Part shown: piece by piece, positions 1 to 64,000 of the stretch
How the letters are laid out: every line of letters starts with the position of its first letter
Numbering within the stretch: the first letter of the stretch is position 1
Source: a virus
Length of the DNA: 64,000 nt
Reading direction: 5' to 3' (one strand)
Virus record (IMG/VR): IMGVR_UViG_3300025872_000051
Coordinates: 12,162 to 76,161 of that record
Notes under the pieces: generated by a model
Told to the model about the DNA's origin: nothing
The model's database searches: none
The model's input: the letters and a program-made list of their open reading frames with translations, nothing else
Made by a program: the position numbers and the translations under genes

Positions 1-66
1 AGGAACTGGACTAATCGGTGATAATGTAGAATACTTCCAAATTGCATTAGAGAATAAAAAAGAACG

Positions 67-912
67 ATGAATCTCAATCAAATTATTACATCTGATAACG
101 TTGAGTATCTAAAAACTCTTCCTGATGAATGTATTGATTTGATTGTAACTTCCCCTCCCTATGATGAACTCAGAGATTACAATGGATATACTCTAGACCT
201 TCACAGTTTGGGTGAGCAACTTCTTCGCGTCTTGAAGGATGGTGGAATCTGTGTGATGGTAATACAAGATTCTACGAAAGATTTTGCTAAATCTCTAACG
301 TCATTTCGCACGATTGTTGATTGGTGCGATAACATTGGATTTCGTTTGTTTGAGTGCAACATATATCACAGACAAGGAACTGAGGGTGCTTGGTGGACTA
401 AAAGGTTTAGAGTGGATCATGAATATATGCCCATATTCTTGAAGGGTAGGAGACCACAATACTTTGACAAAGAGAATATCAAAATACCATCAAAGCACGC
501 CAATAAGGTTATGACTGGTGCTAACATTCGCACTAAAAATGGTAAAACTGGTTCTCGCAAAGTTAAAATCAATCCAACAAAATGCCCAGGAACTGTGATG
601 ACATTTGGTAATACTTGTGGTGGAGAAAGTAAGTTAAAAAGTCAGCATCCCGCAGTATTTCCCAATATGTTAGCGTATGATATGATAGAATGTTTCTGTC
701 CACCAAACGGTGTGGTTCTTGATCCATTCAATGGAAGCGGCACTACAACTCTAGCAGCAAAGTGTCTAGGTAGAAACTATATTGGAATAGACATTTCTGA
801 AGAGTATTGTAACATTGCTGTTCAGAGATTGCACACTGAAACGATAACCAGAAAAAAGGTAGAAACTACAAATCAACTTATAGGATTGGAGCAATTTATT
901 AGTTATGATTGA
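67..912 (+). CDS. DNA methyltransferase, beta class (N4-C/N6-A)
   Basis: Catalytic TSPPY motif near the N-terminus; HPAVFP and SAM-binding VLDPFNGSGTT near the C-terminus. The ATG overlaps the stop of a truncated upstream ORF (ATGA). Confidence 0.93.
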   Translation: MNLNQIITSDNVEYLKTLPDECIDLIVTSPPYDELRDYNGYTLDLHSLGEQLLRVLKDGGICVMVIQDSTKDFAKSLTSFRTIVDWCDNIGFRLFECNIYHRQGTEGAWWTKRFRVDHEYMPIFLKGRRPQYFDKENIKIPSKHANKVMTGANIRTKNGKTGSRKVKINPTKCPGTVMTFGNTCGGESKLKSQHPAVFPNMLAYDMIECFCPPNGVVLDPFNGSGTTTLAAKCLGRNYIGIDISEEYCNIAVQRLHTETITRKKVETTNQLIGLEQFISYD

Positions 913-1081
913 AGGATTCATTATTGGTAAAGGTGACTATGCTGCCGTTCCTTTCGGTGAGCAACTGATGATAATCTATCAGGGTGAGCAACTCAAAGTA
1001 TGCAAGACCGAAGCATCAGCACGAAAGTTTATTGTGGATCATAAAAAGGGTAAATCCCAGGCACAACTTCCTATAGAATAA
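905..1081 (+). CDS. hypothetical protein (58 aa, MIEGFIIGKGDYAAVPFG...)
   Basis: Open frame read manually; its stop TAA is the first 3 nt of repeat copy 1. Confidence 0.7.
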   Translation: MIEGFIIGKGDYAAVPFGEQLMIIYQGEQLKVCKTEASARKFIVDHKKGKSQAQLPIE

Positions 1082-1114
1082 AATAGCTCACCTCCAAAGT
1101 GTCCTAATAGTATG
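1079..1114 (+). repeat. boundary element copy 1
   Basis: TAAAATAGCTCACCTCCAAAGTGTCCTAATAGTATG. Confidence 0.95.
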
Positions 1115-2035
1115 ACGACCAAACAAATGCAGAACAAACATCTAGAGCACCCTGAAGATTGTATCCTGACTGGTGATCTGTCAGTTCTGGATTGGTTCTC
1201 TGAATCTGATAGTTCTATCAGCATCAAGATGGATGGTGCTCCTGCTATTGTGTGGGGAACAAATCCTCAGAATGGTAAGTTTTTTGTTTGTACAAAAGCA
1301 GCATTTAACAAGCAAAAGATTCGTCTTTGCTATAATGAGGATGACATCTTCACACATTTCGGTGGACAACCTCGCGTAACGCAAATCCTCATTTTCTGTC
1401 TGGATTTCCTTCCTCGCACTAATCAAGTGTTGCAAGGTGATTGGATTGGTTTCGGCAGTGGGTTGGATACATTTACTCCGAACACGATTACCTACAAGTT
1501 TCCTGCACCAGTTCGTCAGGATATTATCATTGCACCTCACACAATCTACAGCGGTGCTGATGATATTCGTGAGATGACTGCTGCTCCTTTGATGAGCAAA
1601 CTCATCAGCACTAAGCATTGTCTTTTCGTGCAACCTCAGGTCTCTCTTAATCCTTTCCGTGAGGATTTGGAGGATGTGTGTAACTTTGCAAAGCAAATGT
1701 CTACGCTGTGTGAGTTTGTGAGCGACAAGAAAGCATCACAAATTAAAAAAGAGATCAACGCTTGCATCCGTGAGCAAAAGGTCATTGATGAGGATGAAAT
1801 TGCAGAAAAATGTGATTGTGATGTGAATGTCCTGCGTCTTTGGAAGTTGGTTAAATCTATCAAGGATGATTTGTTCCTGTTCATTCACGAAGAGGATGAC
1901 ATTGAGTGTTACATTCACGATGAGCAATCATTCCACGAAGGTTATGTGATTTCCAACAAGTATGGGACACTTAAAGTAGTGGACCGCGAAGTATTCTCTC
2001 ACGCCAACTTCACCGTCAGCAAGAATTGGGGTTGA
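1112..2035 (+). CDS. conserved phage protein with ATP-dependent ligase/nucleotidyltransferase-like motifs
   Basis: KMDG (KxDG motif I), QGDW, HEGYVI and LKVV occur in ligase-like order. Alternative start at ATG 1127. Confidence 0.6.
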   Translation: MTTKQMQNKHLEHPEDCILTGDLSVLDWFSESDSSISIKMDGAPAIVWGTNPQNGKFFVCTKAAFNKQKIRLCYNEDDIFTHFGGQPRVTQILIFCLDFLPRTNQVLQGDWIGFGSGLDTFTPNTITYKFPAPVRQDIIIAPHTIYSGADDIREMTAAPLMSKLISTKHCLFVQPQVSLNPFREDLEDVCNFAKQMSTLCEFVSDKKASQIKKEINACIREQKVIDEDEIAEKCDCDVNVLRLWKLVKSIKDDLFLFIHEEDDIECYIHDEQSFHEGYVISNKYGTLKVVDREVFSHANFTVSKNWG

Positions 2036-2037
2036 GA

Positions 2038-2073
2038 TAAAATAGCTCACCTCTAAAGTGTCCTAGTAGTATG
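2038..2073 (+). repeat. boundary element copy 2
   Basis: TAAAATAGCTCACCTCTAAAGTGTCCTAGTAGTATG. Confidence 0.95.
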
Positions 2074-2232
2074 AGCACAACCAAAATGACTGAAACTGAT
2101 CTCCTCACTCTCCGTGAGCAACTTCAGGAAGATTTGATGTCTTGGCGTGATGTAAATGATCTGCCCGAGTTTGTTGATGAAGAACTCTGCGACATCGTTG
2201 TTTATGCTTTCTCCAAGTTCCTGAATAAGTGA
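2071..2232 (+). CDS. hypothetical protein (53 aa)
   Basis: ORF starting at the repeat ATG (or at 2086): MSTTKMTETDLLTLREQLQEDL... Confidence 0.65.
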   Translation: MSTTKMTETDLLTLREQLQEDLMSWRDVNDLPEFVDEELCDIVVYAFSKFLNK

Positions 2233-2234
2233 TT

Positions 2235-2588
2235 ATGACTATCACTCTCGCTGAATACGCTGCACAGAAAGATGCAAGCAACACAATTTACCTTAACATC
2301 GTTAAGTATGGTTTGATGCTGTGTGATGCTCTCCAGCAAGATGCACCCGATGGTTACTTCTATGAACTGGATAGTTCTGGTCGCAAGTATCATAAAATCT
2401 GGATGCACATTGGAGACCGTCGTGATAGCATCCACGCCTTTATTGATAAGAAAACTGGTTCAGTATTGAAACCTGCAAGTGTAAAGGCACCTGCGAAGGG
2501 TGAGCGTTACAATCTGCTCTCTATTCCTTCCCGTGAGAAGTGTTTTGAGAACGCAACCTGGCACGGTTCTTATTTGTACGCTCGTTGA
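2235..2588 (+). CDS. conserved phage hypothetical protein
   Basis: GRKYHKI...HAFIDKKTG..KPAS.KAPAKG.RYNL signature typical of myovirus early proteins. Confidence 0.8.
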   Translation: MTITLAEYAAQKDASNTIYLNIVKYGLMLCDALQQDAPDGYFYELDSSGRKYHKIWMHIGDRRDSIHAFIDKKTGSVLKPASVKAPAKGERYNLLSIPSREKCFENATWHGSYLYAR

Positions 2589-2589
2589 T

Positions 2590-2625
2590 TGAAAGGGGGG
2601 ACGCTGAAAGTGTCCTAGTAGTATG
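2590..2625 (+). repeat. boundary element copy 3 (divergent left half)
   Basis: TGAAAGGGGGGACGCTGAAAGTGTCCTAGTAGTATG; right 19 nt identical to the consensus. Confidence 0.85.
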
Positions 2626-2742
2626 AACACTCCAAACTGGAAACACAACTCTGGTAAGCATAAACGAACCAAGGGTATGTGTAAGGGTAAAATCAAATCC
2701 CGCAAGCAATCTCTTCAATCACTCAAACTGAAACTGAAATGA
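2623..2742 (+). CDS. small basic hypothetical protein (39 aa)
   Basis: MNTPNWKHNSGKHKRTKG...; starts at the repeat ATG and ends in an ATGA overlap. Confidence 0.6.
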   Translation: MNTPNWKHNSGKHKRTKGMCKGKIKSRKQSLQSLKLKLK

Positions 2743-2903
2743 CCCTCACGCACATTAACGGCAAAAAACTCAAACAGTTTGCTATTACTGCCCCTGGATT
2801 TGAGTTTCCTGATTATGTTTATGCAGAAACAAGAGAGCAAGCAATTCTAGAGTGGGCAGATACTATTGTTTCTGTTGATGTAACTGAAATTGAAGAAGAT
2901 TGA
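2739..2903 (+). CDS. hypothetical protein (54 aa)
   Basis: Manually read ORF, ATGA-coupled to the previous gene. Confidence 0.6.
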   Translation: MTLTHINGKKLKQFAITAPGFEFPDYVYAETREQAILEWADTIVSVDVTEIEED

Positions 2904-2904
2904 A

Positions 2905-3132
2905 ATGACTATTCCTAACTACAACGCCATTTCTTTTCATTCTGAAGAAGAACATCAGGCAGCACTTTATGATGCTTGTTTGTTGATTGTCAATACCTAC
3001 AACCAAACAGATATGCTGGATGGTTATTGTTTTGACCACGGAAAAAATGAAACTATTACTTCATACGATTTTATGAAGTTTGCGCGTCGTATTATCAACA
3101 ATTATGATTGCAACCCAAATGACTGTACCTAA
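2905..3132 (+). CDS. hypothetical protein
   Basis: ORF track (2890..3132); first ATG after the preceding stop is at 2905. Confidence 0.65.
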   Translation: MTIPNYNAISFHSEEEHQAALYDACLLIVNTYNQTDMLDGYCFDHGKNETITSYDFMKFARRIINNYDCNPNDCT

Positions 3133-3268
3133 TCTCACAAGTCAGCACATAGATTTTAATGCTTGGTTGGAAGAATGTCCTGTTGAATGGTTCAAAAGTG
3201 CAAAACCAAGTGTAAATGGTTCTGCAACTTATGAGTTCTTTTTTGATGCTGTGACTGAGGAAGAATGA
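3119..3268 (+). CDS. hypothetical protein (FNAWLEECPVEW motif)
   Basis: Overlapping, coupled ORF. Confidence 0.6.
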   Translation: MTVPNLTSQHIDFNAWLEECPVEWFKSAKPSVNGSATYEFFFDAVTEEE

Positions 3269-3423
3269 CCTACTCAAATTTCACACATAAAGAACTAAAT
3301 GCTCTTTGTTCGGTATTTTTAGATCAAGTTGATTGGGGTGATAAGGAATTGACTGGTCTTGAAAGTGAAGAGTGTTTAGTTTTGTATCATAAACTTACTA
3401 AAATGCGAGAGGAACTTAAATGA
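3265..3423 (+). CDS. hypothetical protein (52 aa, MTYSNFTHKEL...)
   Basis: ATGA-coupled ORF read manually. Confidence 0.6.
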   Translation: MTYSNFTHKELNALCSVFLDQVDWGDKELTGLESEECLVLYHKLTKMREELK

Positions 3424-3424
3424 C

Positions 3425-3922
3425 CTACTCAAATCTCTCCACCTTTACATAACCCTTATGCGACTTTCTATCACCTTTTGCTACATTGCATAGATGTGAC
3501 TTTGAAAGATTATTCTCACGACAATACTTCGCAAGATTAGTAACTTCAATAACTTCTCCAGTTTCTTTAGTTAAAATCCAACTTTTTTCTGCGATTGTTC
3601 TACCTTCACTCTCAAACTTTTCTCTTTGAGATTTGTTGCCTTTCACTCCATTCTCTTTAACCTTATCTGGATTTTGTTCTCTCCACTTTCTTCCACCTTC
3701 TAGGATAACATTCATAAATGCTCTATTTCTTGCTTTTCTAAACTCTGGATTTTTTACATCACCTAAAATCATTTTGTAAGCACAAAAATCTTTATAATCT
3801 CCCCACAATCTCCACTCACAATAATGAAACATTGCGTGTTGAGTTGGTGTTACTTCAACAAGATTTGTTGGGTCGTCAGTTCCACCTCTGTGTTTGGGAA
3901 TAATGTGGTGTTTGTGTTTCAT
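3425..3922 (-). CDS. free-standing HNH homing endonuclease
   Basis: N-terminal HHIIPKHRGGTDDPTNLV...H...H HNH motif; C-terminal NUMOD1-like NLAKYCRENNL...HKGY; opposite strand to its neighbours; minus-strand late-type TAAATA at about 3945-3950. Confidence 0.85.
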   Translation of the reverse strand: MKHKHHIIPKHRGGTDDPTNLVEVTPTQHAMFHYCEWRLWGDYKDFCAYKMILGDVKNPEFRKARNRAFMNVILEGGRKWREQNPDKVKENGVKGNKSQREKFESEGRTIAEKSWILTKETGEVIEVTNLAKYCRENNLSKSHLCNVAKGDRKSHKGYVKVERFE

Positions 3923-3955
3923 CTTTAACCAAAGTTACCAGTATTATTTAGCGTA

Positions 3956-4219
3956 ATGACTAATGATTTTGCAACTTCCAATCTATCAAAAATCAAAACA
4001 AAGTTTAGGACTTCTGGTGCTATTTCACAACCACGAAGAAAGGCAGGTTCTACACTCAACGACATCGGAATGAGCACCAAAGAAACTATCAAATGTGCTA
4101 CACAAGATGAGTATCTCAATCGTCTGTATTATGCTTTTGACAATAGCACAGATGATAAACTGCGTCGGTTCATTTATGCTGAGATCCGCAAGATCCACAT
4201 TCAGAGAGGCACTTGGTAA
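3956..4219 (+). CDS. conserved phage hypothetical protein
   Basis: ORF track; fits the plus-strand gene series. Confidence 0.75.
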   Translation: MTNDFATSNLSKIKTKFRTSGAISQPRRKAGSTLNDIGMSTKETIKCATQDEYLNRLYYAFDNSTDDKLRRFIYAEIRKIHIQRGTW

Positions 4220-4227
4220 CTGAGAGA

Positions 4228-4263
4228 TAAAATAGCTCACCTCCAAAGTGTCTCAATAATATA
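4228..4263 (+). repeat. boundary element copy 4
   Basis: TAAAATAGCTCACCTCCAAAGTGTCTCAATAATATA. Confidence 0.93.
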
Positions 4264-4279
4264 AAGGCAACTATTCAAC

Positions 4280-4819
4280 GTGTTTGTTTCTATTTTTGAG
4301 GACGGATCTCTCCAAGATTACATCAATCAAAATGCACAAGATCCTTGGATTGGTACACCTTTCCAGGGTTATGTGTTTATGTCTCCCAAGCAAAAGGGGG
4401 AGTTTGGTGAGCGTTTCGTCTCTAAGTTCTTTGAGAATGTATTGTTGTGTGATGTAAAACGTGCCAAAACATCTACAGCAGGGCACGATCGTGTGATTGA
4501 TAACATTCGCACAGAAATCAAGTTCTCTCTTGCTACCCGTGACAAAAAAGGTGGCACAAAGAAAGATCAATTTATCATCAATCACGTTTCTAAAGATAAA
4601 GATTGGGAACGTCTTGTGTTCTTTGGTATCAACCAAGATGAGAAAGATTGTCGCCTGTTTTGGTTCAGTAAAGAGGATTTCCTGAATCATCTTGAGTCGG
4701 AAGATTGTCTGTTTGCACCACAACAAGGTGGAAAATCTATCGGCAATGATGATTACATTTGCACAAAAGTTGATCGTCTGGTAGAATGTTCCTTTGTGAA
4801 GAGCATAACCGAATGGTGA
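4280..4819 (+). CDS. putative PD-(D/E)xK restriction endonuclease
   Basis: KGEFGE...GHD...TEIKFS catalytic-like pattern; overlaps the downstream methyltransferase. Confidence 0.65.
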   Translation: MFVSIFEDGSLQDYINQNAQDPWIGTPFQGYVFMSPKQKGEFGERFVSKFFENVLLCDVKRAKTSTAGHDRVIDNIRTEIKFSLATRDKKGGTKKDQFIINHVSKDKDWERLVFFGINQDEKDCRLFWFSKEDFLNHLESEDCLFAPQQGGKSIGNDDYICTKVDRLVECSFVKSITEW

Positions 4820-5541
4820 ATCTATTTCACGGCGATTGTTTAGACATTCTGCCAACACTTGCAGACAACTCTGTAGATCTGGTGTTGGTAGATTTGCCAT
4901 ACGGTACAACAGCGTGTAAATGGGATTCTATCATTCCTCTGGACAAATTGTGGGAGCAATATAACAGAATCTGTAAGGAAGATGGTGCAATGGTATTCAC
5001 TGCAGCACAACCTTTCACCACTATACTTGCAGCATCAAATCTTGAGAACCTTCGTTATGAATGGATTTGGGAAAAACCGCAAGGAACTAATCCTATGAAC
5101 GCGAAAGTTATGCCTCTCAAGTCACACGAAAACATCCTGGTCTTTTATAGAAAGAAACCCACATACAATCCTCAGATGTGGTACTCTACACCTTACAGTG
5201 GTTTCTCATCAGAAACCAGTAAGATTGGTGAGGTTTATGGTAAAGCAAAGAGCAAGCATAGGGATAATCCTGATGGATCAAGATACCCTAAGACAGTATT
5301 GCGATTCAAGCAAGAAAAGGGTCTGCATCCTACACAAAAACCTGTTGATTTGATGGAGTATCTAATCAAAACGTACACTAACGAAGGTGATACTGTGCTA
5401 GACAATACGATGGGATCAGGTACAACTGGTGTAGCATGTGTGAACACCAACAGAAACTTTGTGGGTATTGAGAGTGATGAGAAATACTACAAGATCGCTG
5501 AGGAAAGGATCAACAACCCACTCTTAAATGCTATGAATTAA
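4813..5541 (+). CDS. DNA methyltransferase, beta class (probably N6-adenine)
   Basis: GDCL, DLPYG, HPTQKP and VLDNTMGSGTTG motifs; stop TAA lies inside repeat copy 5. Confidence 0.93.
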   Translation: MVNLFHGDCLDILPTLADNSVDLVLVDLPYGTTACKWDSIIPLDKLWEQYNRICKEDGAMVFTAAQPFTTILAASNLENLRYEWIWEKPQGTNPMNAKVMPLKSHENILVFYRKKPTYNPQMWYSTPYSGFSSETSKIGEVYGKAKSKHRDNPDGSRYPKTVLRFKQEKGLHPTQKPVDLMEYLIKTYTNEGDTVLDNTMGSGTTGVACVNTNRNFVGIESDEKYYKIAEERINNPLLNAMN

Positions 5542-5574
5542 AATAGCTCACCTCCAAAGTGTCCTAGTAGTATG
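5539..5574 (+). repeat. boundary element copy 5
   Basis: TAAAATAGCTCACCTCCAAAGTGTCCTAGTAGTATG. Confidence 0.95.
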
Positions 5575-5811
5575 AGCAACAACATCGTTTCCGAAATCTA
5601 CTCCTACCACACAAACTGGAAGGAGGGTAAAGTCAACCAGATGTGGATTGAGCAATCTGGTGATGAGAACAAAGGTTATTCTTTCGTCGCTGTAGCACAC
5701 AATCCCCGCAATGGTAAGACGATGGAAATGTCTAACCCTCGCACATCTTACCGTGAAACTCTAGAATGGGTTCGTGGTTGGTGTGGTACTTTTTGTGTTC
5801 TTCCTGTTTGA
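5572..5811 (+). CDS. hypothetical protein
   Basis: ORF track; starts at the repeat ATG. Confidence 0.75.
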   Translation: MSNNIVSEIYSYHTNWKEGKVNQMWIEQSGDENKGYSFVAVAHNPRNGKTMEMSNPRTSYRETLEWVRGWCGTFCVLPV

Positions 5812-5845
5812 TTTCTTACACTCAACTCAACAACTTTAACTCTTT

Positions 5846-6049
5846 GTGACTGATAAAGAACAACAAATCCCTAAAGATGGCGAACGTTGCATTAACGTGC
5901 GTCGTCAAGATAATGGTTTGTGGGAGGTTCACATCCAAGTTTTCAAGTTCAACAAACTTCGAGGTGATTCTTATTGGAACACTTTGGCGTATAGGACATA
6001 TCAAAAAAAATCTGATGCTGAACGTTATGCTGCAAGATTTGTGAACTGA
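5846..6049 (+). CDS. hypothetical protein
   Basis: ORF track; GTG start. Confidence 0.6.
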   Translation: MTDKEQQIPKDGERCINVRRQDNGLWEVHIQVFKFNKLRGDSYWNTLAYRTYQKKSDAERYAARFVN

Positions 6050-6092
6050 TGAACAAAACCTTCGGTTCTTCTGCTATTCAAGTTTCCTGATT

Positions 6093-6221
6093 ATGAAAAC
6101 CAACTCTAACTCTTCTTGGATTGATGAACTGATTAAATGGGAAAATGCTCATCCTGAGTATCAACCATTTGAGGAGGATGAAAACTCTCAACGCCGACAA
6201 AACCAGAAAGAAGATTATTGA
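6093..6221 (+). CDS. hypothetical protein (42 aa)
   Basis: Manually read ORF between two TGATTATG junctions. Confidence 0.55.
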   Translation: MKTNSNSSWIDELIKWENAHPEYQPFEEDENSQRRQNQKEDY

Positions 6222-6223
6222 TT

Positions 6224-6418
6224 ATGACTACTGATTTACTCAAACTCTATAAACTTTGCATCCTTGATTTACTGATTGCGATTGATGAGGATGTAGTAGA
6301 TTGGAGGAACTATCCTAAACTTTGGGAAGCAATCCGATTTGCTGATACTACTCTTGACCTCTGGGCAGGAGATAATCTCAAACAGATGAAAGAACAACTT
6401 TGGAATGAACTGAAATGA
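6224..6418 (+). CDS. hypothetical protein
   Basis: ORF track; start placed at the TGATTATG junction. Confidence 0.65.
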   Translation: MTTDLLKLYKLCILDLLIAIDEDVVDWRNYPKLWEAIRFADTTLDLWAGDNLKQMKEQLWNELK

Positions 6419-6576
6419 AAAACTATCGCGTGATGGTTGAAACTAAAGATGGATGTTGTACTATTTGGTATGAGAAATCCAACGCAAAGACCGCAGACAA
6501 ACTTATCCTAAATCGCGTCTATAATCAACTCTGCGGTCTCAACATTAAAGAAATCTCTGTTATTCCTTCTGTTTGA
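6415..6576 (+). CDS. hypothetical protein (53 aa)
   Basis: ATGA-coupled, manually read ORF. Confidence 0.65.
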   Translation: MKNYRVMVETKDGCCTIWYEKSNAKTADKLILNRVYNQLCGLNIKEISVIPSV

Positions 6577-6578
6577 TT

Positions 6579-6845
6579 ATGTACCGCACACTTTCTGAAC
6601 TTCGCAACAGCATTAACAAACTGATTGAGCAACAAGGTGAAGACGCACCTTGCGCTGCATTTGTATTCACCAAAGAAGATGTTTTTGAGTTTGGTGAGAA
6701 TGATGAGGAAAATCATTTTCCTATTGTTTTCACTCAAGATGTTCTCTGTGATGTAGGAGGATGTTCCTACATTTACGAACAGGTTGGTGAAATGATTGAC
6801 GATTCAATCCGCCTTCGTAAGAAACTCCCACTCTACGCTAACTGA
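6579..6845 (+). CDS. hypothetical protein
   Basis: ORF track. Confidence 0.75.
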   Translation: MYRTLSELRNSINKLIEQQGEDAPCAAFVFTKEDVFEFGENDEENHFPIVFTQDVLCDVGGCSYIYEQVGEMIDDSIRLRKKLPLYAN

Positions 6846-6847
6846 TT

Positions 6848-7090
6848 ATGTCTGACCTGCAAGAGTTCTACGATTATGTTCTCTCTTTCTATGGTGCTGA
6901 TGGATTGTATCCTATGGGTGCAACTCTGAGCGTCATCAAGCAAGCAACATCCACACACATTAAGATACTTAAACTGAAAGGAAATGAGTTCTGTGGTGAT
7001 AGTATTGACCGCGAATGTGTGCGGGATTTGTTAATCTCAAAATATGGTCTGACCTTCCCAACTGCTCCCGTCTCACTTGCGTCTCGCTGA
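6848..7090 (+). CDS. hypothetical protein
   Basis: ORF track. Confidence 0.75.
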   Translation: MSDLQEFYDYVLSFYGADGLYPMGATLSVIKQATSTHIKILKLKGNEFCGDSIDRECVRDLLISKYGLTFPTAPVSLASR

Positions 7091-7206
7091 GAACCCTGTC
7101 CACCACTAGACCAAAAACCTGATTTTTCTGCAATTTCACCTGACAGACCCCATAGGTCATCTGCTGCAGAGAAATTAACGATTTTTTCCAAACTCTAAAC
7201 AATCCA

Positions 7207-7350
7207 ATGAAATACATCGTTCAACTCTATCAAGGTGGCAAAGTGTTCACTGAGGAAGTGTATGCTAGCACACCCAAAGATGCCCGTGAAACTGCACTCA
7301 TTCGCAACCCAACTTGTAAGGTAGTTGGAGTGAACGCAAAGTTCAACTGA
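7207..7350 (+). CDS. conserved small phage protein (MKYIVQLYQGGKVF...RNPT.KVVGVN)
   Basis: Manually read ORF ending 1 nt before repeat copy 6. Confidence 0.7.
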   Translation: MKYIVQLYQGGKVFTEEVYASTPKDARETALIRNPTCKVVGVNAKFN

Positions 7351-7351
7351 T

Positions 7352-7387
7352 TAAAATAGCTCACCTCTAAAGTGTCCTAGTAGTATG
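7352..7387 (+). repeat. boundary element copy 6
   Basis: TAAAATAGCTCACCTCTAAAGTGTCCTAGTAGTATG. Confidence 0.95.
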
Positions 7388-7555
7388 ACTGACACTTTCA
7401 CCGTTCGTTTCTGGTCTGAATCTCTTGATTCTCCAGAATACATTGGACCTTTCTACTCTGAAGAAGATGCCCAAGATTATTGCGATGCCCGCAACGGTTC
7501 GCTATCTCTAAGCGGTATTCCTTCCTGGGTTGCAAACTACTCTATCGTTGACTGA
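7385..7555 (+). CDS. hypothetical protein (56 aa, YIGPFYSEEDA motif)
   Basis: Starts at the repeat ATG; no alternative in-frame ATG. Confidence 0.65.
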   Translation: MTDTFTVRFWSESLDSPEYIGPFYSEEDAQDYCDARNGSLSLSGIPSWVANYSIVD

Positions 7556-7557
7556 TT

Positions 7558-7761
7558 ATGCTCTTCCAAGTTACTGAAATTGAGTTTGATTTTGAGATGG
7601 AGGATGATGAATATCCTTCAGATGATTATCAACAAGCACTCACAGAAGAAACAATCGGTCAAATCTGGGAAGCAGATGATGAGGATGATCTAGTTGAAGA
7701 GATTACCTGTGCGACAGGTTGGTGCATTAAATCCATTGATTATCGTCACATTCTGAAATGA
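7558..7761 (+). CDS. acidic hypothetical protein
   Basis: ORF track. Confidence 0.75.
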   Translation: MLFQVTEIEFDFEMEDDEYPSDDYQQALTEETIGQIWEADDEDDLVEEITCATGWCIKSIDYRHILK

Positions 7762-7898
7762 GAATTGTCCTTCTCTTCGCTACACTTTTCGTTGGTATTC
7801 AGTTCGGAGCAAATGCTATCGCAACCGTGAGTGAGTATCAAGAACAGCAAGCAGATCGCTTCTGTGAAATCAACCCCAACTACTGCAACGCAAAATGA
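7758..7898 (+). CDS. small membrane/secreted protein (46 aa)
   Basis: Hydrophobic N-terminus MRIVLLFATLFVGIQFGANAIA; ATGA-coupled at both ends. Confidence 0.6.
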   Translation: MRIVLLFATLFVGIQFGANAIATVSEYQEQQADRFCEINPNYCNAK

Positions 7899-8113
7899 AC
7901 ATTACTCAAGAACAATACGATCTACTGGTTGCAAAATACGCCAGCGACATTGTAGAAGGAATGGATATGGACAGTTTGATAGAGTTTGCGTGTGATACGA
8001 TTGAAGAAAATCTCCGCAAGATGCACCCCAATTCTGATGAACTTCTCCAAGAGATTTCAGAGGTTTATGGTGAAGATTATGCGGAAGAGTTCGTGCAAAG
8101 TGTAATTGAATGA
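7895..8113 (+). CDS. acidic hypothetical protein
   Basis: ORF track. Confidence 0.75.
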   Translation: MNITQEQYDLLVAKYASDIVEGMDMDSLIEFACDTIEENLRKMHPNSDELLQEISEVYGEDYAEEFVQSVIE

Positions 8114-8255
8114 CACGCAGAAGTTTAACACTCAAACCGCCTTGCAAAGTGAAAACAATTCTCCTGATTTTCACCGTTGCGTTTATACTCTCGCCAGGAG
8201 TTCGTAACGTTACCGCTAACACATTGCACACCGTCGCTGATATTATTCAACCACA

Positions 8256-8396
8256 ATGATTGAAACTGATTTCTTTATTCTCTCACAAGAACAGTATCAG
8301 CAAACTCTCCAAGATGCTGCCATTGAAGGTGTATCTGTTGACTACTATTTGCTGGAGTTTTGTACTGTTGAAGGTGAGTGGGTTACAGTGGAATAA
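8256..8396 (+). CDS. hypothetical protein (46 aa)
   Basis: Manually read ORF; stop TAA is the start of repeat copy 7. Confidence 0.65.
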   Translation: MIETDFFILSQEQYQQTLQDAAIEGVSVDYYLLEFCTVEGEWVTVE

Positions 8397-8429
8397 AATA
8401 GCTCACCTCTAAAGTGTCCCAATAGTATG
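8394..8429 (+). repeat. boundary element copy 7
   Basis: TAAAATAGCTCACCTCTAAAGTGTCCCAATAGTATG. Confidence 0.95.
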
Positions 8430-8675
8430 AACGACCAAACCTCCTACACTTCTCCTCACACTGGTAACATTTATCAGTGTATTGTTGAGAAGAATTGGCG
8501 TCAATCTTGGGACGCAAATGGTAATGCTTTCAAGAAGTATTACAACACTTATAGTTTCTTTCTGAATGGAGAGTTTATCACTAAAACTCTTCACAATGAT
8601 GAAAAGACTCTAAGCACAACGTTTGGAGAGTTGGAGGGAGTTTATACTCCTTGGATGACATCTGCAAGGGATTAA
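8427..8675 (+). CDS. hypothetical protein
   Basis: Start codon comes from copy 7 and stop codon from copy 8. Confidence 0.75.
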   Translation: MNDQTSYTSPHTGNIYQCIVEKNWRQSWDANGNAFKKYYNTYSFFLNGEFITKTLHNDEKTLSTTFGELEGVYTPWMTSARD

Positions 8676-8708
8676 AATTACTCACCTCCAAAGCGTCCTA
8701 GTAGTATG
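8673..8708 (+). repeat. boundary element copy 8
   Basis: TAAAATTACTCACCTCCAAAGCGTCCTAGTAGTATG. Confidence 0.93.
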
Positions 8709-8993
8709 AACACAAACGATCTCCTAGACAGCATCAAACTCTCTGAGCAACTGGCGCTGGAAAACTATCAACAACGCAACGGTGTTGTTGATTATCGCCT
8801 TGACGGAGTTTGCAATCATTACTTCGCAAAGTATGATTGGAATGGTAAGCGTGACGGTGAGATTTGTCTCACTTGTAAAGTTTCCAAAACCGTAAAAGGT
8901 TCGCTCCGTTACACTTTCCAGATTGACGGTAAGCGTATCGCATACAAAGAGATTTGGACTAAGTTTAACTCTCTTGGTGCATTTCGCATCTGA
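8706..8993 (+). CDS. hypothetical protein
   Basis: ORF track; starts at the repeat ATG. Confidence 0.75.
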   Translation: MNTNDLLDSIKLSEQLALENYQQRNGVVDYRLDGVCNHYFAKYDWNGKRDGEICLTCKVSKTVKGSLRYTFQIDGKRIAYKEIWTKFNSLGAFRI

Positions 8994-9030
8994 TTTTTCT
9001 CACAAACTCATTCATTCTTAAGTAACACAA

Positions 9031-9297
9031 ATGACGATGACTTCTCAAACGATTACTCTTGAACAGTTCCACGATTTGCTTTCTGATGCTTATGCTGTGA
9101 GTGTGAACGATACTCTATACTTTGTAGGGTATGATACAGATGACAATCCTTACATTTCCGACAATGATGGGCAGGATTATGTTGACCTTTCTACTGTAGA
9201 TGGTGATATTGAAGTTCACAAAAACTATGTGTTCTTTCATGTGAACGGTGAACCTCTTCAGATGGTTTTTCTCAACATTAAACCGCTTAATTTCTGA
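9031..9297 (+). CDS. hypothetical protein
   Basis: ORF track. Confidence 0.7.
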   Translation: MTMTSQTITLEQFHDLLSDAYAVSVNDTLYFVGYDTDDNPYISDNDGQDYVDLSTVDGDIEVHKNYVFFHVNGEPLQMVFLNIKPLNF

Positions 9298-9303
9298 ACT
9301 GAA

Positions 9304-9483
9304 ATGACTAGCACTTTTTATCTTGTTCGCGCTGAGAATCGCCGTGAACCTGAATCATATGTTTGCGGTCTTTATGTAACAGAAACTGAAGCACAAGAGC
9401 GAGTTGATTCTCTAAAAGAAGAATACGATTTTGCCTGGTTTGATGACATTCAAGTCGGTGATCTAGATCTCTGTAATCGCTGA
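9304..9483 (+). CDS. hypothetical protein (59 aa)
   Basis: Manually read ORF. Confidence 0.6.
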   Translation: MTSTFYLVRAENRREPESYVCGLYVTETEAQERVDSLKEEYDFAWFDDIQVGDLDLCNR

Positions 9484-9497
9484 AATCTCCAAGCGAT

Positions 9498-9533
9498 TAA
9501 AGTTACTCACCTCCAAAGTGTCCCAGTAGTATA
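9498..9533 (+). repeat. boundary element copy 9
   Basis: TAAAGTTACTCACCTCCAAAGTGTCCCAGTAGTATA. Confidence 0.92.
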
Positions 9534-9558
9534 ACCACCACACTTTCCCAACCACAAA

Positions 9559-9870
9559 ATGCGTAAGATTGAAGCACAAATGAACCGCGCAATCTCCCAA
9601 GAGATTGATTGGCAAAAAGACAACACTCAAGTTATCAACATTGAAGGCGTAAGTTTCGTCTATCTGTATAGCAATCTGATTGCTATGGTTGGTGATACTT
9701 GGTTGGAACTGTTTGATGGCGGACATCAAACAAATACCACCAAATCGCGTCTCAATGCTATTCTTGCAGAGCACGGAACTGGTGAGCGTGTTTATCAAAA
9801 AGATTTCACTTGGTTTGTATCAACATCCAACGGTGAAGTTCCTTTCAACAATGGTATCAAACTTTCCTGA
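9559..9870 (+). CDS. conserved cyanophage-type hypothetical protein (MRKIEAQMN...TTKSRLNA)
   Basis: ORF track; recognisable family signature. Confidence 0.8.
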   Translation: MRKIEAQMNRAISQEIDWQKDNTQVINIEGVSFVYLYSNLIAMVGDTWLELFDGGHQTNTTKSRLNAILAEHGTGERVYQKDFTWFVSTSNGEVPFNNGIKLS

Positions 9871-10067
9871 TGACTGAATCTCAAATCCTTCAACTTCGTT
9901 TTCTTTGTAGTGATGTGATTTTCGATTTTGAGTTTACACAATTCCTGATTGATAATCCACAAGACAAAGACAAAATCAAACAAAAAGCGCAACAATACTA
10001 CAACAAACTTCAAGCAATTCTTGGTGATGCCTATGTCCCTGATTCTGAAATGTCTCTCCCGTGCTGA
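9870..10067 (+). CDS. hypothetical protein
   Basis: ORF track; TGATG-coupled. Confidence 0.6.
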   Translation: MTESQILQLRFLCSDVIFDFEFTQFLIDNPQDKDKIKQKAQQYYNKLQAILGDAYVPDSEMSLPC

Positions 10068-10207
10068 GGAGTTAGCAAACGAAATCAATGGTGATTTGTT
10101 CTATGTACCTGAAGAAGATGTCCAACAACTTATCTCCAAACTCACCGAAGATAATGTAGAAGAGATTGCATCAGAACTCGCAGATTTAGCATACTGGTTT
10201 AACTAAA

Positions 10208-10339
10208 ATGTTCGTTATTCGTTACTTCCGTCCTTATACTCAAGAATGGAATACTCAGTCATTCAGTACACTTGAAGAAGCACAATCTATGATTGACTTC
10301 TATCGTTCTTGCGGTTCCCCTGCTAATCTTATCAAATGA
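10208..10339 (+). CDS. small conserved phage protein (43 aa, ...FYRSCGSPA)
   Basis: Manually read ORF. Confidence 0.65.
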   Translation: MFVIRYFRPYTQEWNTQSFSTLEEAQSMIDFYRSCGSPANLIK

Positions 10340-10611
10340 AAGTCGCTCCAATTTCTTTCGCCAAAGCGTCCAATCGTTCCAACTATTATTGTACTTTAAT
10401 CAACAATCTGTATAAGAAAGGTTATACGACTCAACAGATTGCAGATGAGTTAGGTATGGGAAAGACATCAGTTCGTTATTACTATTATGGTCTACATAAC
10501 TGTTCTGAAGCACAGTATCATTGGAAAAATGCTTTCAATGCAAATAAAGAACTCGGATACATTCAGCACAGTTTAACACAAATTCGCGTCGGTACTTCTG
10601 TTCCTATTTGA
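10336..10611 (+). CDS. helix-turn-helix DNA-binding protein
   Basis: KKGYTTQQIADELGMGKTSVRYY HTH pattern. Confidence 0.7.
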   Translation: MKVAPISFAKASNRSNYYCTLINNLYKKGYTTQQIADELGMGKTSVRYYYYGLHNCSEAQYHWKNAFNANKELGYIQHSLTQIRVGTSVPI

Positions 10612-10615
10612 TGTT

Positions 10616-10774
10616 ATGACAATCACAAGTTTCTATAACGGAGAATCGTATTCTAAGTTTGATTCGTATTATGAACCAGAGCACGATGATGTAATGGATG
10701 CAGATGATTATGAACGTAGAGAGTATTATCGTAATGGATGGAATGAAGAGCAATACGATAGACAAAGGTTCTGA
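10616..10774 (+). CDS. acidic hypothetical protein (52 aa)
   Basis: Manually read ORF. Confidence 0.5.
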   Translation: MTITSFYNGESYSKFDSYYEPEHDDVMDADDYERREYYRNGWNEEQYDRQRF

Positions 10775-10787
10775 GTTATGATATAAT
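10759..10787 (+). promoter_or_regulatory. sigma70-type promoter
   Basis: TAGACA-17 bp-TATAAT with an extended -10 TG. Confidence 0.8.
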
Positions 10788-10792
10788 GAAGA

Positions 10793-10907
10793 GGAAGGGA
10801 GTTTGCCTCTATTCAGTAAACAAAGTGACTTCCGTAGAGTATAGATAATTTCCAATAAAAGGTGGTTGGGTGTATAAGAGAGGGACTGGTAATCCCTCTC
10901 TTTTTTT
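10793..10907 (+). ncRNA. putative structured small RNA (~115 nt)
   Basis: Lies between a near-consensus promoter and an intrinsic terminator, with no ORF; nested stems and a possible pseudoknot. Confidence 0.55.
10876..10907 (+). terminator. intrinsic terminator
   Basis: AAGAGAGGGA-CTGGTAA-TCCCTCTCTT followed by a T run; converges with the HNH gene stop. Confidence 0.85.
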
Positions 10908-11409
10908 ATGTCAACAAACGACGTAATCCGTATTGCATAATGTAACTGTCTAATGCACTTTCAATGATAGTATTGAAGAATGTATTGTTATCAGGAACTG
11001 GTAATCCTTTTCTTATAGAAGCAGAGTAAACGTTCTTTATTTTTTCTGCTACAAAATCGTCAACAATATAACCATCAAACTGCTTTTGTTTCTTATCCTC
11101 TTTCCATTCAATGTTCTCTAATCTGTTATCACTTTTATCACCATTCTTATGTTCAACATCGCGTGAAATGTTGTCAGTAGGAATGAAAGCAAGTGCCATC
11201 AATCTATGAACAGAAAAGTTCTTTAATCGTCCTGTATTATCCGTTAATCTTACAAATCTATCTGCTGATGTTTTGCTCTTCCAACCAGGAGAAAGTTTCT
11301 TTGATTTGTTATTCTTAAAGGACCAAACATTACCCTCTGTGTCTATACCATAATCAGGGTAACATTTCAGTGCTTCAACATTAGAGAAGTGCTTGATTCT
11401 TGTCTCCAT
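10906..11409 (-). CDS. NUMOD4/HNH (I-HmuI-like) protein, possibly catalytically degenerate
   Basis: Y.I...G.VWS N-terminus; VHRLMALAF...VEHKNGDKSDNRLENIEW; the usual downstream EN..H is absent. Confidence 0.75.
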   Translation of the reverse strand: METRIKHFSNVEALKCYPDYGIDTEGNVWSFKNNKSKKLSPGWKSKTSADRFVRLTDNTGRLKNFSVHRLMALAFIPTDNISRDVEHKNGDKSDNRLENIEWKEDKKQKQFDGYIVDDFVAEKIKNVYSASIRKGLPVPDNNTFFNTIIESALDSYIMQYGLRRLLT

Positions 11410-11578
11410 TTGTGTGTTTTTTCCTGTCTGATTTATGTAGGGAAAAAGAGATTTCCACTTGTGGAAAACGTGAAATGAGTTATAATGCGTGAAATAAAGG
11501 TGTTGTGAAAAGTGTATAGAATGTGAGGGTATTCTCTCTGTATTCTTATAAATGTGCTGAGACCTTGTTATCTAAGCG

Positions 11579-11607
11579 AGCATACACAAAGGAACGCGAT
11601 TTGTCAA
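11579..11607 (-). promoter_or_regulatory. sigma70-type promoter toward the HNH gene
   Basis: Minus strand TTGACA-17 bp-TATGCT. Confidence 0.55.
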
Positions 11608-11680
11608 CCCCCAAAGTCACAAAATCCTCACAAGACCCCCGCAAAATCCCCCGGAGCGCCCCTAAATACTCCTCAGGTAC

Positions 11681-11709
11681 TTGACACTTACCCCAAGACA
11701 TTATAGAAT
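11681..11709 (+). promoter_or_regulatory. sigma70-type promoter
   Basis: TTGACA-17 bp-TAGAAT, followed by an AGGAG RBS and ATG 11737. Confidence 0.85.
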
Positions 11710-11736
11710 GTTTCCATAGCACACAGGAGCGTACTT

Positions 11737-11910
11737 ATGTCAGTTGTGTATCACCAGGCACAGAAGCAGCGTTATAGGGTAACTCTAGAACTCAATGTCC
11801 TATCCGACTTCGATCCACACCAAATTGACTGGGAGAAACTATTCAAATTGGAACCTGCAGAGAGGTGTGAAGCATACGTGGAGGATCTAGATTGCCCCTC
11901 TAAGTGGTAA
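11737..11910 (+). CDS. conserved small phage protein (57 aa, ...DFDPHQIDWEKLF...)
   Basis: Manually read ORF with an RBS and promoter. Confidence 0.75.
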   Translation: MSVVYHQAQKQRYRVTLELNVLSDFDPHQIDWEKLFKLEPAERCEAYVEDLDCPSKW

Positions 11911-11922
11911 AATAGGCACTTT

Positions 11923-11976
11923 TAGTTTTGATAGCATAACCCCCCCTAAATACCCCTAGTTATGCTATCAAAACTA
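11923..11976. repeat. perfect 18-bp inverted repeat with CTAAATA in the loop
   Basis: TAGTTTTGATAGCATAAC (11923-11940) / GTTATGCTATCAAAACTA (11959-11976). Confidence 0.95.
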
Positions 11977-12155
11977 TGAGACCATTAAAGTATAAGAATT
12001 TGGGCAATGGAGTGATGATTCGCGTCCCTGAAATCGTCACCACAATTCTACCACAACTGCAAGACGTTATGCAACAGTTAGAGGATAACGGTGAGGATAG
12101 TCGTGAGGTGATAATGCAGATTCTCAGTGATGTTGAGGATCGCATCAATTCATAG
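11976..12155 (+). CDS. small protein, possible ribbon-helix-helix regulator (59 aa)
   Basis: MRPLKYKNLGNGVMIRVPEIV... followed by amphipathic helices. Confidence 0.55.
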   Translation: MRPLKYKNLGNGVMIRVPEIVTTILPQLQDVMQQLEDNGEDSREVIMQILSDVEDRINS

Positions 12156-12158
12156 TAT

Positions 12159-12194
12159 TATAATAGCTCACCTCTAAAGTGTCTCAGTAGTATA
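12159..12194 (+). repeat. boundary element copy 10
   Basis: TATAATAGCTCACCTCTAAAGTGTCTCAGTAGTATA. Confidence 0.93.
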
Positions 12195-12250
12195 AGGGCG
12201 CCACACTCTACACGGCGTTCTTATCACAAACACTTTCACTTTTCGTTGTT

Positions 12251-12595
12251 ATGAATTCCGCCCAAATCCTGACGTTCACTGAAGCATTTCCTCCCGCTCA
12301 TAAGTTGACTGAAACTCTGATGAACATTGACTATAAAAAGCACCTGAACACCTATATGGATGGTGTTATGAATGTCTGTGCATTTATCGCTGTGATCGCT
12401 ACTCTGATCGCCTCTAAGTGGCAGGAGAATGATGTTACTGAGCGTCTGCAAATCGCTGCTCTGAACGTTATCACCTGGACCCGCAACGTTGCAGTCCCCG
12501 CTGTGAAGAACGCAGCAACTGTAACTTATAACGCAGGTCAGAAAGTGCGTGAGGTTTATGATGTGATCTCTTCGCCTCTGTTCATTACTCTTTGA
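12251..12595 (+). CDS. hypothetical protein with a hydrophobic segment
   Basis: ORF track; VCAFIAVIATLIA segment. Confidence 0.75.
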   Translation: MNSAQILTFTEAFPPAHKLTETLMNIDYKKHLNTYMDGVMNVCAFIAVIATLIASKWQENDVTERLQIAALNVITWTRNVAVPAVKNAATVTYNAGQKVREVYDVISSPLFITL

Positions 12596-12606
12596 GTTGT
12601 AAGCAT

Positions 12607-12642
12607 TATAATATCTCACCTCTAAAGTGTCTCAGTAGTATA
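12607..12642 (+). repeat. boundary element copy 11
   Basis: TATAATATCTCACCTCTAAAGTGTCTCAGTAGTATA. Confidence 0.93.
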
Positions 12643-12688
12643 AGGGGCACACCCCAAACATCACAAACCAACCACAAATCTCCGACAA

Positions 12689-12862
12689 ATGACTAACACT
12701 TTCCGCGTTGTAATCCCTACCGCTGATGGTATACAAGTCGCTGGAGAGTTTCCTACTTGGTTGAATGCATCTCTGTTCCAGCAAGTTATTCTCACTGACC
12801 GCAATCTTAAGTGTTCGGTTGAATCGTTCTGTAACGGGATGTGGTTAAGCGAATGTGATTGA
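12689..12862 (+). CDS. hypothetical protein (57 aa)
   Basis: Manually read ORF. Confidence 0.55.
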   Translation: MTNTFRVVIPTADGIQVAGEFPTWLNASLFQQVILTDRNLKCSVESFCNGMWLSECD

Positions 12863-12908
12863 TTCTCTCTATTCTCATTAACACTTTTCACCCTACACTT
12901 TGCACCAA

Positions 12909-13157
12909 ATGACTATCGCTTTCCAACGCAATGCTCTTGACGTTTCCTATAACGGTTGGGAGAATTATGAGACCTGGAATGTTGCACTCTGGATTAACAA
13001 TGATGAGGGTTTGTATAACCTTGCCCGTGAGTGTGGTTCGTATCAGGATTTCGTTGAATATATCAGCGAGTTCATGACACAAACTCCTGATGGTGTTCGC
13101 TATGATGATCCTGCTGTAAATGCGATCCAAATCAATAGCGATGTGTTTGACTTCTAA
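12909..13157 (+). CDS. conserved phage protein (YNGWxNYETWNVxLW family)
   Basis: Recognisable N-terminal signature. Confidence 0.8.
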   Translation: MTIAFQRNALDVSYNGWENYETWNVALWINNDEGLYNLARECGSYQDFVEYISEFMTQTPDGVRYDDPAVNAIQINSDVFDF

Positions 13158-13270
13158 GTAACACAAAAGGGAATGAGATGCGCCCTAAAGACACTCACCA
13201 AACACGCCACAACGGGGGAGGTAGTGGCACCCCACCAAACACACAGTTTCTTACACTTTTCTTCTTCATT

Positions 13271-13411
13271 ATGTCCAAGCAAGTGATGATTTCCATGCTC
13301 AAGCAAGGTAACACTGGCGCTGAGATTCTGTCCATTCTGGATGCACTCACCGCTGATAATGTTTCGGAGGTTTCTGATAACGAACCCACTGCAGATGTGA
13401 TTGAGTTCTGA
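13271..13411 (+). CDS. small hypothetical protein (MSKQVMISMLKQGNTG...)
   Basis: C-terminal part of ORF 13178..13411; likely start at 13271. Confidence 0.6.
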   Translation: MSKQVMISMLKQGNTGAEILSILDALTADNVSEVSDNEPTADVIEF

Positions 13412-13419
13412 TAACACAG

Positions 13420-13461
13420 AGGGCACAGGGTTTGACACTCTGTGCCCTTGAATGTTATGAT
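13420..13461 (+). promoter_or_regulatory. sigma70 promoter with the -35 box inside a stem-loop (PeSL-like)
   Basis: AGGGCACAG/CTGTGCCCT stem enclosing TTGACA (13432-13437); 18-bp spacer; TGnTATGAT. Confidence 0.7.
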
Positions 13462-13617
13462 AGATTGGTGACACTGGCGGGCAGTTAAATGCGGTTGGTT
13501 TGTTATAGCGCGGCGCGGCGTTGTCCCGTATATAAAAACTTCGGGTCCCAGTGACCTCCAGAGGTGACAAAACGCGAGAGAAATATCAATCTCATAAAAA
13601 AATCCCGGAAGTATAAG

Positions 13618-13761
13618 ATGAGAAAAAAATCCCGCCCCTATTGGAATTTCTGGAAGGTTGTCTTTGCGGGATGGATGATCCGATATCCTGGAAAGATGTT
13701 TAGAATTATCGGAGTTCCTCTTGGAATACTGATAGTGGTAATATATAATGCAGTGAAATAA
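13618..13761 (+). CDS. small membrane protein
   Basis: PYWNFWKVVFAGWMIRYP plus a hydrophobic C-terminal helix. Confidence 0.6.
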   Translation: MRKKSRPYWNFWKVVFAGWMIRYPGKMFRIIGVPLGILIVVIYNAVK

Positions 13762-13783
13762 AAAAATTCCGGAAAAAATTTTT

Positions 13784-13984
13784 ATGGAAAAATATGAAAA
13801 GGTATATCACATCTACGCAAAACGCGAGTGCATTTATCACAGCCTTTCAGAGGAAAAATTCTCTGAAATCTGGGATATGTTACACAAGATGATTGAACTA
13901 CTTGATAGTAATTTCTCAGAAGAAGATTTACAGTATGAAGAAGTAATTGTAAATAAACTAATCACACAAAACGCTTCATATTGA
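13784..13984 (+). CDS. conserved cyanophage-type hypothetical protein
   Basis: ORF track. Confidence 0.75.
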   Translation: MEKYEKVYHIYAKRECIYHSLSEEKFSEIWDMLHKMIELLDSNFSEEDLQYEEVIVNKLITQNASY

Positions 13985-14009
13985 CAAACACTAAATAGAA
14001 CGATAAAAT
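13981..14009 (+). promoter_or_regulatory. nested early (sigma70) and late (gp55-type) promoter
   Basis: TTGACA-17 bp-TAAAAT, with CTAAATA in the spacer. Confidence 0.75.
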
Positions 14010-14033
14010 TGAGTTTGAAGGTTTATTCAACTT

Positions 14034-14801
14034 ATGGCAAAAGGATTCACTGTAAAAGCAGCAGCACCAAAGAAATCCACTGAAGATTGGGATTATGATG
14101 CGATTAAAGAAAGAATGCGTGGAAAATCAATTGTATTCTGTCTTCCAGGTCGCGGGTGCTCGTTTATTTTTCTAAAGGCATTTGTACAACTTTGTTTTGA
14201 CATTGTACAAAATGGAATGAGTATTCAAATCTCTCAAGATTACTCATCAATGGTAAATTTTGCACGTTGTAAGTGTCTTGGTGCAAATGTACTTCGTGGT
14301 CCCAAGCAAGTTCCTTGGGACGGAAAACTAGAATATGATTATCAACTTTGGATTGATAGTGATATTGTTTTTGATTCTAACAAATTCTGGCAACTCTGTG
14401 ATCTTGCTTTTCCTGCTGAAGGAGAAGAACGTGAGGTTGCAGCAGGATGGTATGCTACAGAAGATGGTCACACAACCTCTGTCGCACACTGGTTAGAAGA
14501 AGATGATTTCCGTAAGAATGGTGGTGTGATGAATCACGAAACTGTGGAGAGCATCTCAAAGCGTCGTAAACCATTCACAGTTGACTACACTGGTTTTGGT
14601 TGGGTTCTTATTAAGAAAGGTGTCTTTGAGAATCTTGAGTATCCTTGGTTTGCTCCAAAGATGCAAGTTTTTGAATCCGGAGCTGTTCAGGATATGTGCG
14701 GTGAAGATGTTTCATTCTGTCTTGATGCAAAAGAAGCAGGATTTGAAATCTGGTGCGATCCTCGTATTAGAGTGGGTCATGAGAAAACTCGTATTATCTG
14801 A
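14034..14801 (+). CDS. glycosyltransferase-like protein (GT-A fold), conserved in T4-like cyanophages
   Basis: WIDSDIVF DxD motif, GFGWVLIK, GEDVSFC, RVGHEK. Confidence 0.75.
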   Translation: MAKGFTVKAAAPKKSTEDWDYDAIKERMRGKSIVFCLPGRGCSFIFLKAFVQLCFDIVQNGMSIQISQDYSSMVNFARCKCLGANVLRGPKQVPWDGKLEYDYQLWIDSDIVFDSNKFWQLCDLAFPAEGEEREVAAGWYATEDGHTTSVAHWLEEDDFRKNGGVMNHETVESISKRRKPFTVDYTGFGWVLIKKGVFENLEYPWFAPKMQVFESGAVQDMCGEDVSFCLDAKEAGFEIWCDPRIRVGHEKTRII

Positions 14802-14953
14802 TGGAAAGAACTTACAATCTTTTATATAAAGGTCGTAAAATTTATACAAATCTCACTACAGAAGAGTGTAGTGAGATTCTTCAAGATTTCTCTGAGCGTT
14901 ATTTCTCGGGAGAAGACATTGATCCTAATTTAATTGAACTGGAGGAAATTTAA
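14801..14953 (+). CDS. hypothetical protein (50 aa)
   Basis: Manually read ORF; TGATG-coupled. Confidence 0.65.
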   Translation: MERTYNLLYKGRKIYTNLTTEECSEILQDFSERYFSGEDIDPNLIELEEI

Positions 14954-14954
14954 A

Positions 14955-15095
14955 ATGGCTAAAGGTGGTAACAACAAGACTCTTTTTGAACCTGGAGCAC
15001 CAAAGAAAACCCGTCAAGGACGTTCTGCTCGCACACTACTAAGTGCAACCTCTCGTAATGGACGTAAAAAGAAGTACAGGGGACAAGGTAAGTAA
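14955..15095 (+). CDS. small basic protein (PKKTRQG...KKKYRGQGK)
   Basis: GGAGG RBS; conserved basic myovirus peptide signature. Confidence 0.75.
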   Translation: MAKGGNNKTLFEPGAPKKTRQGRSARTLLSATSRNGRKKKYRGQGK

Positions 15096-15697
15096 TGTCT
15101 TATTTCCTAGATGTCAACGAAGAATGGAATCAAATCAATCCTAAAGACATCTGGGCATACAATAAATTATCACTAAGTCGGATTTTGGAGTATAATTGTG
15201 GTCCTGCAGGAACCACAGTTCCAAAATCCGACTTTTATATTGTTCGTCCATGCATCAATTTAATGGGGATGGGACGTTTTGCTCGCAAAGAATGGATAGA
15301 AGACAAAACAGAACACTTTCATCCATCAGAATTTTGGTGCGAAATCTTTCAAGGACCTCATTTGAGTGTTGATTATCACGAAAAGAAGTCAAATTTGGTC
15401 GTTTTAGGTGAAAAGAACGCAGATGACCCCTACTACAAGTGGAGAAAATGGTCAAAAATTGAAGTTGAAGTTGATTTCCCTTCAATTTTGAATGATTTAG
15501 TTGGTAATTATGAGTGGATTAACTGTGAATTTATAGGAAATAAGTTAATAGAAGTTCAATTTCGCCAAAATCCAGATTTTCGTTATAATAATAGTGTTGC
15601 TATTCCAGTTTGGGATGAAAAAATAAATAAAAATATAAAAGATTATCGTTATATAGAAGATTTTGATTACTTAAGAAAAGGATTTTATGTTGATTAA
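15095..15697 (+). CDS. hypothetical protein (possibly ATP-grasp-like)
   Basis: ORF track; IVRP..N..GMG and NCEFI..KLIEV.FR.NPDF. Confidence 0.65.
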   Translation: MSYFLDVNEEWNQINPKDIWAYNKLSLSRILEYNCGPAGTTVPKSDFYIVRPCINLMGMGRFARKEWIEDKTEHFHPSEFWCEIFQGPHLSVDYHEKKSNLVVLGEKNADDPYYKWRKWSKIEVEVDFPSILNDLVGNYEWINCEFIGNKLIEVQFRQNPDFRYNNSVAIPVWDEKINKNIKDYRYIEDFDYLRKGFYVD

Positions 15698-15747
15698 GGG
15701 ATAGTAACCCCTTAAAAAGTTCTGATTTTATCAATCAGGAGTTAAAA

Positions 15748-15909
15748 ATGGAGCAAAAAATGCTTAGAGAGATCTTCAATGATGATCTAACACCAAAAAA
15801 GCATAATTTTCAAGTTCAAAATGAAATTCATGAGTTAATTCGTAATGATGATGACTATGATGATTGGGAATACGGTACAGAACCACTCTATGAATCAAAA
15901 AATCCCTAA
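15748..15909 (+). CDS. hypothetical protein (53 aa)
   Basis: AGGAG RBS; manually read ORF. Confidence 0.6.
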   Translation: MEQKMLREIFNDDLTPKKHNFQVQNEIHELIRNDDDYDDWEYGTEPLYESKNP

Positions 15910-15915
15910 TAAATA
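15909..15915 (+). promoter_or_regulatory. T4-type late promoter
   Basis: ATAAATA just upstream of gp25. Equivalent (A/C/G)TAAATA boxes at 30255, 39764, 42053, 47518, 50431, 52150, 54105, 55073, 57881 and 58885. Confidence 0.75.
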
Positions 15916-15935
15916 AGATAGAATTATATAAGTAA

Positions 15936-16337
15936 ATGCCTTTAGAAAGGGTAAGTAAAGGTTTTAAAGATATTAGTATGACCTTTCAGAGTAATCCTCT
16001 GAATGATGACTTGATTGCATTGAAAGATGCCTCTGCAATTGCAAGATCAGTGCGTAATATTGTCTTTACTTTGCCTGGAGAAAAGTTTTTTAATCCAACT
16101 TTTGGGTCAAAAGTCAGTAAATCATTATTTGAGAACATTGATGGAATTGCGGCATCTATATTAAATGATGAAATTCGTAATTCCATCATAAATTATGAAC
16201 CAAGAGTGTCTTTAATTGATGTGCAAACTGTTCCCGATTTTGACAATAATGCTTTTAATGTTACTATAATTTACAGAATAATAGGTATTGATGTTTCAGC
16301 ACAACAATTACAGTTCGTTTTGCAGTCAGTAAGATAA
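15936..16337 (+). CDS. gp25: baseplate wedge subunit gp25
   Basis: SVRNIVFT.PGEK.F.P.FGS and NYEPRV motifs; position before gp6. Confidence 0.92.
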   Translation: MPLERVSKGFKDISMTFQSNPLNDDLIALKDASAIARSVRNIVFTLPGEKFFNPTFGSKVSKSLFENIDGIAASILNDEIRNSIINYEPRVSLIDVQTVPDFDNNAFNVTIIYRIIGIDVSAQQLQFVLQSVR

Positions 16338-18266
16338 ATGCCATTAGCAAACTTCTCAAATCTGGACTTTGACCAGATTAAAACATCTCTAAAAGATTAC
16401 TTAAGATCCAACTCAAACTTCACTGATTATGACTTTGAGGGATCTAATCTTTCAACAATTCTTGATATTTTGGCATATAATACTTACATCACTTCATATA
16501 ATGCAAATATGGTTGCAAATGAAGTGTTTATTGACAGTGCAACATTAAGAGAAAATGTGGTTGCTCTCGCAAGAAACATAGGATATATACCAAAATCAAG
16601 AAAAGCAGCGATCGCAACTGTAACATTTTTTGTAAATACAAGCAATTTCCCACAAACTCCATCTTCATTAACTCTAAAAAAAGGAGTAGTTGCAAGTTCA
16701 TCCGGAAGTTTTGCCAATCAATCATTCATATTCTCAATTTTAGAGGATATTACAGTACCAGTAGTTAATAATATAGCTTCTTTTAATGATGTCAAGATCT
16801 ATGAGGGTGTTCTTTTAACATCTAACTTCACAGTTAATACAAATAATCCAAACCAAAGATTTATTTTGCCTAATCCCGGAGTTGATACATCTTTAATATC
16901 TGTAAGAGTGAGAGATATTCAAGGAGACACATCTTCAGTAAAGTATTCCCTTCAAGATAGTGTTTTTGGCGTAAATAAAGAATCTAAAGTTTATTATATA
17001 CAAGAAATAGAAGATGAAAGATATGAATTGATATTTGGTGACGGAGTTCTTTTTGGTAAAAAATTAGAAAATAATAATTATATTGAAGTTGATTATATTA
17101 TATCAAATGGTAGTAGTGGAAATGGTATAAGTCAATTTAATTTCTCTGGTAGATTAACTTATACAAAAAATGGTATAGAAAGTACAGTAACTTCTGGAAT
17201 ATCACTACTAACCACTGGCGTTTCATCTCAAGGTGGAGAAAACATAGAAACTGTAGAATCTATTAAGAGATATGCTCCAAGAATTTACGCTTCCCAAAAC
17301 AGGGCTCTGAGTGCAAATGATTATGAAACACTGATACCAAGTAAAATATACCCAGAAACAGAGTCAATATCAGTTTTTGGTGGAGAAGAATTGATTCCTC
17401 CACAATATGGAAAAGTTTTTATTAGTATAAAACCAAGAACTGGCGATTTTATTCCAAATTTAATAAAGCAAGACATTAAAAGGGAACTAAAAAAATACTC
17501 TGTTGCAGGAATTATTCCAGAAATTTTAGATCTAAAATATCTTTACATTGAAGTAGATTCAAAAATTTATTATAATACAAATCTGACTACAAGTTCTGCT
17601 TATGTTTCAAGTATTATTCAGGGAAATGCAAATAAATATGCAGAATCCTCAGATTTAAATAAGTATGGAGCAAGATTTAAATATAGTAAATTTCTTAAAA
17701 CTATAGATGATAGTCACGAATCAGTAACTTCAAATATTACAAAAATACAAATAAGAAGAGATCTTAGAGTTACATTAAATACATTTGCAGAATATCAGAT
17801 TGGATTTGGAAATGCATTCTATATTAAGAGTATGAGTGGATTCAATATCAAATCTTCTGGATTTAAAACTTCAGAATTTCAACAAACAGTATATCTTTCA
17901 GATATACCAGATAGTAATAGAATAACTGGATCAATATTTTTATTTTCAATTGAAAATGAGAATTCTACAGATTCCACAATCTTAAAGAGAAATGTTGGTA
18001 AAATTGACTATGAAAATGGAATAATTACTTTAAATCCGATTAATATAATCTCAGGAAAAGTAAAAAATGGACAATCAATCATTGAAATTTCCGCAATTCC
18101 AAAATCAAATGATGTTATTGGATTACAGGATTTATATTTGCAACTAGATATTAATAACAGTTCGTTTGAAATGATCCCAGATTCCATAGCATCTGGGGCA
18201 GATCCTTCACCATCTAATTACACTATAACTTCAAGTTACAGCAACGGAAACCTAGTAAGATCGTAA
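16338..18266 (+). CDS. gp6: baseplate wedge subunit gp6
   Basis: LDFDQIK..L...FTDYDFEGS; SQNRA....DY. Confidence 0.95.
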   Translation: MPLANFSNLDFDQIKTSLKDYLRSNSNFTDYDFEGSNLSTILDILAYNTYITSYNANMVANEVFIDSATLRENVVALARNIGYIPKSRKAAIATVTFFVNTSNFPQTPSSLTLKKGVVASSSGSFANQSFIFSILEDITVPVVNNIASFNDVKIYEGVLLTSNFTVNTNNPNQRFILPNPGVDTSLISVRVRDIQGDTSSVKYSLQDSVFGVNKESKVYYIQEIEDERYELIFGDGVLFGKKLENNNYIEVDYIISNGSSGNGISQFNFSGRLTYTKNGIESTVTSGISLLTTGVSSQGGENIETVESIKRYAPRIYASQNRALSANDYETLIPSKIYPETESISVFGGEELIPPQYGKVFISIKPRTGDFIPNLIKQDIKRELKKYSVAGIIPEILDLKYLYIEVDSKIYYNTNLTTSSAYVSSIIQGNANKYAESSDLNKYGARFKYSKFLKTIDDSHESVTSNITKIQIRRDLRVTLNTFAEYQIGFGNAFYIKSMSGFNIKSSGFKTSEFQQTVYLSDIPDSNRITGSIFLFSIENENSTDSTILKRNVGKIDYENGIITLNPINIISGKVKNGQSIIEISAIPKSNDVIGLQDLYLQLDINNSSFEMIPDSIASGADPSPSNYTITSSYSNGNLVRS

Positions 18267-18267
18267 A

Positions 18268-21200
18268 ATGACAGAAAATAGAATCAAATTTAATAATATA
18301 CTGCAAAATCAACTTCCTCAGTATGTTAGAGAAGAGTTTCCATTAGTTGCTGAATTTTTAAAGCAGTATTATGTTTCCAAGGAGTTTCAGAGTGCTCCTG
18401 ATGATATTATTCAGAATATAGATCGTTATATTAAATTAGATACAATAAAATCAAATCAAGATTCAACAGAACTAACTCAAGATGTTTCATTCTTAGATGA
18501 AACTATATTTGTATCCTCAACAATCGGATTTCCAGATTCTTATGGTTTGATTCAAATTGATGATGAAATTATCACATATACAGGAAAAACAAATACATCT
18601 TTTACTGGATGTATACGGGGATTTAGTGGTGTTACTTCTTATGATAATCCGAATCAACAGGATGAATTAACATTTAATTCATCGGAATCATCCGATCACA
18701 GTGAAAATACTTTAGTAATTAATTTAAGTTCTCTTTTCCTTAAAGAATTTTTTGATAAAATTAAATATCAGTTATCTCCAGGTTTTGAGAATAGGGAATT
18801 TTATAGTGGTCTTGACAAATATTTGTTTATTAAACAATCAAAGGATTTTTACTCAACAAGAGGAACAGATCTCTCATTTAAAATTTTATTTAAAGCCTTA
18901 TACGGAGAAGATGTTAAGGTTATAAAACCCCAAGATTACTTAATTAAACCTTCAGATGCTGAATATCAGATTACCAATGATTTAGTTGTTCTTCCCGTAT
19001 CTGGAGATCCTTATGATTTAGTTAGATCAACTCTTAGACAAGATGAGTATAATAATATTCCGACTGGATATGCTCCAATTTCAAAGGTCCAACAAATAAC
19101 ATCAAAATCTAACAAATCATATTATAAAATAAGTTTTGATGCTGGTTATAATAAAGATATTGGATTTGATGGATCTCTTTACGGGAATTTTTCAGTTCAT
19201 CCTAAAACTAGAAATATAGGAGAAATATCTTCTGGTGCAGATACTATTGATGTAGATTCAACAGTTGGATTTCCTTCTGAAGGTGAATTATCAGTAACTT
19301 ATGCCGATGGTACTGAAGGTATTATAACATACACCTCAAAGAATTTGAATCAATTTTTTGGATGTAGTAATATTTCAAATACAATATTAGATGCATCTGA
19401 TATATGGTTAAATGTTTTTGCATATGGAATATCTAATAAAAATTCAAACGAAACAATAAAAGTTAGAATTACTGCCGTCCTTAGAGACACAAATATTATA
19501 GGTGATACTTATTACCAAGGAGTCGGTGATAATGGAATAGTAAAAACACTTGGAGTAAATGATGAAAGTGTTGTTTATGATAATTGGTTCTATAATGTAT
19601 CAACAATTATTGATATTGATTCTGTAGAACTTGTTGATTCTTCAAACTTTACCTATTCATTAACTTCAAAAATAAATCATAATTTTAAGTTGGGAGATAC
19701 ATTAGAAATAACTTCAAGTGATTCTACAAAAATACTATCCACAGTAACAAGAATTAATTCTGATACAAATTTTGAAATAAGTGATCAGGGAACTCTTGGT
19801 GATGTGGAAGTTTTATATTACTCTGTTAGGAGAATACTGTCAAAAGCAACTTCTTCAAGTTATTCCACAATATCGAATCAGATTTCTAATGTTCAAAGTG
19901 TTTATAAAGACGGTCAAAAAACTTTAATAGCAGCATCTTCTTTACCTTATTATTATGAAACCCCATTAAATCCTTCAAACCGATCAGTAACATTTAATGT
20001 TGGTGTGGGAATTACTGATACATTTTTAATTCAGAATCACGGATTTTATACCGGAGATTCTGTTTACTATACCTCAAGTGAAAATATAGATGACGGTTCT
20101 TTATTTAATAATGGAGTTTATTTTGTATACAGAGTAACTAAAGACAAATTAAAATTTTCGCAAAGTAGATCAAATTTATATAATTCAATTTTTATAGAAG
20201 TAGAAAATATTTTAGAAGTAAAAAATAATAAAATACAGGATGTCAATTTACATTCAAAAAATTTAAGTTCACAAAATATTTTAAGAGAAATTTCTCCAAC
20301 AATAAATGATGGAAATGAATATGTTACAAATTCTGGTCATGTTGGATTATTAATTAATGGTGTTGAAATTTTAAATTATAAATCATCAGATAAAATTTAT
20401 TATGGTCCAATTGAAAGTATTGATATAGTTTCCGGTGGAGTAAATTATGATGTTATTAATCCGCCAGAATTAGTCATTTCAGATTCTGTTGGAACTGGAG
20501 CTACTGGATATTGTTCTGTACTTGGATCTTTGCAAGAGATTAAAATAATAGATCCGGGTTTTGATTACCTAGAAACTCCAACGATAAAGATCAGTGGTGG
20601 AAATGGAGAAGGAGCTAAAGCAAGTGCTTCATTAAAGTTAATTGATCATCAAGTTACGTTTAGTTCAGAATCTAAATCAAATCTAGTAAATATATCTAAT
20701 GATAGTATAGGATTTTCAACATATCATAAGTTTAGAAATGCTGAAAAAATAATTTATAAAACAAATGGGCAGCAGGCGATAGGAGGAATAGTAACTAATT
20801 CTTCTTACTACGTATCAATACCAGATTTGTATACAGTAAAATTACATAACACTTATGATGATGCCCTATCGGGAATTAATACCGTTTCTTTAACGTCATA
20901 TGGTAAAGGAAATCATGTTATTGAGGCATATATTAAAAAATCAGTAATATCTCAAATTAATGTAGAAGATTCTGGATCTGGTTATGAGAATAAAAGAAGA
21001 ACTACTGATACTACTGGGATAAGCACATCACTATGTCAAGTCAATATAAAAGACCATGACTTTAAATCAGGAGAGATTATTACATATTCAACTACTGGAA
21101 GTGCAATAGGAGGACTTCAAAATAACAAAAATTACTACATTACAAAAGTTGATAATGACAATTTTAAATTATCAACTGTTGGTATAAGTACTGGCAATGA

Positions 21201-24200
21201 AGATTTTTATTATAAAACTAAACAATATATACAATTTAGCTCTTTTGGAACAGGAACTCATACTTTCAATTATCCAAACATTTCAGTAGAAGTTATTGGT
21301 AAAGTTGGAACTTATTCCACAAATGACTTATTATTTAAAGCACAAATACAACCAATTTTTAGAGGAGAGATAACTTCTATACACTTAAAATCTGGTGGTA
21401 TTGGTTATGGTTCTTCGGAAGTTATTAATTTTAATAGGGAACCTTCTATAGATTTAAGTAGTGGATCAAATGCTCAGTTAATACCGATAATTAATAATGG
21501 AAAAATTGAAGAAGTATTTGTAAATAATCCCGGTCAAGATTATAATTCTCCACCAAGATTAAGAATTTTAACCGCAGGAAATGGTTCTGGGGCTATTTTA
21601 ACACCAATAATAGAGGATGGAGAAATTAAATCGGTTAAAATTGTAGAAAGTGGTGTTAGTTATGATAAAAATAATACTTCTATTGAGGTAACTTCTGCTG
21701 GCAATGGAGTAAAGTTTAGTACAAAATTAAAAACTTGGACTATTAATTTATTTGAAAGATATAAAAATAATTTCTTAAATGGATTAGATGATGGATTTAT
21801 TTACAATAATCCAAGATCAAAATATGGTCTACAATATAGTCATTTATATGCACCAAGAAAATTAAGAGAATCTGTATATGGAAAGGATTCTTTAGGAAAA
21901 ACATTTTACGAATTTTCAGATCTAAAGAAAGTTAATGGTAGTGAGGTAAATTCAGATAAACATTCACCTATTATTGGATGGGCTTATGATGGGAATCCAA
22001 TATATGGCCCATATGGATATGAGAAAAAAGATGGAACTGGAAATATAGTACAATTAAAATCCGGGTATTCCACTAAGACGGGAACAAATCTATTAAAAAA
22101 TAGACCACCATTGAATATTTTTCCCTCAGGATTTTTTATAGAGGATTATGAATTTAAAAATAAAGATAGTGAAAATATTTTAGATGAGTATAATGGAAGA
22201 TTTTGCATAACTCCAGAATTCCCAAATGGAACTTATGCATATTTCTCAACTTTTGAAGAAACCTCTTCAAATAATTTTTCAAAATATAAACTACCCAAAT
22301 TTCCGTATATTATAGGAAATAAATTTAGATCAAAACCAAATGATTTTAATTATAAGAGATCATCAAATCAAAATGATATTGATTTAAATAATACAAATTG
22401 GATAAGAAATACTAAACCATATAATTTACTTGAGAAGTATTCATCTTATTCATATCTATCTCTGCCCAATTCATTAAATCAAACTATTGATATTAAATCA
22501 ATTTCTCCTGGTTATGTAGAAACTATTGAAATAATATCTGGGGGAAATAATTATAAAGTAAATGACAATATTATTTTTGATAATGAGGGGACTGGTGGTT
22601 TTGGATTATTTTCAAAAGTATCAAGAATAGCAGGTAAAACTATTAACACTATAAGTGTTGCAAGTAGTAGTATTTTTAATACAGAAATTTATAAAAATGG
22701 ATTTGAAACTATAGTCCAATCTTCTTCTCCACATAATTTATTGAATCAAGACATTGTTTCTATATCTGGATTAAATACAACTTCTTCTCTTTTAAATGGA
22801 TTTTATAATATTAATGTAAGGTCAAATACTCTTGCAATTTCAAGTCCATCTGGAATTAGCAGCTCTTTAACTACTGGAATAGTAACTTTTATTTCTGTTT
22901 TCGGAAATATATCAGCAGTATCTGTAAATGATATCTATAAAGTTGGAGATGAAAAAGTTAAGGTACTCAATATTGATAAAGATTCTTCTAGAATTAGAGT
23001 TTTAAGAGGTATTGACAATACTGTAGGTACATCTCACAGTTATACGGATATTTTATATGAGATTCCAAGAAGGTTTTCTATTAATTCTACGATTGATTTA
23101 CCGCATCCATCCAATAAACAAATATATTTTATCCCCAACGAATCTCTTGGAATTGGAACTGTTTCTGGGGTAGGAATAGGAACTACTATTAAATTTTCAA
23201 ATCCCGGAGTTGGAATAACTCAAATTTTTATTCCGACAAGATCAATATATTTACCAAATCATAATTTAAATACTGGAGATGAAATAATATATTCATCTAA
23301 TGGAGGAACTGAAATTTCAATTTCAATTGATGGAATTACTTCATTATCTTTACAGAATGATGAAAGATTGTATGCGGCAAAAATTTCAAACGATTTAATA
23401 GGAATATCAACAGTAAAAGTTGGTATTGGTACAACAGGATCTTTCGTTGGAATTGGAAGTACTTTAAGTTCATCAAGATTATTATATTTAACTGGTATAG
23501 GAACAGGACTATATCATTCATTTACTACTAACTATCAAACTTTATCCGGAAAAGTTTTAAAAAATATAGTAACAGTTTCAACCGCAGAAACTCATGGATT
23601 GACAAATAATGATGTTGTTTATATGAATGTCAATCCTGGTATTTCTACAACATATGTAATTAAATATAACGATTACAACAGAAAATTATTGGTAAATCCA
23701 AGAGAATTTGAGTCAACACAAGTTAATATTGATACTGATTTAGTTAATATTCCAAATCATAATTTTAAAAATGGTCAAAAGGTTGTTTATACTCAAACAT
23801 CATCATTTAATGGTTTAACGAATAATAAAATTTATTATGTTGTTGTATATGATGAGAATAATATCAGATTATCTTCTTCATATTATTCCTCAAAATCTCT
23901 ATATCCAGAAATTGTAGGTATAACTTCTACTCATGGGGGAATATTATCTCCAATAAATCCTCAAATTAAAGCTTATAAAGATTCAACTATAGTTTTTGAT
24001 GTTTCAGATCCTACACTTTCATACGTCACAAATTCTGAAATTTATTCAGCATTTAAACTTGATTTTTATCAAGATTCTAACTTTACACAAATTTTCGAGA
24101 GTACCAAAAAAGATGATACTTTTGAAGTTAGAAGAGAAGGAATTGTTGGAACATCAAATGCAAAAGTTTATTTAACTATTAATCAAGATATTCCCGAAAA

Positions 24201-27200
24201 ACTATATTATAAATTAAATCCCATTTACAACAGCACTTTACCTAAGGTAAAGCAAGAAATAAATGTAGATAATGAAATAGAATTTAATAATCAAATTGAA
24301 GTTGTTTCAAGTAAATATAATGGAAAGCATACTATTGTTAGCATTTCATCCTCTTCATTTACTTACAGTTTACCAGACATTCCTGAAAAAAATTCATATG
24401 ATTCATCTTCTAGTTTAAGTTATGAAACAACATCTTTGAGTGCTTTTGGACCTATTTCCAAAATTGACATTTCATCAAAAGGTCAAAATTATAAAAATCA
24501 ACCAAAATTTTTAAATATTTTATCCGAAAGTGGAAGTAATGCTATTTTAGAGTCATTTGGAAAATCAATAGGAAAAATAAAGAAAACGGAAATTAATGAT
24601 ATTGGTTTTGATTTTTCTTCAGATTTTACAGTTAAGCCATCACTTTCTTTACCACAGATTTTAAAAATTGAACCCCTTAATTCCATAGAATCAATAAGAA
24701 TAGAATTTAATGGTAGAGGTTATTTAGTTCCACCAAAACTGATAGTAATTGATGGATTTACGGAAGATGTTTTATCTGAAGTTGATCTAAAATATTCTCT
24801 TGGTGATAATTATGTTACGATATTAAACAATACTTATCGTCTTAATGACGTAGAACCAACCATACTACCATTACAAAATTCAAATGGTGTTCCAATTGAT
24901 ACTATTGAATATGACTCAATTACCAAAGATGTTATAGTAACATTAGCAGTTGGATTTAGTACAGGTAATACATTCCCATTTGTTATTGGTGATGAAGTAT
25001 TGATTGAAAGCGTAAGTATAGGTGCTGGTTCAACCGGTAAAGGATATAACTCAGAAAATTATAACTATAAGTTATTTACAGTTACTTCAACTGATGAAAA
25101 TATTGGAGGAATTGGGTCTGTAACTTATAATATGTCAGAATTTTTAGGTGGTGGGGAAGAACCTGGAATTTTTGATGCCTCCAATTCTTCCGCAGCAAGA
25201 ATTATTCCCAAAAAATATTTCCCAACATTTAAAACCACATTATCTCCAAATAATTTCTTAGAAAAAGAATCTGTTAAGTATGTCGGAGAATCAGATATAT
25301 TAGGTTTAGTTGAAAATTGGGACGAAAAAACAAAATATTTGAGAGTTTCTTCTAGAAAAACTTTGAAAGAAGGTAAAACAATACAAGGAGTATCTTCAAA
25401 GACTCAAGGTATAATAAATTCTTCTTATTCCACGGAAGCATTCTTTGATGTTGGAAGTTATTCAAAAGTTGAAAGTGGGTGGATTACAGATACTGGCATA
25501 TTAAATACCGAATTGCAAAGAATTCAGGATAGTTTTTATTACCAAAACTTCTCATATTCATTAAGTTCAAGAGTTCCTTACGATACTTGGGATAATGCTG
25601 TAGGGTCTTTAAATCACACTGCAGGATTTAAAAAATTTAGTGATTATCAACTAGAATCTTCAAGTTATGCTGGTATAAAAACCGACACGACTAGAAATGT
25701 AGATGTGACTGTTGATATTGATGGATTTGGAAGTTTAAATTGCACATATGATTTTGATTTGGCAAGTGAAAACGCTTTATTTGTTGGTCAAAATGTTATA
25801 TCCGATGAAATAACATTTTCTAGCAGGATACTTACCGATTATTATGAATCAGTAAGTAATAGAGTTTTAACAATTGATGACATTAGCGGACAGTTTAATA
25901 GCAATCCAAGGTCAACTCGTTACTCAATTGTCCATAGATTTCCTTTAACTGATGCGAGGGCTCAAAAATATGTTTCTTATGTAAATGATAGGAGATTTAC
26001 AAAGCAAAGACAAGTGATGATCTTTACTTTACTCCATGATAATGTTGATGGATATCTAAATCAGTATGGAAGAGTAGAAACTGTAAACGAATTGGGTACA
26101 TTTGATTTTACAATTGAAGGTAATGAAGGATTAATATTATTCTATCCACAAAAATATAGAGTAAATGATTATAATATAACCACACTTTCTTATAACATAA
26201 AAGATGATTTTACTGGAATTGGAAGCACTAATCTTGGTGGAATTATTGATTTATATACAAAAACAACTTCATCTTCTTCGTCACAAACAAATATAGTTTC
26301 AATAGGAAAAACGTATACTTCTGCAAAAGTATTGCTAGAAATTTCATCAGATGATAATCAGTATCAATTTGACGAATTAAATATTGTCCATGATAATACA
26401 AATATAGAATTCATTTCCTATGGACAACTAACAAACCATTCTGTGGATTCTTTTTCAAGTTCTGGATTGGGTACATATTATCCATATTTTTCTGGAGATA
26501 CTTTAAATATTGATTTTATTCCTAATCCAGGAATTGCTGCTTCTGTAAGTACTATACAGGTAGCAATTTCAGATAATTCTAGAACAGGTATTGGAACTTT
26601 TGATTTGAAATATGTTAGGTTGGAAGCAAGAACTACATCAATAGGATCTTCAACTTCTCCAGTATCAACACAAGTTGGAAAGTATCTTAATAGTTATTAT
26701 GGTTCATATTTTATAGTTCAAATTTCAGATTTAACTAATAACAGATATCAATTATCAGAAGTTGTTGTTGTTGATGATGGTACTAATGCATATTTTACAG
26801 AATATGCCAATATAGAAACTTATTCAACACTTGGAGAAATAGGGGCAGCAAAAACCACGGGATATACTGAATTAACTTTTACACCATTACCAAATATTGA
26901 TGTTGAAGTAAAAGTTCTGTCTCATACATTAACTTCATATGATTCATCAAATTTGCCTACTCAGTATAATAATAACACTTTAACATCTGACTATGGAATT
27001 TATTATGGAACAGAAAGAGATGTTAGAAGATCATTTGAACTTAAACATAAAGGGGATCCAATATTCCAGAAATACTTTGATGCTTCCGATTCTAACATAG
27101 TAAGTATCGGATCAAGCACTATAAAAATAAAAAATCATTTCCTGACAACTGGAGAAAAAGTTATTTACACACCAGGAGACATCTCTGGAATTTCTTCTGC

Positions 27201-30200
27201 TATTGGTATTGGAAGTACTTATTTTGGAGTTGGAATAGGGACCACTAATAAATTACCATCTGAGGTATATGTAATTAAAATTGACGAGAATACTATTAAA
27301 TTGGCAAGAAATGCCGAAGATGCTCTTAGATTAATACCAAAAGCATTAGAAATTACTTCAGTTGGAATTGGTTCTAGTCATTTATTAACCTCAATTAAAC
27401 AAAATGCAAAATCTTTAATTGCAATAGATAATGTAATTCAATCTCCGGTTGTTGGAACTTCAATTACCTCAAAATTAGTTTCTAATTTAACAATTGAAGA
27501 AGATCTTTTATATTCAAGCTCAGTAAATGAATTCTTTATTAACGATTTAATTAAAATTGATGATGAAATAATGAGAGTTGAATCCGTTGGTATTGGAAGT
27601 ACTAACGCAGTTAGAGTGGTCAGACCTTGGGTTGGAACTGCTCTAAGTGACCATTCATCAAATTCAGTTATTACTAAACTGTATGGAAATTATAATATAG
27701 TTGACAATATTTTGAATTTTGTTGATGCTCCATATGGAAATATTCCATTAGGAACATCAACAAATCCCCCAGATGAGCGAGATTGGACTGGTATTTCTAC
27801 CAGTTCATCATTCCACGGAAGAACATTTATGAGATCTGGTGTTGAAGATTCGTCTAATGAGGCATATTATAAAAATTATATTTTTGACGATATTTCGCAT
27901 CAATTTACCACGGGAATTGGAAAAACATTCACAATAACAAGTGAAGGATCAAATATTGAAGATATTTCTTCCGAAAATGCAGTAGTATTAATTAATGAAA
28001 TATTCCAGGAACCGGGACTGAATAATAATTATTCTCTATCAGAGTCCGGTGGAATTATTTCTATTTCTTTTGTGGGATCCGGAACTTCTTTATCTACTGA
28101 TATTAATACATCGGATTTTCCATCAGGTGGTATTATTGTTTCGGTAGGTTCCACCGAAGGATTTGGATATCAACCTTTAGTATCTGCTGGAGGAACTGCT
28201 ACTGTATCAATAGCAGGAACTATATCTGCGATTAGTATTGGAAATAGTGGTTCTGGATATAGAACAGCAATCCAAACTCCATCAGGAATAACTCCAGTTA
28301 CAGTTAGAGTTGGTGTTGCATCAACTACAGTAGGAGTTCCTTCAATTGAATTTATTGGAACCGCATCTGTCAATAATGGAAATATTGTAAGTATTGCCAT
28401 TACAAATCCAGGAACCGGATACACTTCAACAAATCCTCCTTATGTAGTTATTGATCAACCTCTATCATATTCAGATATTCCATTGATTTATAGTTCTTCG
28501 TCTATTGCAGGAATTGGAACTAAAGCAACGGTTGATATAGTAGTAAGTCAAGATTCAAGTGTTATTGACTTTGAAATAAAAAATCTTGGTTATGGGTATA
28601 AAGTTGGAGATATTCTTACAGTTCCATTATCTGGAATTGCAGGAATACCCACAGTTTTCAATTCTACTTTAAGTGAGTTTCAAATTACAGTACAAAGTAT
28701 ATTTAATGATAAGTTTTCTGGATGGTCATTAGGAGAATTACAAGTATTAGATAGTATAGAAAATCTATTTGATGGTAGAAGATCTGTTTTTACTTTGAAA
28801 AATTCTACGGGTCAAATAGTTTCAATATACGCTAAGAAAGGTTCTCCAATTACTATCCAAGATACTCTTCTTGTATTTGTAAATGATATACTTCAAATTC
28901 CGGGAGAAGGATACATTTTCAACGGAGGAAGTAAAATTCAGTTTACAGAGCCCCTTAAGCAGGGAGATACTTGCAAAATATTATTCTATAAAGGAAGTGG
29001 AGAGGGAGTTGACGTAATATTCAGAGATGTAATAGAAACTGTAAAACCGGGAGATGATTTGACTCTAGGTTATGACTCTTATATTGGACAACCTTCTTAC
29101 TTATTAGAAGATCCAAGAGTAGTTACTGATATACTCTCAATAGATACTGTTGAAACTACTCCATACTTTGGTCCCGGAAATACTCCAGATGAAAATCTGA
29201 AGAGACCTGTAGTTTGGTGCCGTCAAACTGAAGATACTTTTATAAATGAACTTGATGTCACTAAAGATAGAATGTTATATGAACCACAAATATACCCATC
29301 AACTTATCTTATAAAATCTGTTGGTATAGGTTCTTCTGTAATTTTTGTAGAGAGTATAAGACCTTTCTTCAACCCACTAAATGAAAACTATAGTTCTTTA
29401 GATTTCCAAAATAAAGTTACTTTTATTTCACAAAATGAAAGAGTATCTGCAAGTGCAACAGCAGTAGTATCTGCTGCAGGAACTATAAGTTCAATTGTAA
29501 TTTCTGATGGTGGTAGTGGTTATTTGACAGCACCAAAAGTATCAATTCAAAATCCAGTCGGTGTTGGTACAACAAATACTACGGCGGTTTCTTTCATAAC
29601 TTCCGGAATAGTTACATCAATAGTAATCACTGGTGTAACGACTGGATATTCTTCAGAAAACCCACCAATGGTATTAGTAGAACCTCCTTCATTTGAAATT
29701 GAGCAAACCAATGTTAGAACTTATTCTGGGGATTTTGGTATTATTAGTGGAATTAAAACTACTTCTGTAGGAGTTGCTTCAACTGGAATAATATTTGAAT
29801 TTGCAATTCCAAATGATTCTTATTTGAGGAATAGTTTAGTATCTTCTTTTACAAATGTAAGTGGAATTCAAACTGGTTATTATTTCACTATTTCTAATTC
29901 TAATGTTGGAAATGGTGTTACTTCCCTGGATTCTTCTGGAAATATTGTTGGAACCTCAAAGAGTTTCCTTGATGGGGTTTATCAAGTTGCTGCAGTTTCT
30001 ATTGCACAAACATCCGTGATTGGACTTGGTATTACTGATGTTGCTAGAGTTACTGTTAGCGTATCTGGATACAATGGTTTATCTGGAATTGGTTATAGTT
30101 CTTATTATGGAAACTACAGTTGGGGTAGAATTGTTCTCAAATCAAGATCTAAGCAAATAGAATATGATGCTTATACTAATGATGGATACGTTGGAATTTC

Positions 30201-30258
30201 TACAGGAACAATCTTAAACAGAAGCGTTCCTCTCAAATACTTAAATTACAGTTCATAA
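18268..30258 (+). CDS. gp7: giant baseplate wedge initiator (gp7-like) with repeated beta-rich domains
   Basis: N-terminal NQLP.YV.E.FP..EFLKQYY and FY..RGT..SFKILF..LYGE; internal HTAGFKKF; located between gp6 and gp8. Confidence 0.75.
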   Translation: MTENRIKFNNILQNQLPQYVREEFPLVAEFLKQYYVSKEFQSAPDDIIQNIDRYIKLDTIKSNQDSTELTQDVSFLDETIFVSSTIGFPDSYGLIQIDDEIITYTGKTNTSFTGCIRGFSGVTSYDNPNQQDELTFNSSESSDHSENTLVINLSSLFLKEFFDKIKYQLSPGFENREFYSGLDKYLFIKQSKDFYSTRGTDLSFKILFKALYGEDVKVIKPQDYLIKPSDAEYQITNDLVVLPVSGDPYDLVRSTLRQDEYNNIPTGYAPISKVQQITSKSNKSYYKISFDAGYNKDIGFDGSLYGNFSVHPKTRNIGEISSGADTIDVDSTVGFPSEGELSVTYADGTEGIITYTSKNLNQFFGCSNISNTILDASDIWLNVFAYGISNKNSNETIKVRITAVLRDTNIIGDTYYQGVGDNGIVKTLGVNDESVVYDNWFYNVSTIIDIDSVELVDSSNFTYSLTSKINHNFKLGDTLEITSSDSTKILSTVTRINSDTNFEISDQGTLGDVEVLYYSVRRILSKATSSSYSTISNQISNVQSVYKDGQKTLIAASSLPYYYETPLNPSNRSVTFNVGVGITDTFLIQNHGFYTGDSVYYTSSENIDDGSLFNNGVYFVYRVTKDKLKFSQSRSNLYNSIFIEVENILEVKNNKIQDVNLHSKNLSSQNILREISPTINDGNEYVTNSGHVGLLINGVEILNYKSSDKIYYGPIESIDIVSGGVNYDVINPPELVISDSVGTGATGYCSVLGSLQEIKIIDPGFDYLETPTIKISGGNGEGAKASASLKLIDHQVTFSSESKSNLVNISNDSIGFSTYHKFRNAEKIIYKTNGQQAIGGIVTNSSYYVSIPDLYTVKLHNTYDDALSGINTVSLTSYGKGNHVIEAYIKKSVISQINVEDSGSGYENKRRTTDTTGISTSLCQVNIKDHDFKSGEIITYSTTGSAIGGLQNNKNYYITKVDNDNFKLSTVGISTGNEDFYYKTKQYIQFSSFGTGTHTFNYPNISVEVIGKVGTYSTNDLLFKAQIQPIFRGEITSIHLKSGGIGYGSSEVINFNREPSIDLSSGSNAQLIPIINNGKIEEVFVNNPGQDYNSPPRLRILTAGNGSGAILTPIIEDGEIKSVKIVESGVSYDKNNTSIEVTSAGNGVKFSTKLKTWTINLFERYKNNFLNGLDDGFIYNNPRSKYGLQYSHLYAPRKLRESVYGKDSLGKTFYEFSDLKKVNGSEVNSDKHSPIIGWAYDGNPIYGPYGYEKKDGTGNIVQLKSGYSTKTGTNLLKNRPPLNIFPSGFFIEDYEFKNKDSENILDEYNGRFCITPEFPNGTYAYFSTFEETSSNNFSKYKLPKFPYIIGNKFRSKPNDFNYKRSSNQNDIDLNNTNWIRNTKPYNLLEKYSSYSYLSLPNSLNQTIDIKSISPGYVETIEIISGGNNYKVNDNIIFDNEGTGGFGLFSKVSRIAGKTINTISVASSSIFNTEIYKNGFETIVQSSSPHNLLNQDIVSISGLNTTSSLLNGFYNINVRSNTLAISSPSGISSSLTTGIVTFISVFGNISAVSVNDIYKVGDEKVKVLNIDKDSSRIRVLRGIDNTVGTSHSYTDILYEIPRRFSINSTIDLPHPSNKQIYFIPNESLGIGTVSGVGIGTTIKFSNPGVGITQIFIPTRSIYLPNHNLNTGDEIIYSSNGGTEISISIDGITSLSLQNDERLYAAKISNDLIGISTVKVGIGTTGSFVGIGSTLSSSRLLYLTGIGTGLYHSFTTNYQTLSGKVLKNIVTVSTAETHGLTNNDVVYMNVNPGISTTYVIKYNDYNRKLLVNPREFESTQVNIDTDLVNIPNHNFKNGQKVVYTQTSSFNGLTNNKIYYVVVYDENNIRLSSSYYSSKSLYPEIVGITSTHGGILSPINPQIKAYKDSTIVFDVSDPTLSYVTNSEIYSAFKLDFYQDSNFTQIFESTKKDDTFEVRREGIVGTSNAKVYLTINQDIPEKLYYKLNPIYNSTLPKVKQEINVDNEIEFNNQIEVVSSKYNGKHTIVSISSSSFTYSLPDIPEKNSYDSSSSLSYETTSLSAFGPISKIDISSKGQNYKNQPKFLNILSESGSNAILESFGKSIGKIKKTEINDIGFDFSSDFTVKPSLSLPQILKIEPLNSIESIRIEFNGRGYLVPPKLIVIDGFTEDVLSEVDLKYSLGDNYVTILNNTYRLNDVEPTILPLQNSNGVPIDTIEYDSITKDVIVTLAVGFSTGNTFPFVIGDEVLIESVSIGAGSTGKGYNSENYNYKLFTVTSTDENIGGIGSVTYNMSEFLGGGEEPGIFDASNSSAARIIPKKYFPTFKTTLSPNNFLEKESVKYVGESDILGLVENWDEKTKYLRVSSRKTLKEGKTIQGVSSKTQGIINSSYSTEAFFDVGSYSKVESGWITDTGILNTELQRIQDSFYYQNFSYSLSSRVPYDTWDNAVGSLNHTAGFKKFSDYQLESSSYAGIKTDTTRNVDVTVDIDGFGSLNCTYDFDLASENALFVGQNVISDEITFSSRILTDYYESVSNRVLTIDDISGQFNSNPRSTRYSIVHRFPLTDARAQKYVSYVNDRRFTKQRQVMIFTLLHDNVDGYLNQYGRVETVNELGTFDFTIEGNEGLILFYPQKYRVNDYNITTLSYNIKDDFTGIGSTNLGGIIDLYTKTTSSSSSQTNIVSIGKTYTSAKVLLEISSDDNQYQFDELNIVHDNTNIEFISYGQLTNHSVDSFSSSGLGTYYPYFSGDTLNIDFIPNPGIAASVSTIQVAISDNSRTGIGTFDLKYVRLEARTTSIGSSTSPVSTQVGKYLNSYYGSYFIVQISDLTNNRYQLSEVVVVDDGTNAYFTEYANIETYSTLGEIGAAKTTGYTELTFTPLPNIDVEVKVLSHTLTSYDSSNLPTQYNNNTLTSDYGIYYGTERDVRRSFELKHKGDPIFQKYFDASDSNIVSIGSSTIKIKNHFLTTGEKVIYTPGDISGISSAIGIGSTYFGVGIGTTNKLPSEVYVIKIDENTIKLARNAEDALRLIPKALEITSVGIGSSHLLTSIKQNAKSLIAIDNVIQSPVVGTSITSKLVSNLTIEEDLLYSSSVNEFFINDLIKIDDEIMRVESVGIGSTNAVRVVRPWVGTALSDHSSNSVITKLYGNYNIVDNILNFVDAPYGNIPLGTSTNPPDERDWTGISTSSSFHGRTFMRSGVEDSSNEAYYKNYIFDDISHQFTTGIGKTFTITSEGSNIEDISSENAVVLINEIFQEPGLNNNYSLSESGGIISISFVGSGTSLSTDINTSDFPSGGIIVSVGSTEGFGYQPLVSAGGTATVSIAGTISAISIGNSGSGYRTAIQTPSGITPVTVRVGVASTTVGVPSIEFIGTASVNNGNIVSIAITNPGTGYTSTNPPYVVIDQPLSYSDIPLIYSSSSIAGIGTKATVDIVVSQDSSVIDFEIKNLGYGYKVGDILTVPLSGIAGIPTVFNSTLSEFQITVQSIFNDKFSGWSLGELQVLDSIENLFDGRRSVFTLKNSTGQIVSIYAKKGSPITIQDTLLVFVNDILQIPGEGYIFNGGSKIQFTEPLKQGDTCKILFYKGSGEGVDVIFRDVIETVKPGDDLTLGYDSYIGQPSYLLEDPRVVTDILSIDTVETTPYFGPGNTPDENLKRPVVWCRQTEDTFINELDVTKDRMLYEPQIYPSTYLIKSVGIGSSVIFVESIRPFFNPLNENYSSLDFQNKVTFISQNERVSASATAVVSAAGTISSIVISDGGSGYLTAPKVSIQNPVGVGTTNTTAVSFITSGIVTSIVITGVTTGYSSENPPMVLVEPPSFEIEQTNVRTYSGDFGIISGIKTTSVGVASTGIIFEFAIPNDSYLRNSLVSSFTNVSGIQTGYYFTISNSNVGNGVTSLDSSGNIVGTSKSFLDGVYQVAAVSIAQTSVIGLGITDVARVTVSVSGYNGLSGIGYSSYYGNYSWGRIVLKSRSKQIEYDAYTNDGYVGISTGTILNRSVPLKYLNYSS

Positions 30259-30278
30259 ATAAATAAAAAACTTAGAAA

Positions 30279-31826
30279 ATGTCAGCAATTATAACTGATC
30301 AAATTAGAATTTTAAACGCCAAAAATTTTATTTCTGGCGTTACAACTTCTTCAAATTCGTATTATGTATTTGTAGGATTACCTAACTCTAATGAGGTTAG
30401 TGAAGATTGGGATACTTCTCCTCCTTCTCCAAGAGATAGTTTTGACGAGGAGAATGGTTATTGGGATACTATGATTGCTTTAAAAAAAATTAAGTCATCT
30501 GATGTTTGTCAGGTAGTTCCAAAGAGAATTTGGGAGTCCGGCAATAAGTATGATTATTATCGCCATGATTATAGCAGATCAAATCTAGCAGGAATTTCAA
30601 GCGCAACTAGCTTGTATTCGTCAACATATTATGTAATGAATAGTGATTATAGAGTTTATATTTGCCTCCAAAATGGTACTGATCCGGATAACCAATCCGG
30701 CAAACCTTCTTTGGATGAACCAACTTTTGTTGATTTAGAACCAAGAGCTGCTGGAACAAGTGGAGATGGATATATATGGAAATATCTTTACACTATTAAA
30801 CCAAGTGATGTTGTTAAATTTGAATCAACTGATTTTATGCCAGTTCCTTTAAATTGGGAAACTAGCGTTGAGCACTCTGCAATAAGAAATAATGCAGTTG
30901 ATGGTTCGATTAAAACAATAATTATTAAAAATAGAGGTGTTGGCGTAGGAGATGCAAATAAAACTTATACAAGGATACCAATCAAAGGAGATGGTACTGG
31001 TGCGGAATGTACAATAGTAATAAACAATGATCAACAAGTAGAATCTATTACAGTATCTAATCAAGGTTCTGGATACACTTATGGTAGTGTTGATCTATCT
31101 GCGATACCAACAGGATCAACTCAACCATCATTTGATGTAATAATTTCACCTAAAGGTGGACACGGATATGACATTTATAGAGAACTTGGTGCATATCACG
31201 TATTACTTTATTCTAGGTTAGAAAATGACGTAGAAAATCCAGATTTTATAACGGGAAATCAAATTTCCAGAATAGGAATAGTAGAAAATCCAAAGGCATA
31301 CGAATCTTCGCAGATACTGAATATTGATAAGGCAAGTGCTGCATATGCAATAAGATTAACAGGAGCAGGATATAGTTCTGCATCTTTTTCTCCCGATTCT
31401 CTGATTACGCAAACAATAGGAACAGGAATAACCGCTTCCGGTAAAGTAATTAGTTATGATTCAAATACTGGAGTTTTAAAATATTGGCAGGATAGATCTT
31501 TGGCAGGATTTAACACAGTAGGAGTTGCAATAACTAATCCTCAATTTGGATATGATTTGATAGAATTTACTTCAACCCCGTCTACTGGTGGTAGTTTAGT
31601 AATTACAGGGAATACCGGTGCAACATTATCAATAAGTACTTCATTTTCAGGTATATCCACAGTAATAAATAATAGAACATACTACCTTGGACAATCATTT
31701 TCAAGCGGACTATCAAATCCAGAAGTTAAAAAGTATTCTGGAAATATAATTTATGTTGATAATAGACCCGCAATAACAAGATCAATTAACCAAAAAGAAG
31801 ATATTAAAGTCATTTTGCAGTTTTAA
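30279..31826 (+). CDS. gp8: baseplate wedge subunit gp8
   Basis: YYVMNSDYRVYICL.N, DGYIWKYLYTI, SG.IIYVDNR...EDIKVILQF. Confidence 0.93.
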   Translation: MSAIITDQIRILNAKNFISGVTTSSNSYYVFVGLPNSNEVSEDWDTSPPSPRDSFDEENGYWDTMIALKKIKSSDVCQVVPKRIWESGNKYDYYRHDYSRSNLAGISSATSLYSSTYYVMNSDYRVYICLQNGTDPDNQSGKPSLDEPTFVDLEPRAAGTSGDGYIWKYLYTIKPSDVVKFESTDFMPVPLNWETSVEHSAIRNNAVDGSIKTIIIKNRGVGVGDANKTYTRIPIKGDGTGAECTIVINNDQQVESITVSNQGSGYTYGSVDLSAIPTGSTQPSFDVIISPKGGHGYDIYRELGAYHVLLYSRLENDVENPDFITGNQISRIGIVENPKAYESSQILNIDKASAAYAIRLTGAGYSSASFSPDSLITQTIGTGITASGKVISYDSNTGVLKYWQDRSLAGFNTVGVAITNPQFGYDLIEFTSTPSTGGSLVITGNTGATLSISTSFSGISTVINNRTYYLGQSFSSGLSNPEVKKYSGNIIYVDNRPAITRSINQKEDIKVILQF

Positions 31827-31832
31827 AGAATT

Positions 31833-34800
31833 ATGTCCCAAGTCACCAATCTCAACGTATCGCCATATTTTGACGATTTTGATGCAAACAATGACTATTA
31901 TAAAGTACTTTTTAAACCTGGATATCCTGTTCAAGCAAGAGAATTAACAACCCTTCAATCAATTCTACAAAACCAAATTGAAAAATTTGGACAAAATATA
32001 TTTAAAGAGGGTGCAAAAGTTATTCCCGGAAATACAACATATAACCAATTATATTATGCAGTTGAATTAAATAATACTTACTTGGGCGTTCCTATAGATG
32101 CTTACGTTGATCAACTTGTTGGTTCAAAAGTCACTGGTCAAACATCTGGGGTTAGTGCAGTCGTAAATAGCGTTTTATTGTCCGGAGATTCTGAGAGAGA
32201 AAATGTAACTTTATATGTGAGTTATTTAAATTCTAGCACATTAAATAATTCAACCTCTCAATTTCTAGACGGAGAAAATTTATATTCTGATGTAAATATT
32301 TCATCTGGATTACTTGGAAATAATCTAATTGCTGCAGGATCACCATTTGCAATTACGATATCATCTAATTGCAATTCAACAGGATCTTCATTCTCTATTT
32401 CAAGTGGAGTATATTTTATACGAGGTTATTTTGTAAATGTAAACTCGGAGACTTTAATTCTCGATCAGTACTCAAATAGACCCAATTATAGAGTTGGTCT
32501 ATACATTAATGAGGAAATAATAAATTCAGATATTGATGAAGCACTAACAGATAATTCTCAAGGATTTAATAATTATGCAGCACCTGGAGCAGATAGATTA
32601 AAAATTTCAACATCTTTATTTAAAAAAAGTTTAGATGATTTTAATGATAATAATTTCGTGGAACTAGCAGTAATTAGAGATGGGGTTCTACAATCAATAA
32701 ACTCTAATACTGAATATAATTTAATTAGAGATGAACTTGCAAGGAGAACTTACGCGGAATCTGGAGATTATTGCGTAACTCCGTTTGATGTAAGTGTTAA
32801 AGAATCTTTAAATGATGGATTAGGAAATAGAGGAATATTTAATTCAAATCAATTTACTTATGGAGGTTCCATACCTTCAGACGATTTAGCAATTTATCAA
32901 ATATCTCCAGGTAAAGCATTTGTAAGAGGATATGAAATAGAAACTATTTCGCCGGTATTTTTAGATGTTAGAAAACCAAGAACAACTACGAGACTTGAAA
33001 ATATTGCGGTTAATTATAATACAGGATCCACTTTTAAATTAAATACCGTTTATGGTTCTCCAGTAATTGGTATTGGAAATACATATGTATTGAGTTTAAG
33101 GGATCAAAGAGTTGGAGTTTCATCGTCAACTGCTGCAGGTAAAGAAATAGGAGTCGCTAGAGTTTACGATTTTAGATTAGAATCTGGTTCATATGATTCG
33201 GATAATCCCAAATTAAATAGGTGGGATATATCACTCTACGATATACAAACGACAACTGAAATAACTTTAAATGAACCAATAACTTTATCAACACCAAAAT
33301 TTATTAAAGGAAAAAATAGCGGAGCAACAGCATTTCTTAAGGATTCAGTATCTAATAGTAATACAATCACTGTTTATCAAAAAAATGGAGATTTTGTTCC
33401 TTTTGAATCATTTATAATTGATGGTATTGATAATACTAGAGTTGCAGTTGCAGTTACTTCTTATTCAGTTTCTGATGTAAAATCTGTTTATGGAATTGTA
33501 GGTACTTCTAAAACTTTTTCTGCCAATACTATTCAAACCGATTCACTTTTTGTTGGAATAGCATCTATTAGTGGATCAAGTTCAGGTATTAGTACAGTAG
33601 TTAGTACTAATCTTTATTTTTCGGAAAAAGTAGTTAAAGTTGGAAATATTGTAAAATATAGTAATGACTTAGGATCTGATCCAGTGTATGCAAGAGTTGA
33701 AAGTGTTAATGAAGATTCTATAACAATTTCTGGAGTAACTACAGTTTCGGGTATAAACCAAGGAGGACTTTCCACAAGTGTAACTAGAGTAACAGACCTT
33801 ACTATTTTAGATACTACTCTTTCCCCATCAACTGATGATACTTTATACACTGCTTTACCAAAACCTTTTGTAGAATCTTTAGATTTAACTGATGCCTCTT
33901 TAACTATTAGAAAGACCTATGATGTAGTTATTAGTGGAAATCAATTAAATACTGCCGTTTCTGCAGGTTCCAATGAAACATTTTTACCATTTGACGAAGA
34001 AAGATATACTTTAATTAATTCCAATGGAACTACAGAAATTTTAACAGAAGATAAGTTTGATTTTATTGATGGTGGAAAACAACTTCAAATTTACAATCTC
34101 CAATCAAGTGGAAATGCAACCTTAGTAACTACATTAAAAAAATTAAAACCAAAATCAAAAATTAAATTACTTAATAAAGTTTCATCAATTGTAATTGATA
34201 AATCAAAAAATTCTGCATCGGGTGTAGGTGGAACAACTTTAAATGATGGATTAGCATTTGGAAATTATGCTTATGGAACAAGAGTTCAAGATGAAAATAT
34301 ATCCATTAATGTTCCGGATATAATTAAAATTCTAGCAGTTTATGAATCTAAGGACACTTCAACTCCATCTGCTCCAACTTTAATATTATCATCAATAAAT
34401 GGACCAACAACAAAAACTGGTGATTTATTAATTGGAGAAAAATTTATAGGTCAACTAAGTGGAGCAATAGGATTATATGCAGAAAGAATAACGGATTCTC
34501 AAGTATCATATATTCCATTAAACGATGTTTCATTAAAAGAAGGCGAAACGATTACATTTTATGATTCAAAAATTCAGGCAGTAATTACCACCATAAACTC
34601 CCCAAGTTTTAACGTTTCTCAAAACTTTACTTTTAATAATGGACAAAAAGGATCTTTTTATGATTATGGAGTTTTAAATAGAAAATCTTCTATAGCAGAA
34701 CCAACAAGAAAGTTAAAAATATATTATTCTAGTGCATATTACCAAAGTTCTGATGATGGAGATATCACAACTATTCAATCTTATCAAGGATTTGATTACA

Positions 34801-37800
34801 AAGATGACATTCAATCAATAGGTTCTTTTAGAAATTCTGATATAATTGATATTAGACCAAGAGTTTCAAACTATACGGTTTTGCCAAATTTAAGATCTCC
34901 TCTTGAATTTTATGGTAGAACATTTGATTCATCTGGCAATTCATCTGCTAATATTTTAGCATCAGATGAGTCAATAATTACATCTTTTAATTATTATCTC
35001 GGAAGGATTGATAGTGTTTTTCTACGTAAAGATGGCACGTTCCAAGTTCAATATGGATCTCCATCAGAAAAACCAGAAAAACCCGTTGTATTAGATGATT
35101 CTCTAGAAATATCCACAATAACTCTTCCACCATATCTTTTTGATACATCTCAAGCGTCTATTAAGTTTTTAGACCATAAGAGATATAGAATGTCTGATAT
35201 TAAACAGCTTGAAGATCGCATTAAAAATCTAGAATATTACACTTCCCTGTCTTTATTAGAATCAAATACTGCCAATTTATTTGTTTCAGATTCTAATGGT
35301 TTGAATAGATTTAAATCGGGTTTTTTTGTTGATAATTTTACAACATTTAATTCTCAAGAGACATTCATTCCCATAGAAAATAGTATAGATGTCTTGAATA
35401 AAGAACTAAGACCAAAACATTATACTACATCAATAGATTTAATTCCCGGTCCAGTTGAAGGAGTTAGTTCACAAACTGATACTTTATTCCAAGTTCCCGA
35501 AGGAATTAATATAAGAAAAACCGGAGATATTATCACCCTTGATTACTCTGAAACAGAGTTTATAAAACAATCTACTGCAACTAGAACTGAAAATGTCACT
35601 CCCTTTGTGATTAATTTTTGGGCAGGAAAACTTGAATTAACACCTTCATCCGATACTTGGGTCGATACGGTTCGTATAGATCCAAAAATTACAACTACTG
35701 AAGGAGATTATTCCTCAGTAATGGCAATAGCATCTCAATATTTTAATGTTGATCCACAGATAGGTTATGCACCAACCGTTTGGGGTTCTTGGGAAACTAA
35801 TTGGACTGGTAGAGATGTTATAGAAACTACAAAACTGCGAACGGATAAAAAAGAATTTAGTTATAATTATGGTTGGTTTGGATATCATTGGACTGATGGT
35901 ATTTGGGGAAGACGTTATTCGGGAACTAATACAACTACTACTACTGGTGTCTTTGAAGATCTTTATAGGGAAACTATATTAACAGGAACAGCGACCAGAA
36001 CAGGAACTACAACTTTAGTTTCTGAACAATTTAATAATACTTCACTTGGCGATAAAGTAATTAATAGAGATTTAGTTCAGTATGTAAGATCAAGAAATGT
36101 TCAATTCATAGGTAAAAACATAAAACCACTCACTCAGGTTTATGCTTTCTTTGATGGAGTAGATGTAACAAAATATTGTGTTCCAAAACTTTTAGAAATC
36201 AGTATGATTTCTGGAGTTTTTGAGGTTGGAGAAACTGTTATAGGTTCTCCACTCACAAGAACTGCAGGATCACCGTCAATAACATTTAGAGTTGCTCAGT
36301 CAAATCATAAAGAAGGTCCATATAATAATCCAACATCAACTTATTCATTAAATCCTTATACTAACCAATCAATTTCTTCTGCTTATTCTTCCGCAAGTAA
36401 TCATTTAAATATAGATACTTTTTCACTATCCTCACAATATCAAGGTGAGTATAGTGGGTGGGTTGAATCTGGAATGAACCTTGTAGGACAAACAAGTGGT
36501 GCTACAGCAACAATTACTAGCGTTAGATTAATTACTGATAATCAATTGTTTGTGGCTGGATCTTTTTATATTCCAGACCCAAATATAATAACAAATCCAA
36601 AATTTGAAACTGGTACAAAGACATTTTCACTGATAAACAATTCGATTAATAATAGAAATCTTGCATCAACTATATCAGATACAAATTATGAGGCAAGTGG
36701 ATTAATAGAAACAGTACAGGAAGAAATTATTTCCACAAGAAATGCAACTATAGAGGCAAGGGAAGAAGTTCAAACAGAAAATGTTTCTCAGTCTCAGGGA
36801 AATGTTCTAGTAAGTAGTACACTAATATCAGAGACTAGTGTAAGTAGAAACAACTCTCGTCCATATGGTTGCTTTGGATATACTGATCCTTTAGCACAAT
36901 CATTCCTAGTTCAAAATTCTCTTCAAGATGTAAATAGATTGAGTGGGGTATTTATTACTAGATGTGATTTATTCTTTAAAACTAAAGATGAAAACGGAGT
37001 ACCTGCTTGGGTTCAGATAAGAACTATGCAAAATGGATATCCATCCCAAACTATAGTTCCATTTTCAGAAGTTATTTTATCTCCAGAATCTATTAATCTA
37101 TCCAATGATGGTTCAGTTTCTACTCCTGTTGTATTTAATTCCCCAGTTTACTTGGAAGGAGGAAAAGAATATGCGATTGTTGTAGGTTCTAATTCAAGCA
37201 ATTATAATGTGTTTATATCAAGGGTTGGAGAAAATGATTTATTAACACAATCTTATATCTCAAACCAACCATATCTTGGATCACTATTTAAGTCCCAAAA
37301 CGCTTCTACTTGGGAAGCAAGTCAGTTTGAAGATCTTAAGTTCACTCTTTATAGAGCAAACTTTGTTTCATCTGGAACTGTTGAATTCTATAATCCAGAA
37401 TTAACTCCCGGAAATTCCCAAGTTGCAACTTTAATGCCAAATTCTTTGAAATTGAATTCAAGAAAAATTAGAGTAGGAATAACAACATATTTAAATGACT
37501 CTTCCTTGAAGTTAGGAAATACAATTTTACTGCAGGGAACTAACGGAACAGGTAACTATGTAGGAAATGCAGGAATCGCAACTGGTTCTTTGCAAGTAAT
37601 AAATCCGGGAATTGGATATACGCCTTCACTGGGTAGTTATACATTCAATAACGTTCAATTGGTTCCAGTAACTGGAAATGGAAGAGATGCTACAGCAAAT
37701 GTTACTATTTCAAATGGGGTTGCTATAGCTGCTACAATTGTAAATTCTGGAAATGGATATCAAGTTGGTGATGTTTTAGGAATTACAACTATAGGAGCAA

Positions 37801-39368
37801 CTTCAGTTGGTAGAAATGCATTATTCTCATTAGTTTCTATTGCAAGCACAAATGAACTTATTATTGATAATGTTCAAGGAGAATTTTTAACAGGAGTTGG
37901 ATACACTGTACAATATGTTAATAATTTAGGAATTACAACATCCCTCAATTCTTCATATGGAGGAAATGTAACTATTTCTGAAATTAATATTGATAGTGAT
38001 GGACTTCATATTCTTGTAAATCATAAGAATCATGGAATGTATTTTGAAGATAACTTTGTAAGAATTTCCGGAGTAGAATCAGATGTTACTCCAACAAGAT
38101 TAACATCTTCATATTCTTCAAATTCAACATCTTCCATCTTAGTTGATGATTCTTCTAATTTTGCTACTTTTGAAAATGTTGCTGTGGGAGCAACAAATCC
38201 TGGATATGCACTAATAGGTAGTGAATTATTTCAATACGAATCGGTTACTTCAGGTTCATTAAATAATATTACTAGAATCGGAATTATAGATCCAGTATAT
38301 TTTAATAATATATCACAATCAATTACACATCTTTCCGGTGCTCCAGTTTATAAGTATGAACTTGGTGGAGTTTCTCTACAGAGAATTAATACAACTCATA
38401 ATTTGCAAGATGTTACTATTTCTGATCCTATAGGTCTTGATTCTTATTACATTAAGATTCAAACTAATGTAAATGGAACAAATAGATCTACTAGTGGAGG
38501 TTTCCCTAAACTGTATTTAAGTGAAACTAAGAGCTGTGGAGGTTTTAATATAAAAGCAACTCAAAATATACCATTTGAAGTTATTGAACCTTTGATCCAA
38601 AATACTACAGTTCAAGGGACTTCTATTAGTTCCGAAATAAGAACTGTCAGTAGTTCTAGTATTAGTGGAAATGAAATTCCATATGTGGATAAGGGATATG
38701 AAACTATAACATTGAATAAACCTAATTATTTTGATAGTCCAAGAATGATTGCATCTAAAATAAATGAAGATAGTAATCTTGACTTTTTACGTGGAAATAA
38801 ATCCATGAATTTGAGAGTTTTCTTAAATTCAACAGATTCTAGAGTAAGTCCAGTAATTGATACTCAAAGAGTGAGTGCTATATTAACATCTAATAGAATT
38901 AATGATGTTATTGATAATTTTGCAACAGACAACAGAGTAAATACTATAGGAACAGATCCATCCGCATTCCAGTACATTTCTAAAGAAATAGGTTTAGAAA
39001 ATCCAGCAACTTCAATTAAAATAATATTAGATGCTTATAGTAATGAGTACTCGGATATAAGAGCATTTTATTATATTTCAGAAACTCCAAACTCTGCTCC
39101 TATTTTTACTCCATTCCCCGGATATAATAATTTAGATGAAAGAGGACAAATTATAAATTTTGAAAATAGTGATGGACTTTCAGATTCTTTTGTTCAACCA
39201 TCCCCTTCTTTTGGATTTAATTCCACATCTATTCAATTTAAAGAATATACGTTTACGGCCGACTTATTGCCATCATTTAGATATTATAGAATTAAGTTAG
39301 TCCTAACATCAACTAATCAAGTATATGTTCCCCGTGTTAAGAATTTGAGAGCAATTGCACTAGCGTAA
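31833..39368 (+). CDS. large virion structural protein (DUF4815/VrlC-like)
   Basis: NLNVSPYFDDF..YKVLFKPGYPVQARELT, APGADRLKI, RYRM.DI..LE.RI.NLEYYT, DPLAQSF. Confidence 0.85.
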   Translation: MSQVTNLNVSPYFDDFDANNDYYKVLFKPGYPVQARELTTLQSILQNQIEKFGQNIFKEGAKVIPGNTTYNQLYYAVELNNTYLGVPIDAYVDQLVGSKVTGQTSGVSAVVNSVLLSGDSERENVTLYVSYLNSSTLNNSTSQFLDGENLYSDVNISSGLLGNNLIAAGSPFAITISSNCNSTGSSFSISSGVYFIRGYFVNVNSETLILDQYSNRPNYRVGLYINEEIINSDIDEALTDNSQGFNNYAAPGADRLKISTSLFKKSLDDFNDNNFVELAVIRDGVLQSINSNTEYNLIRDELARRTYAESGDYCVTPFDVSVKESLNDGLGNRGIFNSNQFTYGGSIPSDDLAIYQISPGKAFVRGYEIETISPVFLDVRKPRTTTRLENIAVNYNTGSTFKLNTVYGSPVIGIGNTYVLSLRDQRVGVSSSTAAGKEIGVARVYDFRLESGSYDSDNPKLNRWDISLYDIQTTTEITLNEPITLSTPKFIKGKNSGATAFLKDSVSNSNTITVYQKNGDFVPFESFIIDGIDNTRVAVAVTSYSVSDVKSVYGIVGTSKTFSANTIQTDSLFVGIASISGSSSGISTVVSTNLYFSEKVVKVGNIVKYSNDLGSDPVYARVESVNEDSITISGVTTVSGINQGGLSTSVTRVTDLTILDTTLSPSTDDTLYTALPKPFVESLDLTDASLTIRKTYDVVISGNQLNTAVSAGSNETFLPFDEERYTLINSNGTTEILTEDKFDFIDGGKQLQIYNLQSSGNATLVTTLKKLKPKSKIKLLNKVSSIVIDKSKNSASGVGGTTLNDGLAFGNYAYGTRVQDENISINVPDIIKILAVYESKDTSTPSAPTLILSSINGPTTKTGDLLIGEKFIGQLSGAIGLYAERITDSQVSYIPLNDVSLKEGETITFYDSKIQAVITTINSPSFNVSQNFTFNNGQKGSFYDYGVLNRKSSIAEPTRKLKIYYSSAYYQSSDDGDITTIQSYQGFDYKDDIQSIGSFRNSDIIDIRPRVSNYTVLPNLRSPLEFYGRTFDSSGNSSANILASDESIITSFNYYLGRIDSVFLRKDGTFQVQYGSPSEKPEKPVVLDDSLEISTITLPPYLFDTSQASIKFLDHKRYRMSDIKQLEDRIKNLEYYTSLSLLESNTANLFVSDSNGLNRFKSGFFVDNFTTFNSQETFIPIENSIDVLNKELRPKHYTTSIDLIPGPVEGVSSQTDTLFQVPEGINIRKTGDIITLDYSETEFIKQSTATRTENVTPFVINFWAGKLELTPSSDTWVDTVRIDPKITTTEGDYSSVMAIASQYFNVDPQIGYAPTVWGSWETNWTGRDVIETTKLRTDKKEFSYNYGWFGYHWTDGIWGRRYSGTNTTTTTGVFEDLYRETILTGTATRTGTTTLVSEQFNNTSLGDKVINRDLVQYVRSRNVQFIGKNIKPLTQVYAFFDGVDVTKYCVPKLLEISMISGVFEVGETVIGSPLTRTAGSPSITFRVAQSNHKEGPYNNPTSTYSLNPYTNQSISSAYSSASNHLNIDTFSLSSQYQGEYSGWVESGMNLVGQTSGATATITSVRLITDNQLFVAGSFYIPDPNIITNPKFETGTKTFSLINNSINNRNLASTISDTNYEASGLIETVQEEIISTRNATIEAREEVQTENVSQSQGNVLVSSTLISETSVSRNNSRPYGCFGYTDPLAQSFLVQNSLQDVNRLSGVFITRCDLFFKTKDENGVPAWVQIRTMQNGYPSQTIVPFSEVILSPESINLSNDGSVSTPVVFNSPVYLEGGKEYAIVVGSNSSNYNVFISRVGENDLLTQSYISNQPYLGSLFKSQNASTWEASQFEDLKFTLYRANFVSSGTVEFYNPELTPGNSQVATLMPNSLKLNSRKIRVGITTYLNDSSLKLGNTILLQGTNGTGNYVGNAGIATGSLQVINPGIGYTPSLGSYTFNNVQLVPVTGNGRDATANVTISNGVAIAATIVNSGNGYQVGDVLGITTIGATSVGRNALFSLVSIASTNELIIDNVQGEFLTGVGYTVQYVNNLGITTSLNSSYGGNVTISEINIDSDGLHILVNHKNHGMYFEDNFVRISGVESDVTPTRLTSSYSSNSTSSILVDDSSNFATFENVAVGATNPGYALIGSELFQYESVTSGSLNNITRIGIIDPVYFNNISQSITHLSGAPVYKYELGGVSLQRINTTHNLQDVTISDPIGLDSYYIKIQTNVNGTNRSTSGGFPKLYLSETKSCGGFNIKATQNIPFEVIEPLIQNTTVQGTSISSEIRTVSSSSISGNEIPYVDKGYETITLNKPNYFDSPRMIASKINEDSNLDFLRGNKSMNLRVFLNSTDSRVSPVIDTQRVSAILTSNRINDVIDNFATDNRVNTIGTDPSAFQYISKEIGLENPATSIKIILDAYSNEYSDIRAFYYISETPNSAPIFTPFPGYNNLDERGQIINFENSDGLSDSFVQPSPSFGFNSTSIQFKEYTFTADLLPSFRYYRIKLVLTSTNQVYVPRVKNLRAIALA

Positions 39369-39373
39369 TTTAA

Positions 39374-39601
39374 ATGAAATATTTAAAAGTTGAGGGTCAC
39401 AACAATCTCGTAAGAGATCCAAAAACAAATTCAATAATTAATAATAGTATGTCTGATTATCAGCAATATTTAAAAAGAAAAGATATTGCATCAAAAGAGA
39501 ATGAAAAAATACAATCTTTTGAAGAGGATCTTGCTAATATGAAGTCTGACTTAGATGAAATTAAATTTTTACTTAGGAGTTTGATTAATGAACCCAGATA
39601 A
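39374..39601 (+). CDS. small coiled-coil virion-associated protein
   Basis: KVEGH.NL.RD..T.SIIN followed by a heptad C-terminus. Confidence 0.75.
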   Translation: MKYLKVEGHNNLVRDPKTNSIINNSMSDYQQYLKRKDIASKENEKIQSFEEDLANMKSDLDEIKFLLRSLINEPR

Positions 39602-39767
39602 AATAGAGCTAGAAAATTTGAGTAAAAGTTTTGAGTACTTTAAACTCTGTGCGGAGATTGATGGTATTGACAATATAGAAGATTTAAAAAATATTGCTAA
39701 GTGTTATTTTAAATTGTACTTAAAACAGCAAGAAGTAGTTTCTCAGTTGATGAAAATTAATTCCTAA
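39588..39767 (+). CDS. 59-aa helical protein, possibly NblA-like
   Basis: Manually read ORF with an AGGAG RBS: MNPDKIELENLSKSFEYFKLCAEIDG...KLYLKQQEVVSQLMKINS. Confidence 0.6.
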   Translation: MNPDKIELENLSKSFEYFKLCAEIDGIDNIEDLKNIAKCYFKLYLKQQEVVSQLMKINS

Positions 39768-39791
39768 ATATTGATAGGAGATTATAGATAA

Positions 39792-40646
39792 ATGGCGCAA
39801 CCATCTACTAGGCAAGAACTAATTGATTATTGCAAAAGAAAACTGGGAGCGCCAGTTTTAGAAATTAATGTTGCAGATGAGCAAATAGAAGATTTAGTTG
39901 ATGATGCTATACAGTTTTTTCAAGAGAGACATTTTGACGGAGTATACCCAACTTTTTATAAGTATAAAGTAACTAAGGACGATATTAACAGAGGAAGAGC
40001 AGGATTTGGGGGAAATGCAACAAGTTCTGTTGGAATAGCAAGTACTTCGGCAACTGCCAATATTGTTGGAACCGCAACTACATTTACTTTTTACGAAAAC
40101 AGTAATTATCTTCAGGTTCCACCAAATATTATAGGGGTAAATAAAATCTTTACCTTTGATGGTGCTAATACTATTACCCACAATATGTTTAGTGTCAAAT
40201 ATCAGTTGTTTTTAAATGATATCTATTACTGGGGAACAACTGAACTTTTAAGTTATGCTATGGTTAAAACTTATCTTGAAGATTTGGATTTCTTACTGAA
40301 TACTCAAAAACAAATTCGTTTTAATAAGAGGCAGGATAGGTTATATTTGGACATTGATTGGGGTTCTGTTACAGATACTCAATATTTTATAATTGACTGC
40401 TATTCTACTCTTGATCCAAATGATTATTCAAGAGTTTGGAATGATTCATTCTTAAAACCATATTTAACTTCCCTAATTAAAAGGCAGTGGGGACAAAATA
40501 TGATGAAATTTACAGGTGTTAAGTTACCTGGAGGAGTAGAATTAAATGGTAGACAAATGTATGATGATGCCCAAAGAGAAATAGATTTATTAATGGAAAA
40601 AATGTCAAGTACTTACGAACTTCCTCCACTGGATATGATAGGATAA
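39792..40646 (+). CDS. gp13: neck protein gp13
   Basis: LGAPVLEINV..EQ..D..DDA; KRQWGQN..KF.GV.LPGGV.LNG. Confidence 0.95.
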   Translation: MAQPSTRQELIDYCKRKLGAPVLEINVADEQIEDLVDDAIQFFQERHFDGVYPTFYKYKVTKDDINRGRAGFGGNATSSVGIASTSATANIVGTATTFTFYENSNYLQVPPNIIGVNKIFTFDGANTITHNMFSVKYQLFLNDIYYWGTTELLSYAMVKTYLEDLDFLLNTQKQIRFNKRQDRLYLDIDWGSVTDTQYFIIDCYSTLDPNDYSRVWNDSFLKPYLTSLIKRQWGQNMMKFTGVKLPGGVELNGRQMYDDAQREIDLLMEKMSSTYELPPLDMIG

Positions 40647-40649
40647 TCT

Positions 40650-42056
40650 ATGCTAAATCCATTTTTCTTACAAGGTTCAAAAACAGAGCAAAGCCTCATT
40701 CAGGATTTGATTAATGAGCAGTTAAGAATGTATGGTGTTGAGGTATACTATCTACCAAGAAAATATATTACAGAAAAAAAAGTTATTAAAGAAGTTATAG
40801 AATCTGTATTTACTAATGCGTATCCAATAGAAGCATATGTAAATACTTATGAAGGATATAATGATAATCCAACAATTTTATCAAAATTTGGCATTCAAGC
40901 ACTTAATGAATTAACTGTTACTATTTCAAGAGAAAGATTTAAAACATATATATCCCCACTTATAGTCAATCAACCAAATATTAAGTTATCATCAAGACCA
41001 AAAGAAGGTGATTTAATTTATTTCCCTTTAGGAGATCGTTTGTTTGAAATTAAGTATGTAGAGCACGAAAAACCATTCTATCAACTTCAGGGATTATATA
41101 CTTATGAATTAAGATGTGAGTTATTTAGATATGAGGATGAGATTATTGATACTGGAGTTGAAGATATTGACGATAATATAAGTGGTAGTCAAGGAACAGA
41201 TTCTGTTCCAGTAGGAAATGTACAAAAACTTTTAATGGTTGGGGTTGGTGTTACTGCAACTGCAATTACTGGAATTGTAAATGGTGGTATTAGATTTATA
41301 ACAGTAACAAATAGAGGTGGAGGTTATACAAGTACTCCTACAGTTGGCATTTCTTCAGCACCAAGTGGAGGTCAAACTGCAACGGCAATCGCAAAGATGA
41401 TAGGTGGTATTGTTGTATGTAATGACAATACAAATCCAGCAGCAAAATCTGTTCAAAGTGTTGAAATTATAAATGCCGGTTATGGATATACTACAACCCC
41501 AGGCGTAAGATTTATTGGTGGAGGAGGAAAGGGTGCAACTGCAACCGCTACTTTGGGTGACGGTATAGTTGGAATTATTACAGTAACTAATTCTGGGTCT
41601 GGATATGTTGACCCACCAACCATAACATTTAGTGGAATTTCTTCAGTATCGGCTGCAGCTACTGCTGTTGTTTCTGCAGCGGGTACTATTACTCAAATCA
41701 GAATAACAAATGCTGGTTTAGGATATACTTTGGCACCAACAATTACAATTGGAAATCCAGCACTAAATTCTTTTGGAAACTTTGTCTTTAATGAAGTTGT
41801 AGTTGGATCTCAAAGTGGAGTAACCGCAAGAGTAAGATCTTGGAATTCTGTAAGTAATGTTTTAGAAGTATCTCAAGTAAACGGAGAATTTATTTCTGGG
41901 GAAAATATTGTAGGAACAGCATCAAGTGCATCTCATTACCTTAGAAAAGTTGAAGTTTTTCCTGTCAGGGATGGATTTGCAAATAATGAAGAGATTGAAG
42001 TGGAAGCTGACAAGATTATTGATTTTAGTGAAAATAATCCATTCGGAATGCCATAA
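40650..42056 (+). CDS. gp14: neck protein gp14 with an internal repeat insertion
   Basis: EQLRMYG..VYYLPR, RPKEGDLIYFP, DFSENNPFG. Confidence 0.92.
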   Translation: MLNPFFLQGSKTEQSLIQDLINEQLRMYGVEVYYLPRKYITEKKVIKEVIESVFTNAYPIEAYVNTYEGYNDNPTILSKFGIQALNELTVTISRERFKTYISPLIVNQPNIKLSSRPKEGDLIYFPLGDRLFEIKYVEHEKPFYQLQGLYTYELRCELFRYEDEIIDTGVEDIDDNISGSQGTDSVPVGNVQKLLMVGVGVTATAITGIVNGGIRFITVTNRGGGYTSTPTVGISSAPSGGQTATAIAKMIGGIVVCNDNTNPAAKSVQSVEIINAGYGYTTTPGVRFIGGGGKGATATATLGDGIVGIITVTNSGSGYVDPPTITFSGISSVSAAATAVVSAAGTITQIRITNAGLGYTLAPTITIGNPALNSFGNFVFNEVVVGSQSGVTARVRSWNSVSNVLEVSQVNGEFISGENIVGTASSASHYLRKVEVFPVRDGFANNEEIEVEADKIIDFSENNPFGMP

Positions 42057-42096
42057 ATAGAATTTATTATATACAATATATAAAAGGTCCAAAAGT

Positions 42097-43098
42097 ATGT
42101 TTGAATATTTTTATCACGAAATTTTAAAAAGAACTATTGTTGCTTTTGGTTCTTTATTTAATGAAATTAAAATCAAACATACTGATAATAATGGTAATGT
42201 AAAAAGTATATTAAAGGTCCCTCTTGCATATGGACCAACTCAGAAATTTCTTGCAAGATTAGAGCAATCTCCAGATCTTAATAAGCCAGTTCAAATAACA
42301 TTACCAAGAATGTCTTTTGAGTTTACTGGGTTAACTTATGACCCATCAAGAAAGGCAACAACAACTCAAACATTCACGGCAAAATCAACAGTTGATGGTA
42401 CTGAAACTAAAAAATCTTATCTACCAGTTCCATACAATATGCAATTTGAGTTGAGTATTATGTCCAAACTCAATGATGATGCTCTTCAAATTGTAGAACA
42501 AATTCTACCATATTTTCAACCAGCATACACAATGACTGTTGAACTTGTTGATATTATCAACGAAAAGAGGGATATTCCCGTAGTTCTTGAAAATATTACT
42601 ATGCAAGATGATTATGAAGGAAACTTTACAACTAGAAGAGTTCTGATATATACGTTGAGATTTACTGCTAAGACATATCTCTTTGGTCCAACATCTACCG
42701 CAACGAAGGATATTATCAAGAAGGCTTCTATTGGTTTTATTGCCGGAGATACTACAAATACTCCAACAAGAGAAGTTGTATATTCAGCACAACCAAGAGC
42801 AATTCAAAATTATACTGGAAATATACTAACCAATTTATCCAAAGATATCAACACCGAAGATATTTTAATTAGTGTAAATGATGCTTCTGGAATAGTTGCA
42901 AATTCTTACCTTGATATTGAGGGTGAAGAAGTTTATGTAAGATTGGTTTCTGGTAATATTCTTACTGTTGATAGAGGAAGAGATAATACAACAATAACAT
43001 CTCATTTGACTGGAGCAGAGGTAAAATCAATAACCGCTGCTGATAATCTTCTTATTGAAGATGGTGATGATTTTGGATTTAGTGGTTTAAGTGTATGA
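42097..43098 (+). CDS. gp15: tail sheath stabilizer/terminator gp15
   Basis: YFYHE...FG.LFN, VPLAYGP.QKFL, EQILPYFQP. Confidence 0.95.
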   Translation: MFEYFYHEILKRTIVAFGSLFNEIKIKHTDNNGNVKSILKVPLAYGPTQKFLARLEQSPDLNKPVQITLPRMSFEFTGLTYDPSRKATTTQTFTAKSTVDGTETKKSYLPVPYNMQFELSIMSKLNDDALQIVEQILPYFQPAYTMTVELVDIINEKRDIPVVLENITMQDDYEGNFTTRRVLIYTLRFTAKTYLFGPTSTATKDIIKKASIGFIAGDTTNTPTREVVYSAQPRAIQNYTGNILTNLSKDINTEDILISVNDASGIVANSYLDIEGEEVYVRLVSGNILTVDRGRDNTTITSHLTGAEVKSITAADNLLIEDGDDFGFSGLSV

Positions 43099-43526
43099 AA
43101 ATGAGTAAAAAATTTGATAAACTTAATGAGACCTTTTCTGTAGATACCGAAATAGTTTCCTCAGAGAAGGAAGATATTGCTGAAAAAATAGAAAAAGTAT
43201 CTGCCAATGTTGATGATATTCAAAAAGATTATGATTATACACGGGGAAATTTATATTCCCTAATAGAAAAGGGGCAAGAAGCTATTAATGGAATTCTTGA
43301 ACTAGCTCAAGAGAGTGAGATGCCAAGAGCATATGAAGTTGCTGGACAATTGATAAAGAATGTTGCAGATGCAACAGATAAATTAATGGATCTACAAAAG
43401 AAGTTAAAAGATATTGAGGAAGAAAAGGTTAAAGGTCCGACTACGGTTAATAATGCTCTTTTTGTTGGTTCAACTGCAGAATTGGCAAAACTTCTAAAGC
43501 AACAAAAGATAGATGAAAACATTTAA
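43095..43526 (+). CDS. gp16: terminase small subunit gp16
   Basis: DYDYTRGNLY, PRAYEVAGQL, NNALFVGST.EL. Confidence 0.95.
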   Translation: MKMSKKFDKLNETFSVDTEIVSSEKEDIAEKIEKVSANVDDIQKDYDYTRGNLYSLIEKGQEAINGILELAQESEMPRAYEVAGQLIKNVADATDKLMDLQKKLKDIEEEKVKGPTTVNNALFVGSTAELAKLLKQQKIDENI

Positions 43527-43668
43527 ACAGTTTCAAGAGGAGTGGACTAATAAATATAAAAAGAGTATTGATTGCTCAAATCCAAAAGGATTTTCTCAAC
43601 GTGCCCACTGTGCAGGAAGAAGAAAAAGAGCAAGAGGTGAAGAAACTAAATCAAAATCAGTTGAATAA
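43513..43668 (+). CDS. small protein with a T4 capsid-targeting-like N-terminus
   Basis: MKTFKQFQEE-WTNKYKKSIDCSNPKGFSQRAHCAGR; manually read ORF. Confidence 0.7.
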   Translation: MKTFKQFQEEWTNKYKKSIDCSNPKGFSQRAHCAGRRKRARGEETKSKSVE

Positions 43669-45572
43669 TGTCCCAATTCAAGACACATAAAACGGTTGAG
43701 CAAATTGCAAGGAAGCATCGTCTTGATGTTTCTTTTATACAAAAGCAACTTGATATGGGGGAACCTATTGAGCACGAGCATACTAGAGATCATGATCTTG
43801 CCAGAGATATTGCTCTTCAACATCTTGATGAGATTCCAGATTATTATACTCGTTTGAAAAAAATGGAATCTGATGCTAAAAAGCATCATAAAAAGTTTAA
43901 AGATGTAAAAGAAAACACGAATACTAATCTTGCTTATGAGTGGGATTATCCAATACATCCAGAAAATACTAGATATTGCACAAAGTGCAAAAGAAATGAA
44001 ACAAAAGAAGAATGCAAATACGGTGAAAGATATTGGATGTTATTTTCATTGCCAACAAAATTAAAAGAAGAAACCAAATCTGGTGACGAAGGACTCCACG
44101 ACTGGTTTAATAAATCAAAATCATCTGATGGTAAAAAAGGATGGGTTCAGTTGGGTGGAAAGTGGGCAGGTAAACCTTGTGCCCGTCAACCAGGACAAAC
44201 ATCAACTCCCAAATGCGGAAGTTCTAAGATGTCGGCAAATTTATCCGATAATGAAGAAGAGACCGCAAGACGTAGAAAAAATAGATTAGATCCAAATCAA
44301 CCACAAAAAAGTGGTGGAGCAAAACCAACTAACGTAAGAACTGAAGAGATGGATTTACAGGAAGTAAAGGACAAACCAGGCAAAGGTAGTGGCAAAAAAG
44401 ATGCCTGCTATCATAAGGTAAAGTCGCGTTATAGTGTTTGGCCAAGTGCATATGCATCTGGAGCACTGGTCAAATGCCGTAAGGTTGGTGCGGATAACTG
44501 GGGAACTAAATCGGAGGCAACTATGCACGAAGAAGAAAGATATTGCCCATTATGCGATAAGAGAGAAACAAGATCTCAATGCTCTTATGGAGAAAAGGCA
44601 TGGGATAAAGTTTCCGTAAAGGATGAAGAGTATTCTATGGTTCGTTCAGAACTTCAAACTCTTATGAAGGCAGCAAAAATTCTCAATAATAAAGTTGGAA
44701 AGGGTGAAGGAAATCTTGAAGCTTGGGTTCAATCTAAAATTACTAAAGCAGCAGATTATCTTGATACCGCAGCAGATTATGTTACAAGTGGAGAAATGGA
44801 AGAAGAAAAAATTGTAGATAGAATTAAAAATGATGTACTAGATGAAAATTGCTGGCCAGGTTATAAAAGAAAAAAAGGAACCAAAAAGTTTGCTCCCGGT
44901 TCTTGCGTAAAGGCAGAGAATGTAACTATTGAAGATGCTGACGGAAATACTTTTGCAGAGGTAGTTGATATTATCAAACCAGAACCAATCAAAGGGTTCA
45001 AATCACAAGTAGATGAGGCAACAAGAATGCAAGCACAAACGGGAAATGTTATTATGGTTACTTTAATGTGGAGAGGAAAATATTACTCTATGAAGATGTT
45101 CTTCCCACAAATCAAATTACCAACACGTAAAGAAATTAATGATGAACTTCAGAAAGTTTATCCTGGCAGCAATGTAATTTATCATTCCGTTTCAGAACTT
45201 CAACCTGGACAACCATTAATCCAAGCGTTTGGTCCTCAAGGTGGCAGTGCAGCAAAACCAGGACCTAATAGGAACTATGTAAAACCAATGGGCGAGGAAG
45301 TAGAAGTTGATGAAGATTGGCAAAAGGTTAATCACCAAGACAAAACCGATGGTCTCAGCCAAAAAGCAGTAAATGCATACCGTAGAGAAAATCCTGGTTC
45401 AAAACTTCAAACAGCAGTAACTGAAAAAAATCCTTCAGGAAAAAGAGCACAGCGTAGAAAAAACTTTTGTAGTAGGATGAGTGGCATGAAGAAAAGATTG
45501 ACTTCGGCAGAAACTGCAAGAGATCCAGATTCACGAATTAACAAAGCACTTCGTCGTTGGAATTGTAACTAA
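43668..45572 (+). CDS. modular Cys/Lys-rich protein, probable internal head protein
   Basis: String of short modules separated by E-rich linkers; located between gp16 and gp17. Confidence 0.7.
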   Translation: MSQFKTHKTVEQIARKHRLDVSFIQKQLDMGEPIEHEHTRDHDLARDIALQHLDEIPDYYTRLKKMESDAKKHHKKFKDVKENTNTNLAYEWDYPIHPENTRYCTKCKRNETKEECKYGERYWMLFSLPTKLKEETKSGDEGLHDWFNKSKSSDGKKGWVQLGGKWAGKPCARQPGQTSTPKCGSSKMSANLSDNEEETARRRKNRLDPNQPQKSGGAKPTNVRTEEMDLQEVKDKPGKGSGKKDACYHKVKSRYSVWPSAYASGALVKCRKVGADNWGTKSEATMHEEERYCPLCDKRETRSQCSYGEKAWDKVSVKDEEYSMVRSELQTLMKAAKILNNKVGKGEGNLEAWVQSKITKAADYLDTAADYVTSGEMEEEKIVDRIKNDVLDENCWPGYKRKKGTKKFAPGSCVKAENVTIEDADGNTFAEVVDIIKPEPIKGFKSQVDEATRMQAQTGNVIMVTLMWRGKYYSMKMFFPQIKLPTRKEINDELQKVYPGSNVIYHSVSELQPGQPLIQAFGPQGGSAAKPGPNRNYVKPMGEEVEVDEDWQKVNHQDKTDGLSQKAVNAYRRENPGSKLQTAVTEKNPSGKRAQRRKNFCSRMSGMKKRLTSAETARDPDSRINKALRRWNCN

Positions 45573-45588
45573 TAGGTAGGTTTTTGTT

Positions 45589-47241
45589 ATGTCAAATAAT
45601 GATGTATATCTTGGTAATCCTCTATTAAAAAAGGCAAATACAACTCACGAATTCACAGAAGAACAGGTTCTTGAGATTGTAAAGTGCATGAATGATCCTG
45701 TTTATTTTGCCAATAACTATGTAAAAATTGTTACTCTTGACCATGGATTACAGACATTTAAACCTTATCATTTCCAAGAAAAATTAATTAATAACTTTCA
45801 TAAGTATAGATTTAATATTTGCAAGATGCCTCGTCAGACAGGTAAGTCAACGACTGTAGTATCTTTTCTTTTACATTATGCGGTTTTTAATGATAATGTA
45901 AATATTGGTATTCTTGCAAATAAAGCAGCAACAGCCAGGGAGCTCCTGGATAGATTACAAACTGCTTATGAAAATCTTCCAAAGTGGATGCAACAGGGTA
46001 TTATATCATGGAACAAAGGTTCTCTTGAACTTGAAAATGGTTCTAAAATTTTAGCAGCATCAACATCTGCATCCGCTGTCCGAGGAATGTCATTCAACAT
46101 TTTATTCTTGGACGAATTTGCGTTCGTTCCAAATCATATTGCGGATTCGTTCTTCGCGTCAGTTTATCCTACGATTACTTCAGGTAAACAAACTAAGGTT
46201 ATTATAGTTTCTACACCACATGGTATGAATCACTTCTACCGAATGTGGCACGATGCTGAAAAGGGTAAAAATGAATATGTATTTACGGATGTTCATTGGT
46301 CAGAAGTTCCTGGTCGTGATGAGGAATGGAAAAAGCAAACAATTGCAAATACTTCGGAAAACCAATTCAAAGTTGAGTTTGAATGTGAATTCTTAGGATC
46401 TGTTGACACGTTAATTGCACCGTCAAAACTTAGAGCACTTGTATATGATAGTCCTTTAAAAAGTAGCGGTGGATTAGATGTATATCAGGAGCCAGTAGAT
46501 AATCATGATTACTTAATTTCTGTTGACGTTGCAAGAGGAGTTGGCAATGATTATTCAGCATTTACTGTTGTGGATATTACTACATTCCCTCACCAAGTGG
46601 TAGCAAAATATAGAAATAATGAAATTAAACCAATGCTTTTTCCAAGTATTATTGTTGATGTTGCAAAAAATTATAATAACTCTTATATTTTATGTGAAGT
46701 TAATGATGTGGGCGATCAAGTAGCTTCTATTATTCACTATGACTTGGAATATAATAATCTTCTAATGTGCTCAATGAGAGGTAGAGCGGGACAGATTGTT
46801 GGACAAGGTTTTTCTGGTAAGAAAACTCAACTTGGTGTAAAGATGTCCAAAACTGTAAAGAAAGTTGGATGCCTCAATTTAAAGACAATGATTGAAGAGA
46901 ATAAACTTCTCTTTAATGACTATGATATCATGAGTGAATTGACTACATTTATACAAAAACACAATTCGTTTGAAGCAGAAGAAGGATGCAATGATGACCT
47001 TGCAATGTGTTTGGTAATATATGCATGGTTAGTTGCACAGGATTATTTTAAAGAACTTACAGATCAAGATGTTAGGAAAAGATTATATGAGGAACAAAAA
47101 AATCAGATAGAGCAAGATATGGCTCCCTTTGGATTCATTGTTGATGGAACAGATTCCACTAGTTTTATAGATCAAGAAGGGGATAGATGGTTTGTTGATG
47201 AATATGGAGATATGGCATATATGTGGGACTATATGCAATAA
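45589..47241 (+). CDS. gp17: terminase large subunit gp17
   Basis: PRQTGKST Walker A, FLDEFAF Walker B, VSTPHG, DVARG, NDDL. Confidence 0.98.
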   Translation: MSNNDVYLGNPLLKKANTTHEFTEEQVLEIVKCMNDPVYFANNYVKIVTLDHGLQTFKPYHFQEKLINNFHKYRFNICKMPRQTGKSTTVVSFLLHYAVFNDNVNIGILANKAATARELLDRLQTAYENLPKWMQQGIISWNKGSLELENGSKILAASTSASAVRGMSFNILFLDEFAFVPNHIADSFFASVYPTITSGKQTKVIIVSTPHGMNHFYRMWHDAEKGKNEYVFTDVHWSEVPGRDEEWKKQTIANTSENQFKVEFECEFLGSVDTLIAPSKLRALVYDSPLKSSGGLDVYQEPVDNHDYLISVDVARGVGNDYSAFTVVDITTFPHQVVAKYRNNEIKPMLFPSIIVDVAKNYNNSYILCEVNDVGDQVASIIHYDLEYNNLLMCSMRGRAGQIVGQGFSGKKTQLGVKMSKTVKKVGCLNLKTMIEENKLLFNDYDIMSELTTFIQKHNSFEAEEGCNDDLAMCLVIYAWLVAQDYFKELTDQDVRKRLYEEQKNQIEQDMAPFGFIVDGTDSTSFIDQEGDRWFVDEYGDMAYMWDYMQ

Positions 47242-47477
47242 TGGACTTAGATATAGATAAGCAAATAAATCTTGGACATTTATTACTTGTTGATAGGAAA
47301 TGTAGAGTTTGTGGTGAGGTGAAAAATTTAATTGATGGATTTTATAGAACTCGTAAAGATAGAGGACCTGTCGCATCATCATATTCATATGAATGTAAAG
47401 AATGCACTGTAAATCGTATAACAAGTTCAAAAAAGAGAAATTTGAAGGGTATTAGTTGGGAATATCCTGATTGGTAA
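47241..47477 (+). CDS. zinc-finger protein
   Basis: CRVC...ECKEC. Confidence 0.7.
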   Translation: MDLDIDKQINLGHLLLVDRKCRVCGEVKNLIDGFYRTRKDRGPVASSYSYECKECTVNRITSSKKRNLKGISWEYPDW

Positions 47478-47559
47478 ACATTCACGTCACATTTCCCCTG
47501 TGTAAAGTGTGGTTTTAATAAATATTTTTTAGATAAACTGAGATTTTACGGAGAAAAAC

Positions 47560-49782
47560 ATGGCGACTCCTCAATTATCTCCCGGCGTACTCGTCAGAGA
47601 GGTTGACTTAACGGTAGGAAGAGCTGATAATGTTTTAGATAATATTGGTGCGATTGCTGGACCTTTTCCGATTGGACCCGTTAATTACCCAATTGATATT
47701 GCAACAGAACAAGATTTAATTAACGTATTCGGAAAACCACAATCTACCGATTCTCAATATGAGTATTGGATGAGTGCATCCTCATATCTTTCTTATGGAG
47801 GTGTTCTTAAAGTTGTAAGAACAGGAAGCACAAATTCGAGTGTTCTTATAAATGCAAACGCTGGTGTTGGTCAGTCAATAGATTCAACTCTAAGAATTGA
47901 AAATTATGACGATTATTTAGATAATCATGCGGACCTAGAAGGAAATAATTATACATTTGCCGCAAAGAATCCAGGTTCTTGGGCAAATAATATGAAGGTC
48001 TGCTTTATTGATGCTTATGCAGACCAAATAATTGGTATTAACACAACTAATCTTGCTGGACTTGGAGTTACTGTTGGATATGCAGTTACAACTTCATTAA
48101 ATGGAGTTACTATTGCTGGTTCAGGTTCAACATCAACCTTTACTGGTTATTTAAAAGGAATTATTACTGGGGTTAGAACTGATTCTACAAATGGAAACAG
48201 TTCTATAGATGTAAAAATAGTTTCAAGAGTTTCTTCTGGCGGAACAGAAACTATAATGGATTATGCTGAAAATTCAAATTATGCAGCATTTGAATTGAAT
48301 GATACAGTAAGCATTACCAATTCTTCTGGTACAGCAGTTTCTTCTGTTACAGTAGCATCCGTTCAAGATTGGTATGACAATCAAACATTAGGATTGACTA
48401 ATACTACTATTTTTTGGAAATCCATTGCACCTAAACCAAAATCTACAAGATATGCTTTAGATAGAAATGGTAGAAATGATGAACTTCATATTGTTGTGGT
48501 AGATGATCTTGGAACTATTACAGGTAATCAAGGAACTTTACTTGAAAAGCATACTGGTCTTTCAAAAGCGATTGACGCAGTTTCTGCGGTAAATTCTCCA
48601 CAGAAAATTTGGTATGAAAGATATATTGCGGATTTTTCATCTCAAATTTATGCTGGTTCAGATCCATCTTCTGCTACAGATTCTTATTGGGGAACAACTC
48701 CAAGAAAAACCGGATTTATTGGAACAGGTGCAACAGCATTTGCTCCAATTGGTACAGGTGATGATCTATGGGGAACAGAAGCACAAGACACATCATTTAG
48801 TGTAATAGGAAATAAAACTTACACTCTAACTGGTGGAATTGATTATTCTGCCTCAGGTGGAATGACCGCTACATTAGCAGATCTTCAAACTGGTTATAAT
48901 TTATTCTCAAATAAAGATGAAGTTCAGGTTGATTATCTAATCATGGGTCCTGGCCTTGGTGGCAGTGCAAGTGAACCATACGAATCTCAGGCAAAAGCAA
49001 GTTTCCTAATTTCTCTTGCAGAGCAAAGAAAGGATTGTGTGGCATGTATTGGTCCTCACAAAAATAGTTTAATTGGAATAACAAATACCACAACACAAAC
49101 TACAAATCTCATTAAGTACTTCAGTTCACTTCCTTCTTCATCATATGCAGTATTTGATAGTGGATATAAGTATACTTATGATAGATTCAATAACAAGTTT
49201 GTATATATTCCTTGTAATGCTGACGTTGCTGGTCTAATGTGCCGCACTAATATTATTGCATATCCTTGGTTCTCTCCTGCAGGTCAGCAAAGGGGCATTT
49301 TGAATAATGCCATTAAACTCGCATACAATCCAAATAAGGCACAAAGAGATCAACTTTATCCACAAAGGGTCAATGCGATTGTGACCCAACCTGGAATTGG
49401 AACTCTTCTCTTCGGAGATAAAACCGCTCTTGGTTATGCATCAGCATTTGATAGAATCAACGTTCGTCGCTTGTTCTTAACTGTTGAGCAAGCCCTTGCA
49501 AGATCGGCACAAGCACAACTCTTTGAACTCAACGATGAACTGACGAGAGCAAACTTTAAGAACATTGTTGAACCATATCTACGCGATGTTCAGGCAAAGA
49601 GAGGTCTTTATGGATTCCTAGTTGTTTGCGATAGTTCAAACAATACCCCAGATGTTATTGACAATAATGAATTTAGAGCAGACATTTATCTGAAACCAGC
49701 CAAATCTATTAACTATGTTACTCTTACATTCGTTGCAACTCGCACCGGAGTAAGTTTTGAAGAAGTTGCAGGTACTGTTTGA
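47560..49782 (+). CDS. gp18: tail sheath protein gp18
   Basis: SPGV.VREVDLT, PWFSPAG..RG, AFDRINVRRLF. Confidence 0.98.
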   Translation: MATPQLSPGVLVREVDLTVGRADNVLDNIGAIAGPFPIGPVNYPIDIATEQDLINVFGKPQSTDSQYEYWMSASSYLSYGGVLKVVRTGSTNSSVLINANAGVGQSIDSTLRIENYDDYLDNHADLEGNNYTFAAKNPGSWANNMKVCFIDAYADQIIGINTTNLAGLGVTVGYAVTTSLNGVTIAGSGSTSTFTGYLKGIITGVRTDSTNGNSSIDVKIVSRVSSGGTETIMDYAENSNYAAFELNDTVSITNSSGTAVSSVTVASVQDWYDNQTLGLTNTTIFWKSIAPKPKSTRYALDRNGRNDELHIVVVDDLGTITGNQGTLLEKHTGLSKAIDAVSAVNSPQKIWYERYIADFSSQIYAGSDPSSATDSYWGTTPRKTGFIGTGATAFAPIGTGDDLWGTEAQDTSFSVIGNKTYTLTGGIDYSASGGMTATLADLQTGYNLFSNKDEVQVDYLIMGPGLGGSASEPYESQAKASFLISLAEQRKDCVACIGPHKNSLIGITNTTTQTTNLIKYFSSLPSSSYAVFDSGYKYTYDRFNNKFVYIPCNADVAGLMCRTNIIAYPWFSPAGQQRGILNNAIKLAYNPNKAQRDQLYPQRVNAIVTQPGIGTLLFGDKTALGYASAFDRINVRRLFLTVEQALARSAQAQLFELNDELTRANFKNIVEPYLRDVQAKRGLYGFLVVCDSSNNTPDVIDNNEFRADIYLKPAKSINYVTLTFVATRTGVSFEEVAGTV

Positions 49783-49815
49783 TTTTTATTTTAAACAAAA
49801 AAGGAGGACCTAAAA

Positions 49816-50424
49816 ATGGCAGAATCAACGATCTCAAAATTTAAATCTACTCTTGTTGGTGGTGGTGCGAGACCCAATTTATTTGAAGTAACAATTCCGG
49901 GGGATATTCCCGGAGGTGGATCTTTAGGAGAATCATTCACTATTCTATGTAAAGCTGCTCAGTTACCTGCATCAAATGTTGCTTCCATTGACATTCCCTT
50001 TAGAGGAAGAACCTTCAAAGTAGCTGGAGAGCGTACTTTTGATCCTTGGACCATAACTGTTATTAACGATGAGAATTTTGCTATTAGAAGAGTTATGGAA
50101 GATTGGATGAATTACATTGCACAATATGCTGACGGTAGTGGTGCTACCACACCAACAGATTATATGGTCGATGCTTATGTGACTCAATTGAGAAGAACCG
50201 CATCATCCATTAGAGCTGCATCTGGAGAGGGTGGTGGATTAAGTACGACTGGACAAGATGCTGGAAGTAGTAATGAGGTTATTTACAAATTCAATTCTAT
50301 TTTCCCAACATCTATTTCTGCAATTGATCTTTCATATGACTCAGCAGATACAATTGAAGAATTTACTGTTGAATTCCAAGTTCAATACTGGACCCCAGCA
50401 TCTTCTTCTGACTTAGGAAAATAA
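49816..50424 (+). CDS. gp19: tail tube protein gp19
   Basis: GGARPNLFEV, FRGR..KVAG.RTF..WT.TV.ND, IEEFTV.F. Confidence 0.97.
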   Translation: MAESTISKFKSTLVGGGARPNLFEVTIPGDIPGGGSLGESFTILCKAAQLPASNVASIDIPFRGRTFKVAGERTFDPWTITVINDENFAIRRVMEDWMNYIAQYADGSGATTPTDYMVDAYVTQLRRTASSIRAASGEGGGLSTTGQDAGSSNEVIYKFNSIFPTSISAIDLSYDSADTIEEFTVEFQVQYWTPASSSDLGK

Positions 50425-50462
50425 TATAGGATAAATAGGGTAAAGACAAACTAAAATAAATT

Positions 50463-52154
50463 ATGGCAAGATTGTTTGGATTCTCTATTGATGATAACGA
50501 ACCATTATCTCCAAGTACGGTCAGTCCTGTTCCTCCAAATAATGAGGACGGTACTGACCACTACTTGAGTAGTGGTTTTTTTGGTTCTTACGTAGATATT
50601 GAGGGAGTTTATAGAACAGAATTTGACTTAATTAAAAGATACCGCGAAATGGCACTTCATCCAGAGTGTGATAGTGCAATTGAAGATATTGTAAATGAAG
50701 CTATTGTATCGGATACAAATGACAGTCCTATAGAAATTGAACTGTCTAATTTAAATGCAAGTGATGGTATTAAGAAAAAAATTAGGCAAGAGTTTAGGTA
50801 TATTCTTTCACTTTTAGATTTTGATAAAAAATCTCATGAAATTTATAGAAACTGGTACGTTGATGGTAGGCTTTATTATCATAAAGTAATTGATTTAAAG
50901 AATCCCCACGAAGGAATTCAAGAACTGCGTTACATAGATCCAATGAAGATGAGATATGTGAGGCAGCAAAAAAAGTCGGAAAAAGACAAATACAGGTTAT
51001 CAAATATCAATACAGACAATCCAATGGATTTTGAATTTCCTCAAATTGAGGAATATTTCATATACAATCCAAAAATGACATATCCAACAAATAATCCATC
51101 CTCTTTGGGTGGAACTGCTGGAATTAAAATGTCAAAGGATTCCATCACATATTGCACATCAGGACTTGTAGATAGAAATAAAGGATCAACTCTTTCTTAT
51201 CTTCACAAAGCAATTAAATCGCTCAATCAACTTAGAATGATTGAGGATTCTCTTGTTATTTACAGATTGTCTCGTGCTCCAGAAAGAAGAATTTTCTATA
51301 TTGATGTTGGTAATCTACCCAAGGTCAAGGCAGAGCAATATCTCCGCGATGTTATGATGCGTTATCGCAATAAACTTGTTTACGATGCCTCTACTGGAGA
51401 AATTCGTGACGATAAGAAATTTATGGCAATGCTTGAGGACTTCTGGCTTCCAAGAAGAGAAGGTGGTAGAGGTACAGAAATCTCCACTCTTCCTGGCGGA
51501 CAAAATCTTGGAGAAATTACTGATATTGAGTATTTTAAGAAAAAACTCTATCGTTCTCTAAATGTTCCCCCTTCAAGAATGGACGGAGAAGGTGGATTTA
51601 ATCTTGGACGTTCTTCTGAAATTCTTCGTGATGAGGTTAAGTTTAGCAAATTTGTTGCTCGTCTGAGAAAGAGATTCTCTTATATGTTCCACGATATGTT
51701 AAAAACCCAATTGATCCTTAAAAATATTATTACTCCAGAAGATTGGAGCATAATGGAAGAACATATTCAATATGATTTCCTTTATGATAATCATTTTGCC
51801 GAACTTAAGGACGCAGAACTACTCAATGAAAGATTGGGTATGGTTCAAATTGCAGAACCTTATGTTGGTAAATATTTTTCTCAAGATTATCTAAGAAGAA
51901 AGATTCTCCGTCAAACTGACGAAGAAATTATTGAACAAGATAAGTTGATTGAAAAAGAAATTAAGGATGGAGTTATTCCCGATCCAAATGCACAAGTAGA
52001 TCCAATGACTGGAATGCCAATGCAACCAGGAATGGAACAACAACCAGGAATGGGTATGGATCTTGGACAACCAGTAATGGAACCGGAAATTGATGCCACT
52101 GCCACAGAGCCAAGCACTAAGGCAGTAGAAATGCCCAAGGGTGGTGAGATATAA
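50463..52154 (+). CDS. gp20: portal vertex protein gp20
   Basis: YRLSRAPERRIFYIDVGNLP, EDFWLPRREGGRGTEI.TLPG. Confidence 0.99.
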   Translation: MARLFGFSIDDNEPLSPSTVSPVPPNNEDGTDHYLSSGFFGSYVDIEGVYRTEFDLIKRYREMALHPECDSAIEDIVNEAIVSDTNDSPIEIELSNLNASDGIKKKIRQEFRYILSLLDFDKKSHEIYRNWYVDGRLYYHKVIDLKNPHEGIQELRYIDPMKMRYVRQQKKSEKDKYRLSNINTDNPMDFEFPQIEEYFIYNPKMTYPTNNPSSLGGTAGIKMSKDSITYCTSGLVDRNKGSTLSYLHKAIKSLNQLRMIEDSLVIYRLSRAPERRIFYIDVGNLPKVKAEQYLRDVMMRYRNKLVYDASTGEIRDDKKFMAMLEDFWLPRREGGRGTEISTLPGGQNLGEITDIEYFKKKLYRSLNVPPSRMDGEGGFNLGRSSEILRDEVKFSKFVARLRKRFSYMFHDMLKTQLILKNIITPEDWSIMEEHIQYDFLYDNHFAELKDAELLNERLGMVQIAEPYVGKYFSQDYLRRKILRQTDEEIIEQDKLIEKEIKDGVIPDPNAQVDPMTGMPMQPGMEQQPGMGMDLGQPVMEPEIDATATEPSTKAVEMPKGGEI

Positions 52155-52182
52155 ATAAAGAAAAACACTTTAGGTATTAAAA

Positions 52183-52344
52183 ATGGATGATCTTTTAGAT
52201 ATGATTGCTGCCGACGAATCTCCTTCTCAGGTTAGTGATAAGATTAAAGAACTTTTATTTGCAAAATCTGCAGAGAAAATTGAAGGTGTTAGACCCGAAG
52301 TAGCAGCAAGTATGTTTGGTTATTCAACCGAAGAAGAGGAATGA
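52183..52344 (+). CDS. small acidic prohead core-like protein (gp67 position)
   Basis: Manually read ORF after the late promoter TATAAATA at 52150. Confidence 0.6.
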   Translation: MDDLLDMIAADESPSQVSDKIKELLFAKSAEKIEGVRPEVAASMFGYSTEEEE

Positions 52345-52345
52345 A

Positions 52346-52666
52346 ATGAAATCTTTCAAGCAATTTATCTCAGAATCAGTTAATATTGCTGGCGATTTCA
52401 CAGGAAATCTTTATATTAATTCTCAACCAGAACAACCACAGCAAGTTGGTGAAGAATATGTTGCTGACGTAATGTGGCAAGGAAGTTTATACCGACTTGA
52501 ACTTATCACAAAGAGTGGAATTCCTTCACCAAGAGAACTTGGAGAGCAACTTCAATCCAATTATCCGGGAGCAGTTGTTCACCAAATCTATCCGGTTGTA
52601 GAAAAGAATTTAAACATTAAAAACGCACAAAGATACCACCCATCAAAATTAGAATGGATTGACTGA
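52346..52666 (+). CDS. protein with a capsid-targeting-like N-terminus
   Basis: MKSFKQFISE start. Confidence 0.7.
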   Translation: MKSFKQFISESVNIAGDFTGNLYINSQPEQPQQVGEEYVADVMWQGSLYRLELITKSGIPSPRELGEQLQSNYPGAVVHQIYPVVEKNLNIKNAQRYHPSKLEWID

Positions 52667-52669
52667 TAA

Positions 52670-54100
52670 ATGGCTCAGTGGAATATAACTACTCAAGATT
52701 ATTTAAATCAAGAAAGATCTTTATTTGAAGTTGTAGGTGTTGCATCAAGTGACGGGCAAATAATTAGTGCTAAAAATCCATTTCCGGTTACTGGAACTGT
52801 TGGAATTTCATCAGAAACTCTTGTAACTATAAATCCAGACACAAATGCAGTTGATGCATTTGGAAGAAACAGAGTTTCTGAACTTTTTACTCTTGGTGAT
52901 TATAAGCACCTATACGCTATTGATCCAAACTTTTTAGATAGTCTTTCTGGGGCTGGTTCATCAGTATCATTTTTATCCAATCAAGCAGCAGCAAGATTGC
53001 AAACTGGTATTGGTTCTACCGCATCAGTTATTCATCAAACAAAATTTTATCATCATTATCAACCAGGAAAAGGGCAATTAATTTTTAGTTCCTTTAACTT
53101 TTATGCACCTCAACAGAATGCAACTAAAAGATCTGGATATTTTGATGATAGGAATGGAATTTATTTTGAACAAGTTGGAGTTAACACTTCAAATGGAGTA
53201 AATCCTGGTATTGGAACACACAATTGGGTAATAAGAACTTTTACAAGTAATGTAGCAACAGAAACACGAATTCCACAATCGCAATGGAATAGGGATAAAT
53301 GTGATGGAACCGGAGATTCTGGATTTAATTTAGATATTACAAAAACTCAATTAGCATTTATAGATTTTCAATGGTTAGGTGTTGGACGAGTTCGTTGTGG
53401 TTTTGCTCACGATGGACAACTTATCACAGCACACGAATTTTTTCATTCAAATAATTTAGATAAGGTTTATATTTCAAATCCAAACTTACCAGTTCGTTGC
53501 GAAATTAGAAACACTGGTGTAGGAATTGGAGCATCATTTGATCAAATTTGTTCTTCTGTGATGTCTGAAGGTGGGTACATAGAAAGTGGAATTGATTTTG
53601 CATATACGATGACTTCTACAAGAACAACCCCAACTCCTGCGGGAACAGAACTACCTTTGATTGCCATTCGTCTTAAAAATTCTTTTCAAGGATATCCAAA
53701 CAGAATTTCAGTAAAATTAAATAATCTTTCATTATATTGCGAAAATAATAGTATTCTTTATAGAGTTGTAAAACTTCCAAGTTCTGCATATTTAAGTAAT
53801 GCAGGGACTTTAAGTTGGAATTCTGCTTCCAATAATAGTGGAGTTGAATATTGTATCGATGCTACAAATTATAGTGACGGCGATGAGTTTGCATCAGGTT
53901 ATGTTCCTTCTGGATCATCACAAAACTCACTTTCTCCAGTTGCGTCTGGTACATTAAGTGCTGCAAAGAAAAACATTATTGTTCAAAATATAGATTCAAC
54001 AAGTTCTGAAATTTATGTGCTTGTTGTAAGAACTATTACAACCGCAGGTAATGCCACAGCAAACGTTGCTGCTGCACTCCAATGGAGAGAGATTTATTAA
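52670..54100 (+). CDS. beta-rich putative virion protein
   Basis: DAFGR.RVS..., YQPGK, IDFQWLGVGRVR; lies in the late head cluster. Confidence 0.7.
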   Translation: MAQWNITTQDYLNQERSLFEVVGVASSDGQIISAKNPFPVTGTVGISSETLVTINPDTNAVDAFGRNRVSELFTLGDYKHLYAIDPNFLDSLSGAGSSVSFLSNQAAARLQTGIGSTASVIHQTKFYHHYQPGKGQLIFSSFNFYAPQQNATKRSGYFDDRNGIYFEQVGVNTSNGVNPGIGTHNWVIRTFTSNVATETRIPQSQWNRDKCDGTGDSGFNLDITKTQLAFIDFQWLGVGRVRCGFAHDGQLITAHEFFHSNNLDKVYISNPNLPVRCEIRNTGVGIGASFDQICSSVMSEGGYIESGIDFAYTMTSTRTTPTPAGTELPLIAIRLKNSFQGYPNRISVKLNNLSLYCENNSILYRVVKLPSSAYLSNAGTLSWNSASNNSGVEYCIDATNYSDGDEFASGYVPSGSSQNSLSPVASGTLSAAKKNIIVQNIDSTSSEIYVLVVRTITTAGNATANVAAALQWREIY

Positions 54101-54133
54101 TTTAATAAATAACTAATATTAATATCTCATAAA

Positions 54134-54403
54134 ATGCAAAGGACAAAAATATTTGGAACTGAAGTTGCTTTGCCAACAACAGCAGGTACTGCATCAAGTA
54201 TCAGTGAATCAACTTGTTTGAGATTATACAACGGTTCTGGTGGGGCAGCAACTGTCAGTATTTCGAGCACAGTTGGAGCAGCAGATACTGCAACTTTTAC
54301 TATGCCAAATGCTACGGTTGAATTTTTAGAGAAACCGGCATCTTATGTTGTTTGGGCATCAGCAAGTACAGTAAAAGCAGCAAAAGTAGGATTTACCAAC
54401 TAA
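54134..54403 (+). CDS. small putative virion protein
   Basis: ORF track; upstream late promoter at 54105. Confidence 0.7.
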   Translation: MQRTKIFGTEVALPTTAGTASSISESTCLRLYNGSGGAATVSISSTVGAADTATFTMPNATVEFLEKPASYVVWASASTVKAAKVGFTN

Positions 54404-54408
54404 GAAAA

Positions 54409-55062
54409 ATGAAACTAATCACAGAAGAAATTGAAAAGGTAGAAGTTATTGTTGAAGGAAAAGGTGCAGACAAAAAACTTTACATCCAAGGACCCTTTCT
54501 TCAAGCAGAATGTGTAAATCGCAATGGACGTATGTATCCAATGGCGATTATGGAGCGTGAAGTAAAACGTTACACAGAACAGTACGTTAATAAAGGTCGT
54601 GCTCTGGGAGAACTTGGTCATCCCGATGGTCCTACTGTCAATCTTGATAGAGTTTCTCATAAGATTGTTTCTCTCACCCAAGAGGGAAATAATTTTATCG
54701 GAAAAGCACAGATTCTTTCCACTCCAATGGGTAAGATTGCAGAATCACTTCTGAAAGAAGGTGTTTGTCTTGGAGTTTCTTCTCGCGGTATTGGGTCACT
54801 AAGAGAAAATATCAGAGGTGGTTATAAAGAAGTTGGTGAAGATTTTATGCTTGCAACTGCTGCAGATATTGTTGCCGATCCTTCTGCCCCTGATGCATTT
54901 GTTCAGGGAATTATGGAAGGTAAAGAATGGGTATGGGATGGTGGAATGCTAAGAGAGAAAAATGCAGAAAATGCTAAGCGTAGAATAGATAACTTAGTTG
55001 ACCAAAGAATTCTTGAAGATTATAAGTTATCTCTTTTTAATGAGTTCTTAAACTCATTGTAA
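54409..55062 (+). CDS. gp21: prohead protease gp21
   Basis: MKLITE start, NRNGR.YP, ALGELGHP, GVSSRG.GS, DIVADPSAPDA. Confidence 0.97.
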   Translation: MKLITEEIEKVEVIVEGKGADKKLYIQGPFLQAECVNRNGRMYPMAIMEREVKRYTEQYVNKGRALGELGHPDGPTVNLDRVSHKIVSLTQEGNNFIGKAQILSTPMGKIAESLLKEGVCLGVSSRGIGSLRENIRGGYKEVGEDFMLATAADIVADPSAPDAFVQGIMEGKEWVWDGGMLREKNAENAKRRIDNLVDQRILEDYKLSLFNEFLNSL

Positions 55063-55118
55063 TTTATTAAATTATAAATAAATATAGTTTATAACTAAAG
55101 GTTAAACGGAGAGTTCAA

Positions 55119-56294
55119 ATGTCTCGTGGAGATTTACAAGAAATGGAAGTAGGCACAAAGCAATCCAGAACCGCTGTCAATGCAAATGCAAAGGCAGGGG
55201 ACGCAATGCCACATTTAACGGGAAATATTCCTCCCGGTCAAACTGCAGGATGGGAAGATCTTGGTGGTCCTGATCCTTCTAACTATCGTCCAGATGATGA
55301 TTCAGCAAAACTCAAGACACCTGGAGCAACTCTTAAGCAGGTTAAGGATGTTGTCAATAAGGGTGCTAAGGCTGCGGATCCAATGAAAGGTCTTCATAAA
55401 GAAGAGGAAGAATTAGATGATGAGGATCTGATTGAAGAAGAGAATGAAGACGAAGAACTCGTAGAAGCGAAGAATAAGGAAGAGGAAGAGGGCGAAGAGG
55501 AGGAAGAGGAGGAAGAGGAAGAAGAAGGCGAAGAGGAAGAGGGTGGTAAGAAGAAGAAAATGGAAGAAGAGTTTGACATTGAAGAAGATGTTAATGCTCT
55601 TCTAGAAGGTGAAGAGCTTTCTGAGGAATTCCAAGAGAAAGCACGTACCATCTTTGAAGCTGCTATCCGTTCAAGAGTTTCTGATATTCAAGAAGCACTT
55701 GAAGAGCAGTATGCAGTTGCTCTTGCTGAGGAAGTTGAAGAAATCAAAACAGAACTCAGCGAGCGTGTAGATGCATACCTTGAGTATGTTGCTGACGAGT
55801 GGATTCAAGAAAATGCACTCGTTATTGAACAAGGTCTTAAGACCGAAATGACCGAATCATTCCTTGCCGGAATGAAGGGTCTTTTTGAAGAACATTATGT
55901 ATCAATCCCTGAAGATAAATATGATGTGCTTGAGAGCATGGTAGAAAAACTTGATGAAATGGAGACAAAACTCAACGAGCAGATTGAGAAGAATGTTTCC
56001 TTAAACAAGCGTCTTGCAGAGGCGGTTGCTGAGGGAATCTTTGAACAGGTCTCTGATGGTCTTGCAGACACTCAGAAAGACAAGCTCGCTTCACTTGCCG
56101 AAAGTGTTGAGTTTGAAAGTGAAACAGAATATCGTGAAAAACTGGAGACATTGAAGGAATCATATTTCCCTTCAAGAGTAGTTTCTCCTTCTACTAAAAC
56201 TGAAACTCTTTCAGAGGGTGTAGATGTTGATCCAGAACCAGTTTCGGATTCAATGGCTGCATACCTGAAAACTCTTTCAGCATTTAGTAAATAA
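55119..56294 (+). CDS. gp22: prohead core scaffold gp22
   Basis: LSEEF..KA.TIFEAA, D.YL.YV..EW..EN; very acidic. Confidence 0.95.
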   Translation: MSRGDLQEMEVGTKQSRTAVNANAKAGDAMPHLTGNIPPGQTAGWEDLGGPDPSNYRPDDDSAKLKTPGATLKQVKDVVNKGAKAADPMKGLHKEEEELDDEDLIEEENEDEELVEAKNKEEEEGEEEEEEEEEEEGEEEEGGKKKKMEEEFDIEEDVNALLEGEELSEEFQEKARTIFEAAIRSRVSDIQEALEEQYAVALAEEVEEIKTELSERVDAYLEYVADEWIQENALVIEQGLKTEMTESFLAGMKGLFEEHYVSIPEDKYDVLESMVEKLDEMETKLNEQIEKNVSLNKRLAEAVAEGIFEQVSDGLADTQKDKLASLAESVEFESETEYREKLETLKESYFPSRVVSPSTKTETLSEGVDVDPEPVSDSMAAYLKTLSAFSK

Positions 56295-56352
56295 TTGAAT
56301 TTAATATAATTCAAACCCAAAAAACAAACACTTAGTAAAAAGGTAAACGCAA

Positions 56353-57786
56353 ATGTTCCATTCAGAGCATCTGCAGGAAAAGTGGGCACCACTTCTGGAC
56401 TATCAGGGTCTTGATCCTATCAAAGATTCCCACAGAAGAGCTGTAACCGCAGTCCTGCTAGAGAACCAAGAAAGATTTTTAAGAGAAGAGTCAGCATTCA
56501 ATTCAGGTGGCATTGGCAACCTGATGGAAGCTCCAACCAACGCTACTGGTAGCACCGTAAGTGCTGCTGGTTTCGGTGGTAGTGCTGCTTCCGGCGGTCC
56601 TACTGCTGGTTTCGATCCAGTTCTGATTTCACTCATTCGTCGTTCAATGCCAAACCTGGTCGCTTATGACCTCGCTGGCGTTCAACCAATGAGCGGTCCT
56701 ACTGGACTCATTTTCGCAATGCGTTCCCGTTACACCAATCAGAACGGCACTGAAGCATTCTTCGATGAAGTAGATTCAGCATTCTCGGGACAAAATGCAG
56801 GATTCGGTAATACCGCATTTACTGACGCAAATGCTGGTATGGGAACCACTGCTCAAGGTGGAACCAATCCTTCAGTTCTGAACCCAGTTTCAACTGCAAC
56901 CTCGACCTCATATAACGTAGGTCAAGGTATGTATACCCAAGAGGCAGAAAACCTTGACGGTACAGGTGCCTCTGCATTCAATCAGATGGCATTCTCGATT
57001 GAGAAAGTCACTGTTACTGCTAAGAGCCGTGCTCTGAAAGCAGAATACAGCCTTGAGCTTGCTCAGGACCTGAAGGCAATCCACGGTCTGAATGCTGAAG
57101 CGGAACTCGCAAACATTCTCTCAACTGAGATTCTTGCTGAGATCAACCGCGAAGTTATTCGTACCATCTACAAGGTTGCTGAACAGGGTGCTGCACAAAA
57201 CGTTGCAACTCCTGGCGTATTTGACCTCGACGTTGACTCCAACGGTCGTTGGTCAGTTGAGAAGTTCAAGGGCCTTCTGTTCCAGATTGAGCGTGATGCT
57301 AACGCTATTGCTCAGAGAACTCGTAGAGGAAAGGGCAACATCATCATGTGCTCTGCTGACGTTGCTTCAGCACTGACCATGGCTGGCGTTCTCGACTACA
57401 CCCCTGCACTCAACGCTAACCTCCAGGTAGACGATACCGGCAACACCTTTGCTGGTACTCTAATGGGCAAATTCCGCGTCTACATTGACCCATATGCTGC
57501 TAACCTGACTGCAGGCAATGCTACTTCAGGTAACCAGTACTATGTTGTCGGTTATAAGGGTTCTTCTCCTTATGACGCTGGTATCTTCTATTGCCCATAT
57601 GTTCCTCTCCAAATGGTACGTGCCGTTGGCGAGAACAGCTTCCAGCCCAAGATTGGCTTTAAGACCCGTTATGGTCTTGTTGCCAACCCATTCGCTGAGG
57701 GTAATGTTAACAGCCAGGGTCTTGGTCGTCTCCAAGTCAACTCCAACCGTTATTACAGAAGAGTTGCGGTCAAAAATTTAATGTGA
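56353..57786 (+). CDS. gp23: major capsid protein gp23
   Basis: KWAPLL, GVQPM.GPTGLIFAMR, ELAQDLKAIHGL, YCPYVPL. Confidence 0.99.
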   Translation: MFHSEHLQEKWAPLLDYQGLDPIKDSHRRAVTAVLLENQERFLREESAFNSGGIGNLMEAPTNATGSTVSAAGFGGSAASGGPTAGFDPVLISLIRRSMPNLVAYDLAGVQPMSGPTGLIFAMRSRYTNQNGTEAFFDEVDSAFSGQNAGFGNTAFTDANAGMGTTAQGGTNPSVLNPVSTATSTSYNVGQGMYTQEAENLDGTGASAFNQMAFSIEKVTVTAKSRALKAEYSLELAQDLKAIHGLNAEAELANILSTEILAEINREVIRTIYKVAEQGAAQNVATPGVFDLDVDSNGRWSVEKFKGLLFQIERDANAIAQRTRRGKGNIIMCSADVASALTMAGVLDYTPALNANLQVDDTGNTFAGTLMGKFRVYIDPYAANLTAGNATSGNQYYVVGYKGSSPYDAGIFYCPYVPLQMVRAVGENSFQPKIGFKTRYGLVANPFAEGNVNSQGLGRLQVNSNRYYRRVAVKNLM

Positions 57787-57808
57787 CGATCTACCACACT
57801 AAACATCT

Positions 57809-57838
57809 AGGAGACCCCAAAAGGGTCTCCTTTTTTTT
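57809..57838 (+). terminator. intrinsic terminator after gp23
   Basis: AGGAGACCC-CAAAA-GGGTCTCCT followed by T7. Confidence 0.92.
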
Positions 57839-57898
57839 ATATAAGTATACTAAGAACTCAAGTAGGTGGGAAAGAGTTATCTAAATATTTAAAAAAAG

Positions 57899-58450
57899 AT
57901 GACGGCAGGACAAATAGATAATAGAAACTTTTTATCCCCAACGGGATTTAAGTTTACTTTAAAAAGAACACCAAAAATTGCATTTTTTTGCAATTCAGCA
58001 AATATTCCAGATTTAACTTTTGGTGTTGCCACTCAACCAACTTACTTAAAAGATATACCAATTCCCGGCGATAAAATAGTTTTCGGAGATCTCAATCTAA
58101 GATTTCTTGTAGACGAAAATCTTGAGAACTATATGGAAATACAAAACTGGATTCGCGGTATGGGTTATCCAGAAAGTTTGCAACAAATCTATGATTTTCA
58201 AGAAACTGGATATATCACCCCGAGAATTGAAGCACAAAAGCAACTTGGATTATATTCGGATGGAACTCTTCAAGTTTTAACAAGTTCATCAATACCAAAT
58301 TTTCAAATTGTTTTTAGAGATCTTTTTCCATATACACTAAGCACATTAAGTTTTGACGCAACAAATACAGATGTACAGTACTTTACAGCAGAGGTAAGTT
58401 TCAAGTATACTATTTACAATATAGTTGATCTTGGCGGAAATCCTTTATGA
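57899..58450 (+). CDS. gp3: tail completion protein gp3
   Basis: NFLSP.GF.F, ANIP, FLVDENLENY.EI.NW. Confidence 0.9.
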   Translation: MTAGQIDNRNFLSPTGFKFTLKRTPKIAFFCNSANIPDLTFGVATQPTYLKDIPIPGDKIVFGDLNLRFLVDENLENYMEIQNWIRGMGYPESLQQIYDFQETGYITPRIEAQKQLGLYSDGTLQVLTSSSIPNFQIVFRDLFPYTLSTLSFDATNTDVQYFTAEVSFKYTIYNIVDLGGNPL

Positions 58451-58884
58451 GTTTAGATCTTGATTCTATACAAAAGATGTGGGAACAAGATTCAAAGATA
58501 GATATTGATAATCTCCATACAGAATCTTTGAATATTCCCATTCTACATGCAAAATATTTTGATTTATATAATACAATTTTTCTACTAAGAAAAAAGGCAG
58601 AGCAACAAAAAAGAAATATAAGACACGAAAGATATGAATATTATTCGGGAAAAGCTGATCCAGATGTATATGTAGATAATCCATTCCCCAAAAAGATTCG
58701 TGATAAAGATACCATGCAAAAGTATCTTGATGCGGACGAAAAACTTTCTACAGTTTGCTTAAAAATTGATTACTACGATACAATGTTAGTGTATATAGAG
58801 AGTATTCTAAAGATGATACAAAATAGAACTTACCAGATTAAGAATTCAATTGAGTTTATGCGATTTAACTCTGGACTAGGGTAA
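58447..58884 (+). CDS. uvsY: recombination mediator UvsY
   Basis: W..DSKID, IP.LHAKY, YYSGKA, R.YQIKN.IEF. Confidence 0.92.
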   Translation: MSLDLDSIQKMWEQDSKIDIDNLHTESLNIPILHAKYFDLYNTIFLLRKKAEQQKRNIRHERYEYYSGKADPDVYVDNPFPKKIRDKDTMQKYLDADEKLSTVCLKIDYYDTMLVYIESILKMIQNRTYQIKNSIEFMRFNSGLG

Positions 58885-58899
58885 ATAAATACTCATAGC

Positions 58900-60384
58900 A
58901 TGATGAATGTTATGAGTGATGTAATTATTGAAAAGAAAAATGAAGTTTTTTTGAAACTTCATTGTGAGGCACATATTCTTTACGAACTTCAACCTTATTT
59001 TACATTTGAGGTTGAATCTGCAAAATTCATGTCCCAGTATAGAAGCAGGCACTGGGATGGAAAGATTAGGCTATTAAGCACTCATACTGGAGAAATTTAT
59101 GTCGGATTACTTGATAAGGTAATCAACAAACTTTCTCTGCATAATTATACTTATGAATTTAAAGAAAATAAATTCTACGGACAACCTTTTGAGATAAACG
59201 AACATATCTCATATGAAGGTGTTAAAGATTATATGAATTCTATTTGTTCTCATTCTCCAAGAGATTATCAAATAGAGGGAGTATACGATGCTCTAAGACA
59301 TAACCGTAAATTATTAATAAGTCCCACTGCATCAGGCAAATCTCTGATGATTTATTCGTTAGTGAGATACTACGTACACAAGAACGAAAAAATTCTTTTA
59401 GTTGTTCCAACGACATCTCTTGTAGAGCAGATGTATAAGGATTTTCAGGATTATGGATGGGATGCTGAGTCATACTGTCACCGTATCTATTCGGGAAGAG
59501 AAAAAACAAATGAGTTTCCAGTTACAATTACAACTTGGCAATCAGTATACAAACTAGAGCGTTCTTTCTTTGAGGATTATGGAGTGATTATAGGTGATGA
59601 AGCTCATTTATTCAAGAGCAAGTCACTTGTAGATATTATGACTAAACTCCATCATGCAAAATATCGTTTTGGATTTACCGGTACTCTAGACGGAACTCAA
59701 ACGCATAAATGGGTTCTTGAAGGATTATTTGGTCCATCGTATAAGGTGACTAAAACTGATGAACTGATGCGTCAAGGACATCTTTCTCAGTTGGATATTC
59801 AATGCATTGTTCTTAAACATCCTCCTCAAAAGTTTGAGAAGTATGAAGATGAAATTCAATATTTAATCTCCCACAATCAAAGAAATAAATTTATTACAAA
59901 CCTTTCTTTGGATCTAAAAGGCAATACACTTGTTCTGTTTTCTAGAGTAGAAGCACATGGAGCAATACTCTACGAAAAGATAAATAATACTAAGCGAGAT
60001 GATCGTAAAGTATTTTTCATTCATGGTGGAGTTGATACTGAAGAAAGAGAATTAGTTAGAGAAATTACAGAAAGAGAAAATAATGCAATTATTGTTGCAT
60101 CTTATGGAACGTTCTCTACAGGTATTAATATTAAGAATCTACACAATGTAATTTTTGCTTCTCCAAGTAAATCAAGAATTCGCAATCTTCAATCAATCGG
60201 AAGAGTTTTGAGAAAAGGAAAAAACAAAACAAAAGCAGTTCTTTATGATATTGCCGATGATTGCACTTATAACTCAAGAAAAAACTATACTCTTAATCAC
60301 CTCATAGAAAGAATTAAAATCTATAATGAAGAAAACTTTAATTATGAAATAATCACTATACAACTTAAGAAAAATGGGAATTGA
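58900..60384 (+). CDS. uvsW: SF2 helicase UvsW
   Basis: SPTASGKS, GDEAH, LQSIGRVLR. Confidence 0.97.
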   Translation: MMNVMSDVIIEKKNEVFLKLHCEAHILYELQPYFTFEVESAKFMSQYRSRHWDGKIRLLSTHTGEIYVGLLDKVINKLSLHNYTYEFKENKFYGQPFEINEHISYEGVKDYMNSICSHSPRDYQIEGVYDALRHNRKLLISPTASGKSLMIYSLVRYYVHKNEKILLVVPTTSLVEQMYKDFQDYGWDAESYCHRIYSGREKTNEFPVTITTWQSVYKLERSFFEDYGVIIGDEAHLFKSKSLVDIMTKLHHAKYRFGFTGTLDGTQTHKWVLEGLFGPSYKVTKTDELMRQGHLSQLDIQCIVLKHPPQKFEKYEDEIQYLISHNQRNKFITNLSLDLKGNTLVLFSRVEAHGAILYEKINNTKRDDRKVFFIHGGVDTEERELVREITERENNAIIVASYGTFSTGINIKNLHNVIFASPSKSRIRNLQSIGRVLRKGKNKTKAVLYDIADDCTYNSRKNYTLNHLIERIKIYNEENFNYEIITIQLKKNGN

Positions 60385-60769
60385 AGAAGATTTTTATGCA
60401 ACACTTAAATTAAAAACAGGCGAAGAAATCTTCGCTAAAGTAGCAGCTTCTGAGGAAGAAGATAAAACATTATTAATTATTACCAATCCAATTATAATAA
60501 AAGAAGTTAAAAGTAAAACTGGGATGGTTGGATATAAAATAGAACCTTGGTTAAAAACAACCACAGATGATATGTTTATCCTTAACCTTGAGGATGTTTT
60601 AACGATGTCCGAATCATCTGATATTGAAATGATAATGATGTATCAAAGTTATGCAAGACAATCTTCAAAAGATACTACCAATCATTCCCAAATTAACCGC
60701 AGAATGGGATACATTGCTAATGTGAATGATGCTAAAGAGATCTTAGAGAAACTCTATAAAAATAGCTAA
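60374..60769 (+). CDS. conserved hypothetical protein (Sm-like fold)
   Basis: KLKTGEEI...PW pattern; position between uvsW and gp55. Confidence 0.7.
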   Translation: MGIEEDFYATLKLKTGEEIFAKVAASEEEDKTLLIITNPIIIKEVKSKTGMVGYKIEPWLKTTTDDMFILNLEDVLTMSESSDIEMIMMYQSYARQSSKDTTNHSQINRRMGYIANVNDAKEILEKLYKNS

Positions 60770-60820
60770 AGATAATCTTTTCAACCCCGACAAAGGTTAT
60801 TGTACAGGGTTTAAATGGTG

Positions 60821-60849
60821 TTGTCAAGTATTTTTAGAAATGCTATAAT
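60821..60849 (+). promoter_or_regulatory. sigma70-type promoter for gp55-47-46
   Basis: TTGTCA-17 bp-TATAAT with an extended TG. Confidence 0.75.
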
Positions 60850-60873
60850 TCATACATATTATGAGTAAAACTA

Positions 60874-61368
60874 ATGATTACAACAGCAGTTATGACCAAG
60901 AGAAAAAGGTCAGAGCATTACGTCAACAATAAAGAGTTTCTTGCTGCACTTATTAAGTACCGCGAGGATATTGATATTGCGCGTCTCCAAGATAAACCAA
61001 AACCACCGATCCCCCGCTACATTGGTGAGTGTTTCTTGAAGATCGCAAATCATCTCTCCTTTAAACCTAACTTTGTAAACTATATGTTTAAAGAAGATAT
61101 GATTTCCGATGGAATTGAAAATTGCGTCCAGTACATTCACAACTTCAATCCCGAGAAGTCACAGAATCCTTTTGCTTACTTCACTCAAATCATTCACTAC
61201 GCTTTCCTTCGTCGTATTCAAAGAGAGAAGCGTCAGTTAGAAATCAAAAACAAAATCCTTGAGCGTTCGGGGTATTCTGAGGTTTTTGAGGACAACAGCC
61301 TTGACGGATCTAACTACAGCGACTACAATAGTATCAAGGATAATGTTCACGCGAAACTACGTTACTGA
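60874..61368 (+). CDS. gp55: late transcription sigma factor gp55
   Basis: HYVNNKEF, DMISDGIENC, NPFAYFTQI..YAFLRRI. Confidence 0.97.
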   Translation: MITTAVMTKRKRSEHYVNNKEFLAALIKYREDIDIARLQDKPKPPIPRYIGECFLKIANHLSFKPNFVNYMFKEDMISDGIENCVQYIHNFNPEKSQNPFAYFTQIIHYAFLRRIQREKRQLEIKNKILERSGYSEVFEDNSLDGSNYSDYNSIKDNVHAKLRY

Positions 61369-62402
61369 TGCGTATTGCTTTGATTAACGACACTCATTAC
61401 GGTGCTCGTAAAGGTTCAAAACTATTTCATGACTATTTTGAACTTTTCTATAAGAATGTGTTCTTCCCGACGCTGGAACAGTACGGGATCACAACACTTA
61501 TTCATATGGGAGATGCTTTTGATAGTCGTAAATCAATTGACTACCAAAGTTTAGAGTGGGCAAAAAGAGTTGTATTTGAACCTCTAAGAAATTATGATGT
61601 TCATATGATTGTTGGTAATCATGATTCTTATTATAAGAATACAAATAATACTAACTCTCCACAACTTCTTCTTAAAGATTATCCAAATGTGAAAACATAT
61701 TCGGATCCAACAGAGATTAAAGTAGGAAATCTTGATATTCTACTTCTTCCTTGGATTTGTATGGATAACCAAGATCAATCTTTGAAGTTAATCAAGAAGA
61801 CCAAAGCAAAAGTTGCTATGGGTCATTTGGAACTTCAGGGGTTTCGCGTAAACCGTTCTTTGGTTATGGAACATGGATTGGAAGCAGATCTTTTTAAGGA
61901 CTTCAAAAAGGTATTTTCTGGTCATTACCACACTCGTTCTAATAATGGAACTGTATTCTATACGGGAAATCCTTATGAGATTTATTGGACGGATGTAGGT
62001 GATACTCGCGGTTTTACTATTTTTGATACTGAAACTCTAGAGCACGAACCTATCAATAATCCGTATAAAATGTTTCATAACATTTATTATGAGGATACTA
62101 ACTATCAAACTTTTGATACTAGAGAGTATGAGAATAAAATCGTAAAAGTAGTTGTCCGTAAGAAAACTGATACTAAACAGTTTGAAAGGTTTATTGATAA
62201 ACTTTATTCTTCCAATATTGCTGAACTCAAAATAGTTGAGAACTTTGAAATTCAAGAATCTGCAGAGTTTGAGGCTTTTGAATCTGAAGATACACTTTCG
62301 ATCCTGAATAGATATATTGAGGAGGCAGAAGTCAATCTTGATAAATCTATAGTACAAAAACTACTTCAAGAAGTTTATCAAGAAGCGTGTGAATTGGTTT
62401 AA
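61368..62402 (+). CDS. gp47: recombination endonuclease subunit gp47 (Mre11/SbcD-like)
   Basis: DTHYG, GD.FD, GNHD, GHLE, SGHYH. Confidence 0.96.
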   Translation: MRIALINDTHYGARKGSKLFHDYFELFYKNVFFPTLEQYGITTLIHMGDAFDSRKSIDYQSLEWAKRVVFEPLRNYDVHMIVGNHDSYYKNTNNTNSPQLLLKDYPNVKTYSDPTEIKVGNLDILLLPWICMDNQDQSLKLIKKTKAKVAMGHLELQGFRVNRSLVMEHGLEADLFKDFKKVFSGHYHTRSNNGTVFYTGNPYEIYWTDVGDTRGFTIFDTETLEHEPINNPYKMFHNIYYEDTNYQTFDTREYENKIVKVVVRKKTDTKQFERFIDKLYSSNIAELKIVENFEIQESAEFEAFESEDTLSILNRYIEEAEVNLDKSIVQKLLQEVYQEACELV

Positions 62403-62677
62403 TGTTTATTCTAACAATTAACGGCAAAGAAAAAGAAGGCGCATATTCTGTAATGGATGATGAAGGAGAACACATCCTTTATTTGTTTCAGGAAGAGGAT
62501 GATGCTACTCGCTATGCTATGATGTTAGAAGAAGATGGTTATCCAGAAATGCATGTAATTGAAATTGAAGATGAGGTAATGATAAAAACTTGCGAACTTC
62601 ATGGATATCAATATACACTAATTACCCCAGATGACATTGTTATTCCTCCAATTAATGTGACTCATGATTTTATTTAA
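62402..62677 (+). CDS. conserved cyanophage/cyanobacterial hypothetical protein (DUF3110-like)
   Basis: EGAYSV...F.EEDDA.RYA.ML...IPP. Confidence 0.7.
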   Translation: MFILTINGKEKEGAYSVMDDEGEHILYLFQEEDDATRYAMMLEEDGYPEMHVIEIEDEVMIKTCELHGYQYTLITPDDIVIPPINVTHDFI

Positions 62678-64000
62678 AACTATTCGTTGGAAAAATTTTC
62701 TTTCTACTGGAAACCAATTTACAGAAGTTGATTTTACAAAGAATTCAACGAATCTCATTATTGGATCAAATGGTGCTGGAAAGAGTACAATTCTTGATGC
62801 ATTGACCTTTTCTTTGTTTGGGAAACCATTCCGCAAGATTAATAAACCTCAACTTATCAATTCTACAAATGATAGGGACTGTAGAGTTGAGGTTGAGTTT
62901 GATATTGGAAGTACTTCTTGGAAAGTGGTAAGGGGTATTAAACCTAATATCTTTGAGATTTATCGTGATGATTCTCTTTTGGATCAATCTTCTGCTGCTT
63001 TGGATCAGCAAAAGTGGTTGGAGCAAAATGTTCTTAAAATGAACTATAAGTCCTTTACTCAGATTGTGATTCTGGGTTCCAGTACTTTTGTTCCTTTTAT
63101 GCAACTTCCCGCATCTCATCGCCGTGAGGTGATTGAGGATCTTCTTGATATAAAGATCTTTTCTTCTATGAATCTTGTAATTAAAGATAAGATTCGTTTA
63201 CTTAAAGATGAAATCAAAACTCTTGAATTGAAGAAAGAATCTCTCAACGATAAAGTTAAGATGCAGAAAGAGTTTATTGAAGAACTTGAAAATCGTGGAA
63301 AAGATAATATCAGTAGTAATAATCGGAAAATTTCCGATTTAATGTCTGAAATTGAACTTCATATGAAGGAAAATTCAGTCACTGAAGAAAAGGTGTTTGA
63401 ATTCAATAAAGAACAGGAGTATGTGACTGGAGCAACAGAAAAACTTCGTAAGTTAGGAAATCTCAAAGGAAAGATCTCCCAGAAAGTATCTACGATTACT
63501 AAAGAGCATAAGTTCTTTACTGAGAATACGGTTTGTCCTACTTGTACTCAAGAGATTGACGAGACCTTCAGAATAAATAGAATTAACGACGCTCAAAATA
63601 AAGCAAAAGAGTTGCAATCTGGTTATAAAGAACTGGAGGAGGCAATTAAAGGAGAAGAAGAGCGAGAGCGTCAATTCCTTGCTCTCTCTAAGGAGATTAC
63701 AAAACTCACAAATGAAATTTCTCAAAATAATATTAAGATCAATGGATGCCAACGACAAATCCGAGATCTTGAATCGGAAGTTCAAACTATTACCACTCAA
63801 CTTGAAAACCGAAATACTGAACATGAGAAGTTAGAAAATTTCAGAAACAATCTCCAAACTACATACGAAGAACTAGCCTCTAAAAAGGACTCAGTTAACT
63901 ACTACGATTTCACTTATAGTTTGCTTAAGGACGGAGGAGTAAAAACTAAAATCATCAAGAAGTACCTACCGCTGATAAATCAGCAAGTTAACCGTTATCT
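62664..64000 (+). CDS. gp46: recombination ATPase subunit gp46 (Rad50/SbcC-like), truncated by the window end
   Basis: MILFKTIRWKNFLSTGN, G.NGAGKST Walker A, CPTC hook. Absent from the ORF track because it runs off the end. Confidence 0.95.
   Translation, partial: MILFKTIRWKNFLSTGNQFTEVDFTKNSTNLIIGSNGAGKSTILDALTFSLFGKPFRKINKPQLINSTNDRDCRVEVEFDIGSTSWKVVRGIKPNIFEIYRDDSLLDQSSAALDQQKWLEQNVLKMNYKSFTQIVILGSSTFVPFMQLPASHRREVIEDLLDIKIFSSMNLVIKDKIRLLKDEIKTLELKKESLNDKVKMQKEFIEELENRGKDNISSNNRKISDLMSEIELHMKENSVTEEKVFEFNKEQEYVTGATEKLRKLGNLKGKISQKVSTITKEHKFFTENTVCPTCTQEIDETFRINRINDAQNKAKELQSGYKELEEAIKGEEERERQFLALSKEITKLTNEISQNNIKINGCQRQIRDLESEVQTITTQLENRNTEHEKLENFRNNLQTTYEELASKKDSVNYYDFTYSLLKDGGVKTKIIKKYLPLINQQVNRY

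Follow-up and report, generated by a model that had tools for sequence, protein, structure and literature searches.

A two-part, probably promoter-type element at the head of small accessory gene modules in a freshwater T4-like cyanophage

In a freshwater T4-like cyanophage, groups of small accessory genes are headed by near-identical signals of about 33-45 bp. From sequence comparison, we propose that these signals are probably a promoter-type control element composed of a genome-specific half and a family-wide half, and that they represent the lineage version of a signal widespread among T4-like cyanophages (Kyanoviridae). The element would head transcription units of small accessory ('early-type') genes and, as a promoter, would differ from the consensus sigma-70 type. 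It is present before small clustered genes across the genomes and metagenomes of T4-like cyanophages, which are among the most abundant viruses in water and carry most of their accessory genes in small-gene blocks.

Results

The window analysed here comprises 64,000 nucleotides (bases 12162-76161 of a 76,161-bp IMG/VR contig) and contains 10 full copies of the element and one half copy (Table 1). Three further copies reside upstream of the window (contig positions 8460, 9742 and 10304), bringing the contig to 13 full copies and 1 variant, every one in the same direction as the genes. With the 33-mer consensus (up to 3 mismatches) we obtained 7 plus-strand matches versus 0 expected in 100 shuffles, and a search with the 16-nt 3' part returned 10 matches between 1096 and 12639 (0.65 expected) plus an extra 3-mismatch match at 26679 that is at chance level. 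A looser scan regained the copies at 1079, 2038, 4228, 5539, 7352, 8394, 8673, 9498, 12159 and 12607. The original prediction had listed eleven copies; these ten are full copies at the coordinates it gave, whereas the one at 2590 is a half copy only, in which the family-wide 3' half (2604-2622, 19 nt) is joined to a 5' half of another class, GGGGGGACGCTG. The prediction that copies occur on the plus strand only, with none in the 50-kb core, agrees with our scans of the whole contig: all copies are confined to a 16-kb block of small genes, and both the minus strand and the structural core are free of them.

Table 1. Positions of the element copies and of other features in and near the array, in window coordinates.
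Feature	Position	Strand	Remarks
Element, class A	1079..1111	+	TAA closes ORF 905-1081; ATG at 1112 opens the DUF6267 gene
DUF6267 gene	1112..2035	+	Element-headed in 56/66 related loci
Element, exact consensus match	2038..2070	+	ATG at 2071 starts a 53-aa ORF
Variant copy, 5' half GGGGGGACGCTG (class F)	2590..2622	+	ATG at 2623 starts a 39-aa ORF
HNH endonuclease-like ORF	3425..3922	-	Opposite strand, within the array
Element, then ATA	4228..4260	+	Next gene starts about 19 nt further
Module of gene families 237-238-33	4261..5541	+	Last gene is an N6/N4 DNA methyltransferase (4786-5541)
Element	5539..5571	+	TAA is the stop of methyltransferase ORF 4786-5541; ATG at 5572 starts a 79-aa ORF
Element, exact consensus match	7352..7384	+	ATG at 7385 starts a 56-aa ORF
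Element	8394..8426	+	TAA closes ORF 8256-8396; ATG at 8427 opens an 82-aa ORF
Element, mixed upstream box TAAAATTA	8673..8705	+	TAA closes ORF 8427-8675; ATG at 8706 opens a 95-aa ORF
Element, upstream box TAAAGTTA	9498..9530	+	Then ATA
Canonical host-like promoter TTGACA-17-TAGAAT	11681..11709	+	Consensus scan
Element, TATAAT upstream box, then ATA	12159..12191	+	Next ORF starts at 12251
Element, TATAAT upstream box, then ATA	12607..12639	+	Next ORF starts at 12689

The element falls exactly between genes. Checked against the list of open reading frames, its initial TAA is the upstream stop at 1079, 5539, 8394 and 8673, the upstream stop of the remaining copies lies 1-14 nt before the element, the ATG found 33 nt after the element start opens an ORF at 1112, 2071, 2623, 5572, 7385, 8427 and 8706, and the copy-to-copy spacing is 279 to 2661 bp, all as had been claimed. 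About 44% of the upstream genes have their stop inside the element, and all three frames are closed by stops by position 28 in 306/466 copies versus 3.3% of random windows. The ATG at core position +25 is used as start codon; where GTA or ATA takes its place, a 15-24 nt A/C-rich leader without Shine-Dalgarno sequence precedes the start (28 nt after the ATA of the 9498 copy, before the Kyano_Gp96 gene at 9559-9870). Because the N-terminus of DUF6267 is conserved, the element's ATG is a genuine start codon, and the GenBank starts of SynMITS9220M01_059 and SSM2_070 coincide with it. The three-frame stops and the real start support, at the level of sequence, the proposal of a fixed-length joint that would carry stop, expression signal and start. 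Only about 40% of the junctions carry the element and about 60% do not; a given gene pair can have either the element or an overlapping GTGA or ATGA at its junction, and in the related locus L057 the element appears to have been inserted exactly between stop and start.

A scan of related genomes, suggested along with the original prediction, revealed that the element recurs widely. At least 114 IMG/VR stretches contain the core, as does the cultured Synechococcus phage SynMITS9220M01, where 12 of its 13 copies fall within the syntenic small-gene region; S-SM2 has at least 10 copies of the 3' half with another 5' half. Over 116 sources, the major strand has 560 copies and the minor strand 0, and the genes flanking the element are only about 65-90% identical between relatives. 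The 3' half (AAAGYGTCCYWRTAGT, then R-T-R-A) is common to the whole family and heads genes in many more cyanomyoviruses, where it is joined to other 5' halves (791 unique instances). Each genome essentially has a single, specific version of the 5' half, which in the source phage reads TAAAATAG-CTCACCTCY. At 108 loci with at least 5 copies the majority class of the 5' half has a mean share of 0.89, compared to 0.42 for the top class in the pooled data, and at orthologous junctions the class is that of the genome in which the junction resides. In Syn9 the full element has no significant match; the orthologues of the window's genes lie there in a 43-54 kb small-gene region with its own repeated motif, GTGT-N3-CTATAAG, in a similar place before start codons.

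The original prediction that the element is devoid of a consensus -35 and of a PeSL-type stem was borne out by logos, consensus scan and folding alike. Sequence logos of the element displayed no conserved -35, and a consensus sigma-70 scan of the window returned among the elements only one weak 9/12 match (2032-2059). Elsewhere in the window the same scan found true TTGACA-17-TAnAAT sites, and besides the canonical one in Table 1 there are further host-like promoters at 10759, 13432 and 13981, which are a promoter class separate from the element. Folds of class A copies are weak and inconsistent (z-scores -0.3 to -2.3), and neither a stable or covarying fold, an attC-like fold nor a PeSL-type stem was found in the element copies. 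Upstream, a TAAART box is present in 83% of class A copies versus 18% of the other classes; variants of this box (-8 to -3) in class A include TAAAGT, TAAAAT, TATAAT, TAATAT and AAAAGT, with the second-position A kept in 213/224 copies and the final T in 224/224. The box thus varies like a -10 hexamer, which we counted for a promoter; its scarcity outside class A counts against one. The upstream box TAAAGTTA of the 9498 copy is common in relatives. In copies of the other classes position 25 is a purine in 445/445, preceded by T in 443/445.

A promoter reading of the element draws on its surroundings. Several relatives have intrinsic terminators 10-15 nt upstream of the element that precedes DUF6267. 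Given these terminators and the conserved ATG start of DUF6267, transcription should begin inside the element, and it must start at or before the element's ATG; promoter activity and start position are both what we infer here. Moreover, the element is optional at a given junction, which fits a promoter better than a general translation signal. On the other hand, a single sigma-70 geometry does not fit all copies. The best family-wide TAnnnT (TATAGT or TAGTRT, positions 19-26), taken as -10, would place the start site downstream of the clearly translated ATG, which counts against a promoter, and the other candidate, AAGTGT at positions 10-15, makes a weak -10. Such strong conservation between the candidate boxes is not usual in a plain host promoter, and this stretch could instead be an RNA-level signal.

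We therefore weighed the alternative that the element is not a promoter but works at the RNA level, between cistrons within long early transcripts, as a processing site, a termination-reinitiation (translational coupling) signal or an operator of a translational repressor such as RegA. This alternative, which we judge rather unlikely, would account for the three-frame stops with a start at fixed distance, for the lack of a consistent -35/-10 geometry and for the conservation peak in the 16 nt abutting the AUG, a U/A-rich stretch (UAGUAGUAUGA) common to all classes. SynMITS9220M01 encodes a RegA homologue (E 5e-44), and the RegA proteins of T4 and RB69 bind start regions rich in UAA-like triplets. 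In addition, a hairpin with T-run lies upstream of only 15/490 copies (3%; 38/1410 control gene starts; 0 copies in the source genome), so read-through transcripts must be common. By contrast, genes at the element-free junctions are still translated via overlapping stop-start codons, indicating that the element is not a general initiation signal; copies heading DUF6267 can have terminators directly upstream; there is no stable or covarying fold and no match to the element in Rfam; and a DNA address would account more readily for a 5' half that is genome-specific. Promoter and RNA roles are not exclusive, and a promoter combined with an operator is possible.

In relatives, element-headed modules are present, absent or relocated as wholes, with homology breaking at the element. 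The slot between gene families 3 and 1 holds different element-headed modules in different relatives, and the mobile module 237-238-33, element-bounded in the source genome (with the copy at 5539..5571 as right boundary), occupies a different slot in relative L112, where its homology ends right after the element. Among 168 minimal indel events, 26% had the element on both flanks (16% expected) and 41% on neither, from which it follows that gene content also changes at places other than the element; gain and loss were nearly as frequent at junctions without it, and neighbour conservation dropped modestly, to 0.28 across element junctions versus 0.38 at others. The originally proposed shuffling of modules at the element is therefore supported in part, in that whole modules differ and move, but not as an exclusive property of the element, and the alignment of relatives, in which breaks and both-flank indels speak for it, also shows a largely conserved order of the module backbone. 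As to excised circles and copy-to-copy deletions with a hybrid element, the sequencing runs listed included no RNA run, Logan contigs of the DNA runs break at the repeat, and the joints seen there are ambiguous. Near-identical, co-oriented copies would give homology for recombination, and such homology can explain the gain, loss and movement of modules as well as the uniformity of the copies within one genome. This uniformity could instead reflect selection by a trans-acting factor.

Two further explanations take mobility as their starting point. A selfish miniature repeat, spreading among intergenic sites and simply tolerated there without a regulatory role, would match the many copies per genome, their clean insertion between stop and start and their concerted evolution within genomes; nevertheless, we regard it as very unlikely, as the orientation strictly follows the genes, terminal inverted repeats or target duplications were not found at the element, purifying selection acts on the 3' half across classes and among highly divergent phages, the fit to the reading frames is exact and copies are confined to the small-gene block. 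A dedicated cassette recombination site, integron-like or otherwise site-specific, at which an enzyme moves element-flanked cassettes, could draw on the modules that differ as wholes, the excess of both-flank indels, the one module in two slots, the seemingly exact insertion in L057 and the HNH endonuclease gene within the array, yet it is extremely improbable because the tyrosine integrase domain PF00589 is absent from the contig and from the complete SynMITS9220M01 (the control search was positive in 14/14 genomes), there is no inverted-repeat or attC-like structure, many indels have no element on either flank, homology breaks at no one fixed base and the backbone order is conserved.

Discussion

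The promoter-type element invites comparison with the PeSL (promoter-early stem-loop) cassettes of the T4-type phages RB49/phi1, T4/PST and KVP40/nt-1, which consist of a sigma-70 type promoter (TTGACA-like box, 17 nt, TATAAT-like box) and a stem-loop terminator, have been proposed as homology for recombination and for which the formation of mini-circles has been demonstrated (Arbiol et al. 2010, PMC2839356; Comeau et al. 2014, PMC4122927). Both are short and strongly conserved regulatory repeats that share one orientation and occur in the hyperplastic small-ORF regions of T4-like genomes. PeSLs often sit at points where closely related genomes have gained, lost or replaced blocks of ORFs, as the element does in some clear cases. 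Unlike PeSLs, the element has neither a consensus -35 nor a stem and is rarely preceded by a terminator, it is fused to coding frames via its stops and start codon, and it has a genome-specific half; moreover, mini-circles are known for PeSLs, whereas the element is known here from contig sequence.

A closer counterpart may be the 'novel regulatory element' of early genes in the T4-like cyanophages Syn9 and P-TIM40 that Doron et al. (2016) reportedly described as abundant and conserved in cyanophage genomes and metagenomes and as unlike host promoters. Likened by description only, and not by comparison of motifs, our element probably belongs to the class described there: the virus family is the same, the genes concerned are small, clustered and of unknown function, the Syn9 region with the repeated motif holds orthologues of the window's genes, and the window likewise has separate host-like promoters. 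The full element, on the other hand, does not match Syn9 significantly. Its genome-specific 5' half, its stops in three frames and the start codon that it contains may or may not be part of that description.

With integrons the array shares the tandem, co-oriented gene cassettes and the repeated site between them. However, there is no tyrosine integrase in the contig or in the complete SynMITS9220M01 and no attC hairpin, the element opens expression units at their 5' end and includes the start codon, and many of its units are multi-gene; the integron-style library of the original prediction is thus not supported.

If the promoter reading holds, the shared and genome-specific halves would help to predict the transcription units and timing of hundreds of unknown metagenome genes, and the element would provide a starting point for finding the protein that recognises its genome-specific part. 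It would also give a concrete mechanism by which modules are exchanged and then expressed or silent in a new genome. Two different element classes are available in culture, in SynMITS9220M01 and S-SM2, making the question directly testable. A more speculative extension, to which we give little credence, is that a lineage-specific factor, possibly delivered with the virion, reads a genome-specific box of 9-12 nt beside a universal core, that firing at or within a few bases of the ATG yields leaderless or near-leaderless mRNAs, and that recombination keeps the box uniform; such an 'own code' would decide whether imported cassettes are expressed after exchange between co-infecting phages.

T4-like cyanophages are known to use the host RNA polymerase. 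A search for the T7-like RNA polymerase domain (PF00940) returned no match in the contig or in the complete SynMITS9220M01, a weak result as the control was also negative (0/14 genomes). The layout of the element is nonetheless reminiscent of SP6/T7 promoters, in which a long conserved block combines a phage-specific part with a common ...CTATAG core, followed directly by the start region; the ...CTATAG core of the element presumably resembles the SP6 promoter consensus, and the likeness extends to the presence of one variant per genome.

Distribution and two-part structure of the element

The window covers positions 12162-76161 of its IMG/VR contig, a linear sequence of 76,161 bp with an estimated completeness of 35%. 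The structural genes of the window have 70-79% nucleotide identity to those of T4-like cyanomyoviruses. Scanning it with the 33-nt consensus at up to three mismatches gave 7 matches versus 0 expected, and a looser scan recovered 13 full copies, 10 in the window and 3 upstream of it, all on the plus strand. The ten in the window lie where the original prediction had placed them, with stop codons, start codons and spacings that agree with the ORF list. The eleventh predicted copy, at window position 2590, shares the last 19 nt with the consensus but has a different 5' half (referred to here as class F). The structural part of 50 kb is devoid of copies, as predicted, the single partial match there being at chance level. 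The G+C content steps between window positions 1-14000 and 14001-64000, the element block having 40.6% (contig 8001-26000: 0.406) versus 30-36% elsewhere in the contig and 27-35% in the adjacent structural genes. Upstream of the window, contig positions 1-8459 (L126) hold ~29 small co-oriented ORFs and zero copies of the element; another signal must drive these ORFs.

A 17-nt core of the element occurs in at least 114 IMG/VR stretches, often repeated many times within one contig. In the cultured Synechococcus phage SynMITS9220M01, which is of class A (defined below), 13 copies share a single strand, and 12 of them fall in a block of small genes upstream of the baseplate genes, the same position as that of the element block in the window's contig. 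In strand counts from 116 sources, the major strand carried 560 copies and the other 0. The 3' half, AAAGYGTCCYWRTAGT, is spread much more widely than the core (791 unique instances) and is joined to many different 5' halves, including CTCACCTCY (class A, that of the window), GGGGCCTTG, GGGCCCCTG, GTAACCTCT, GAAGCCTCT and GGGACG...; the cultured cyanophage S-SM2, of class F, has at least 10 copies with GGGGGGTCGCCT in this place. At the 108 loci with at least five copies the majority class has a mean share of 0.89, the share of the commonest class in the pooled copies being 0.42. Essentially, each genome has one class, and orthologous junctions have the class of their own genome. On the basis that there is one class per genome and that the 3' half is widespread, the element combines a half common to the family with one specific to each genome, and this second half evolves in concert within a genome. 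Even among class A copies, genome specificity extends to the 8 nt preceding the core: TAAAATAG in the window's genome and TAAAGTTA in most relatives. The copy at window positions 8673-8705 has a mixed upstream box, TAAAATTA, with TAAAATAG copies to its left and a TAAAGTTA copy to its right. Such a pattern is expected from a crossover inside the element and may also have arisen by chance.

The element fits between reading frames

Element positions are numbered with the CTCACC core's initial C as the first; on this scale, ATG occupies positions 25-27 in 123 of 263 unique copies. In 93% of these ATG copies the ATG frame runs for 30 codons or more without a stop (the two remaining frames: 2-4%), the conserved DUF6267 N-terminus MKNTHLEHPED starts exactly at the element's ATG in many relatives, and GenBank places the starts of the SynMITS9220M01 and S-SM2 DUF6267 orthologues there as well. 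Judged by these frames and starts, the element's ATG is a genuine start codon. The remaining copies mostly read GTA or ATA, the first ATG of a long ORF then following 15-24 nt downstream. Of 240 ATG-type genes, 125 have another in-frame Met 4-9 codons on that aligns with the start of element-less homologues, a pattern resembling the trace of an element put in frame before an existing start.

Stops within the element (TAA at -8; TAA at 8 or T(G/A)A at 26; TAG at 18 or 21) close all three frames in 306 of 466 copies versus 3.3% of random windows, and ~44% of upstream genes terminate on one of them. Whether a given gene pair is joined by the element or overlaps as GTGA or ATGA differs between genomes. 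In L057, a stretch from a relative, the element sits exactly between the TGA and the ATG that overlap in relatives.

Probable promoter role and candidate transcription starts

The element is most likely a promoter-type signal for units of 1-8 small genes, a reading suggested by the distribution of its copies, their strict co-orientation, the optional presence of the element at a given junction, terminators upstream of some DUF6267 copies and the existence of separate canonical promoters. In several relatives, intrinsic terminators lie 10-15 nt upstream of some copies heading DUF6267 genes, and none such was found in the window's genome. Predicted canonical promoters (TTGACA-17-TAnAAT) are located at the edge of the block, separate from the element. 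A perfect intrinsic terminator (GGGGACTT-TACA-AGTCCCC and a T-run) lies at ~8060-8140 of the reverse-complemented L112, a stretch from the closest relative, immediately before a class F element. At window positions 13412-13461, a predicted canonical promoter (TTGACA-18-TATGAT) has its -35 inside the inverted repeat GGGCACAG...CTGTGCCC; several promoters of the cultured cyanophage Syn9 likewise have a palindrome that covers the hexamers or lies between them.

No conserved -35 was found in the element copies, and attempts to fit a single sigma-70 geometry to all of them failed. There are three candidates for the -10. First, TAAART at -8 to -3 shows, among class A copies, the variation typical of a -10 hexamer (A in 213/224, final T in 224/224) and is present in only 18% of non-A class copies. 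Second, the best family-wide TAnnnT, at positions 19-26, puts the transcript start downstream of the ATG and is therefore unable to serve genes beginning at that ATG. Third, the invariant AAGTGT at positions 10-15, with a predicted transcript start at ~22-25, agrees with the invariant T-purine at 24/25 and the A/C-rich sequence downstream; as a -10 it would give rise to leaderless or near-leaderless mRNAs. As read from the sequence, transcription must start at or before position 25.

A role at the RNA level, in processing, in reinitiation or as a RegA operator, may coexist with promoter function, and SynMITS9220M01 indeed encodes a RegA homologue; on the other side, no stable or covarying fold of the element was found and an Rfam search gave no credible match to it. 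For a hairpin of the 5' half with GTCCC in the non-A classes, paired fractions equalled those of shuffled controls, and there is thus no covariation between the two. A T7/SP6-type promoter, suggested by the ...GTCCCTATAG core, was abandoned, as neither the contig nor SynMITS9220M01 yielded a gene for such an RNA polymerase in a search whose control matched 0/14 genomes. Anti-Shine-Dalgarno mimicry by CACCUCC was dismissed because the 5' halves of other classes are unrelated.

Gene gain, loss and movement at elements

Comparison of gene-family strings (families are numbered) across the 116 sources revealed that the order of the module backbone is conserved. The window's genome has no module between families 3 and 1, a slot that in relatives holds at least six different element-headed modules. 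One module, 237-238-33, is located between families 19 and 36 in the window's genome; L112 has it in the 3-1 slot. Homology at the right end of this module ceases just past the element's ATG, and at its left end a class A element in the window's genome versus a terminator and class F element in L112 are followed by full identity from ~20 nt past the element. Conservation of the downstream neighbour is 0.28 at element junctions and 0.38 at others. Among 168 minimal indel events, 26% have an element on both flanks versus 16% expected (junction frequency 0.40), and 41% have none on either flank. On the basis of the module differences and the both-flank excess, together with high turnover elsewhere, elements are frequent but not sole seams: some gains and losses lie at them, as originally proposed, and others do not. 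The seams fit a model of homologous recombination between repeats 33-45 bp long, like the one put forward for the promoter-early stem-loop (PeSL) cassettes of T4-type phages. By contrast, the proposed likeness to an integron-style library fails, since neither an integrase (in the contig and the complete SynMITS9220M01) nor an attC-like structure was found.

DNA contigs of four freshwater/wetland runs, compared to contig positions 7001-26500 (L127), end at repeats. They reveal structural variants near elements; neither a circle nor a hybrid-element deletion was established from them. Many of the joints have short sides and fall at a single copy with the TAAAGTTA box; we treated these as relatives or repeat artefacts. 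A cleaner joint, found in two freshwater runs, connects L127 14695 to 18066 (contig 21695 to 25066) with 23 nt between, linking the 3' end of an element (contig 21659) to sequence 3.37 kb downstream. The joint comes from a co-occurring variant or relative in which that element precedes another gene and a different module.

Relation to known systems

Doron et al. 2016 reportedly described a novel regulatory element of early genes that is conserved among T4-like cyanophages. The full motif was not found in Syn9, which has its own five-copy repeat, GTGTATTCTATAAGAGTCAAAGG (GTGT-N3-CTATAAG), at positions 6339-6362 of the Syn9 stretch L119 and four times at Syn9 47253-53059, ~17 nt before start codons of small genes. 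As the region of this repeat includes orthologues of the helicase, DUF7717 and Kyano_Gp96 genes of the window, the window's element is probably a lineage variant of the Doron et al. early-element class. The other literature searched yielded no description of the window's motif.

Among described systems, the PeSLs of T4-type coliphages and vibriophages (PMC2839356, PMC4122927) come closest, with the same genomic role. However, the sigma-70 boxes and stem-loop that define PeSLs are not found in the element, bearing out the expectation that it lacks a -35 box and a PeSL-type stem. The element is real, belongs to a widespread family and is conceptually covered by PeSLs; in part it has probably been described already as the cyanophage early element. 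Possibly new are the genome-specific 5' half in concerted evolution and the way in which the element itself supplies stops in all three frames and a start codon that is translated, along with the resulting constraint on the transcription start.

Gene content of the element block

Genes encoded in the element block (window coordinates)
Feature	Position	Strand	Remark
N6/N4 DNA methyltransferase	67-912		paralogous to the next
N6/N4 DNA methyltransferase	4786-5541		paralogous to the preceding
DUF6267 protein			
DUF7717 protein			
Kyano_Gp96 protein			
Helicase			
HNH/NUMOD-type homing-endonuclease-like ORF	3425-3922	-	inside the array

Many small ORFs without a family match are also present in the block. 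The second methyltransferase gene closes an element-bounded module, which occupies another slot in L112. The HNH ORF is the sole clear minus-strand gene of the array and occurs in relatives as well (family 141r).
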